Notes: generated by a model not told the origin, from the sequence alone. DNA of 63,199 nt, filler included, from Conidiobolus incongruus B7586 (GCA_000697335.1; 11 parts of 11 records of this genome joined end to end with filler, not necessarily neighbours in it), one strand, 5' to 3'. Shown: positions 1 to 63,199, counted from the whole stretch's first letter. A program made the numbers and translations.

Positions 1-761
1 TTATATTAATTTAATATAAATTTTTTAATTATATTTTAATATATTTTATTTAACTATAATTACTTTGGTTTTTTCTAAGCTTATATTAAATTTAAAATAT
101 TTACTTTATACTTTTAATAATTAATCTAAGTTTAAGTTATAATATATATAAAATACTAAAATAATAAATATTTAATTATTATAGTAATTTTGTAATTAAA
201 ATTAAAAAAATTTTATTTAATATTTTTTTACTTTTAAAATAATAAATCTAATAATAAATAGTAGTTTTAAATATAAAATTATTTTTATGAGTTATTTTAT
301 AAATCTTAAATGACTTTATAAAGTTTATAGTTAAGTTTAATAATATCAAAATAAAAGATTTTTGATATTTATTATTTAATATAAATATAATTAAATTAAA
401 TTTTAAATTTTTAAGTAAAATATTTTAATAAAAAAATAATTATTAATAAATAGTTTAAAAATATTAATCTTCTTATATATTATATATATAATTTATTTTT
501 CAAAATTATCATCAAGTTTGAAAAATCAGAAATTAAAAAATGTGCCATTTATTTTTTTTTCTAAACAAATAATAATTCAAATTAGTAAATATAATAAATG
601 CTATTTAATATATAATTTTCAAATATGTTTTCCTACATTATTCAATTAAATTATTAATAATATTTTAACCCAAGGTAAAATAAAGTAATGATTTTTTTTA
701 AATTTTTTAAAAGCTATTGTATATGCAATTTAATAATACATTGTAATATAAATTATTTAGT

Positions 762-2366
762 TTAATTATTAGATTGATCAGATGTTTTCAAACTCTTGTG
801 CTGTAATGGTAGCAGTGTGATTGAGCTGGCAATCGCGAAAGGAATCATTGAGATAAACACCCATTGTAATCCTCCTGAGTATGCTGTTTTAACAATTTCA
901 TAATCTTTGCGAGCAAGGCTAGGCACTTGAAACACCGATCTCGTAGCAATATAAATTACTTCATGATTCACTTTGTTTTTCAAGTAAGCTTCGATAAAAT
1001 TGTTTAAAACACAGCTTTGAATGGCTACACCCAAAATACCTCCAAGCTGGCGAGCGAAAGTGATGTTCGACGTGATAATTGCAATCAATTTAGGTGATGT
1101 ATGGGTTTGAGCCGCGATTAAAGTGGATTGGTATTCAATACCTAAACCAATTCCTACAACAAATTGGTAACCAAGTTGCATGCCAAGATTAGTATTCTCA
1201 TCCAAAGTAGAAATAAGTCCTATTCCAATAATAGTTATAAACGCTCCAGCGTACAAGAATGGTCTGAAAACTCCTGTTTTACTAATTGCATTGCAAGAAA
1301 TAACACTTGAAATTGATACAGAAAGGACGAAGGGTAAGGATTTGACACCAGCCGTAGTAGCTGACTCCATTTGAACAGTTTGAAAGTAAATCGTCAAGTA
1401 ATAAGTTAATCCAAACAAAATAAATCCTTGTAAGAATGTAGTTAATATTGTAGATATTGTATTGCGATTAAATACTGCTAGAGGAATAATTGGATCAACA
1501 GCAAATTTCCATTCGACAAGAGCAAATACAATCACTAATATGACACCAACGCATAATGTCACAATGATTATGGCAGAATTCCAAGGATAAGTGTGACCAC
1601 CCCAGTTGATACCTAATAGAAGGCAAACAACTGATCCCATTAACACAATTGATCCAAGGAAGTCGATTTTCTTCAATTTTTCAACCAAGGATCCAGAAAT
1701 TGGAGCGAATTTGACGAATATCATCAGCATAGTAATCGCTACTGCTCCAACTGGTAAGTTCACATAAAACGACCAGCGCCATGAAGCATGATCAACGAAT
1801 ACTCCTCCCAAAAGAGGACCAATCACATTCGATACACTGTACACTGAACCGATCACACCCAAATACTTACTTCTTTCTTCCAAAGGTACCATATCGCTAA
1901 TGATAATCATACTCATAGTCACCAAACCTCCACCACCGAGCCCAGCAACAGCTCTGAAAATAATTAGGACAATAATATTTGGAGCTGCACCGCAGATGAT
2001 AGATCCTCCAAGAAAAGTGATTATAGCAAAGAGGAGCATAGCTCTTCTACCGAACACATCCGACAGCCTACCATATAAAGGCTGACAAGCTGATGCAGTC
2101 AGCATATAAGCAGTGATAACCCACGCAATTTTATCAAGCCCTGTAAAATCAGAAGTGATCGCGGGTAATGCAGTTGCAACAATAGTCATGTCTAAAGCGC
2201 CCAAAAAGATACACAAAGCAAGCCCCACCACAGCAACTATAATTTGACTTTGAGAAGGAGTTTCCAAAGTGGTTGTAATATCGATTTGCTTAGATTTTTC
2301 ATTAATTGGAATCACTGATGAATTGGATCCCGATTCCAAATCTGACCATGAATTATTCGAACTCAT
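762..2366 (-). CDS. MFS transporter, DHA2 (14-TMS drug:H+ antiporter-like) family, 534 aa, intronless
   Basis: Motifs LGALDMTIVATALP, motif A GRLSDVFGRR, GPLLGG and WRWSFYVNLP; about 14 hydrophobic segments. Confidence 0.93.
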   Translation of the reverse strand: MSSNNSWSDLESGSNSSVIPINEKSKQIDITTTLETPSQSQIIVAVVGLALCIFLGALDMTIVATALPAITSDFTGLDKIAWVITAYMLTASACQPLYGRLSDVFGRRAMLLFAIITFLGGSIICGAAPNIIVLIIFRAVAGLGGGGLVTMSMIIISDMVPLEERSKYLGVIGSVYSVSNVIGPLLGGVFVDHASWRWSFYVNLPVGAVAITMLMIFVKFAPISGSLVEKLKKIDFLGSIVLMGSVVCLLLGINWGGHTYPWNSAIIIVTLCVGVILVIVFALVEWKFAVDPIIPLAVFNRNTISTILTTFLQGFILFGLTYYLTIYFQTVQMESATTAGVKSLPFVLSVSISSVISCNAISKTGVFRPFLYAGAFITIIGIGLISTLDENTNLGMQLGYQFVVGIGLGIEYQSTLIAAQTHTSPKLIAIITSNITFARQLGGILGVAIQSCVLNNFIEAYLKNKVNHEVIYIATRSVFQVPSLARKDYEIVKTAYSGGLQWVFISMIPFAIASSITLLPLQHKSLKTSDQSNN

Positions 2367-5027
2367 TTCAAGTATTCAAAACAAAATATTATATCACAAC
2401 TAAAGAATAATTGTCCTAAGTTCACGGTCCTCAGTACTCTTTAAATATTATTCCAACATTCCATTAATATAATAAATTTTCAACTATTTAATTGAATTAA
2501 TGCAGTTACAAAAGTCACATTTGAACAATTAGATGCTAAAATGATGCTATTAAATTGATTTTTAAGTATTAGCAAATACTCATCACCTTGAATGGTTTCA
2601 ATCGGCTTTTTTTACGCCCGATAGTTTTAGATTAATAAGTATTTCTCCTAAATATATTTGGCTGCGTGAATTAATTTAGATTTTAGAATTATATTTACGT
2701 ATACAGTTTTAATTAGCATTTGGGAATAAATTTAATCGGTGAAATATTCTAATAACTACACTCTTCTTTAATTTAAGAATAATATCATCTCAAGATACAA
2801 TAACTATTAATAAAAAATTCAATTAACTCATTATTTTAAATTGACTATTACTAAGATCAAATCAAAGCATCAATTAGCAATCAATGCTTGAGGTTCTATT
2901 TGGTGAAATTTTGATTATATGATTTAAGTCCAAATAGGTTCACTAGTTTATTTTAATCTCGCATTAAATTTATGCAATGGAATTCCACATTTCAATATCA
3001 TTTTCATTGTTAATTTGAAATTTTATTAAATACAATTAGAAAATGAACTTGAAGTGTATAAATACTTGGATGAACATATGCGGGATACTTATTTTGTAAT
3101 ACAAGGAATATATTCAAAATTATTCCTCTACAATTTAGGAATTTATTAAAAACTGACGGGCTTTTAATATGCATACTCCCAAAAAAATTTACATTTTACT
3201 GCAATTTGATAAATTTTAAAAAATAATATCATTTATATTTTCAATAATTTAATTAAATTTTCAAATCCTATGGCATAATCAGTCTACATAGTGATTTTTT
3301 CCAAATTTGATATTATGATAAAAATATATAATGTAATTGATCCAAAATATCAAGAAGAAATATATAATTAGTTGTATTTAATATCTGAAAATATAGGGAC
3401 ATTAATCAACTAAAATTAAATGACCAATTTTTTTATAAATATCTATTATCTCTTATTTCCAACCCATTTGACTTAAATTTAGTAGGTCAAAGCAAAATTC
3501 AAATTCAATGATAAGGAAGGTATAATAAAGATTATGAAAAATATTTAATATTAAACATGAAACATTCAACCATCCTTTTGTAATTTTTCTATATTTATTT
3601 CAATTATATTTCAACAGACATTTGAGACATAGTAAATTTGGATCGAAATCCTTCCTTTTCAGTTATATAAAGTCACAAAGTTTAATTATTAAATAAACAC
3701 AACAAATATCTATTAATATTAACTTTCACTCAATATTAAACATTTTTTTAGCCTAAATTCCAATATAACTTTGTTCAAGTTAAAAATCAAAATTATGTTT
3801 AATATTTTTAATTATTGAAATCCTTAAAATTTCAAAATTATAATTTTATATTTTAAATTTCAATAATAAAAATAATTTTTATTTAGAAATTTAACTCTAA
3901 TATGGACTTTAAAATATATAATTATTCATATTATTATAAAAATTTATTAAATCTATTTTAATTTGATAGAGTTTGCGTATTATTATTTATGTATTGAAAT
4001 TCAAAAGTAGTAATATAAATTTATCAGAAATCACATGGTATTAAAATTCTGTTCCAGAATATATTAAGAATTATGTCATTTTTGTATAAAAAACTACTTA
4101 TTATCCTAATATAAATAACTTTTGTTTAAATTTTCCATTAATTAAAATCCAGAATTATTAAATACATCATAAAACATTATTCATTAAATATAATGCAACT
4201 AAAACCATAAATCTTTACATTGATTTGTACATCGAAAATATAAATAAACTATGATAAAAGGGCCGATATTTAATACCAATAGCTGGTGATATATTGAAAA
4301 TAATCAATATACCTAACAAAAATCTTATAATTAATGACTGTAAAATACACAGTTGGAATCAGATTAATTGAAGTAATGATCAAGTAACTATCCTAAGTTA
4401 AGTAAATATAATTTAAGATAAATATATGTCAATATTATTTAAACAATTAATCTTCTATTGCGTCTGAAATTTATTGCAAAATATTTTATTGATATAAATA
4501 CTAGTTATTCTAGCTCAATGACATTATCATTTCTTCTAATTCTTTGAAAAGACGAACACAATTTTAAATGTAAATTGAAAAAATTTTGAATCAAATATCA
4601 TTTTAAGATCTAAAAATCCATTAAGTTTCTAAGAAATGTTCCAAATAAAATATGCCTAATTTTACAATATTATATATATTGGTATAATATAAAATCAAAA
4701 TCCAAACTAAAATTTATACTTTCAACCAATGAATGTATTGATTCAATAGAATCAATCTCATACACATATTAAATATGAAAATTTAATACAATTTTAAGAG
4801 GATTGTAAATTCAGAATTAAGTGAGGTTCTCAGTCATAACATTAAAAAAATAGAGATATTCGATATAAATAGATCATATTCTGTATTGGTGCTAGTTAAA
4901 TTGCCTTTGTGGAATAAGTTTTTTTAACATAGGTTTACCAAATATTAAAGGTAAAAATTATTAGAGCAGATTTATGTGTAATAAAATTATTTGATATGTA
5001 TTATCTGAATAATAAAAATATTATAAA

Positions 5028-6500
5028 TTATTTAGTTTCGTCGTTTAGTGAACCATTAGTCCGATTTGAAATTTTTAAATCCTTGTGTTGCAATGGTAAC
5101 AAGATAATAAAACTAGCAATAGCAAATATAGTCATCGAAATATATACCCATTGTAATCCTTTAAGGTATCCTGATTGATCAAGACTCAAATTCTCAGGAG
5201 AAAGATTAGATATATGAGATAGAAATTTGATAGCGATTTCAAATACTTCATGACTCACTTTGAAAGTTAGAAAGGAATCAATGTAATTGCTTAAATTGAA
5301 CTTTGGATGATAACACCCAAAATCCTCCAAGATGTCGAACAAATGTGACGTTTGATTTGACAATTGTAACTAAATGGGGCGATGTGTAAGATTTGGCTGC
5401 GGTTGTAATTGGCTAATATTCATATCAAGACCAATGCAATGAGCAATTAGTAACCAAGCTGCATTCCTATATGAAAGCTTTCATTAAAAATAGAAATGAG
5501 CCCTACCCCTGTACAAAATAAAATTGCTTCGATGAACAGAATAGGTTCGTAGACTGCTGTGTTACTAACAATAATTCTCCACAAAATACTCAAAACTATT
5601 AAAGAAAAGAGAAAAGATAATATTTTGAAACAAGAAACAGTGGCTGACTCCATTTATATAGTTTAAAAATAAATCGTCAGATAATAAATTAGTCCAAAAA
5701 TGTATATATCCTAGTAAAGAGGTGGTTACATCCAGATATGGTATTATGATTAAAATCTTCTAAAGGAATAACAAGATTAAGAGTAACTTTTCATTCGATA
5801 AGAGCAAATAAAATCACCAAAGCAGAGCCTACACACAATAGAACAATAATAGTGATAGAATTCCATGTATAAATGTGGCCATCCAAGTTAATATCAAATA
5901 AAAGACAAATAACTGAACTCATTAATACAGTCGATCCCAAGAAATTGATTTTCTTGGACTTTTCAATAATAGTTCGTGAAACTGGAAGAAATTTGACCAA
6001 TGCTACAAGCATTATAATATCAGCTCCATTAATGAGTGAATTTACCAAGAATTAGCGGTCTCATATAACATGATCAACGAGAGTATACCTCCAAAAAGGG
6101 GACTGACTATAACTGAAACGCTGTACACTGTAGAATACATGCTGAAATACTAGATTCTCTAATTTAATGGGATCATATGGAAATAACTATGCTCAAAATT
6201 GTTAAACAATCATCCAAATTTCTATCAATATCGTGCAAAATAATTAAAACGATATTTCTTAGGACAACACCATATCCAATTGATCTACAAAAAAACTATT
6301 TACAGTGAAAAGGAGGGTAATTCGTCTATCAAACTAACCATACAAATGATCATATAAAGGCTGGCAAGCTTATTCAATGATTATATTAGCCTTAATGGTC
6401 AATGAAACTTTCTTAAAGACCTTAATTTTGATATGATTGGTGGCAAAGTTATTGCCACAATATTCATATATAAAGTATTTAAAAAATTTACATACAAATA
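5028..6500 (-). pseudogene. Degenerate tandem paralogue of the MFS/DHA2 transporter
   Basis: Colinear ORF fragments match the intact copy (KINFLGSTVLMSSVICLLF vs KIDFLGSIVLMGSVVCLLL; GMQLGY; GLQWVYISMTIFAIAS vs GLQWVFISMIPFAIAS; LLPLQHK) but are broken by stops and frameshifts. The 5' boundary is approximate. Confidence 0.88.
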
Positions 6501-6971
6501 AGAGTTATTATTATTTTGATATTATTGCAAAATATAAAAAATTTACATAATAAATAAAACAATTTATGAGTTTAATAAAATAAATCTGTTATTATATAAT
6601 TTATCATTATTGAAAATTTTGATTTTGAAATTTATTTATATATTTTATTATATTTATATTATATAATATTTTCCAAATATTTTCCAAATATTTTTTATTT
6701 TAATACTATTCAATTTTAATTGTAATCCTTTTAAATTAATTAAAATTTATAAATAACTTATTGAAATTTTATTTTATTTATATTTATTATATTTAATTAG
6801 GAATATTATTTGAATATTAAAATACAAATTATATAAAATTTATCAAAACCAAAAAAATTCTGTTAGTGATTAATTATAAAAATTATTCAAGTTAAATATA
6901 TTATAAATAAACTATTCTTTATAGCTACAAAGTTATCCAAATATCTTAATATTGATTATATAAAAAATTAT

Positions 6972-7071
6972 NNNNNNNNNNNNNNNNNNNNNNNNNNNNN
7001 NNNNNNNNNNNNNNNTTAATTAATTAANNNNNNNNNNNNNNNNNNNNNNNNNNNNNNNNNNNNNNNNNNNN
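6972..7071. other. Artificial contig linker / gap
   Basis: 44 N + TTAATTAATTAA (stop codons in all six frames) + 44 N; identical at ten sites. Confidence 0.97.
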
Positions 7072-10000
7072 GTAATTTTATATGATTTTATTTTTTGCTA
7101 AACTAATAGATTATTTTATTTTATTTAAAATATAGGATATTTTTATTAAATATATTAAATATAAGATTTAATCAAATTATAATCAATAAATAAAAACTCA
7201 AAATAGTTTAATTATTATATTCTTAATTTATTATCAACAAATAACTTTATAATATAAATTTTATTTTATTTTTTACTTTGAAAATTAATAATAGATTGAA
7301 AATTAAAGATTATCAATATAAAGCAATTTGGTTTTTTTATACAAAATACAAATATGAAATTGAATATAAAATTTAAAGATACTATTTAAATAAAATATAT
7401 ATAGTATTTTATAAATTATTATTCAACTATAATCAAAATCACTTTTTCACCAATATAATATTGAATTATTATTTAAATTTATTTTTTTGAAAATTGTCTA
7501 TATTCTTATTAGTAAATATTCAGTATCATTATTATACCAATGATCCCCAGATATAATATAAAATGAAGTTATATTTAATTTTTATTAAGATTAATGTATA
7601 TGTAAAAATCCAATAAGCTGATATATAACATTTAAATAAAAGTTTCAAATTCATAGAAATTTGATCAATAATAGGTATTAAAGATTGACAGCAATTATCA
7701 ATCGATTTGAAATCATATGTATCAATTTTAACAACCATTATTTTCAATATATATAATATATATTGAATATATTGAATTTTTTAAACTATCATTTAAGTGT
7801 TATAAAGTTTTAAACCACTAGCTGCGTTTTAGCAATGATCACATCATTATTAATTGATTATTAAGTAAAAGAAATCAAACAATTTTGTTGAAATTGTCAA
7901 AGATTTCCATGATATTTATTGTCAAATTATCACAAATATTCATATTTAATAATCGATTCAATTTTAAATTTCTTAATTCGGAATATCAAATTTTAATAAT
8001 GTATATTGAATTTTAAATTGTTAATTTATGATTTGTGCAAAATTTAATTAATTGAATAGACCAGTTGAAAATAACTCAAGTTAATATGAATTAGACGAAA
8101 AATGAATTATACTTAGTTCATCTTATAATTATAGTATATGTTACCTGTATAATTATTTAAAAAAATATCCTATTGCTTTATTATATTATTTCAATATAAT
8201 ATTTATAGCTAAAATTCAAAAATTGACATTATTAATGTTAAAAATGTATTTATATAAATTTTCAAAAATATATTATCGGGACAATCTCTTGCTCTGATCT
8301 TAATAGCTTTGTTTCAAACTGAACTAAGAAATAAATGAGACATTTGTGTCAAGAATGTGAACAATAAGAATTGCACGCTCAATTGATTTGCAAAATAAGC
8401 CACCCATTATAAATTAATTGGTATAAAAATAGTTCTCAGACAACCTATATTAAATATTCTATCTTATTTTGTTCTCCAAAATATAAAATCTCTTTTTCTT
8501 ACTTCTAGCTTCTTTAAGTCATTATAAAGATACTGGCATGTGATGATTATTTCCAGCAAAGTTTTTAATTATGCCTAATTTGTTCTAACTCCCAATCTTA
8601 AAAATAACTAATTTATTTAATCGCATATCTTATAACCCTCTAAAAGACTATTTTTCTCATTCTTACCAGAAGTCATCACTCTCATGAAAAGATAACTTTG
8701 AAATAATCATGATCTCAATTATATTGAATAGATGAATTGCATTTTAAAATATAACATTAATTTTGATAAAGCACAGTTATGCAATACTCAATTATCCACT
8801 ACAGTAAGTTAATAACTATTATGTACTGAAGATTATCAAATATTTTTAAAGTTGAGAATAATTGAATATGTTGATATTTTCATGTTAGAAACTAAGTATA
8901 TCTTAATATCATATTGGAAAAGTATATAATGATGCTTAAATAATTATATAATGTGATAAAATTCAAACTTAATAGTTTTATGCAAGAACCAATGCAAGAA
9001 ATGTATATGCGTGTTCAAACCTTATTTTCTACTTTTATATATAATTATGTTAGTAAAAAAATAAAATTATATATTAAATAATCTAATCTTATACTTAATT
9101 TTATTTCAACTTTTATCAATTCTGACTAAATACCATTCTCATTATATTTAACAAAATTATAAATTATAATTATTCAATCTGATTTCAATATGCTATAATA
9201 TATTTATTAATATAAAAATTACAGACAGAATATATATATAAAGTTTTATTTAAAAACAGTATCATTTTTAAATGATATACCAAATTTATTATAGATTTTT
9301 TAATTTATAGATTTATTTACCAATTCAGCAAAATTAATCATGATATTAAAACTCAATATTATATTAATTGTTTTGATTTTTTATTAATATTTTATTCTCA
9401 TTGTTCAATTTTACATACAATCGACATACAAATATTTCATTATTGGTCAAGTGTTTAGAGTAAAACATTGATTCCGATTGGTTACCCAAGGTTTCAACTA
9501 GACTTTCTACAAAGTTTTTTCTTAATTTTACCGATTCATAGATCTAGTGATTAATCAATCCCATTTATATGAAAGGTAATTAAAATTCCAATACTGAATA
9601 TATAATATCATAATTTCACTAATAATTATTGATATATAATACAGAACTCTGTCCAATACTCTTAATATATTATGTATAGTATATTCACAAACACTAATTT
9701 TTTATGTGTACTTAGTGGTTTCGGATAAATTTCCTTTATAAAATAGGAAAATAATTTCTAGAATTAACAGTATATTAAGTATAATAAAATGCAAATTGTA
9801 AATCTGGAAATATAACTTCTCAAAGAAATATTTAATATTATCAAAAATTTTATAATGAATATAACATATTAATATTCAAATTCCACAATTTAGAAATACA
9901 CAAAAATCAAAATAATATTATATATTAAACTGACTTTAAAAGTATTAATTTTTTACATTTTTTTAGAAAATGAATTATTAATCAATTATCCAATCAATTC

Positions 10001-10356
10001 CTAATTTCAATTATTTATAATGTAATGAATAATACAATAATGCAAATATTCGAATGGATATGATTTCATAATTACTATGGATTAGAATTATTTTCAAGTT
10101 TCAAGCTTTTGTCTAAAGAATTTACTAAGCTTTCAATATTATATAGAGCAAGAAGAAAGAATATAATGAACTAGTACTTCATATTGCAAACTGATATGAT
10201 TTTGTTTTACTCATCCACAATATCATTCATATTGAAATATATTTACAAATGTGATTAAGAGTGGGAAAATAATTACATGCAAGTTTATCCGGAAAAAATG
10301 GTATAAATATCTGATCATTCCCATTTTGCCAAATTCAAACTCAATTTAAAAAAGCA

Positions 10357-12044
10357 ATGCTCACATCAAATACAATACCCATCGCTTTACCACGACTTCA
10401 GGACTACGACATAGATCCTCATAATGGTTTTTTGCCCTCTACGCCCCCTCTTTCGCGCTTGCCAGATAGCTACTATGACCCTTGGGAAGACGTTATAAAT
10501 AATTTAAACTCTCTCCTTTTGATCGGAAAGCTCAGAGACAAAGTTCAAAAGGTAAATTTTAAGCTTTCATTAATTGTTATATATTCTAAATATTCCTTAG
10601 TTGCCTTTGTTAGAAGTGGATAGGCTCAAAACCCTTAAAGAATACCAGAGAGCCTATGTGATCCTCGGGTTCATTACTCATGCCTATATATGGGGTAAAA
10701 ATGAGCCAGTTAAGGAGGTACTTTTTTCTGCTTTTATATTGTTTTTTCTGGTCACTTATTAAAGTTTTTTAGGTTTTACCTGCTTGTGTAGCGGTTCCTT
10801 TCTGCAAGGTTTCGGATTATTTGGGACTTCCACCTGTGATGACTTATGCTTCAAGTACTCTTTGGAACTGGCACCTTCTAGATCCTACTGAGCCTATTAG
10901 TGTTGATAATATGGTTATGACTTATACCTACAGTGGATCAACTGATGAAATGTGGTTTTATCTTATTTCTGTTCAAATTGAGCATTTTGGCGGAAAAGTG
11001 TTAGATAATATGATTAAATCGATCCAAGCTGCACAAAATTGGGATTTAGAAGGTCTTGCCAAAAATCTCGGCATTATAGCCGAAACAATTTCCTTAATTA
11101 ATAAGACTCTTTTAAAAATGCATGAGAAGTGTGATCCATATGTATTTTACTGGAAGGTTCGTCCTTATTTAGCAGGCTGGGAAAACATGCAGACCGCTGG
11201 TCTTCCACATGGAATCATTTATGAAGGTGTAGATTGTCCTGCTCCAATAATAAATCCGGATCAAGTTCCTCCTTCCCAATTTAGACAATACGCCGGAGGC
11301 AGTGCAGCACAGTCCTCTCTGATACAAGCTATTGATGTGTTTTTGGGAGTTAACCATTATCCTACCTCATCCGAATGGAGAGAGTGGAAAAAGAACCCAG
11401 AAAAATATAATCCCTCCAAGCACGTCAACTATTTAATGAAGATGCGCGACTATATGCCCAATTCCCACAGGCAGTTTTTATATGATTTGAAGTCTGCTTT
11501 CGATATAAGAGCCTTTATTGATCAATTGAAACGCGACATTTCATCGCCTATTATTGATAGAGTTGTAGCAAATTACAATTTGGCTGTTAACAACATTAAA
11601 GAGTTTAGGGATAAACATATCTCCATTGTTACGAGATACATTGTCCTTCCTGCAAAGAAAGGGCCTTTCCTTGGAAGTTACAACGTTGGTGTTACCGCCG
11701 AACAACCCCCTGAAACGATTACGGACAGTTCCAGCCACTCTTTGCCAACTGCATCACAAAATACTACCATTCATAAATCAGAACCTTCAACAACAAAGCA
11801 ATCAGGAGTATTACTTTCCAAGTCTCCTAATGGTGATATCTTATATCCTCAGCGCACTCCACATACTCTAGAGAGCACTATCCAACGTATGAATCGACTT
11901 GATTTCAGAAAAAAGAGTGACTCCAGCCATGGAATTGCTAAGCATGTTGCAGAAAATGACACTTTACGGGGAACTGGAGGCACTGACTTGATCCCCTTTC
12001 TCAAGCAGGCTCGAGATGAAACTTTTGAAACTCGCTTTACTTGA
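10357..12044 (+). CDS. BNA2: Indoleamine 2,3-dioxygenase (Bna2-like), 3 exons: 10357-10551, 10601-10717, 10773-12044; about 527 aa
   Basis: Motifs GFLP, HAYIWG, GLPPV..YA, RPYLAGW, YAGGSAAQS, FRDKH (proximal His) and RGTGGT..IPFLKQ; two GT-AG introns restore one frame. Confidence 0.92.
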
Positions 12045-12915
12045 TCCATTTTCAAAATTAATATTCTTATTTGTTATTTTATTTAAGTTTTATATTTTAA
12101 ATAATATAACTTTCAATCATTCGCTATTATATCATTTCACACTCAATACTATTTGCTACTTAAGCCATAAATCAATTATTTACATCTTGATTAATGCAAC
12201 AATGTTTAATTTAATACGATAATATTTCACTTTTTTGAGCTTTGCAGTAATGCGTATCAAGTCTAGGTAAAGTAAAAAGCTGAACTTGGATTAGAATTCG
12301 CAAGTGATTCTGACATAATATAACCCTCATAAGTGATAAGTCAATAAACTAAATGATAGTATTATTAATAGATTAAGAAACAAGGTTTTTTATTTCTTTA
12401 TTTCGATCACTCACTACAAGTATACATGAGCATTAGTCCTAATGAGTATGAAACCTTATTTAACTTTGGTTTTTTAAAATATTTAATTAACTCTTATATT
12501 AAAAAATCTGTTTGGGTTAAATTCAACATATTTAAAAGTACAAATTATAAAAATATTGAATAATTATATTTATCTTGTAATCATTTTGATTTTTAAATTT
12601 ATTTTAAATTAATTCTTTTTAAAATGAAATTTTTATTTTAAATGTTCAATAGATTTAATAGGTATACATTCCAAATTTTATATTAAGAATAACTAAAATT
12701 ACTTAAAGTTGGTAAATTTGGTAATGTTCATTTAATTGTTATTTATTACATATTGATGAAATATGATAATATTGATGTTATGAAAATATATATTTTTAAA
12801 TACTACAAAAATTTGTTAAAAGAACAATTTCATAATATCTTAATAGTTTTTGGTTTATAAAATTTCCTGGCATCACCTAAATTAGTCTATTTGGTGTATT
12901 TATTCAAGGGTTATC

Positions 12916-12942
<27 letters not shown>
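12916..12942. repeat. (TA)n microsatellite
   Basis: About 13 perfect TA units. Confidence 0.85.
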
Positions 12943-12947
<5 letters not shown>

Positions 12948-14044
12948 CTTGATAGTATTTATTACTAATTTATGATTCCAACTAGGGCGATATCTTAAAA
13001 TTGGAGAATATTAGATTATGATTAATATCAAATGAAGCAATTTGAATCGAAAATTAATTAATATTTTTAAGCAAAGATGTTTTTCATCTTATGAAAATAT
13101 TTAATATAAATATTAATATATTCCTTTGATTTTAGACGGCACCCATGATTCTTGAGGTAATTATTAAATGTTCCCAAATAATATAAAAAATATCTTAAGA
13201 ATCCTTTTTAACTTCAACAACAATAATTAAAAACACGGTTAAATAAAACATAATGAGTATAATTTTTTATTGATATTTCAAAATATTTACCTTTGGTATA
13301 TAGAATTTTATCTGATTGATTTCAATTATAAATTGATATAAAAACCCTTCAGAATAACTTTTTTCATTGTGAATCTGAAAAAATATTATAATAAAAAATT
13401 ATTATTCAATCCGTGGAAATCACTACAAATATATGCTTTTAAATAAATACACAAAATATTATATGATATTGAATTATATATAGATATCTGAATAAATAAC
13501 TATCAGGTTAAATAAATAATTTTGAAACCTAAGCTTTTTTAATCTCCAAAACCAATGAGGTTTACTTCAATATTCATTATCATACTTTAAAGGTAATTCA
13601 ATTTAATATAATTTTTAATTATTTGTCAATATATTTTGATAAGTTTAATCGAATATATTTCATTATGAAAAGACTAGATCTTGAATCTCTTATTATATTC
13701 AGTATTATTGGTCTATAATTAATCAATTTTAAACAATAAAATAATAATTATATTCATTTCAAATAATTTTATTTAATATAAATTAAATTTTTGAATTTAA
13801 TAATAATGATACCATCTATCATATATTAGTATTAATTTTGATTATTATTAACTATTAATTTTAAAGTTAAATATTTTTATTCATTAACTTTATTAATAGA
13901 ACCATTATAAAAATATAAAATCTAATATACTATTGATTATAATATATTTCCTTTTATATCATAAGTAATTTTATTTTATTTTAATATATAATTATAATAA
14001 CCAAAATATTTATTTAGTTTTTCTTATTCTATTTTATTAAATAG

Positions 14045-14144
14045 NNNNNNNNNNNNNNNNNNNNNNNNNNNNNNNNNNNNNNNNNNNNTTAATTAATTAA
14101 NNNNNNNNNNNNNNNNNNNNNNNNNNNNNNNNNNNNNNNNNNNN
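14045..14144. other. Artificial contig linker / gap
   Basis: Same 100-bp N/TTAATTAATTAA/N spacer. Confidence 0.97.
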
Positions 14145-17100
14145 AATATATAATTTCCTATTAACTTTGTATATATTTATTTATTTCAAACTAATAATAT
14201 GTTTGAAAAATTAAAAATTAAAAAATTTCCCATTATTTCAAATTTAAGGTAATAGTTTGGTTAAAATTATTAGCTATTGTAATAATTATTGATTTAGTTT
14301 GGTGAGTTTAAACAAATATGTGAAGATAATAGAAAAATATAATTTTATGAAATATCATCAATAAATAATTTAAACTACCTTAGAAAACATTCAAACTCCT
14401 CAATATATAATATTAATTTTAAAATTAAAACTAATTTTATTAAATACTATTAACATGATAATTTATTAGGAGCGGGAAATATTTTAAAAAATGTGTTTTT
14501 GTATATTCCTTGAACTATGTAATAGGTCAATTTGACTTAATATATTTATTATCCAAGGATGATTGGTCTATTAATTTTTTAACAAATAAAGTATCACAGA
14601 CTAGTGTGTTTAATATCTTAATATAAAACATATTTACTTTTCTTAAAACAGAAATTGGGGAAGGTTGGATTGAGAAATGGTGACAAATTTTGAAATTTAA
14701 TTTAATTTCATATTACAATTAGTGAATATGTTTCAAATCAATTATCTATAACTCCCTGATAATTTTTAAAGCAACAGGTATATAATTTTTTTATAGAGTT
14801 GATATTGCACTTTTTGAATTAATTTAATCATTCATTTAAACTGAATTTATCACATTTTAGCCAACCTCAATGTAAGATATTTTTGATGTTTCTATATGTA
14901 AAAAGATTATTCACATAAAGTGTAAGTGAAAAATAGTTAGTGAATATTCAACCTAAAGGTTGATTAATAAAATGGTGCTTTTGAAATAAAAGATTTATTT
15001 ATTTTGAATAAATTGAAATTTTAAAGTATACAAAATTACCGAAATATTTCCTTTATTAGAATATACAGAATTAGGTACATTCCTTGTTGTCAAAGTAATT
15101 TGATTTATAATAACGGCCCTTCAAATAGTACTGAATATATTACTATTTGCACAATGGTGACTTGTGAATCTAGACTATATATTCTGTAATTTTTATTCAA
15201 TTATTAATCATGCATATAGTAAAACTTCAAATAATATTTCCACTATAACCTAACAAAAGTATTATATTGTTATATTGTGACTATTCAAACTAATTATTTA
15301 TTTCCATTGTTTTTAGAAAATATACAATAGAATTGTAAATAACCATTATAAATACTGAGTAATTAAATAGGAAATTACTAATTTTAATTTAAAAGCTGAT
15401 ATATAAACAATTTAAAAATGAAAACTTGGATAATTTTGAGTTGGTAATAGTAGAAATAAAGAATAAAAAAGCTATATTAATGAAATTAAAAAACTGAATT
15501 TAAATTTCGCTATTTTGCACCAAATTATTATTTGTCAATAATTACAAATTTTATTCTTATTTCCATTCTGAGATTTGTTTCGATTTTAAAGCACCATATT
15601 TAAATGGTAATAAATAAAATATGAATAAAATAATATATAACAGTAAATTGAAATGTAGCCACATAACAGCTGCGCCTGACAAAACTCAAAGGATATATAC
15701 ATCAAATAATCTAAAAAAAGTATTAATAGAAAATTTAATTTCTTGGTATAAACAATTTAATATGTTATAATAAGTTATGAAGTTAAACAAAATTACTATA
15801 TTTCATTTGAAAGAAATGTAAACTGCGAAAAAAAATATATTTGTGTTAATATAATATTGCCAATTTACCAAAAATGCTATTATTAAAAGTATATTAATAA
15901 AATAGGACTAACTATAAGTATATCTTGTTAATATAATAAATGTATACTAATTCAATAATTCTATAATTCTATAATATAAATAGATAAAAAAATATTTAAT
16001 AAAATTTATTAAAAGATCAAATATTGCGAGAATACCATTTTGCAAAGTTATGAGTATGTTAATTGTTGAGAGAATCTTGAGGGCCAAATTATTCCAATAG
16101 ATAATATTTTTATTCTTATTTCCTTTCTATAAAATATTTTAGACAATTTAAGAATGCTATTCGTTATTATCATTTAAAAAATTTTTAACCTTGGGAAATT
16201 ATTCTAATAGGATAAATAATATTTCATAATTATATTTCAATTTTTAATATCATTTTTTAAACTATTATGTTCTTATTAAATATCATTATCATTATATTCA
16301 ATGTAAAATGAAATAATATATCAATAAGTTTCTAATGTTTAAACAAGCACTTGTTATAAAAATTTTATGTTTTTTATAAATATAGTCATACTTAAAGTGT
16401 TTTATATTGTATTGTAAATAATAGAAATTTATTTTCTAAAGTTAAATATTTAAATTGATTTAAATTTCAATAATAATAGTAAGTTACAATTTAAACTTAT
16501 AGTTGAAGAATGATTAATAATAGACAAGTTATATCCAATACAAATGTTAACCATACTCATATTATTTAATATATATAAATAAAGATAGAATTCCTTACAT
16601 ATCCACGGATAAAAGGAGTCAAAATATTAATTATAAAATAACAATAAAATATAATAAAATAATTTAGCGAAATAATGAAATATAGGGGTTTAAATAATTG
16701 ATTAAAGAAAAAATATTTTATTAAATTGAAATGATTAAATTAGACCAATTAAAATCTTACAATCTTGGAGGATTGAAATGGCAACGTGTAAATAGGATAG
16801 GAAAATTGAAGGAAGGGGGAAGGAATGATCACCATAAAATTGATTTTGTAAGCCAAGTTTTTTTGAAAATGCGTGTTTCATAAATTTAGACAAGTCTTTA
16901 AAACTCCCCTTATGGGAATTGCAGCTTTGTTAAGTTTTTATTTAATATTGGGATTAATTCGTAAACATTTCCGATTCTCATCTAATTCAATTATTAATAT
17001 AATACAAATATTCAACTCTTTTATTTTATAATTGATGGATTATGGTTATATTTGATTTATAGTATTTATATAAATAAATTAAATTACAGATATCAATTGG

Positions 17101-18872
17101 AAAATATGCTCAATTTATAAAATTCTATATAAGTTTATAACCCTTTTATATATTAAATACAGTGATATTAATCTTGATTTGTTTTTATATTCCTAACTTT
17201 TATTGTTAAGGTTGTAGGGATATAGTCAACAGAATAAATTAAAAACTATTTAAACTTTAATCAATTATAATTGAATTAATAGATTCTTTAGTGAATTAAT
17301 ATTAGAAAAGGATAAAAGTTTAAACCTGTAAAACTCAAATGAAAATAATTAATTACATCGCTCAATTCCTAAATTTAGTATTTATTAATATATTTTGGGA
17401 CAAAATTGGTAAATTTTTATTTAGTTTAATTAAATTCGGGGCATAGATTTGTTAAAAAGAATATTTAATGTAAATATTAAGTAAAATGTATAAAAAGTTT
17501 TTTTGAATATCAAATATAATTAGAAACTCTTTTTCCAATATGTTGATATTTATTTTATCATTTAATATGGTTTATTTCAACTGTTATATTAGAGATTGAA
17601 ATAGCATATAATATAAGAAAATGTAATAGTTGTACAAAAAAGACTTAATATATTTAAATATATTTATATAAATAGATATTGTATTATTTGATTAGAGTCT
17701 CGATTAATATTTTTAATAATAAAATAAAATTGTTTGTCAGATGGTAAATATTGTAAGAAATAACATATAAGCATATTACTTAAAACAGTAATACCGACTT
17801 TGAAAGTTATTTCAATTGAATAAACAGATAAAATGTAAATAATTCAATATATTTGTTATTATTATGAAATCATTTATTTAGCGAAGTGTCCAAAGTAATT
17901 CCAGTATAATGCGATGAGTTTTATTCAACTTATGTCAATCGTTAATTATAATCCCTATAACACAGATTAAAGCTTTGAAAATTTCCATCTTAATATAAAA
18001 TTTATTTTAAAATTGGAAATTCAAGTCCATAGCATTAATTTGACGAAGGGGGTTTACAGAAAATATTAATATCGGATTTGAATGTCGAGTGATAAACCAA
18101 TTTAGAAGTTAACCGAGAAAATTACTTTTTAGATCCTTTTATAAATAAATTCTAATCTTAACTACTTTTCTAAATATTATCAAAACACTCTCCCACCTAA
18201 TACTTCTTATTGATTATTACAGTATCATTTATAGGAAATGCTGCTAAAAAATTAAATTTATAAGTAATTAATATATTTTAGTATTATTATTAATTTAATT
18301 AATTGCATTATATTGTAATTATTTTATTAAATAAGCTTATAAATTTTAATCATCTTTAATTTTTATATTTATTATTGAATTTGAATATATCAATTAAATT
18401 ATCAAATTTTAATTTATTTTTTTAAATAAACAAAATATTTTAAAATTTAATTATTAGTATAAAAATTAAATATTGGCAAAATTTTAAAATTAAAATTAAA
18501 TAAAAATATTGATATATGATTTATAAATATTAATATACTTTTTCATTATTAATAACTTTTTGCTATATTTTTGGTAGGTTTTTAATATCTAAAAAAAATT
18601 TTTTAAAGATTAAAATTTGATATTATATAAACCAATTTAATTTACTTATAGTAATCTTTTTCCTATTAATATATTTTTTAATTACCCAAAATAATTATAT
18701 TCACAAAGTTATAATCTAGTGAATATATTAAATATGATAGCTTTTTTAATTTTTTTATATAAAAAATGTTTTATTAGTTTAATTTTTTTTGTATTTTATA
18801 ATTATTATATAAAATAATAGATATATTTAATTTATATTAAACTATCAATTAAAAATAATTATATTTAAAAAT

Positions 18873-18972
18873 NNNNNNNNNNNNNNNNNNNNNNNNNNNN
18901 NNNNNNNNNNNNNNNNTTAATTAATTAANNNNNNNNNNNNNNNNNNNNNNNNNNNNNNNNNNNNNNNNNNNN
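18873..18972. other. Artificial contig linker / gap
   Basis: Same 100-bp spacer. Confidence 0.97.
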
Positions 18973-20918
18973 ATTAATTATCAAAGTAAATTTCCAAATA
19001 TAGAATAATAACATAAAAAATAATATAATAATAAAATAATCATATATTAAATGATATTAAAATTTCAATAATATTAAATTTATATATTAAAATTGAAAAA
19101 TTATTTTATTTCAATATTATTATAAATATTTGATTAATAAAGAGCCAATTATATAATAAAAACAATGAAACTTATTAATAATTATATTTCTTTTTAGCAT
19201 AAAATTTAAAATTTTGAATTTAAAAAATATTTAATCATTTACATATGATCCTCAAAATTATTATCAAACCTTTCAACTTAGATCTTTAATTAAATTAACA
19301 TGCGAATCAAATATTGCACAATTAATAATTACTCATTTAGTAAACCACCGAATATTTGCGAATTCCACAATACTTTAATTAGTTGATCATTTTATTATCA
19401 AATTTAATTTTCTTACATAAAGAATAATTTTAAAATTATAATTTACTATTAAAATTAAATAAATATATTCTTATAATAATATTTTCTTATATGATTTAAT
19501 TTAATTTAATTTAAATAAAAAAATTTATAAGTTTAATAAGTAATTTTGGAAAATTTGTTTTAAATTTTTTATTTAAATAAGTAAAAAAGAAATTACATTT
19601 GAAATTTGAAACTATATAATACTCAAATTAAATTAAATTTACGTAAGTTAAAAGTGATTGGATAAAATTCTTCGACAAATCAAATCAAATCAAATATTGT
19701 CGGAATTAGCATAAAATTTACTCAACAATTGAATTTATCAATTAGGGAATGGATCTTTCGATTTTGATATTAATTTTTTTGTTGTGTAATAAACTTTCAT
19801 TCCAAATGCTCAAATCAAATTCCTAAGAATTTTGATTGAAATTAATTGAGTACATGGAAATGTTTACCCAAAATTATAAATATTCTATAGTTAATCAAAT
19901 TGTGTACTCCATTATATATTGAGATTTAATAATCTTTGTCCTGGTCACCATTGTGATTATTCTTTGTAATTTTGCTTGGAATGGTATGAGCAGTGTTAAT
20001 TGAAGTAATATTTGATGTGTCAATTTATCTCCTGAGATATTTCCATTTTAATGAAACAGTACAGGACTTTGATCACTTTCATTTTGAACCTTTAATATTC
20101 AAGTTTATACGAAGATTGAGAAATAATTTAGAAAAGTTTAATAATTGTAAATTATTAAACTTGATTGCAACTTTTTATTAAATGGATTGGTTATGGAGAT
20201 AACTTCAATTAGGGTCAAGTAATCACGAGAATATTTAATGGTGAGAATTTTAACTTAGGAAACTCATCCATTTTATTATTCAATATTTATAAGTGGGATC
20301 GGATTAGTTTATGGCTATCCTTTTGCTTTCCTAAAAGGATATTCAATCTCATTAATGCCAATTGCTGACGTCGCCCCTCATCTATCTAGAAATAGTTAGT
20401 TATATTCGGCAGTATTTGATTATTCAGGCAATATTTGAAGGAATGTCATTAAACTATATTTGGGGAGTCATACCAGGCAGGAAGTGATTGATAGATTAAT
20501 AAAAGAGTGTTAAGATTAGCGATGGGTTGCATCAGAGCAAATAGTCTATTTGACTAAATTCTCATACACGAACTAGTCTGAAAACGAGGAACTTTCAAAT
20601 AAGTTACAAACAAGGGAAAATGATAGATAGTGAAAAATACATTGCATCCAATTAGTCTCATTTATTACAGATATTCCCTTTTGTACTTGAGCATGATAGT
20701 ATATTCGATGAAAAACTTGGAAAATTAAGCAATGAAAATGGTGGTCACGTATGACCAAGTTTTGGGGAGAGTAACTTGATTGAATAAATACATATCCATA
20801 TTCACAATATCCACACTATACAACTATCTTAGAGATTATTTTATCGGTAAAAATAAGGCTTGATCAAAGCCAGTTATAGCAAAAATGAAAAAGAAAGAGA
20901 TAGTAATCTGTAATATTA

Positions 20919-21639
20919 TTATGGGCGATGAATCGGGAAGTTGACTTCTAACTCCTTGATTAGACTCTCGTAGCTTGGTACGTTAGCGTCGGGGTTAAGG
21001 AGTTTGACTAGGTTAATGAAATCTTTGGACTTTACTATATCAAAAGAGAGCCCGTTTCTTAGAATAAATCGCACAAGATAGGCTATGAAGTTTTTGTCAG
21101 AATAAGAACCTGGAGTTACCACCTCTTCGTCAAAGGCGACACGCTCACCTCCACTTGAGAACAAACGACCTAGTTTCATATAGGTAGCACCGTTTTTTGC
21201 TCTAGTTGGGAGTGCTAATTCTTCACCTTGACGAGCGAGGCGGACTTTTTTAGAAGCTTGATCGGTGTCATCAGGCTGATCAGAATCATTCATGACTTGA
21301 CCATTGCTATCACGCATTAATTGGTGCATGTTTTTAAGGTGGTTAATAAGACCACTTGTAGCACCGTTTTTAAACTTGATCATAGTGCTACAGTATTTAC
21401 AGACAGCCTTTTCAGAACCTAAAAGGGAAGAAAAATGAATAAGAGAGTTAGGAGATGTGAAAAGCAGATTTACCGTCTTCAGCCTTCTCTATGGTGTAGT
21501 GGTTCCACACAAAGCTTCTCTTGGATCTCATCATTATTACAGAATAAGCACCAGGATTTTGATTTCTAAACTTGAACTCATTCTGATTATTACCTTTGCC
21601 AATATCTTTCTCCATCACCAAGGTTAAATAATCACTCAT
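20919..21639 (-). CDS. BED zinc-finger protein derived from the N-terminus of a hAT transposase; 2 exons (21639-21474, 21418-20919), about 221 aa
   Basis: The spliced product reads SFVWNHY...AVCKYC...GATSGLINHLKNMH (BED finger), then LVRFILRNGLSFDIVKSKDFINLVKLLNP..VPS (hAT/Hermes-type DNA-binding segment). The intron is GTAAAT..CTAAC..TAG. An alternative start is at 21615. Confidence 0.82.
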
Positions 21640-24439
21640 CAGAAACAACAATAATTTATTTGATTAAAACAGAATTTGATTCAATTTCCTTCCTCATTGG
21701 CTTCATTTATACTTTTATTTAATATTTTATTTGAATTTAATTTAACTAGTAATTTGAATCACTTAGTATGAGTTTGCTCACTTCCAATTAGGGGCATATC
21801 CGGAAATTGGCGCATTCACATTCAAGCCCCAAATGGCAACTTATTTTAAATCTAGATCTTACCTAATTCTTACGATTAGTTTGATTGGATTAGGAGAAAT
21901 TGATTTAGCTTTAATATTTTATTTTTCAACTATCTTGAATATTCCTAAAATTTAATTTTTGAAACAATTAAATCTCTTTTAAAATTATATGATATAAAAT
22001 ATATTATATTTCTAATTATATCACTAATATTGAAATTAAATCTTTTAACCGAGTTGGGCCGACACAAATAACATGAGAAAATTATATTTAAAAAATAAAA
22101 TATTGAATTTGGTAGAGATGTGACTTGGAAGCAAAGTTAGTATCAATTCGGAAATTGGATCAAATTCTATTTAATAATAATTTTATAAATTATCAATTGA
22201 GAATTAATTGGTTCAAGAAAAAGAGCTTAATAAAAAATTTCCTATATTTATATTTAAAATTAATGATGATATTAATAAATATAGTATCCGCAATTAAAGC
22301 AAAATGGTTGATCTATGTATCGTATATTAATTATTTCTAATAGTAGTTATATTGTAACTTACCTAAATATTATAATAATTTTTTTAGTTTCATCCATACT
22401 ACACTTTAAGTTGATCTTCTTTGGAAAGAGAAAAGTGATTTATATTTAGAATAGATAATTAATATCGGAATCTCCTTGATATCATAATCATATATTAATT
22501 CAAATATTTATATTGGATTATCTATGACTATATATCTCTAAATCATCTTTAACCCTCAAATATTCAATATCTTTTCAAGAATCAATTATTTGAAGAATGT
22601 GGAGTGACCTGAATCATATAACCAAAATACCCAAATATCCATTCAATAAATACCTCTTTTGAGTAACACTTATTTGTTCACAAAATTAGTATTAATACAG
22701 GTTTCTTATTAACAAATTTCTATTAACTCGAATAAAAAAACTAACTTTATTAGTAGAAATATCAATATTTATAAATACAAAAATCATTAAGTGATTAATC
22801 TTTCAAATTTAGTATAACCAAATCAATTAAGTATTTTATTTGTATTCTTAATAGATATTCGGATAAAAGTTACTAAATTTAGAGATAATCAAATGGTAAA
22901 AATAAAATTATTTGAGTTGAAGATATATTCAATTAAATAATTCATATGTATATAAATCTGATAAAATTATATAATGCATACAGTATGATCGGTATGTAGG
23001 AGACGAAAGTTTAAAATATCATACATCAATCACTCCTTTAAATCAATCTTTAATACATAATCTATTAAAATCAGTTATAAACGAGAATTTGAAAGATTCT
23101 AATCTTTTAAATCTAATATTTGTTCATTTACTCAAAATTATTTGATGAAAAAAGCAGTATCACTGAATAAAGCATATCAGGGGCAGATGCAATTTGATAA
23201 ATACATTACCTATTCAAATTCTAAAAAATATTTATATTTTGCTAAAAACAAATATATAATTACAAAGTCAAATATCCTGATATTCAAATAATATTTTATA
23301 ATTTAAATAAATCAAATTTTAAAACAATGTCTATTAAAATTGATTATTATATAAATTTACAATCTGTATTTTGAATCAAATTAACTTTGATATATTAGAT
23401 TTGCTTTAAATTTGAGTTATAAAATAATTGTTAATAATATGATGATAATATCATAGATTGTTGAACTTATTCACTATAAAATCTTTCTGTATGTTTGATC
23501 CTTAGTAAATTGAACAATTAAAATACAAACGTATGTAAATATTGAACATGTTTCAAATTTAATAGAATAAATTCAATAGACTAGCGAATTTTTTTCAAAT
23601 CTACTAATTAAATAATCCTTGACCCAAACTAATAAGTATTTGATGATTATTAACTCATGATATTTGGATAATTAGTACAAATAGCCAAGCCATTGTTTGA
23701 TTATGTATTTATTTCAAATAATCAAGTAGATTCAATAAAGATTAACAACAACTATTGTCAACCTCTTAATAGCATTTCAAAAGATACTAAACAGTAAACT
23801 ATATATTTTGTTTCAAAATTATAAATTTAATTAAAATTATAACTTTTTACCAAATTTTAAAATCAAATAATTTAAAGAATATTATCGATGAATTTTAACC
23901 AATAAAAATTAAAATTTATTTTTCTTTTAAATATTAATTGTGTAAGGTTGATACGATTAAGTTTTAATTATTTCTATTATGGTTAAATATTTATATTCAT
24001 ATCAAATATAACAATTCTATTTAATTTGTATGATGTCAAATATATTATATGTATATTCAAAATGAGGATTAAATAAGTTATAACCATAGTCAGAAATATG
24101 GTATAATCATACATAATATGATAGTTTAGGATATACATAAGATCATATGTCTAGTTCGTTTTAAATAATTAACCTCAATATAATTCTAATAAAAAGTATG
24201 AAATTTGAGAATCGGAGGAAACCAGATTAAGTAATCAAATATTTGAATCAATTTCACAATTGAAAAAAATCCTTAAAATTGAACTTTGAAAAAAAAATTT
24301 ATAATGCGGGTTTCAGTTAAAAACTCGAATATAATTCATCCCTCATTCAATTCTATTAAATTTAGTTTGATTACAAATATTAATTTTGTCTAATTTTAAA
24401 ATTTGAAATTTTTTCAACTAAAAATATTTTTTCTTCTCA

Positions 24440-24864
24440 AGTAATAAAGACAGTCCGATTTCCACTATCTAGGCGAACACTTTTCCTGCCATATGGAGAG
24501 CAGCAGCTACAAACTGAGTAGCCAAAGGAACCCTGACTGCTTCATCGTATGGAGTTACTCTAGGATCTACTAGAACTAAGTCGGACTTTGTGTCCGGATC
24601 AACTTAACTAAAATAAACACGTATCAAATTAAATGAAACGAACAATCATCAGTTGCCTAATTTGATGGTAACTAATTTGTCCTTTTTTATTGGTGAACTT
24701 ATATAAGTTTTTATAGTCCTTAGCAGATTCGTTCTGGACGGGGTTAGGTAAAACTTGTGCTAGTGGCTGTTCGGAACTAAGTAGGGGAACTCACTCGATA
24801 GTATAGCTACCTACTCGAGGGACACGTGAAAACTTAATATCTGTCAGTCAATTAGTTTGTGACA
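24440..24864. mobile_element. GC-elevated non-coding island; candidate solo LTR (minus orientation) or structured RNA
   Basis: The minus strand starts TGTCACA and has TATA-like motifs (24699-24715) followed by AATAAA (24686-24691). 24449-24594 folds into nested stems. No target-site duplication was found. Confidence 0.4.
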
Positions 24865-25781
24865 TATTTGATCTATATGTATTAAATTTGAACTAATGTA
24901 TAATTATTATTTCTTAATCAAATTTAATCAATTTTTTGTTAGTTAATTAAATAAATAATTCATTTAGAAAATTATTGATAGATAATTTTATAGTAACCAT
25001 ATTGATAAGTCATCATAAAATTGATATATTATTGAATGTTAAAGGTATATGATATTATACTAATATATCTAATATTGAATTTAGTTTATAGTTTTAAGTA
25101 GTTTAAATTAAACAAAATTACAACTTTTACTAATAATTTATTGAAACATATTTATTTAATATTTAATTGGTTATTTATAATTCATAATGATTTATTTATA
25201 AAGTTTAATTGAACTTTTTTAATTGTAGTTTCATAATTTAATTCAATAAGAATATATTCAGTATAAAAATTATACAATAGTTAAGCTATGAAAAGTACCA
25301 TTATATTTTCTTAAATATTTATTATTTTAATAATTTTCAATTTTATTTACTAAACTTATTACCTATTCAATTTGTAGTAACTAATTATAATTACGTATAT
25401 TTATATATTAATCAAACTATTTAAAAAACTAAAAGATATTTTTTCATTAATATTTATAAATTATTCTTGATATAACTATATTGTGAGGTAATTAATGATA
25501 TTATCTCATTAATTTTTAATTGAAATCAAGTATAATAATATAAAATTTCAAATTATTGAATATAAGTAATTAATATAAAATTAATACCTTATTTAAAAAG
25601 GATTTTTGAAAAATAATTAATCATAATATAATATATTATTCTTTTTATATAAAAATTAGGATTTGAATTAATATATAGTTACTCCTTTAATATTATAATC
25701 TTATATTTAATTTACAATAGGTTGAAGATAAATTGTCTTGAGTAATTATTCAAATAATAAGAAAAATATTTAAATTTATTA

Positions 25782-25881
25782 NNNNNNNNNNNNNNNNNNN
25801 NNNNNNNNNNNNNNNNNNNNNNNNNTTAATTAATTAANNNNNNNNNNNNNNNNNNNNNNNNNNNNNNNNNNNNNNNNNNNN
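25782..25881. other. Artificial contig linker / gap
   Basis: Same 100-bp spacer. Confidence 0.97.
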
Positions 25882-27755
25882 TAAAAATATTATATATATT
25901 ATATTAAAATTTTCAATATGGAATTTGGAATAAATATTTAAAAAATTGGATATATTTGATTTGAATGAAAAATTCACTATTTATAAACCTCTTCATAAAC
26001 TAATTACTTTATTTATTTACTAACTAATATTCTTATAGAATTAAACTCAAAAAATTTCAAGAATATCTTTTAAAATGTAATATATCATATATTAGTTTTG
26101 ATACCAAATTAATATCATTCCTAAATTTATAGTAAAAATATTAATACAGGTTTCTAAATATTTTGATTAATCAGTTGATTTAAATATTTTTAATTAAATT
26201 TCGTGTTTTTTAAAAAATATATTTATATTTAAAAATTCAACAATATATATTAACCCTATATAAATTAATATTATATAATATTTTCAACTCATTAATTAAG
26301 AATAATCAAAAAGAATTTTTACAGAAATTATTTTATTAGATAAGGTGAAAGGTATAATAATATTAATAAATACGATATACTTTAATTTTAGATTACAATA
26401 AATACAGTTCTATTATTTTAAAATTGGATGTTTGATATTTGTAGCTTTGAATAATATAAAATATTTATAAAATAAAAAATTTAGTCAAAAATACATTCAA
26501 AATATGCAAATATTGCATGTGTAATATGTAAAATTAATGGTCATTAATATATTAAAAATTAGTCCCGAAAGTTTTACATAATATAACTAATTAGCATAAA
26601 TATTAAGAAAATAAATGTTGAAATTCTAGTTGATAAAATATATACAATATATAGCTGAGGCAGGTAACTATTATTAATAATCAACATCACTATATCGAAT
26701 GCTTTATTCAGAGAATAAAAGGATAATATCATTTTATAATATATCTACAGACCTTCATTTGTTAGACTTATGAGATTGGTTATTTTATATTTTTAATATT
26801 TTATAAACCATTTAAACAATTTACAAATTTTTAGTTTTTAAAAAAAATTGGCTTAATATCAACATTAAAGTTATAATATTATGTTTTTGTTATAAAATTT
26901 TTAGTGGTTTATTTATTAAACCTAAATATTAGATACTCCAAGGATTATAATTTCAAAAAAAACTCTATATTGGCTTTGCTTTAAAAACAGTAGAATGATT
27001 TTTGTTTTTAGTTATTTGTTTTCAATTTCCAATAATATATATATATATATATATAATAATTAATTCTAAGAAATTTAATATATTTTGTAAATTTTTTATT
27101 TTTATGATTGCTACTTTAATGGTTTAAATTGAAACTTTATCGTATTGTAATATAATAAAAATCATAATAAACTTTTTGTTATACTATTTCTAAAACTTAA
27201 CCATATGCTTTTTAAAATCACTCAAATTTTACAATCAATTTATAAATATAATATTCAATCAGAACTTATAATTTGCTATTTATTTTGACATTTAAAAGGA
27301 CAAAGAGTAATTATTCATCATTCACTGGAATTAAGAATTTTTATTCCTAATATCATTTTTTATCAATAATATAAAAATAATAAAGAAAAAAGTATTATAT
27401 TATTTTAGTTGAAGTATTAAGTATAAATTTTTAAATTAGTTATATTAATATATTATAAATACTAAAGTGCAAATATTATAAAAATTTCTAATATATGGAA
27501 TATTATTACATAATATCATAAAAGGTTTAAAAATTGTAAGAGTTACAGCTAAGAAAAATATTTATATAATCAATGCTAACAACCTAAATATCAAATTATT
27601 ATAATTAATAGATTTCAAATTGTTTAATTTAAATTTTTATTATAAATTAGTGTAGAATTCAAATCAAACCGAAATAAAAAATCAATAGTAACAAATATGA
27701 AAAGTTACCAATAAAGACATATTGAAAATTTGAATATTATAATATTTTTGAATAT

Positions 27756-28069
27756 AGTAGTTACCTAAATGGTAACCAGCTCGACCAACCTCATCTCGCG
27801 ATTTACTAACTTATGGAGATATAACCACAGAATACCAGTATCACCACTTTAAGGTCTTATCTTTCTGAAGACCTAATACACTTCTTTACATTGCTTACAC
27901 CCGATAAATGGTCTATAAAAGAACCATTGTCAGAATATATTTTCATCATCACCTCTGGTATTCTGTCAAACTTATTAAACCCTTAACATATCATTATAAA
28001 GCACCCTAACCCAAATTATCAAACAAACCGCGAGCAAACTGCTCTCTTCCCTATTAACAACAACCTACT
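27756..28069. other. GC-elevated non-coding island with nested inverted repeats; candidate solo LTR or ncRNA
   Basis: Perfect 12-bp inverted repeat ACAGAATACCAG (27827-27838) / CTGGTATTCTGT (27955-27966); outer CTCGCG/CGCGAG pair; inner hairpins; central TATAAAAG at 27914-27921. Confidence 0.4.
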
Positions 28070-29271
28070 AGAAATTGGTAAAATCAATATATAAATCAAC
28101 ATTTAATAATATAAAAAATTAAAATAAATATTAATTAATATCTTTGGATTGAAATTAATAAAAACTAATTTTTTAATTATAAATAATTTTAATTAATGAA
28201 AAAATATATATATATTTTATTTCATCATAAATAAAAATTGAATAATAAATAAGTTATATTCTTAATTTATAATAATTATTAATTATATGATATATAGCAA
28301 TTGATATAATTGAAACATATATTTATAATTCATCAAATATATTCAATCAGTTAAAATTACTAATTATTAAATCTAAATGATTTATACTAATATTTAAAGT
28401 AATTGTTGAGCTGATATTTTTATTTAATACATATGATCATTATTATGAAATCTATGGTGATTAATATGAATTTAAAAATAATTGAAATTTACTTGGCATA
28501 TACTATCCCTTTTTTATATCGCATTAATATTTGAAAAATATTTATCAAAAAAATCATTCAAATGAATTCCATATTCTTTTTTAATAAAATAACTAAAGGA
28601 TGAATAAATATTTATCGACGATTGTTACTTTCCATAATTTTATATTTCTAATTCAGAGATTAGATAATTCCATTAATATGAATAAAAAACGTAAACCGGA
28701 TTAATATAAAATTTCTCAGATGAAAATAATATATAATCTCTCGAAGCCCTATAAAATTTATAATCACCGCGTGTTGATATAAAAATTTTCAACATGATTA
28801 TCAATTCTGAATACTTATTCAATATTTGTGAATTTCAAGTTAAATAATTTTCAATGAATTCTAAAAATAATCTTTGGTGCTATTTTTCAAAGATTGAACA
28901 CAAATTTATTTATCAAAATTCTAATTTTAGATGTTGTATGTTCTAATTATATTCAATCATAAGAAATGATTATGTGACTTCAATTTCAAGCAATTATTGG
29001 ATCCATCATTATGAAGTAATAAATAATATAATTTGAAATTCTTTTCAATTTTATATTTTTTGATATGCTATTTTCAAATCATAGATATATTATTTTTAAC
29101 TTTATTTATTATCATTCAAATCTATATATTTATTAATAACTTTGAAATTATATTAAAATTGAATCATATTTATTGTATTATTGATAGTATTAGATTCTCG
29201 ATTAAGTAATATATAAACCAAATGGATTCTAGCAATACTCATCATTAACTTATAATTTTATTAACTCTAAT

Positions 29272-29913
29272 ATGCAGTATTTCACCTTATTTGTGACTTT
29301 TCTCTCTTCTCAATTTCTTAGTCAAGCTACTGGTACTGGTCGAGGTACATATGAAAATGGACCTGACGGTTATGGCGCTTGCTCTTTCCCTGCTGGAACC
29401 TACCCTAACTACGCCGGCGTCAGCCCAAGCACTTTCTCTAATTCTGCCATCTGTGGTGCTTGTCTCGAAGTAACTAATACTAGCAATAACAAGACCGTGG
29501 TAGTTAATGTTTCCGATCTTTGCAGTGGATGTGGCCCAGGTGATCTCAACATCAATGCCAATGCATTTAATCAAATTGGTGATCCTGCTTCTGGAAGCGT
29601 TCCAGTTTCTTGGAAGCAAATCAGATGTCCCGATATTAGTGGCAACTTCCTTTACCACTGGCAAGCTGGTAGTAACGAATGGTGGGCTGGATTACAAATT
29701 TTGAACGCTGCACAAGCTATAAAGAGCATTGAAGTCAATGTTAACAACCAATGGAAGCCTGCTTCCAGAAATAACAACAACGTCTGGATCATCAACGGTG
29801 CTACCAATCCTGCAAACATTCGTGTCACTGGATACGATGGAAAGGTTGTACAAGATTCATCCGTTCCCCTATTGGGCAGTGGTGGTAATGTCCCAAGCAG
29901 TGGTCAACTCTAA
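29272..29913 (+). CDS. Secreted expansin-like protein (DPBB domain + CBM63-like domain; EXLX-type), 213 aa, intronless
   Basis: Signal peptide; GACSF, CGACLEV, V.DLC.GC..GDL.I...AF..IG, GS..WWAGLQ..N....I.SIEV. Confidence 0.9.
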   Translation: MQYFTLFVTFLSSQFLSQATGTGRGTYENGPDGYGACSFPAGTYPNYAGVSPSTFSNSAICGACLEVTNTSNNKTVVVNVSDLCSGCGPGDLNINANAFNQIGDPASGSVPVSWKQIRCPDISGNFLYHWQAGSNEWWAGLQILNAAQAIKSIEVNVNNQWKPASRNNNNVWIINGATNPANIRVTGYDGKVVQDSSVPLLGSGGNVPSSGQL

Positions 29914-30167
29914 ATCTATTCTTAATTGACCTTAATATCGTTTGAATTTTTTATTATTAATTTATTTCCAGCTTTGAATAAATCTGATTTTGCTTAAAAA
30001 CCATGTAATTATGTTTAAAAAAATAATTTCACTTTTAATCAATTTCTTTAATTACACCATATCTCAAGTATTTGGGGTACATTTGTAGTGTTATATGAGC
30101 AATTAATCATTTCAACAGTATATAAACTTACTCAAGTTTAATATTATTGTTTAAAAATGAAGCAAAA

Positions 30168-30510
30168 TGTTGTCAAGAGCGAAGTGACCCCTTCTAACCA
30201 AGTATTCTTACATCAACCTAATGTTAAGGTCATTTCCCCCTCACATACCTTCTGCTCCTGCTCTATCTTTTAATTGGCTGACGATGCAAATTATTGGAGT
30301 ATCTCATAAATCTCCTTACTCAACTCACTCTATATAAAACCCAGAATTAGAGCTGTCCTCAAAAAGTAGAGTTCGATCTAGGTCCTCCAAGCTATTTGAC
30401 TTAAAGCAATAAGCCCCCTATCTCCCTAACACTTACCTGCAATTCCCCAGACCTCTCCCTTATCTAAACTATACACACGGTCTTCCCAAGACTTAAAAAT
30501 ATATTTAACA
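30168..30510 (+). mobile_element. Candidate solo LTR
   Basis: About 340-bp C-rich island bounded by TGTT...AACA, with a central TATATAAAA (30331-30339), no ORF and no clear TSD. Confidence 0.4.
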
Positions 30511-32241
30511 TTCATAATATATATTATATTTTAAATTCCAAAGTTGATAATATCTTCTATGGTGAAACTATTCTTTATAGATTATATGGTCTTCAACTAT
30601 TGTGTTGTAATAATAAAATTGATTAAAGATTATTTACAATTAATAAACACAATATTTTTAGTGTAGACGATTTGAAATCACATTGTGATATTAAATTTTA
30701 TGTCTGTCAAATCTACCTAAATTGTCAGAAATTATACAGGAAATTATGTATTTTGGATTTGGCAGAATTAATAACCTGTTTGATTGACATAAAATATATT
30801 GAATAATTTTTCTTTGAATAAACGAACAAAATTTGAAATTTAAATTTTACTAATAAATTCCAATCACTAAAGAGTATATTATTGATTTAAGAATATAATT
30901 ATCATGTGCTACGTATCATCTTACAAAAAATATTATATCTATGAGCAGAAAATTTGAGCTCCATAGTATTGAAATAAATTTAATTATTGCAAAATTACTT
31001 AATGGTTAAATATATATATTATATTAAGAAATAAGCAGTTGCGAATTTAATAATCCTATTTTTAGAAGATTTTATTATATACAGAATAGTCTTTACTCTT
31101 TAATACCTTTCAATGACTATATTTTCAAATTTTATCAAAAATTATTAATGGATCAGTTTTATATATATTGTCAAATAATTCGAAAATAATAATATAAATT
31201 TCAAATAAATATAACCGCAATTGGTTGAAATTGATAGGAAAACCAAATTTGATATATTAATTATAGTTCAATTTCAAAAAATTAGCTTGAAGAGGTATAT
31301 TCTGTTAATTACCATTAAATAACCATATATCAAAATATGAATGGAAAATTTAAGTATATTAAAATTTTTATATAATGATTATAAAATAATAAAAATGGCT
31401 GAATATAATTATATTTATTGGTTTAACAACTGTTTGATTTTTCCTTGGTGTTTGAAATAAAGAAATTTGTTAATGGAATGGATAATAATTTATAGATTAA
31501 GCGATTTTAAATTTTTTGTACTATTAATAAATTGATAATAGATGAAAAATATTGTGAATATATTAGTCTTGAAGTTTAACAAAGTAAACTATATTCACTA
31601 TAGTAAGAGTATTTTGTGATATTAATTGATTATTACTATTATTATTATTATCTCTCTAGATAATAATTTTTGAATAATTTTTAATAATTAAAATATCAGA
31701 TGGTAAATTCAATACATGAATTCAAAATTAGGTTCATATTAATTATTGATTCTATTATTAAATCAATCAATCAAACTGACTTATGTATATAATATATTAA
31801 ATTTCCCAATCAAATAATTAATGATTTAATCATTTTAAGGGTTTAAAAATCAAATTATTATTAATTTAATTAATATATGGGAAAATAATTAAACCATATT
31901 GATAATTAAAAGACATTTCAATTTAAAAACTGAATTATAATTAATATCTATTTTTTCATTACACTCGAAACAAAGAAATATCTCTTTAATATAGTTTATT
32001 GTAATATTTTTTCATATTTATTTTAAACTCTAAACCATTAAATATAAGTTAAAATTTAATTTTGAAAAAAAAAATTAATTTAATTATTTATAAATTGAAT
32101 ATATATAATCATAATATTATTTTTATGCTAAATAATATAACTGTAGACAAAATATATAAGGAAATATATATCATTTAAATTCCAATGTTAATTTAACATT
32201 TATTATTATATTGTCACATTTTTGCCTAATTAGTCTGTATA

Positions 32242-32302
32242 TTTACCTTTTATACCAGTTTACTTATAATTATCTTTTATCTTATTTTTCTTTAAATTTA
32301 TC
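32242..32302. repeat. Dispersed degenerate repeat, copy 1 (partner 45146-45206)
   Basis: ATAATTATCTTTTATCTTATTTTTCTTTAAATTTATC vs ATAATTTATCTTTTATCCTATTTTTCCTTAAATTTATC; differences are mostly transitions. Confidence 0.55.
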
Positions 32303-32664
32303 TATTTTTATCCTAATATATAGAAGGAAGGATCATTACTCTTTTTATAAAAACGATATCAATTTTAAGTCTTTATAAAAGACTTCCAATAAAACTCTTT
32401 ATAATTTGATTTTGTTATTATAATCTATTAATTTTTCAATTTAATTTATTATAATTATTTTAATTCCTAGCACTAAGATGATATTAATTTTTATAAAATA
32501 TTCAAATCATTATTATTTAATTAATATAAGTTATATTTTTTAATATATTATACTATGATTTAAACAAAATGCTTATATTTTATTTTATGAATTAAAATTA
32601 TCATTATTATAAATATAATTTAATTTATCAATATAGATATATTAAATTATAAAGATTTTATAAT

Positions 32665-32764
32665 NNNNNNNNNNNNNNNNNNNNNNNNNNNNNNNNNNNN
32701 NNNNNNNNTTAATTAATTAANNNNNNNNNNNNNNNNNNNNNNNNNNNNNNNNNNNNNNNNNNNN
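32665..32764. other. Artificial contig linker / gap
   Basis: Same 100-bp spacer. Confidence 0.97.
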
Positions 32765-32872
32765 TACTATTCTTCTTTAATTTTTGAAGGAAAATAAATC
32801 AATAGTAAATTTTATATTGTTTTTTTAAATAACATTATTTTTAATTAATATTCTTAATAAAATTTAAGAAAA

Positions 32873-33171
32873 CCTATTATTATATATAATAATTATAAAA
32901 TATATAAATCAAAAATTATAAAAAAATTTTCAATAAAAAATAACTAGAAAAAACTACCTTATTTAGTATATTTTTTAGACTATAACCTATATAATTATAA
33001 TTGCTTTAAATAATTAAAACACTAGCTTACAAGAAAGAAAATTTTTACAAAAAAATTTAATTAATTTATGAAATATCAAATTTCAGTCCTTAATAAAAGA
33101 ATTATTTTTTAATTATTAAAAGTTTACTAAAAACATAACCAAAAGTTATTAATAATAAAAGGAACTATTAA
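32873..33171 (+). mobile_element. Hypermutated mariner (DD34D) transposase remnant, copy 1 (C-terminal part)
   Basis: Translates PIIIYNNYKIYKS...*KKLPYLVYFLDYNLYNY. Undoing C>T/G>A changes gives IIHDN...H...WEKLPHPAYSPDYNPCDY, with exactly 34 codons between the two inferred Asp codons (32888-32890 and 32993-32995). The C-terminus IKSLLKT*PKVINNKRNY resembles mariner LP..W.K.I.N.G.Y. Confidence 0.82.
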
Positions 33172-33636
33172 ATTTATAATTTATATTTATTTTTATATAT
33201 TATATATCAAAATATTTATTTATTTTAAATTGCAAAAAATTCCCATTATTTAAAATACAGAGTAATATTAACCAAATTATTCTTAATAAATTTATTATAA
33301 TTAACAGACCATAAAACCAAAAATAAAATGTATTATAAAAAATAAAAGGAATGATTAAATTAGAAAATATAACAGTTATTATAAATACAAAAGTTAAAAC
33401 CATTTAAAAAAATTAATATCATTAATATGTATTAATATTAATAATAAATTATTTTGCCAACTATCACCAACAACAGTGATTTAGGATTATAGTATATATT
33501 ATAAATATATAAAAACTAATAATATAACTATCTGTTGTAAGAACAAATTAAGAAATCAACTTTAAATTTATAAGGAAATAATTATATTGATGTATTTAAA
33601 AATATTCGAAATTTGTTTATTAAAGAACAGCTTATA

Positions 33637-33895
33637 TTACCGTATCCATTATACTCACCAGACATGAACTCTTATAATTATGATTATTTTAATAAAATAA
33701 ATATTTTAAATAGGGGTAAAACTTTGAAAAATTGTAAATTATTTAAAGGAGTTAAAAGATTACCACTAGTATGAAATTATGTTATTGTAAAAGGAGAATG
33801 ATATTAATTGTTAAAATCATACTATCTTTGTTTTAGATTCTTTTATTTTTTTATCAAAAAATTCAAAACTCGGAAACTAATTTTTTAATCTAATA
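33637..33895 (+). mobile_element. Mariner-like transposon remnant, copy 2 (3' end with terminal inverted repeat)
   Basis: LPYPLYSPDMNSYNY (about LPHPPYSPDMNPCDY) and FKGVKRLPLV*NYVIVKGE*Y. The 3' end at about 33871-33893 reads TTAGATTAAAAAATTAGTTTCCG on the minus strand, like a mariner TTAGGTTG... TIR with G>A changes, and is flanked by TA. Confidence 0.78.
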
Positions 33896-36386
33896 TATAT
33901 ATAATTAATTGATTGTTATAGTTCCTTTATTAAATAATTATAATATTTGAAAGGCTTCAATAAATTCCAGTATAGAAAAAATTATTTAACCCTATCACAA
34001 AGTTCCATAAGTTTTATCACGAAAATTAATATTTATAACAGATGAATGGTGTTTAATAATATAAAACTTAATAATTTAACATATAAAATATAATTGAAAT
34101 ATTGAATCAATTTAAGACTATTTAAAACTAAGTATTGCATTTGTAAAATCACTTGAAACTAATATTGAATATAATTTGTTTATCGATATTAAATATATAT
34201 TCCAATATGATATTATATTCATAATTTAAATTATTTGAGAATAGTTTCATAATATTAATTAAAAGGAAAATTGTAAATTCAAATTTCTTATATAAACAAT
34301 ATAAAATATATACTATAAATTATAAAATAAAATTCAGCATTGAAATATCTATAATTGTAAGATATATTACGAATTTTAACAATTCAAAACCATTATTGAA
34401 TAAATAATAGATTGATTATTATATAGAAAACAAAATTTTATTAACTAATAAAAAATTCAATAAATATAAATAATACTTTATTATTTAGAATTAAGACGTT
34501 AATTAGCTAATATTGAAATAATTATTTTATCAAATCATTGCCTATCCTTTTTTTATTCTTTCTATTTATTTTTATTCAAAATAAAAATAATTTTAAAAGG
34601 ATATTATATAAAAATTATTCAAATTAATTGATTCTAAACATGTCAATTAGATCTATTAAAATCATAATATAAAACAAAATTTTAATAAAAATTCATTTTT
34701 GGAAAAGATATCAATTAATATAATTGAAGACAAAAGTTACAATAAGATTAAAATATAAATATAAATTTAATCACTACAACAGATTTTTTGGTCTAAAAAA
34801 GATTTTGAAAAGTAATAGCCAATAGGATTTGCTCAATTTCAATATAAAAAACAGTATGGACAAAATTCGAACGCATGCCTAAGGTTCATTGTCCTAGTAT
34901 AGTGTATATCTACCATAAAAGTATTTTTTTAAAATAATTTATTTTTTTATAGTAAACTAATTACCCTCAAAATCATAACATGTGGCAGGAAAAATCTTTG
35001 GTGGTGATCTTATTTTGTTAAAAAATTATTCGCGTGTATATAAATTTATAATCACCCTTATTATCTATCAAAACTTGAATTTTTCAGGGTCCTTGACTAA
35101 TTTAATTTTAATCACCCCTTGGATTTTATCAAGTTTTCAATTTTTTTTAAATTTGACCCAAAATCAAGATATTGAATATTTTGGGTAAAAAATTAATATT
35201 ATTCATGATTTTAGAGAATTTTGATTAAGTTCATATTTTTTAATTGGGTATATGACCCAATTTCAGGGAAAATATCAAACTATTCTTATTAATTTATAAA
35301 AATATTTCAGGATATATATTATAAAAGAGTTAGTGAAAATCGGAGATTGATCACATGATTATATATATTAAGAAATTATTAAGCCATTCTATCAAATTAT
35401 AAACTGTAATTGAATCTAAAAAATCCAAATTCGGATTTTAATTGAGCTACTCATAATTTAAAAACTCAATATTATTAATTTCTTTGATTATTACATTAAA
35501 ATTAACACCTTTATTTGCAATATATTATATTTTTGGTGTATTTTAATTCCATATAATGGGATCATTAAAGTTTATATCTACATTATATAATTTTTTATAT
35601 TCATAATGCAATATTTGATAATATCAAATTTAAAAAAGAGAACTTAAAGGATAAATATTATATACATTGCATCAAATACAAAGAGAAAGATGTAAAATAT
35701 GGCAAATAAAATTAATATCACTAATATAACTATTATATAAGTTTATTGACGTTGTTATCGTTTTTCTCTTTTTAGTATTAAAACTAAGTGTTGATGAAAG
35801 ATTTTAATTTCATATTGTTAAATCTATAGTTAACAAGCTTCAAATACTTGACTAGGAAACTATTCCGCTGAATTATTAGATATCTGTTATGATTTAATAA
35901 AATTATAATATTATAATTTTATACTGATTCAAATTTTATTCATTAAAAAAATTATTTAAAAAAAAATAATATTTTAATATTGAATAATTAATATTTTATA
36001 TTAATTTTTAAATAAAATATAAAAATTAAAATTATTGAATTAAATTAAATAATCTTCAATAATTAAATATTTCTGACAAAAGAAAATTGATATATAGTTA
36101 ACCAAGGGTAAAATTTAATGAAACGATTCCAAACTATCAAATAAACATGAAATTGGCTAGATTATTAAGTCATTCAATATTGAATACGGAAGAATAGAGC
36201 CCAATATTGATTAATGTACAATATTATTTACTTGATCCTTTCATAATAGTGTTTACTCGAGTGTTGATTATCCTCATGTCAGTCTATTTATTTGATTTTA
36301 GTAGGATTATTTGTTAATCGGAATAATTGATGTTGATTTCAGGCGCTAGCATTTTTTAGTTCCTTGTCATTCATTGCTAGAACAAG

Positions 36387-36607
36387 ATGATTGGTAGAAG
36401 AAATATTATCCTGCCAATGGTAAGTATCAAAATGAAAAGGTTAGAATATTTCATTGGATAATTTTCACTTCAACGTAAAATTAAAGTCTCAACTTAGAAC
36501 CATCAGTGTCAATTTCAGACTCAGAACTGAGACCAAATGAAAAAAATTCAAAAATCAAGTGCAAATATTAAATTTTTTACTAATTCGATCAGCTCATTCT
36601 GAATTAG
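36387..36607 (+). promoter_or_regulatory. Candidate 5'-UTR intron (36420-36592) and spliced upstream ORF (MIGRRNIILPM/LILN*) of the G-alpha gene
   Basis: GTAAGT donor, TACTAAT branch point and CAG acceptor about 325-500 bp upstream of the G-alpha ATG. Confidence 0.4.
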
Positions 36608-36917
36608 CCATCTTTTGCAAACTGAAATTGATTTAAATACAAGTAATACCTCTAATAAGCCGCTGTTCTCTTAATATCTCTGATTTACATCCACTTTTCT
36701 CTGGAGCTTATCTATCTATTCTAAAGTGTGCAAAGACTGGTTCTTTGGTTTAATATTGTGATCATTTATTTATATTGTTTTGATTTGATATTTGATATTG
36801 ATTCACTGATTTTATCAACTTAAAAATTCCTTTTTTTAAAAACGTTTTTGGATTAAATTATATTCTATTTTATTTTTCTATCTTTTTTATTTTTGTTTAA
36901 TTGGATTATATTTCATC

Positions 36918-38243
36918 ATGGGTTGTGGTCAAAGTGCTGATAGACAAGGTGATACTGTTAGCAGGAATATTGAAGAACAGCTTAAAAGAGATAGAGAAGT
37001 GTATAAGAATGAATTGAAGCTTCTTATATTGGGTAAATATGATATTTTGTATGGTTTCAACTTCCTGAACTAATATTTAAATTTAGGCTGTGGTGAATCT
37101 GGAAAGAGCACAATCGTTAAACAAATGACTCTTATCCACGGAAAGGGTTACACTGATGAGCAAAAACTTAGTTTCAAAGAGTGTATCTTTTCAAATACTA
37201 TTGTTTCTATGCAAGTTATATTACAGGCTATGGAGACCTTAGGCATAGTACTCAATGACGATGCTAACGCCGTTCATAGAGATGTCATTTTGAATTTCGA
37301 CCAAGTACTGGACTGTGACTGCTTACCACCAGAAGTGATTACAGCTATACAGGAGCTTTGGAAAGATGCAGGTGTTCAGCACTGTTACTCTAGATCTCGT
37401 GAATACCAATTAAATGATTCTGCTGAATAGTAAGTGTATTCTATTAGGTTCATTCGGCAATTCTCCGAGCGATCCATAATATTCCGTGTAATTGAAATTC
37501 AATATTGACATCATTTAATTAGTTTATTCAATTCGGTGGAAAGATTTGCTAAACCTGACTATATTCCCACTGATCAAGACATCCTGAGAGCCAGAATGAA
37601 GACCCTTGGAGTTCAAGAGAGTTTATTCCAGGTGGGCAAGATCACCTACAGAATGGTCGATGTAGGAGGTCAGAGGTCAGAACGTAAGAAATGGATCCAC
37701 TGTTTTGAAAATGTCTCAGCTGTCATTTTCATGAGCGCAATCAGTGAATTTGACCAGACTTTGCAAGAGGACACCCCCGTTGTAAGTCAAATGATGAAAT
37801 CACCAGTAAACACACCCCCTTACACTAACCCTTTTGATTTAGAACCGTATGACTGAAGCCTATACTTTATTTGACTCGATATGTAACCTCAGATGGTTTG
37901 CCAACGTTTCGTCCATTCTCTTTTTAAATAAGACTGACTTGCTGAAGAAAAAATTAGAGACAACCAAGCTCAAAGACTGGTGTCCAGATTATGAAGGTAA
38001 TCATTATATTTGATATATAAATATATATTTCACATTACTTACATGAGTAAATTAGGTGACAATGATTATGATTCAGCAGCAGAGTATTTCAAATCGAAAT
38101 TTATTGCCCTAAACAGAAACCAGGCGAAACACGTGTACGTGCATTTCACCTGTGCCACGGATACTACCCAAGTCAAATTTGTCATGTCTGCGGTCAATGA
38201 CATTATAGTGAAAGCGAATCTCAAAGATTGTGGTCTTGTATAG
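36918..38243 (+). CDS. Heterotrimeric G protein alpha subunit, group I (Gi-like); 5 exons: 36918-37032, 37087-37429, 37523-37781, 37843-37996, 38056-38243
   Basis: MGCGQS myristoylation/palmitoylation start, P-loop [41 protein letters not shown] and C-terminal LKDCGLV. Confidence 0.95.
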
Positions 38244-39853
38244 CACTTTTATTCTGCCAATCAAATCTCTAATTTACTTAAATGGTTATTTTCTACACTG
38301 ATACCAACAAATTTAATTTGAAAAATTGAGTACCAAAAATCTTTGAGTAGATTTTGTTATTATTCACCATTGTTATCATTATTAAACAAATTTTATTTTA
38401 TTATGATTCAATTATATTTTATTATACTATTACTATTTTGATAAATGTTATATATTCAATACATTAATACACCACAACATATGGATAATAGATGATAAAT
38501 TGTACCAATATACCTAAATTACTTCAAGTAAAATATAGGGTAAAACTGAATCAATCTATTACCGGATAAATGGCCAATATTCAAAAATATTAAAATAACT
38601 AACACTATTTAAGATTTTAGATATTCAACCCAATTCAAAATTTAATCCAAATTTTAAAACTAAGTAAAATATTAATAATCAGTATTCAATCTAATAGGTT
38701 GATATATACTAATGATAGATTTAATTATTTAAATTCATTACGCATATTCAATTCATTTTCAAAATTACAATTGTTAATATTTTAATACTTTAATAATATC
38801 CAATTAGATTTCAATATAAATATAATTTCCAAAATAATCAAAACTGACTAAATATTTAACTAAGCTTTTAACTGAAAAAACTCTAAGTTTTATCTAAAAA
38901 TTTCAAATATATACTATCAACCAATTATTAAGATTTTTAAAATGATATGGATAATCCCTAATCAGGTTAATTCTCCTTAATAGTTTTTTAATTTTGTAAA
39001 TAATCAAATACTTTAAACTGGATTTTATTCAAATTTATATTGGTTATTTTGATATCTCACTATATATTTATATACAGGTTTTAAAATTGCTTTTTTTAAT
39101 TTTTAAAAGTTTAATCCTTTCTATTTAAATAAATGAAAAAATATTAGATTGTTATCAAATAAATTTTAATGAAAAAAATTTTTTTCAAATTATATATTTT
39201 TAATATTTTTTATATAATCCTATTGAAATTATTTCGTATAAAAGCCTATATTATTACATAAGGATATTTTAATATTTTGTACTAATTTATAAAATTATTC
39301 AGTGATTAAAATATATTAATGATTATTGAACCATTTCAGCTAAATTATATTTATCATTTTTTACCTTTGACTTATTTTAAATTAAGTATATATTGTTGAT
39401 AGGAATTTTAAGAGTTAATATAACTATTATTAATAATTTCAAACATAGAACTAAATATATATTTTTGGTACATTTTTGAATATATCGAATATTACTATTA
39501 AAATATTATATCACTTAATTATATTCATATCAATATTTATCATTTCATTATTTTTTTAACCTAAATTAATTCCAATATATTTCAATAATTTTAATTAATA
39601 TAATATAATATTTCAATATTAATAATGATTATGAATTATAATATTTCTTCCCTTTAAAAATTAATATTAAAAATTCTTATATATTATAATAAGTTGATCT
39701 AAAATACTTTAAATTAATAAAATATTATATAAATAAAAATTAATTTAATTCTATTTATTTAAAATAAAGAATAATAATATAATAATTTATATTTTTGGAT
39801 TTTTTTATATTAATTCATTATTTAGTCCATTTAATTAAAATAAATTCCAATTT

Positions 39854-39953
39854 NNNNNNNNNNNNNNNNNNNNNNNNNNNNNNNNNNNNNNNNNNNNTTA
39901 ATTAATTAANNNNNNNNNNNNNNNNNNNNNNNNNNNNNNNNNNNNNNNNNNNN
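39854..39953. other. Artificial contig linker / gap
   Basis: Same 100-bp spacer. Confidence 0.97.
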
Positions 39954-42910
39954 TATTTTTTAGAAAATTTTACAGATTTTTTGTGTTTTAAATCAAAAAT
40001 TATAATAATTTATTAATATTAAGATATCATATAATTAATATATTAGACTTAAATAAAAACCTTTTATATTTTAAATCAATAATATAATTTTTTATTGATT
40101 TTAATATAAAAACTATATTATAAAATATAATTTTCTATATTATAAATTTGATATTTAGTTTTTTGTATATTTTGAAAATTAAACTTAGAAAAAGTTATAT
40201 ATATATCTAATACCACCAATTAAATAAAAGTTTAATTATGGTAACTTTGGAATCAAAACTTATATTCATTTTATAATAATAATTTATAAAAATCTTAACT
40301 GATTGATATAAATATATAAATAAACTATGGTAATGTTTATAATTTAAAATTGATATTTCTAATCTTGTATAATACTGAATACCCAAATCTAAAAATAAAA
40401 TAATGATATCATTTTTTATAATTAATTAACAAAAATAATGTTAATTTTACATATATTTCATTTAATATGTTTTTGTATAGTTAAATATTTTTAAATTATA
40501 AACTAATTAAAAAATAAACTAATAAGATTTTGATATAATTCAATAGAATGTTTTATTCCATATTTCTATAAAATATTGTTTTAATTGGCAAAAAGATCAC
40601 TATATATTGATTCCAATTATAATGAACTAAATCTTAATTTTGTGTCGGTTATATATAGCTCGCAGCATATTTATTTAACTTTCAAAATTTGTTTGTAATG
40701 TTGTGCAATATTATAATAATTAAATGATAATTTGACTGATTAGTTATGTTTTTAATATGTTTCCTATTGACTAATCAAGAGAAGTTGATTGATGTTATAA
40801 TTATAAAACTCTTATTTCTTTCATAATATTTTTATACTCATTAAACTTAAATTAATATATATTAATTTTTATGTTAAGTCTTTAAAATTCAAAGCCAATT
40901 ATAATTTAAATATTTAATATTAATCAAATAATTAAATACATGATTTTATTATCATATTTTGATCCATAATTTTTCAATTTATTTATATGCACACTAATTA
41001 AATAATTTAGTATTTAGGTATGATGTTAAAATCTGATACATTATAATTGATTATATGTTCTTAATTATATTAAATATTGATTATAATTAAATATCATTTT
41101 TTATGATTCATTAAATATATTGTAATTATTATAATTATATAATATATAGTCACATTATAATGTTCGTAAGTTTCAAAAAATGTCATTTTATAGAATAAAG
41201 ATATATATAGAATAATTATTGGATGTATTCTTAATATTGAAGTAAAATGGGTTATTATTCAACTATTTATTGGAAAATTATATCGATCATGAATAGTAAA
41301 ATATAGTCAATAAAAGTATTATATTATTATGATAAATAAATTCAACTATTAATCAAATGATGTTTTAAATCAAAGAATGATATTTTTGATAAATAATATA
41401 TCAAAAGATTTGATATTTAATATTCATACAATTAATTATCAGATATAATGAGGGAATAAATGAAAACCAAATTTGAAATATATTAACTATATTTTATCTT
41501 TTTCATATGGTATATGTTAATATTTGGTAATTGGAGAAAATATTTTATATTATCCAAAAATAGAATTGACAATTCAACCATTGAAAAGTGATTAACTATT
41601 TATAAATCCAAAACATATCTCAAAAAAAAAACTAAGAAATTTTATTCAAGTTATTATAATTTAAATATTTCCTTGTATATAACGGCCTATATTTAGACGT
41701 TTATTTTTTATGTTAATATTTTAATTAATATCGCTGAAATACTTTTATCAATCAACCTAATATCATACAAATTTAATAAATAATTGTATTACCTTATTTA
41801 AATTTAAAATATAAAAATAGCAATGATTGTATGAAACATATTGATCAGTGATCTACAATGTTTAAAAATATTTATTGTATATTTAATTCAAATAAAATCA
41901 CCTAATAATCTCATTATATAAGTTGTTTCTATTTTTCTTGAGTATGACTTTAAAGCCTTTTGTATAAACTGGTGATATATAAATAAAATGGCTATATGAA
42001 AAAATATCTGTTAATAGAGAAATATAAAATAAAAAACATTTTGAATTATTTTTGTAGTGAAACATTTTATATATTAATCCTAATATATAGTTAATATGTA
42101 AATATAATTCCATAAATTTTGATTTTATCTCATTAATGAACAAATTTAATGATTAGCATAAAAATTCTACGCTCAACAAATATTAAGTAATTAATAATAA
42201 GCATATAGTTTGGTTCATTTGAAATGAGGTATAGGCTATGAATAATATATTTTAGTAATTAAAAAGTTCATTTTTTTGTCAATTATTCACTTGTTCGAAA
42301 AAAAGGTGTTTTAAATAAAGTTTCTATATCTCGCATGTTTAGCTATTAATATATCATATAAATAACAGATCGATATATAGATGAAATATTTCCCATTGAA
42401 CAGCATGATATTTCGGGTTATAAAACTATTAATTATGTTTTATTCCACACTGAATTTTGTATAATATTCATTCATAACTATCGCCCTGTAAATAAGGCTT
42501 TAGATTGAAATACAAGAGGATAAGACATTTTCAAATATTCATTTTTTTTCATTTCATCATTAACTTGGCTTAAATATTGAAGTTGATCTCTACTGAATAA
42601 CTGTAGAACATTAAAAATTTAGATGATAGTCAAATTGTATGGATATTTCCAATGAAAATCGAACTTAAATAATAAATTTTAGAATATTTCGAAATAGTTA
42701 AAGGAATTCAATTAATCTATCCTTAATTATCCTTTTTAAAAAATGGTTTGATTTTTTTCAAGTTGTTAATATTTGAGAATTTGTTACAAGTTATTTGATT
42801 AATAAAATATTTTGCATTTTATCAAAAATGTTAATTATTAAAATATATTCGATATTGCTCGATTCATTAGATTAATATATATAGAGGTTGGTTTAATAGC
42901 CTAAAAATTA

Positions 42911-44291
42911 TCAAGCATTAGGTATCATATCGATACCAATTTTGAAAGATCCGATGAGATGAGATAGTTGAATGGATTCTGAAGTACCTAGTGACAATTG
43001 ATATCTAAAATATATTAGAAAATGTGAAAGGAACTGCTAATTAATACTTACTCGACATTGGCAATCTGATCCAAAAGGTAGCTGAGAACGAGAGGTGGTA
43101 AATCCATAAATAAGACAAATTTATAGATTTCTGTTAAGATGTCAACGAGTGCTAGACCATAATCTTGTTTGAGATTAAGAATATCTATAGTAAATTAAAT
43201 AATTAGTATTGAGTTGAATAAGGTACATTAAGTGATTACTATTTCTTGCAACTTGAAAATCTTCATTCATAATCCAGTTCATAATCCTCTCAATATGATT
43301 GGGTTGGGGTAGACCCGTGGTGGCATAAATACTTCCTTCGTCAATTTCGTCGAATGCAGCATGACAGGACTATAAAGGGTTAATTAAATGTTCAATTCAC
43401 AAAATTTTAAATTTACCTGTAAAATATTCAACACCTTTCTCATATCTCCCTGACTTAACTGAATCAAAGCTTTAATAGCATCTTCCGAAATCTTAATATT
43501 TTCGAGGGAGATAATTTCATCCAAGCGTTTGCGAATATCGTCATTGCTTAGGGGGCTAAATCTGAACCTGGTACATCTGGACTGAATGGCTGGAATAATC
43601 TTGTGTTGATAGTTACAAATGAGGCAAAAGCGTACATTTTTGGAATATTTTTCCATGACTGAAAACCTATTAGTGATTGTTTAAAAATATCATGGTATGA
43701 TTTACCTCGTCTCAAAGCGGCTTGAGCTGGTTGGGTCATGGCGTCAGCTTCGTCAAGGATAATTAACTTGTAGCCGGATCTAAACTCACAGGTTAATAAA
43801 TTATATACATATAATCTTAATGTAAATACTTGAAAATCATTTGAGTACTAGCAAAATTTTTGATTTGTTCTCTAACTACTTCAATACCACGATCGTCAGA
43901 AGCGTTTAACTATTAACAAAATAGTTTTAAATTATGAGATAAAATACTATGGAGTGTTACATACTTCTAAAACCATACTAGAAAAATTCTTGGGATATAG
44001 CTGTTTGGCACATGCTAAAATAGTGGAAGTTTTACCAGTACCGGGAGGTCCGTAGAACAATAGATGGGGCAAACTGTCCTTTTGGATAAAGCGATTAACT
44101 AGATATATTTAATTAGTTGTTAAAAAATTGAAGTGTGAATTGGTAGTTACTGGTGCTGACGATATCTCCTTGACTAATTAAATCGTCAAGTTTGTTAGGA
44201 CGATACTTTTCAACCCTGATAACATAGATTAATTATAAGCTTAATAAATTATTAAATGTAGTTACCAAGGTAAATGATCGTTGATATCCAT
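42911..44291 (-). CDS. RFC3: Replication factor C small subunit (yeast Rfc3 / human RFC5 type), about 9 exons
   Basis: The spliced product has LPWVEKYRP, LPHLLFYGPPGTGKTSTILACAKQLY, ELNASDDRGI, LIILDEADAMT..AQAALRR, IQSRCTRFRF and GDMRKVLNILQ. Confidence 0.92.
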
Positions 44292-45145
44292 TTTTTATAT
44301 TTTCGGTAATGACGAATTAAAATTTTTATTCGTATTTTTGATTTGTTAAATTCGCGAGTTTATTATTCATTAAATTGACTAAATTAATATAATTTCGTTT
44401 CAATTGAAAATCGAAATTATGGGATTGTTTGATTTAATGACATAATTATTTTACAATCTACTAAATTAATTCTTAGTCCTATGTTTAATATATACTAAGC
44501 AAGAGTAAGTTAACTAATATAGTTAATATTTGATAACTACATTCATAAAAAATAAAAAAATCCAAATTATATGATCTATTCCTATACTTTCCAACTATTT
44601 TAAATTAAAATTTCATAATTCTAAAAATTAAATTAAATTAATTCATATCCTTCTAGATTTAAAATATTTTTAATAAATATATTATAATAGTTGATAATTA
44701 ATAAACAAAAATATTAATAAAGATTGAATCAATTTCCTTTTATGATATATTATTTAGAATTAATTAATCATTGTTTTAAATATTAAAACATTAATATCAA
44801 TTTTTTTAATCAAATTTCTTATAAATTATTTCAATATATTATTATAATATAAATTAATATTAGTTTTTATAAATTATTATTTTCAACTTATATTAAGTTA
44901 TGATAATAATCTCAAGTCTTTTCAATATATTATGAACTTAATTATTAAATTATATACTATACTCATTATATATCAATATTATTATTAAGATATAATATCA
45001 AAATATATTAATAATTTTAATAATATATTGAAATAAATTTATATTTTATATTTTGTTAATTTAATTTTAGATCATTTTAAATATAATTTTTAAACTGATT
45101 TTTTTGAAAAAATTGTAATATTCTTACCTAAATATCTGATAATTT

Positions 45146-45206
45146 TTTATCTTTATAATAATTTATCTATAATTTATCTTTTATCCTATTTTTCCTTAAA
45201 TTTATC
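45146..45206. repeat. Dispersed degenerate repeat, copy 2 (partner 32242-32302)
   Basis: See partner; both copies lie in AT-rich contig ends. Confidence 0.55.
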
Positions 45207-45825
45207 AATCCTTATGATAATTTAAATATTATTTTTAAATTTGAAAGAATAATAACTAAGCTTTTATTATTAATTTCTAATAAAGCTTTTTATAAACTAT
45301 ATCTTTATCTTTTAAATCATTAGTGCTTAAGTTTGATTTAATATAATTATCCTTGTTTTTCAAACCAGGATAATATAAGTATAAATAAATTAATATTAAT
45401 AATTATTGATTTATTTTAATTTTAAACAATTGATTGGTTTTTGATTAATTGATATATATATTTGTTAAACTATAAGAATAATGAAATAAAAAAATACTTA
45501 AATATTTAATATTTTGTACATTAATAAAAAAATAATACCTAGTATAAAATATATTAAGAAAGTAAACAATTTATTCGATAATAATTTGGATACTATATCA
45601 AGCTCTTATTATCAATATATTACCTTTGGTTAAAAAAAATGATCGTTTTTTTTACTTTTTGTTCACCAAATATATCATTAATTTTAAATAAAAATTATGA
45701 ATAAAATATATATTATTAGTTATTTTTTTAAATATTTATTATATATTTTCAAAATAATAAATCAAATAATAATAAGTAAAATATTTTTTGATATTATAAA
45801 AATAAAAATAAGTTATTTAAAATTA

Positions 45826-45925
45826 NNNNNNNNNNNNNNNNNNNNNNNNNNNNNNNNNNNNNNNNNNNNTTAATTAATTAANNNNNNNNNNNNNNNNNNN
45901 NNNNNNNNNNNNNNNNNNNNNNNNN
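45826..45925. other. Artificial contig linker / gap
   Basis: Same 100-bp spacer. Confidence 0.97.
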
Positions 45926-48480
45926 TATAGCTATCTGGTTTAAAATTTGATGAATATATCTAATATATTAGTTTTTTGTAACTAGATTGTTATAAATATC
46001 TTTTTATAAATATAATTTTATAAAATAATAGTTTATTATAGTTGATAATTAAAATATGTTTTAAAAACTATTTTAGGTAAAAATATATAATTTAAAATTA
46101 ATTAATTTCTTTTAAAATAAAAAAACAATAATATAGTCAATTATAATAGCTATAATTTGTTTATAAGTAAAATATTAATTTATTAATATAATTTATAAAA
46201 TTATAATATTGCAAAGCATTTTATAAAGAGATTTATAATTTTTTAATAATCTAAATTCAATATAAAAGATTTCGTCTTTAGTTATAATATGATAGATTTT
46301 ATTAAAATATAGTTATTTTAGTTATTTTTAAAAAATTATTAATTTCAAGGAATATATTTTATATATGATATTAACTATTATCAAAATATTTTAGTAATAT
46401 TCTAGTAAAATAGAGAGGTGCTTTTAATATATATCTTTTTATATTTGTAATATAACTCAATCTCGGAAATTTTGAAAATTTTTACCTTTATTCCATTATA
46501 GAAAATAAAGTTATTTAATTTTAAAAAAATTACAAATTAAATAATATATATTAAATAAAAATTAAGTATGAATAGTTTCATTTTATACAGAAATTATGAT
46601 TTAAATAATTTATTTATGATATTGTCTTTTGATGAATAAAATTATATAAAACTGGAAAGTAATATGAAATTTTTTTATACTTGTTACGAGTTATTGAGAT
46701 CAATAGAATCACTTAAACACTTAGATAATTGGAATATTATTTGCTAATATATAGCTATATGCATAATAAATCAATTAATTATTTATGATCTATACATAAT
46801 AAATGAAAATGATATTAGAATTGTCAAATTGGTTGAATATTATTGAAAATTTTAATAACCACAACCCGTTTTCAAACTGAATGATTTGTTTTGGAGTAGA
46901 GTAAATTAGAATTATATATAGTTATTATAATTTTATTAATACATAATAATATTGATGCTAGAAATTCTAAGTAAAAATATGGAGTAAATTATGGCTAAAA
47001 ACAATAATACCGAAAATTGTGATTGAATATGGTAATGAGAAAAAAATAATTACTATTAATAAACCATAATTATAATGAAATTTTTTCTATTTTCAAAAAA
47101 AATCTAACTATACTGGATCAAATTACAGACATCCTCAATTAACAAAAATAAGAATTTATTCCCATGTTCCAATATCGATCCGGGATAAAAAAATCAAATT
47201 GACTTAATTGGATTGACAAAATCTGCTGATTATGATGTTATACTGGTTTAAATATGAATTTTAAAAATTGGTAATCAAAGGTATAGATTCTTCCCTTTGA
47301 TAAGCAGTATTTTTTTTAATCTTTTATCTTTAGGATAGCATTTTTTCAACTCATTGTCATTGTATTTGAAAACCTACAAATTGATCCTAAAATGCAATAT
47401 AAGCCGGACTATAAATAAAATGTTGCTTCACTTTTTGATAGAAATATTTTCAAAAGGAGGTTTTGTGCTTGATTAAAAATTCATTAACAACAAATTGTGT
47501 GATTATCCTAGATTAAAAATAATATAATTAATGTTAATATCGAATTTGATACCGTAGATTAAGGAAAACCAATCAAATTTAACCAAATTAAATCATAAAA
47601 TACTAGATACAAATCAATCAAATGAAACTATTATATAATCATATTTTTTTACATTTGAATTAATCAATATAAATACACCCGAAATACATTTGCACATAAT
47701 TTTCATTAATCCAGTATAATAAACTAATAATTGTTGATCTATATTTTACTGAAATGGATGATATATTCAATAATGTAAAACCTTCTTGATTCTCTAATTA
47801 TTATTTAATATTTATAATGCAAATATTATTACAAAAATAATATATGATATTAAATGTGGATAATATATATTAACTTAAAAATTCATAATATGTTTCGCAT
47901 ATCGAGATGATTCTTTCGATATTATACACACTCATATTAACTCAATTAACCAAACCAATAATTTTACTCTACCATTTTATTCAATATGATTTTTTCTAAT
48001 TTACAATGTAATAAACCAACAATTCTTAATATATCAATTTCAATATGTTAAAAATCAAATAGTATTAATCTAATTAATATCAGTTATAATAATTTAATTC
48101 TAATATAAAAATTACTTAAATCATCTATATATAATTTAAATAAATTATTTTATTAAATATAATTTTTAATATTTTGAATTTTTATATATTTATTTTTCAA
48201 ATGTTATCATAAGTCTAATTTTCAGTATTTTTAAAAAAAAATTTTGTTTACCATAATAGTCCTAAAGTTAGCGAATTTAAACCAACAAAAGATATTTAAC
48301 CGTTAGTTGGGTACTAATTAAAATAGTATTTGCCCGAAAGTGTAATGTTGAAAGTGAAAATCCATTTAAAATAATATGTCAAAATAAAATTCTGTTTAAC
48401 AGATATATTTATTAAATTTGATATAAAAGTTAAAATTACTCTAAGTCGAGGTACTAATTTAATTTAGATTGACAAAAATA

Positions 48481-49461
48481 ATGATAGAGCCAGATAATAG
48501 CACAGCAGGATTGATAATTGGTATCATCGAATTTATTGTATCGACTCTAGCAGTATTTATCAATATCTTGCTCATGCATATACTGGTCAGAAGAATGAGG
48601 TTAATCCAAACTGATACTGTTATTTCGTTTATTTTATGTATTATCGATATTTCATACGGATTATATTCAGCGATGAATCTAGTTATTTCTTGGTCAACTA
48701 GTCATCTAATTTTTCAACAATCTGTCTTCTATTGTCAATTTAGTGGTTTTTTCTTTATGGTACTTGGAGCGTCGACAGTTGAAACCACTATGATTTTGGG
48801 CATGTTAAGATATCTAGCAATCTGTCATAACAAACTTTTTTCTATCAGATTTTGGGTACTTATCAATATTGGCTTCATTTTTTTCAATATAATTTTCGCC
48901 ATTTATCCTTTAATTAACAGGTCTTTTACTATGTTTCCTTCTCAAAAATACTGTGGCTTTGACATTACTACAGAAATATTACCGAATTTAATATATTATT
49001 TAATAGGAGGTGCTGCTTCTGTTAGTATCTGTTTAATGTTATTTTGCTATTATAAAATTGGAAGATATTATTCGAACTATATATATAAAATGCGAAATGA
49101 GAACCAAGGTTTTATCCCTATGCATCCAAAGGAAGCGATATTAAGTAAACCTAATTTAACGAATCAAGAACTGGTAATAGATCAATTCAAAACTGAGAAT
49201 AATATCAAAAGTTCATTGTTCAAGTTATATCTAATGATATCAATATATTTAATCCAAACAATACCTTTTTTAGGTATTCAAACCATATTTAAATTGCTGG
49301 GACAATACCCACCACCAATATTGGATAATATTGTTTCATTAATTTCACATTTTATACCTTTATCCAACCCCTTATTTATTTTATTTTTCCATGAAGAGAC
49401 GAATCAAGAATTGAAAGCAATGTTTATAATCTTTTGGTTCAGATTATTAAAATTATTCTAA
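48481..49461 (+). CDS. Seven-transmembrane class-A (rhodopsin-like) GPCR-like protein, 326 aa, intronless
   Basis: Seven hydrophobic helices; TM1 Asn, TM2 Asp, TM3-top Cys (YCQFSG) with ECL2 Cys (PSQKYC), LRYLAIC at the DRY position and NPLFI at the NPxxY position. The first ATG is at 48481 (the ORF track starts at an upstream TTG). Confidence 0.82.
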   Translation: MIEPDNSTAGLIIGIIEFIVSTLAVFINILLMHILVRRMRLIQTDTVISFILCIIDISYGLYSAMNLVISWSTSHLIFQQSVFYCQFSGFFFMVLGASTVETTMILGMLRYLAICHNKLFSIRFWVLINIGFIFFNIIFAIYPLINRSFTMFPSQKYCGFDITTEILPNLIYYLIGGAASVSICLMLFCYYKIGRYYSNYIYKMRNENQGFIPMHPKEAILSKPNLTNQELVIDQFKTENNIKSSLFKLYLMISIYLIQTIPFLGIQTIFKLLGQYPPPILDNIVSLISHFIPLSNPLFILFFHEETNQELKAMFIIFWFRLLKLF

Positions 49462-50766
49462 TAAAAATAAATTCATTATTACTTTTGATAATGATTTGAT
49501 TATTAATCATAAAATTATAAATAACTATATTAAAATTTCAATTAGTTAATTAGCTGTATATTATGTATGATAAAAATTATGTTATATTAAAAGATAGTTT
49601 ATCAACTAGTTTTATAATATATATTAAATTAAAAACTGTATATTCACATTTTAAAATAGATATAATATATCCCAATATGATAGATTATATACTGATATCA
49701 TATTATTTACTTTAGTATTTTCAAAAATTATTTAATAGAATAATTATATTTCAAATTAATATATTTCCTTTCCAAGAGTTATTAAAATGGATATATTTAA
49801 ATTAATTCAATCTTTGAGGGATTAAAAATAATATATTAATTATTTTGATATTAAATATTATTTATAATAGTTATCTCGATAAAAATATGACTAATTTTCC
49901 CTTATTGACAATTATTTATATATATTTAAATCTATAATAAATAAATAATAAAATATAAATTTATTAAGATCTTTGATTATATTATCTTATTTCAAACAGG
50001 AAATTTATTATATTTAACTAATTATTTGATTTTCAATTATATAATATATATAATATTAATTTGAATTGCTTGTTGAAATTAAATATATTATATTGTTAAC
50101 AAATTATAAATAAGTTAAATAAGAAATAATTCAAAAACATTTTAAAATATATTTTTATAACTCCAAATTATACTCTTATACAGATTTACAAAGCCATGAC
50201 ATCAAGCTGAGGCTGGGTATCAAGCTTATAATTTGTTAATATTAAATTAAAGTCTTTGTTAAATTTTCTAATAATATTAGTTAATAAATAACTAATAGGT
50301 TTTATTATTCAAGATTGAAAATATATATTGATTCAAAATACTATTATTGAAAAAATATTAATCTGAACTTAGATTTTAAATCTTATTATTATAAATTAAT
50401 TGAATAACTATAACTTTAATTTTGTATCATATATTTTAAACATATTTACTTGATTTCAGATTTTTATTTATATATTATTTAATAATATTAAATGAGATTA
50501 TAGATAAAGTTAAGATTGTAATTATCAAATAAATCAATTAATATTTTATATAATCAATATATTATAATTATGATTATTATTTTCAAAACTTTTATAGATA
50601 TTAATATAATTATTATCAATTTAGATATTTATCAATTTTGAAGTTATTTGTTTAATAATTTATATTAATTATTTTTATTTTGATATCTAAAATAAATATT
50701 AATAAAAAAAATAGATTTTTATCATAAACCTATATATTTAATAAAAAATAATAATATCTTATATTT

Positions 50767-50866
50767 NNNNNNNNNNNNNNNNNNNNNNNNNNNNNNNNNN
50801 NNNNNNNNNNTTAATTAATTAANNNNNNNNNNNNNNNNNNNNNNNNNNNNNNNNNNNNNNNNNNNN
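50767..50866. other. Artificial contig linker / gap
   Basis: Same 100-bp spacer. Confidence 0.97.
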
Positions 50867-51525
50867 TTATATTTTTATCAAATATATTTGATTTAAACTA
50901 ATAGATAAAGAGTCTTTTATAATAATATATATTAATTATTATTTATTTTTTATTATAATATGGAATTATTATATATTTAAAAATCATATTATTTATATTT
51001 TTTATTTGATTTTGATTTGATTTATAAATTTAGATCCTAAATTATTCAAATAATTAATATTGCAAAAATATCAAAAATTTTTTAAAATTCTGATTAAAGA
51101 AAATTAAATTATGATATATTTATTAATATTATGATATATAAAATATTTAGTAATTATATAATATTTTACCATTTATAAATATATTTGGATTAATATAATA
51201 ATAATTTCAATTATATAAATTTATTTTAATATTTAAGAAAAACAATAGTTATATAATATTAAATCATTTTTGGATATTTATTAAATATATATCAGAATAT
51301 AAAATATTATTATAACTAAAACTTAAAATTAAAAACTTAAAAATTCACTAAAAATTTTTTCTATGGCAAAATTAAATTTAATTCAAAATAAAAAACAGAA
51401 AAAGATTTAATATAAAAATAATATAAAAAAAGTAATATTTGAGAAAGGATTATAAAATTAAATTTATTCAAAAAGAAACTAATTTAATAATCTGCATTTA
51501 ATTTTTTCAGAATAAAGTAGAGTAA

Positions 51526-51607
51526 GACTCTTCGGTGCAATGGTTAACTCGGTGCCCTGCTAAGGTGTTTCCCTTTGGGAGCACAGATTCGAATCCTGTA
51601 TGTGTCG
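51526..51607 (+). tRNA. tRNA-Ser(GCT)-like gene, degenerate (probable pseudogene)
   Basis: 82-nt cloverleaf: D-loop TGGTTAA, anticodon loop CTGCTAA (GCT at 51559-51561), long variable arm TCCC/GGGA, T-loop TTCGAAT, G discriminator and a downstream T-run; several stem mismatches. Confidence 0.75.
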
Positions 51608-52568
51608 TTCTTTTTCTTGATGAAATAATATCTTTAATATATCCACCATTATTATTTTTTCACATTCATCCAGACTTAAATTTAATAAATAATTTATTGA
51701 ATTTCTTTAATATATTCCCATTTTATCAATGTTAAGGATACTATAATAAGTAAATATATCATATTTTATATATTAATCTCAGTGTGTTTTTTTATACCTT
51801 AACAAACTCAATTCATAAAATTCATTATTAAGTTTATAAAAATAAATTCAAATCTCCATTAATAAATTAAGATATTAAATTTAAAACAAGATAATTGTGA
51901 CCTGATCTTGAGAAATTTCTATTTAATAATTTTAGCTATCACTTAAATATATTATAAAACTAGAAAATATTATATCTAATACCACTAATCATAAACCAGG
52001 CAAATATATGAAAATACATTTTAAATTGTGATCAACTTGATCAGAACTCATCTAATATTTATTATTTCCCAATTTATAAACAGTAAATAAAATTATTTAT
52101 TGTAATCAATATACTATTATATTGATATAATTTAAACAATACATGGAATTCAATTTGATTCAGGTTATTACTAGTTCCAAGCTTAAATTATTAAATTATA
52201 CAACAATATATATAATATCTCTATATTAAATGTATAGATAAGAATTTGTATATTAGCGATTAATATATTTATACTCTTAGTATATTATCAAATCAGATGT
52301 ATGAATTCACAAATATCTAAAAAAAGTTCAAATAATTTTTATTATTTTGGATATTAAAGTGATTGAAAATTGTCATATTTATTTATTTTACTGAATTCGA
52401 CATATTATCATATCTTTGATTAGTTAAATATTATTGATTTTGAAATTATTAAAACTTTGGTTCTTCCAACTAATATATAAAAATAATTTTAACTGATAAA
52501 GAATTTATAACTAGAATTTTTGTAATCTTGAAATATATTTATATATAAATATTTTCAATATTTAAAAA

Positions 52569-54029
52569 TTATTCAGGTTTTTGATCCAAGTAAGATCCTA
52601 ATACTTTGATATCTAAGCAGTACTTTTGTACTTCATCAAGTACAATTGAAACATTTTCATCTTCGAAGTGACCTTCAAACTCGACAATAAATTTGTAATG
52701 CCAAGGTTTGAGTTCCTTGGGATAAGGACGTGTATCAATCTTGGTTAAATTAATGTCATAATCCTTGAAGGCTTTCAATGTATCACATAAGGCACCTGGC
52801 TTACGATGATCAACTGTGAAGACTGCTAAGGTACGATCCTTACCAGAAGACTTTTCACTGCTTTGACCAAGTATGAGGAAACGAGTGTAATTGTACTTAT
52901 AGTCGTTGATATCTTCTTGAATAATTGGTACATCATAGAGTTTGGAGCAGAGTGAGCTACAAATAGCTGCAGAATACATTTCAGAAGATGCCAATTCGGC
53001 GGCAGCAGATGTAGAAGAGACAGTGACGCGTTCAACATGTGATAAATTTTGCTCAATCCATTTTTGGCACTGACCAAAAGCCTAAAATCAAATCAATTTT
53101 AATATAAAAAATAAAATAAATGAAATTTCTAAAACTTACAACACGATGACTATAAATTCTTCTAATGGAAGAAGGTGGGAAATGAGAAATTAAAGATTGA
53201 CTGATCTAAAACAATATATTTAATAAAATACCATAAGTTTGACGAATTTTTAATTACCTCTTGGTAGCTCTCAGCTCTGATCTTAATCTTATCATGATCG
53301 AAGAAAGCATCTAAAGTCTCAGAAACAACACCAGTAGATGAGTTTTCGAAAGGGACAACACCATAGGTCAAAGTTCCATCTTCAATTTGGGTCATAATTT
53401 CTAAAAGAAATTAGTCTAGAGCATAATTCAATTATGTGTTCTAACTTACCAGCAATTGATTTAATGGGAATATAAATTACACTGTCTCCGAAGCGATTTA
53501 GAGCAGCCTAGCAAAGGTTTAGTGCTGAGCTAAAGAGAGCTATTAAATAACTTACTTGATGTGTGAAACTTCCTCTGGGACCCAAGTAACCAATTTTGAC
53601 ATCTTTTTGGAGAGAAATCGAAGCAGACATGATTTCACGATAGATAGCTGTGAGAGCGTCTGTTGGGAGGGGTCCATTATTGAGCTGTTTTACCTAACAA
53701 AAGGCAAATAATATTAGTATATGATTTGCTTTCGATAAGATCAAAGTTGTAATAGGCTTGATATCGATTACCAGCCATTTTAATAATATTGATAAATACT
53801 TACTCTTTCCAACACAGCTTTTTCTTGACCAGGAGCGTAAATTTCGGGATTATTACTAATTTTAGAGGTTAATTATAGCTGTTAGTATAATATTGTTTAC
53901 TTACTCTTCAGTAGCTAACTTTTGCTTAACAGCACCAATATCTTGAGAGAGAGTAGCTCTTTCATTTAATAAATTGACAATTTGAGAGTCTAAAGAGCTA
54001 ATTTTTGATCTTAAATTTTGCAAATCCAT
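52569..54029 (-). CDS. pheA: Bifunctional chorismate mutase (AroQ) / prephenate dehydratase with ACT domain (P-protein), 7 exons
   Basis: Spliced N-terminus MDLQNLRSKISSLDSQIVNLLNERA...IGAVK...GPL...IYREIMSASISLQ (AroQ), then YLGPRGSFTHQAA, GVVPFENS, NYTRFL (PDT) and KPGAL...INLTKIDTRP (ACT); six GT-AG introns. Confidence 0.92.
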
Positions 54030-54080
54030 ATCTGATAAATATTATTGATAAATCTAATAAATGTAATGTTCGCCTTGGTC

Positions 54081-54188
54081 TGATTCAATTTGGTCCCTTT
54101 TATACCCTCTGAAACCCATGACGTTCTAGTTTCTTAGTCACATTGACGCAGTCCATATAATTAGGATTTGTATTGGTGTCACGTGAAC
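54081..54188 (-). promoter_or_regulatory. Promoter of the CM/PDT gene with TATA box and clustered bZIP/bHLH-like sites
   Basis: TATAAAAG (54097-54104, minus strand), TGATTCA 54081-54087, TGACGT about 54119, TGACTAA (54134-54140, minus strand), TGACGCA 54144 and CACGTG about 54180. Confidence 0.5.
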
Positions 54189-56367
54189 TTTCTACAATTG
54201 ATTTTTTGATCATATTTTTAAAAAACTACTATGTGATGATTTGTATATCAGGCAATTTATAAATGAGAATTTCAGATATTTTAGATTAAAACTCTCACCA
54301 ACTTTGATAATAATCTAATATATATTAAAACATTAAATAATATATTATTTCCAATCAAGTATAATTAATCTGGATTAATAAATTGATTCAATATCATTAT
54401 TAATGAAATGATCAAATAAAAGCAGAACGGCGTTGCACAATTTTATCAGATTTTTATAGTAATATTTTTTTAATATGAAAATTGACCAATTAAGAAATAA
54501 AAACTGTGATGAATTAAATATTTTAACACATAGTTGAATAATATTTGAAATCTAAATGATTTCTATTAAGTTTAATAAAGATAATAAAATTGATTTCTAA
54601 AATGAAAAAAAATAATTAATAATTCTATACAACAAACAATATAATTTATTCAAATTATTTATTTATTTTTTTATCTAATATTAAATAATGAAATTATAAT
54701 GTAAATCGATTGTTCACTATTGATAAACTCTCAAACTATCAAAAGTATTCAATATTTAAAAAAACATTGTAAATTGGGATACTATGAACATAAGTTACTT
54801 TATATAGTAATAATCGTTCAATTAAATGAGTCATTCTAAATCAATTTAGTTTGAGAAAAAAAGGATATTAGATCATGTATCAGAATAATTCCAAATTGGT
54901 TATATATAGTTCTACTTATTGTTATATCATATTTTATTCAATTTAATATTATTTTATATTAACTTCAGTTGAATTAATATTGTTTAAATAATTCAAACTA
55001 TCTGATTTGACCTTCTTTAGATAAATAAGTAATTATTTAATATTAATATATTATTTCAAATTTTGAAGTTTAAAATACAATAAAATATTTTTAGTCAGAT
55101 TAAGGCATATATGAAATTTTATCGTTTGATCATAGAGAAATGATTGTTTATGCATATTTTTCATTATATCAAATTTATAGTATACCTTATGTTTTAATTT
55201 TTTGCGATATCAGTAAAATTATATTTCAACATGAAATAGCGTTTAATTTTTATACAATAATATCATACAGGTTGATTCGGGAAAAGTAGACCCTGATCAA
55301 TTATTAACCTTTGAGCCACAGTTTCCTTTGAAATCTTAAGTTTTATTATTCTAAATTAAATTATTGTTAGTTAATTTTTAGCTTTAGACAATTAATAGAA
55401 ATTCATTAAATTTAATATAATAATATGAATGCTAGTTGTGTAAGGCGAATGTTTTGAATTATAATTATTTTTTAAACGATCTACAGAGGGTGATTTCAAT
55501 TGATCTATATATGATTTATAAAATAAACGATAATGTTAGTTATCATAATATAAAAAGAATTCATTAATATTAACTACTACTCAAATTATGTATATTATTG
55601 ATTGAAAAAGGTTGTTAAATTAAATAATATTGCAACTATTTTACCTTTACTCTTGAAATTATTTAATGACAGATTTTTTTAAAAACCAATTTGAATTTAA
55701 TACAAAAATTAAATATATAAAAATAAAAAATTATTAAACCAATACCCTCCTTTATTATTTATAACTTTTTGTTATATTTATAGCAAGCTGTTAACACCTA
55801 AAAAATAGTTCTTTTAATTAAGGACTGAAAGTGAATATTTCATAAGTTAATTTAATTTATTTATTGAAACTTTTATTTTTTATAATAACTTTTGATTAAA
55901 TAATAAGATTATAATTGCTTAGGGTGTAATTTAGTGAATATACTAGATATGTTACCCCTTTTAAATTATTTCTATTTTAGAAATTTTTTTATATCTTTAG
56001 ATAAATAGATTATATAATTTTATAAAAAATAATTAAAATTTCAAATTTAAATAAAAAAAATCTATTTAGAAATATTTATATTAGAAAAATATAAACCTTA
56101 TTATTAGTTTATTTTTCCTTTAAGACACTAAATATAAATAGCATATTATATTATAATTTATTGAAATAGTTAGTCTTTATTTCAATTGAAATTCTTTTTT
56201 TAAAATATATTAATAATTTCTTTTAGTTTAATCAAGAATTTTGTTTTTTTGTTATATAATTATATAAAATAATTATTATTTATATAATTAAATATTTTAA
56301 TTTAGATTTTTCAGTTTTTATATATATTAACATATTTTATTTAGCTATAACTATGTTAAATTTCTTT

Positions 56368-56467
56368 NNNNNNNNNNNNNNNNNNNNNNNNNNNNNNNNN
56401 NNNNNNNNNNNTTAATTAATTAANNNNNNNNNNNNNNNNNNNNNNNNNNNNNNNNNNNNNNNNNNNN
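56368..56467. other. Artificial contig linker / gap
   Basis: Same 100-bp spacer. Confidence 0.97.
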
Positions 56468-58977
56468 TATTTTATCGTATCAATTTATAATATAATAAGA
56501 AATTATTATTGGTGTAACAAAGGAAATTATTAATATAAGTAATTAAATTTAATATTATTATATTTTAATTAACTATCAATTATATATAAACTTAGAATAA
56601 TTAATTATACCTATATTAATAAATATAAAAGATATAAAGCAATTAATATTTTTAAATATAAATAAGTTATATTGAATTTATAATATTAAAATTCAAATAA
56701 GTTTAAAATTTTTAATATTAGTTTAGAATTTTTAAAATAATTTAAAATGAATTTATATTAACTTATTTGCTATATTTGCCTTTTTAAACAATAATACCAA
56801 ATAATTTCTAACTTTGTAATAAATTATAAATAGATAATATATTTTTATTTCAATACAATATTATTTTCATAGTAAATATAAAATATTTATAGTTGAATTA
56901 TATATTTCAAAAAAGTAAGTTTGAATGATACGTAATTGAAAATATATAGAAATATTTTTATATATTAAATAAATCTAAGGTAGATTTTGTCCTTAAAAAC
57001 AGATCTATATTACAAAAATTTTCCAAAATAAATATTTTATTTTTATTACTCATTTTATTACTATAAATATAATATTAATAAATTAAGAATTATATTTCTA
57101 AAACGATAATTTTCTATTAAAGTTATTGTTTGTTTAAATATTTTTTGGTTAAAGTAAATTAAAATATAAATATATTACAACCAATGTAAAAATTTAAAAT
57201 AATCAAATAAAGATCAAGACTATAATGTAGATAGGATACAATTAGTTGATTATATTATATTTTCCTAATTTTATAATTTTTATGAGAAAATAATATATTT
57301 ATTTTATTCAGTTAATAACTAGCATTTATTGGTTGATCATATATTATATATTTGAAAAGTGATAAAATATTTTATATTAGCTTAATGATAAGTATTAGTT
57401 TTACTATTTAAAAATAGATTGCATTCAAGAAATCATTTTCCTATCGCTATTCTATAAATAGTCGTATATCAACCAATAATTTTAATATCATTATTAAGCT
57501 TTATCAATTGTTTATTTTTAGAAGATTTGGTTTTAAATATGCATAACAAATAGAAATTAAATTTAAAATCCAACTACTTAAAATGATATGAAGGAAATTA
57601 AGGATAATTAAATATTGTCAAATTCACTGGTGAATTTAATCGTTTTAAATTAATTTTAAATTTCTTTAGGATTAATTTTTAAAAACTGTACTTTCAATAA
57701 ATTACTGATAATTTAAAATACTATTGATAGAATATTTGTATATTGTTAACATATTTGGTAATGTGAATTTACTGAAATAAATTAAATTTGCTCTATCCTT
57801 TAATAAAAAATCAAATTTATAAATGTCACTTCAGTGAATATAAGAAATCATATAACTATTATTATTTTAGAGTGAATTTATATTTATCTAGTAAAACAAC
57901 GAATTACAAATCTAATAATAAATCATGTTAATGTAAATTGTAATAAATTACTTATTTTAAAAATATTTAATTCTATAATAAAAGAAAACAAACGTGTAAG
58001 AAAATTTTATATAATCAGTAATATTATAATTCCATTTAATATGAAATTTATTTTAATAATTGGCATGGTTTCAAAAATATCCTTATATGTATATTAATGC
58101 AAGGTTGAACCAATTTTTCTTATACACTTGCTTTATATAGAGAATTAAATTAATTATTAGATCACTATTGAAAAATCAGCAACTGTAAATTATTAACTAA
58201 TTTGGCAAATTTTAATACTTATAATATATATTATCCCATTTAGTTTTGTCTTAGTTAATTATTTAACATTAATTGAACGTTTTTGTTAACTTTCTTATAT
58301 ATTATTAATAGCTAAAATTAAATAAAATGATTATAATAATACCAAAGTCATTTTAAATAGATAAAATATTGTAAACCTTAAATGGATATAATTTCATTTA
58401 TTTTGACTTTGAAATCTGAATTCCATCATAATAAAGATTATAAAAATAAAAATAATATGGGCATAGGAAATCTGTACAAATAATTCATCTAGCTTCAGCT
58501 TAAAAAGTCAGCATCAACATTTTCTTAATTCTAATTTTGATTTATAGCTTTAATAATTCGTCTAAAAAACTAGAATATTTGCAGTTTGAAAATCATTATA
58601 TGATTTTTAAGTTTGATATTAAATTTTATATTTCTTAATAATATAGCAGATATAATATTGTAGGGTTATATAAAGGTAAATTTAGAATTGAAATTTAATA
58701 ATAAATATATCTACTTTATTTTTGAAAAACAATATTAATTGAATATTTATTGATTTTATATATATAATGAAGATGTTTTATTATAATTATTTCCAATTAT
58801 TATTTTATTTTATTTTTATACACTAAAATTTTTTAAAACTTCAACTTCCAAGTATACATTGACTAAATAAATTTAAATATATTTACAATTTGCATGAAAA
58901 TATTTGTTTAAAAATTGTATATATAAACTATAGTTGTATATTGAATAGGATATCATCAAATGAGAATTTAGCCTCAA

Positions 58978-59316
58978 ATGTTGAAATTTAAGTTTTTATC
59001 AATTATACCATTTATTTCAGCTTTGTTAGCTCAAGACTCTGACTGTCCTGATTACGGAGTTAAAAAGCTTGGATACCTAGCTGAAGTTGATGCAAACGCA
59101 GTTTTGTGTTACAACCAAGATGATAACTACTGTCCAATCGAATTAGAAACCCCTCCTCCGTATTTTACAAAACAAGAATGTAAGTTTACTCATGAAGAAA
59201 CATCTGAAGATGGTCGAGTCACTCGAGTATACAAATGCGCATTGTATTCACAGTTGGATGATTTTAAAGCAGATATGGAATCTAAAGGTTGGAAATGTTA
59301 TCGTAGAATGCCCTAA
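58978..59316 (+). CDS. Small secreted cysteine-rich protein of unknown function, 112 aa
   Basis: Signal peptide (MLKFKFLSIIPFISALLA/Q), six Cys, coding-like GC in an AT-rich background and TATATAAA about 55 bp upstream. Confidence 0.78.
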   Translation: MLKFKFLSIIPFISALLAQDSDCPDYGVKKLGYLAEVDANAVLCYNQDDNYCPIELETPPPYFTKQECKFTHEETSEDGRVTRVYKCALYSQLDDFKADMESKGWKCYRRMP

Positions 59317-59917
59317 TTCAATGATAATAATAACTCTTGGATTGTTCTATTCATTTGATAATAAACATATTGTTGTAAAACTCCATCGTATATAGTTCTA
59401 TAGGTTTCAGAATGGTGAAAATTGATATTGGGATTGTTGTCGTTGAAAGTCATTCTTTCAGATAAAAAATTGTCAGATTTGGTTATGAGTGAATTGTAAA
59501 ATTATTATAAAACTAAGAGAGCTGTTTTTATTGCTCTGAGAAATTAATATACTTATATTATAAAAATGTAATTAAAATATCAGTTTCATTTATCAAAATA
59601 TCATTTATTATCAAAATCATATTTAATATCATGATTCATATATATAACATATATATTAGCCTTGAATTATTTTTTTAATATAAATATAGTAATTATACAT
59701 ATATTAAATATTTTTTAATATATTCAAAATTATGATTAAATCAATTAATAATAAAAACATATATTTTAAATTAATGTCATATATTTGAATATTTAAATTG
59801 TAAATTAATAAAATTCAAATTATAAATAAATTAAGTAAAATTTATAATAAATATATTTTGATATCATTAAATATAATAAATTATATATATATATCTGAAT
59901 TAATCTTATATAATATT

Positions 59918-60017
59918 NNNNNNNNNNNNNNNNNNNNNNNNNNNNNNNNNNNNNNNNNNNNTTAATTAATTAANNNNNNNNNNNNNNNNNNNNNNNNNNN
60001 NNNNNNNNNNNNNNNNN
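59918..60017. other. Artificial contig linker / gap
   Basis: Same 100-bp spacer. Confidence 0.97.
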
Positions 60018-60849
60018 ATAAAATTAGGTAAATTTTGAAAATTTAATAAAATTCAATATAAATAAATATAGCAAAAAAATAATATAATAATAGTAATTAT
60101 TTTTTAAAATATTCCAATAATATCTTTTATTATAAATAGTTATTATTTAAATTATCATAATTATATCATCTTATATTTAATGAATTAATAAGATAAAATA
60201 ATAAAAATTCTTAGAAAAAAAACTTTTATAATTTTAGCTATATTATAAAAAAAGGCTATATATAGTAATTAATTTATTTATTTGAATTTTTTATACGAAA
60301 AAATAAAATTGGTTTGCTATCAAAATAAAATATAATATATATATAATCTATTATTTTATTATTAATCCATTGAATATAATATTATTAATGTTTTACAAAT
60401 ATTACTTTATTATATAACTTAACTATATTTTTTTATTTTTTTAAAAAAATATAATCTATTATGAATTGCTATTTTATTAGTAAATATATTATTATTTGAT
60501 AATGTTCTTAATAATTATAATATTATTTAATTAAATTTAATAAACTTATTTAAATTTATCCTATTTTTTTAATTTTCAATTTGACTAATTTTGGTTTTAG
60601 AAAATATTAGTCACCTAGCCAAAAAAATCAAAAAGATTAATTATAAAAAAATAACTTATTGATTTTTTTAATTTATGAAATCAACTATTTTCTCTTACAA
60701 ACTATCAAAATAAGGTTAATGGTTTATTATTATATTTCACAATATTATAACTTTATTTTATATTAATTGATTTTTATTTTACATTAAATATCATATAAAT
60801 CTATTAGTAAAAACATTACTTTTAAGCTTTATCTTGTTTTTTTTCTTTT

Positions 60850-61542
60850 ATGCCATTTATTATTAATATTAGTAACAATAATAAAGACTCCCTTGAACTA
60901 TATTTGATAAAAGCTATACTTAGTTGGTTAAGGCAAAAGAAAAACTATGAATTTTAGTATTTTAACAAGTTAAATGCTTCTTTTCAAATATATTATTTTA
61001 TCACTATTTTAGAAGGAATAGATATTATAAAGTTAAGAAAAAAGCTTGATAAAATATTTAATCATGTAAGAACCCTTATTTACAAATTTAAAACTGCTGA
61101 ACAAATTCTAACAAGTAAATAAAATAATAGAAATAACCCTTTATTTATAATAATTAATATTTTTATAACATAAGATAATTTAATTTTTAAAACCTCTAAT
61201 ATAATTCCCATAGCTTTTTTATCATATAACTAATCTTATTTTGAGGAATTAAATCTTTTAAACAATAAATAAAATAGTAGTAACTCTTATATTTCATTAT
61301 CCTTTTTAAGTAAAAATTTTAAAAATATAAGAAATAATAAAAAAAGAAGGAATAATACCTAATTTTCCTTCTTTTTTAAAGTTATGAAAGAAAATATATA
61401 AGAGCAAAATGAAATCTTAAGACAAAAAATTAAGCTAGAATAATTATAAAGAGAATATTAGTTATAATTATTAAAACAACAATAATTTCTAATTAAAAAA
61501 CTTTTATAATTAATAAAGAGAAATTTTGATAAGAGTAATTAG
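60850..61542 (+). pseudogene. Harbinger accessory ORF (probable Myb/SANT-like N-terminus, C-terminal coiled coil), inactivated by point mutations
   Basis: 231 codons in one frame from ATG to TAG with 13 internal stops, all TAA/TAG. Read as Gln, the C-terminal ones give ENIQEQNEILRQKIKLEQLQREYQLQLLKQQQ. The Myb/SANT assignment is inferred. Confidence 0.7.
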
Positions 61543-61629
61543 TTTATATAATCTTTATTATAAAACAGAATATAATCGAAAGAATATTTTTAAAATAATC
61601 AACAAAATATTAATTTATAATAATATCAC

Positions 61630-62860
61630 TACTTATGATTTATTTAAATTAATAAAGTTATTATATATATTGATTATATTTTGCTTATTATCATTAATAT
61701 TAATATTTTTATTAATTTCTTTTTTAGTTCCTTTTTCTAAATTATAATCTTTTTTATTAAAAAAATAAAGTTATAAATAAAAATATTTATATATATAAGT
61801 ATAATAACAAATTGATAAGTTTTTGCATTTTATATATAATAAAGTAATAATCTTAAATAAAGAAAAATAACTTTCCAAATACCAAAAGTGTTTTTTATTA
61901 TAAATTATCTTCTATTATATATAATATTAATTTCTTTTATTTTTTACTTTATAAGGGATAAAATAACTTTAATTTAATTTCTTTGAATTAGAGTAATTAT
62001 AAATATATTATTAATATAACTTATTAAAAACAAAAATTAAATAGAGATATCCATTTATTATTATTAATAAATTAACTTATATATGAAATAATTATATTAT
62101 TTACTATTATTTGCAAGAATATATTCCCTTTGTTTAAAGTATTTATTTGATTTATTGAATAATTTAAATATTTTTAAAATATCAGAGTTATGATATAATT
62201 TAGGTTTTCTAAACTTAAAATATATAAATTTATTTAAAAATAATATAATCACGATATATTAAAAGCTATATATGTTTTTTCTATTATAATATAACTTGGT
62301 ATAAAATATAAAATAATTTTAAATATAATATAATTACTATTTAAATAACCAATATAGTTATTAAAAGGGAGTAGTTTTAAATAAGATTCCTCTATATTAT
62401 GATTATATTCTAGCTAAATTATTTGATTATTTAATTTCTCTTTAATAAAGTATATTATCTTTTTAATATATAAAATAATAATTCCTTCTTTTATTCAGAA
62501 TTTTTCTACTATATCTGTTAAATATGTTTTTTTGTAACCTAGTTAGTAAAAAGTAATAATTAATTGAATCTCTAAATATATTTGTTTTTTTTTGATAAGA
62601 AGAAATAAAATTTATATATAATTGTAAAATATTAGTAAATTAAAAAAACTTAGCTTTTGATATCTTTATTTATCTTTTAAAATCATTTTCTTCAGAAAGA
62701 AATTTATATATAGATTATTATAATAAATATGATATATATAGCAAATGTGGAGATATATATCTTAAGGTTTTTAATTTATATAATAATCTTAAAATTGCTG
62801 GATAATTTAAGTTTTCATCAAAGTTAACCATTCCAAGGGTAATAAGGAATTCTATCATTT
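61630..62860 (-). pseudogene. Harbinger (DDE_Tnp_4-type) transposase, inactivated by C>T/G>A transitions; one probable intron near 62050-62104; ends approximate
   Basis: Ordered motifs, observed (reverted): LEIQLIITFY*LG (YRLG), II*L (I.WP), NYIGYLNSNYI (NCIGYLDG.HI), YYNRKNIYS, RKPKLYHNS (GKPGSCHDS), YILAN (YILAD), KNTFGIWK (ENTFGIWK), IYNFI (.HNF). Confidence 0.87.
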
Positions 62861-63199
62861 TTATTATGCTAGATATAATAAAAAAAATAAAACTAATAAG
62901 ATTATTTCAATAAATACTCTATATTTTTTAATTTGAGAAAAGGAATACTTGAAAAACTTTACTATGATCATAATTATTTTAGAGTAGATTATAGGAAAAA
63001 ATCATTGAATTTTTTTTAAATTATATTTAAGCATATTTTTAACATTTATCAAAAAAACTAGGAAAATCAATAATTAGGATAAATTTGAGTTAGCCTAATA
63101 TAAAGTATTTTTTTGATTTTTTAATTAAATATAATAATTATATAATATAATTCTTAATTTTATTTAAACTTTATTAGTTAATTATAAAATAAATATAAT

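What the first reader, a model, noticed from the sequence alone, without database searches (positions are those of the whole stretch)
60850..62860. RIP-like genome defence: a whole Harbinger element rewritten by C>T/G>A transitions with frames largely intact
Seen: the last contig has no convincing ORF in the track, yet the minus strand carries Harbinger transposase motifs in the right order, and the lost conserved residues are explained by C:G>T:A changes. Examples are His CAT>TAT, Cys TGT>TAT, Asp GAT>AAT, Gly GGA>AGA/AAA, Trp-Pro TGG CCA>TAG CTA and Arg CGA>TAA. Changes occur on both strands, mostly CpA>TpA and TpG>TpA, with few indels. Known: this is the hallmark of repeat-induced point mutation (RID/DIM-2 dependent in Neurospora), documented in Ascomycota, with RIP-like patterns in some Basidiomycota. 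Inference: the host genes point to an early-diverging (Zoopagomycota-like) fungus, so this may be a RIP-equivalent system outside Dikarya. Ancestral states are reconstructed from family consensus, not from an intact copy.
Basis: partly seen in the sequence, partly recalled or inferred. Interest (0 to 1): 0.9.

Follow-up and report, generated by a model that had tools for sequence, protein, structure and literature searches.

The report
C-to-T eroded transposon family in Conidiobolus
A dead, multi-copy jumping gene in what is likely a Conidiobolus fungus, far from the moulds where repeat-induced point mutation (RIP) is established, differs from its copies mainly by C-to-T type changes and has lost CA and CG pairs that ordinary non-coding DNA in the same assembly keeps, likely the scar of transposon-targeted DNA methylation rather than of classical RIP.

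Summary
Window 60542-63096 is a 2,555-bp dead PHIS (Harbinger-like) DNA transposon with terminal repeats and an AAT/AAT target duplication, which fits the Pangu group. Its copies in raw assemblies differ from it at 713 of 1,023 places by transitions, evenly on both strands. CpA/CpT is 0.56, against 1.29 in intergenic DNA of the same GC, 1.18 in genes and 1.25 in a pseudogene; a second repeat family gives 0.55. One host gene is sister to Conidiobolus coronatus, so outside Dikarya. It is not clean RIP: modelled loss runs CpG, then CpA, CpT, CpC, with CpA only about 1.4-2.2 times CpT; RIP indices are barely positive; this copy also carries transversions and frame breaks. Best reading (0.5): repeat-targeted CG and non-CG cytosine methylation by a Dim-2/DNMT1-type enzyme, on top of AT-biased drift. 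True homology-triggered RIP stays possible (0.2). No genome was held, so RID/Dim-2 genes, per-site context and timing are untested. An index-based RIP signal was already reported for Zoophthora in the same order (PMC11105155).

The parts
60542..63096 (.). Whole dead PHIS DNA transposon (Pangu-type ends), 2,555 bp, 15.2% GC, multi-copy
   Evidence: Loose ends of other copies pile up at 60564 and 63101; repeats and target duplication; composition
60542..60563 (+). Left terminal inverted repeat, eroded by transitions
   Evidence: 17 of 22 identical to the right arm, 4 transitions all towards A/T on the left, 1 transversion; first seen as pair I2. Alone it is not above chance in this AT-rich contig; the support is table 7
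63075..63096 (-). Right terminal inverted repeat, begins AG
   Evidence: six contigs with mixed flanks leave the stretch at 63101 in X1 and in X3
60539..60541 (+). Left 3-bp target-site duplication AAT
63097..63099 (+). Right 3-bp target-site duplication AAT
61743..62810 (-). Broken DDE transposase gene (Harbinger/HARBI1-like); all three catalytic positions read Asn, Asn, Lys; frame changes near 62600 and 62298; probable short introns in 62110-61940 (inferred); the start may lie up to about 60 bp further upstream
60868..61500 (+). Second, convergent ORF-like frame; no database match
   Evidence: 12 stops in 211 codons against 25 and 36 in the other frames; Pfam blank
32767..33201 (.). Fragment of a second, unidentified repeat family with the same signature (CpA+TpG 15, CpT+ApG 30, CpG 0), on a contig with a G-alpha gene
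55705..56141 (.). Second repeat family fragment (16, 36, 0), on a contig with a prephenate dehydratase gene
18480..18871 (.). Second repeat family fragment (15, 18, 0; the weakest of the three)
5019..6600 (-). Control: decayed paralogue of the MFS transporter gene at 762-2375, 67% identical, without the signature
   Evidence: CpA/CpT 1.25, GC 29%; transitions 280, transversions 215
10773..12044 (+). Host marker: indoleamine 2,3-dioxygenase exon, sister to Conidiobolus coronatus

Best explanation
This is a dead, multi-copy PHIS transposon whose copies differ mainly by C:G/T:A transitions and which lacks the CpA and CpG that intergenic DNA keeps, likely because the host methylates cytosines in repeats in CG and non-CG contexts with a Dim-2/DNMT1-type enzyme and those cytosines are then lost as C-to-T changes over time. 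Shown: element anatomy, many diverged copies, transition excess on both strands, repeat-confined CpA and CpG loss, a second family with the same mark, an unaffected pseudogene. Inferred: the rate order CpG, CpA, CpT, CpC (model fit), an added background of AT-biased drift, the host's genus (one gene). Untested: the enzyme, the methylation itself, and whether the changes arise in vegetative growth or around zygospore formation.
For: Transitions are 713 of 1,023 variable places in X1, 713 of 1,028 in X2, 716 of 1,010 in X3 (one sample). The C>T to A<>T rate ratio is 14-16 among copies against 3.4 in the MFS pseudogene pair, and C>T to C>A is 8.2-8.7 against 3.4. CpA:CpT is 119:212 in the element against 2231:1725 in 30 kb of intergenic DNA (p = 9e-13); CpG:GpC 2:22 against 116:202 (p = 0.004); second family 46:84 and 0:7. 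None of 36 overlapping 1.2-kb AT-rich windows elsewhere falls below 0.93. Context-free loss to the same GC gives CpA/CpT 1.02-1.05 and CpG-only excess gives 1.01, not 0.56; six fits give CpG 1.3-2.5, CpA 1.0-1.5, CpT 0.64-0.93, CpC 0.27-0.58 events per site. Ordinary decay lies on top: 13 of the 40 best-supported differences shown (of 1,150) are transversions and 19 are G/C in this copy only or nearly so, which points to a long history. Precedent: Zymoseptoria Dim2 methylates transposon CG, then CA and CC, and raises C>T at CA in mitosis (PMC8016269, passages); Phycomyces has DIM2 and DNMT1 with CG and CHH methylation on transposons (PMC11258239, passages); Dim-2 is said to exist in early-diverging fungi (PMC7862722, passages); Entomophthora, Entomophaga and Zoophthora encode proteins with two DNA-methylase domains, over 1,200 aa in E. 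muscae (PMC11105155, passages).
Against: No methyltransferase gene or methylation was seen: no genome is held. PMC11258239 calls 5mC scarce in Zoopagomycota. In Zymoseptoria CG sites were not mutated fast and CT was almost unmethylated, unlike the order fitted here. The large-methylase orthogroup of PMC11105155 is listed for three other genera, not Conidiobolus. C. coronatus was scored no_rip, with AT-rich k-mers not enriched in its repeats (PMC12543289 supplements). The context fit assumes a host-like ancestral composition; no intact copy or close homologue was found. The copy spectrum is an unpolarised union over many contigs laid at 80% likeness or better, the control is one pair that diverged partly under selection, and the C>T to T>C ratio among copies (6.2, my arithmetic) is what equilibrium AT-biased drift would also give. 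CpG counts are small.
Confidence: 0.5

Rival explanations
1. A true RIP equivalent: duplicated DNA is recognised by homology, likely around zygospore formation, and mutated C-to-T in bursts by a RID-like enzyme, over several rounds.
For: CpA depletion confined to repeats in two families; both strands hit; the whole family looks decayed, since only 8 of the 40 best-supported rows have other copies keeping G/C where this copy lost it; the left terminal repeat lost 7 G/C by 7 transitions, most likely after insertion. RIP index 24.2% in Zoophthora radicans and a methylase orthogroup sister to RID at 12-14% identity (PMC11105155).
Against: CpG is lost as fast as or faster than CpA, and CpA is only about 1.4-2.2 times CpT. 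Product index 1.05, substrate index 0.99, composite 0.05, short of the strict cut-offs that I recall. RID-dependent RIP was found only in Ascomycota (PMC4352252, abstract); RIP-like k-mer signatures were unique to Ascomycota among 1,239 genomes and C. coronatus was no_rip (PMC12543289). The linked MFS duplicate is untouched, but at 67% identity it is too diverged to be a fair test.
Confidence: 0.2
2. No defence at all: an old, AT-rich element family drifting under the genome-wide AT-biased mutation that keeps intergenic DNA at 16% GC, with the dinucleotide pattern inherited from the ancestral element.
For: Element GC (15.2%) equals intergenic GC (15.9%). Among copies the C>T to T>C ratio matches the equilibrium ratio for that GC (arithmetic). 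Private transversions, back-changes and frame breaks show age. The second family's pairwise counts fit drift by themselves.
Against: The CpA/CpT ratio is inverted in two unrelated repeat families but not in intergenic DNA, genes or a pseudogene, and simulation of context-free loss does not invert it. Two intact DDE_Tnp_4 genes have CpA/CpT of 1.17 and 1.08. C>T outruns A<>T four times more than in the pseudogene. Motifs stay alignable, and a transversion-only model fits much worse (10-13 bits against 22-26).
Confidence: 0.2
3. A cytidine deaminase of the AID/APOBEC type edits transposon DNA.
For: C>T on both strands in all 3' contexts.
Against: The 3' neighbour decides the loss; there is no TpC or other 5' preference against intergenic DNA (NpC shares 0.122, 0.200, 0.268, 0.150 against 0.125, 0.249, 0.201, 0.171). 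A cut-and-paste element has no long single-stranded intermediate (recalled).
Confidence: 0.05
4. The last contig comes from an ascomycete contaminant with ordinary RIP.
For: The contig bears no host gene; only one gene, on another contig, was placed on a tree. Three runs under the same species label from two other studies hold next to none of its words (no proof of absence).
Against: About 850-870 contigs per run of the holding sample lie on it, too many for a trace contaminant (inference). The same signature sits on contigs that carry host-style genes. The context order is unlike CpA-led RIP.
Confidence: 0.03

Closest known systems
Dim2-dependent transposon methylation and mitotic C>T mutation in Zymoseptoria tritici (PMC8016269, passages)
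   Same: C>T loss confined to transposons, CpA depleted, CG and non-CG contexts involved, no sexual cycle needed
   Different: There CG is methylated but little mutated and CT is spared; here CpG is nearly gone and CpT is hit. Enzyme and methylation are not shown here, and the host is a zygomycete
Repeat-induced point mutation (RIP) of Neurospora and other Pezizomycotina, RID and DIM-2 pathways (PMC12543289 sections 1-4 of 11 parts; PMC13297926 passages)
   Same: C:G>T:A transitions in repeats on both strands, CpA/TpG depleted, whole family dead
   Different: Broad context with CpG at the top, weak RIP indices, much ordinary decay; RID, premeiotic timing and homology trigger untested
Index-based RIP signal in Entomophthorales (Zoophthora radicans 24.2%; PMC11105155, passages)
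   Same: Same order of fungi, same proposal of RIP-like activity outside Dikarya
   Different: That work used 1-kb composite indices; here the evidence is copy-level spectrum and context against internal controls, in a Conidiobolus
Dnmt1-subfamily-linked CpA, CpT and CpG C>T signatures in fungal transposons (PMC4352252, abstract)
   Same: Species-specific dinucleotide signatures of C>T loss in transposons
   Different: Ten Dikarya genomes only; RID-dependent RIP found only in Ascomycota
Pangu group of the PHIS superfamily (PMC4482050, passages and 30 of 35 rows of Table S3)
   Same: ANT target duplication, repeats of 11-40 bp starting AG, two ORFs, length in range
   Different: Dead and eroded; clade membership not tested; none of the 30 rows seen is a zygomycete

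Membership tests
PHIS (Harbinger-like) DNA transposon | DDE transposase of the DDE_Tnp_4/HARBI1 type | tested here: met
   Glocal codon alignment to P0127, 25.3 bits, above all 400 shuffles and 90 other chunks; P0127's C-terminal part is DDE_Tnp_4 at 6e-32. Direct Pfam and homologue searches blank
PHIS (Harbinger-like) DNA transposon | Terminal inverted repeats that bound dispersed copies | tested here: met
   (loose ends at both ends)
Pangu group | ANT target-site duplication; repeats 11-40 bp starting AG or GG | tested here: met
   AAT/AAT and a 22-bp repeat starting AG; definition from PMC4482050. One full copy only
Pangu group | Second ORF | tested here: inconclusive
   Frame with fewer stops, 12 against 25 and 36; no match found
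Pangu group | Transposase falls in the Pangu clade | not testable with these tools
   No Pangu transposase or close relative could be fetched
PIF/Harbinger in the strict sense | TWA target-site duplication | tested here: not met
   With the repeat starting one base further in, the flanks read ATA and TAA and do not match; TWA from PMC4482050. A flank mutation cannot be excluded
RIP (RID-dependent) | C:G>T:A transitions dominate among repeat copies, both strands | tested here: met
   713 of 1,023 places
RIP (RID-dependent) | Confined to repeated DNA | tested here: met
   CpA/CpT 0.56 and 0.55 in repeats; 1.18-1.29 in genes, pseudogene and intergenic DNA of this window
RIP (RID-dependent) | CpA is the preferred target over other contexts | tested here: inconclusive
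   Model fit puts CpG first and CpA 1.4-2.2 times CpT; per-site context among copies could not be obtained
RIP (RID-dependent) | Standard product, substrate and composite indices clearly positive | tested here: inconclusive
   1.05, 0.99, 0.05 for the element; contig composite 0.02 against -0.28 to -0.58 for the other 10 contigs
RIP (RID-dependent) | RID/Masc1 gene present and required | not testable with these tools
   No genome held
RIP (RID-dependent) | Premeiotic timing and trigger by homology | not testable with these tools
   Needs crosses or passage experiments
Dim-2/DNMT1-linked transposon methylation with C>T decay | CG and non-CG cytosines both lost in repeats only | tested here: met
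Dim-2/DNMT1-linked transposon methylation with C>T decay | 5mC on the repeats and the enzyme's gene | not testable with these tools
   No methylome, no genome
Passive CpG-only 5mC decay | Loss restricted to CpG, CpA/TpG not depleted | tested here: not met
   CpA/TpG is depleted; simulated CpG-only excess gives CpA/CpT 1.01 against 0.56 seen

The most novel reading that the evidence does not exclude
Conidiobolus has an active, homology-triggered, RIP-equivalent mutator with a broad CpG/CpA target. It would push repeat-directed mutagenesis back to Zoopagomycota, either as the ancestral form of Dikarya RIP or as an independent invention without RID, and it would have been missed because RIP indices fail in genomes whose intergenic DNA is already 84% AT.
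Probability: 0.2. Interest if true: 0.85.

Novelty: new variant of a known kind. Interest (0 to 1): 0.5.

Why it matters
A kingdom-wide survey (PMC12543289) restricts RIP-like signatures to Ascomycota and scores Conidiobolus coronatus as no_rip, while one paper (PMC11105155) proposes RIP in Zoophthora from indices alone. This locus gives copy-level evidence, with internal controls, that repeats in a close relative of C. coronatus undergo a context-specific C-to-T erosion that includes CpA. It also shows why index and k-mer screens would miss it in an AT-rich genome, and offers a simple statistic (CpA/CpT in repeats against intergenic DNA) that does see it. Whether mutagenic repeat defence predates Dikarya becomes testable in a culturable fungus by a methylome, a methyltransferase inventory and a passage experiment.

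Tried and rejected
No whole genome is held, so no genome-wide copy set or methyltransferase search. Transposase frame, stops read as X: Pfam blank at E up to 1 for 4 of 4 frames and no relevant family for 9 of 9 pieces; homologue search blank whole and for residues 319-378; 1.84 billion representatives blank; solved structures one chance hit; pairwise BLASTP with L017 E = 0.073; frame-wise local score 24.4 against shuffle maximum 22.7 of 300 and 23.1 of 138 other frames, and with frameshifts allowed 24.6 against 24.6 of 100 shuffles, not significant. Only the glocal alignment passed; mixed transition-plus-transversion models score as well as transition-only ones there, so it excludes only a transversion-only history. 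Motif scans for intact relatives: viral contigs 0; metagenome contigs 16 of 16 hits were chance; prokaryote genomes 1 hit, an animal-type HARBI1 contig in a MAG; PF13359 in 5 of 178 genomes of that phylum gave nothing closer; plasmids, phages and PDB blank for the L017 protein. No RNA holder listed. Run X5 (same species label, other study) lays one 38-bp piece only; this does not prove absence. A complete per-site list of copy differences, which would give context directly, was not obtained; only 40 of 1,150 rows were shown. Two further weak repeat pairs in the window (44645-44862 with 45996-46208; 25552-25704 with 35897-36053) look like AT-rich chance alignments and were dropped. The terminal repeat alone is not significant: 69 overlapping 22-mer pairs in the contig match as well. 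Rejected: CpG-only decay and context-free drift as sole cause of the dinucleotide pattern; a TpC-type deaminase signature. Literature: 8 searches found no paper reporting RIP-like change in Conidiobolus; Bewick et al. 2019 was not read and is known only through PMC7862722 and PMC11258239. The supplement of PMC5751038 gave no per-species RID table in the 2 of 4 places shown. Earlier-findings look-ups for this genome and for look-alike sequence gave nothing relevant.

Full report
Window and host. The window is 11 contigs joined by N-linkers; the finding lies on the last, 60018-63199, 13.9% GC, without a host gene. No whole genome is held. The indoleamine 2,3-dioxygenase exon at 10773-12044 has Entomophthora, Massospora and Neoconidiobolus as best named hits; its top hit's cluster holds the Conidiobolus coronatus protein, and in a 27-row tree the window groups with it at 100/100, 79% identity, apart from three ascomycete rows. 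So the host is likely a Conidiobolus other than C. coronatus (Entomophthorales, Zoopagomycota). This rests on one gene on another contig.

The element. Ordinary searches do not see a transposase. A motif scan retrieved one intact HARBI1-type gene (L017; DDE_Tnp_4 at 6e-32) and a longer cluster member, P0127. A codon alignment of P0127 that allows frameshifts and introns scores 25.3 bits on the minus strand, 7.0 on the plus strand; maxima were 21.7 and 20.5 in 200 + 200 shuffles and 15.9 in 90 other chunks. The three catalytic motifs and the C-terminal motif fall in order. Transition-only models score 21.6-25.6, mixed models 21.4-25.5, transversion-only models 10.0-13.2. A purely local version of the test was not significant. 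The frame changes near 62600 and 62298, and 62110-61940 is interrupted, probably by short introns (inferred). The path drawn by eye has 10 stops in 296 codons against 31 and 34; a convergent plus-strand frame at 60868-61500 has 12 in 211 against 25 and 36.

Ends and copies. Four runs of one sample hold the stretch. At 80% likeness 869, 865 and 848 contigs of X1, X2 and X3 lie on it, about half under 90% identical; long pieces differ at 4-19% of positions, apart from those that match exactly. Loose ends pile up at 60564 and 63101. The arms 60542-60563 and 63096-63075 match at 17 of 22, with four transitions, and are flanked by AAT on both sides. An ANT duplication, repeats of 11-40 bp starting AG and two ORFs define the Pangu group; strict PIF/Harbinger has TWA (PMC4482050). 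The element is therefore 60542-63096 and likely Pangu-type; clade membership was not tested.

Spectrum. In X1, 713 of 1,023 variable places are transitions: C>T 151, G>A 137, A>G 220, T>C 205. 65% of the contig's 443 G/C sites have a transition variant, 12% a C>A type variant; 6.5% of 2,739 A/T sites have an A<>T variant. The C>T to A<>T ratio is 14-16 in three runs, against 3.4 for an MFS gene and its decayed paralogue on contig 1. Caveats: the counts are an unpolarised union over many copies, the runs are one sample, and the control pair diverged partly under selection. The ratio of C>T to T>C among copies, 6.2, is what AT-biased drift at this GC would give, so the spectrum alone does not prove a defence. 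Of the 40 best-supported rows shown (of 1,150), 13 are transversions, 19 have G/C in this copy and A/T in nearly all others, and 8 the reverse, 7 of them in CpT. So most copies are as eroded as this one, and this copy has also aged in the ordinary way.

Context. This is the decisive part. Counting both strands, CpA/CpT is 0.56 in the element (119:212), 0.55 in three fragments of a second repeat family at contig ends (46:84), but 1.29 in 30 kb of intergenic DNA of the same GC, 1.18 in genes and 1.25 in the pseudogene; p = 9e-13 against intergenic, and 0 of 5,000 resamples reach it. No 1.2-kb AT-rich window of 36 elsewhere falls below 0.93. CpG is 2 in 2,555 bp (p = 0.004 against intergenic). 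Simulated context-free loss or CpG-only excess leaves CpA/CpT at 1.01-1.05. Six fits from two assumed starting compositions give CpG 1.3-2.5, CpA 1.0-1.5, CpT 0.64-0.93, CpC 0.27-0.58 events per site. The left repeat differs from the other copies' loose-end consensus (6 contigs, agreement 0.74) by seven transitions, two in CpA, four in CpT (one assumed), one in CpC (table 7, by eye). There is no 5' TpC preference. Standard RIP indices are marginal: 1.05, 0.99, composite 0.05, though the contig is the only one of 11 with a positive composite. In the second family's core, 53 of 221 ungapped columns vary by transition and only 6 G/C columns are invariant; drift could give those counts, but not the context.

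Mechanism. The pattern is repeat-confined, strand-symmetric C>T loss, strongest at CpG and CpA, weaker at CpT and CpC, laid over ordinary decay. I read it as the footprint of repeat-targeted methylation by a Dim-2/DNMT1-type enzyme (0.5). Zymoseptoria Dim2 methylates transposon CG, CA and CC and drives C>T at CA in mitosis (PMC8016269, passages), although CG there is not mutated fast. Phycomyces carries DIM2 and DNMT1 and methylates transposons in CG and CHH (PMC11258239, passages); the same paper calls 5mC scarce in Zoopagomycota. A true RIP equivalent (0.2) would explain the CpA loss and the dead family, but not so well the CpG-first order and the small CpA excess. Pure drift (0.2) does not reproduce the inverted CpA/CpT ratio unless two unrelated ancestors had unusual composition. 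Enzyme, methylation and timing are all untested.

What is known. PMC11105155 (passages) already reports a RIP index of 24.2% in Zoophthora radicans, methylases with RID-like domain layout in three entomophthoralean genera, and says that RIP may be active outside Dikarya, with major caveats. PMC12543289 (parts 1-4 of 11, passages and supplement rows) finds RIP-like signatures only in Ascomycota and scores C. coronatus no_rip. PMC4352252 (abstract) links CpA, CpT and CpG signatures to Dnmt1 subfamilies and finds RID-dependent RIP only in Ascomycota. PMC5751038 (passages) finds Masc1/RID homologues in Dikarya and notes that one Conidiobolus species is transposon-rich. Eight literature searches found no report of this in Conidiobolus. 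Earlier notes of this scan describe similar patterns in Endogonales and Dimargaritales; they are unchecked and are not counted as support.

Verdict. Observation partly confirmed, interpretation partly supported. A real, repeat-specific, CpA-including C-to-T erosion in a zygomycete: a new variant of a known kind, not shown to be RIP. Interest 0.5; the RIP-outside-Dikarya reading has probability 0.2 and would deserve 0.85.

Noticed in passing
window 18480-18871, 32767-33201, 55705-56141: Three fragments, 69-73% alike, of an unidentified repeat family at contig ends; no CpG left in 1,264 bp; no coding motif seen in six frames of the two fragments translated.
   Followed up: partly
window 1-600: 8% GC stretch with CpA+TpG 17, CpT+ApG 31 and no CpG, weakly matching 14145-14238; probably a third eroded repeat.
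   Followed up: partly
window 762-2375 and 5019-6600: MFS transporter gene with a neighbouring frameshifted paralogue, 67% identical; used as control.
   Followed up: yes
window 20919-21663 (-): Gene with a BED zinc finger (Pfam 1.7e-6) followed by sequence that recalls the N-terminus of hAT transposases (recalled), with normal dinucleotide content; possibly a domesticated transposon gene.
   Followed up: no
window 29233-29913 (+): Expansin-like protein with DPBB and expansin C-terminal domains and a hydrophobic start.
   Followed up: no
window 48463-49461 (+): 332-aa hydrophobic protein without a Pfam match above cut-off; by eye it resembles a seven-helix receptor.
   Followed up: no
window 58972-59316 (+): Small cysteine-containing protein with a hydrophobic start and no Pfam match.
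   Followed up: no
L017-L020 (G001): A bacterial MAG holds contigs with eukaryote-type HARBI1 and other DDE_Tnp_4 transposase genes, likely animal contamination.
   Followed up: partly
P0005, P0128-P0130: JGI/IMG records hold proteins in the same 90% cluster as the C. coronatus indoleamine 2,3-dioxygenase.
   Followed up: no
window 60018-60541: Left flank of the element is 9.5% GC with CpA/CpT 0.79 (19:24) and is also covered by other contigs; it may be another eroded repeat or low-complexity matching.
   Followed up: no
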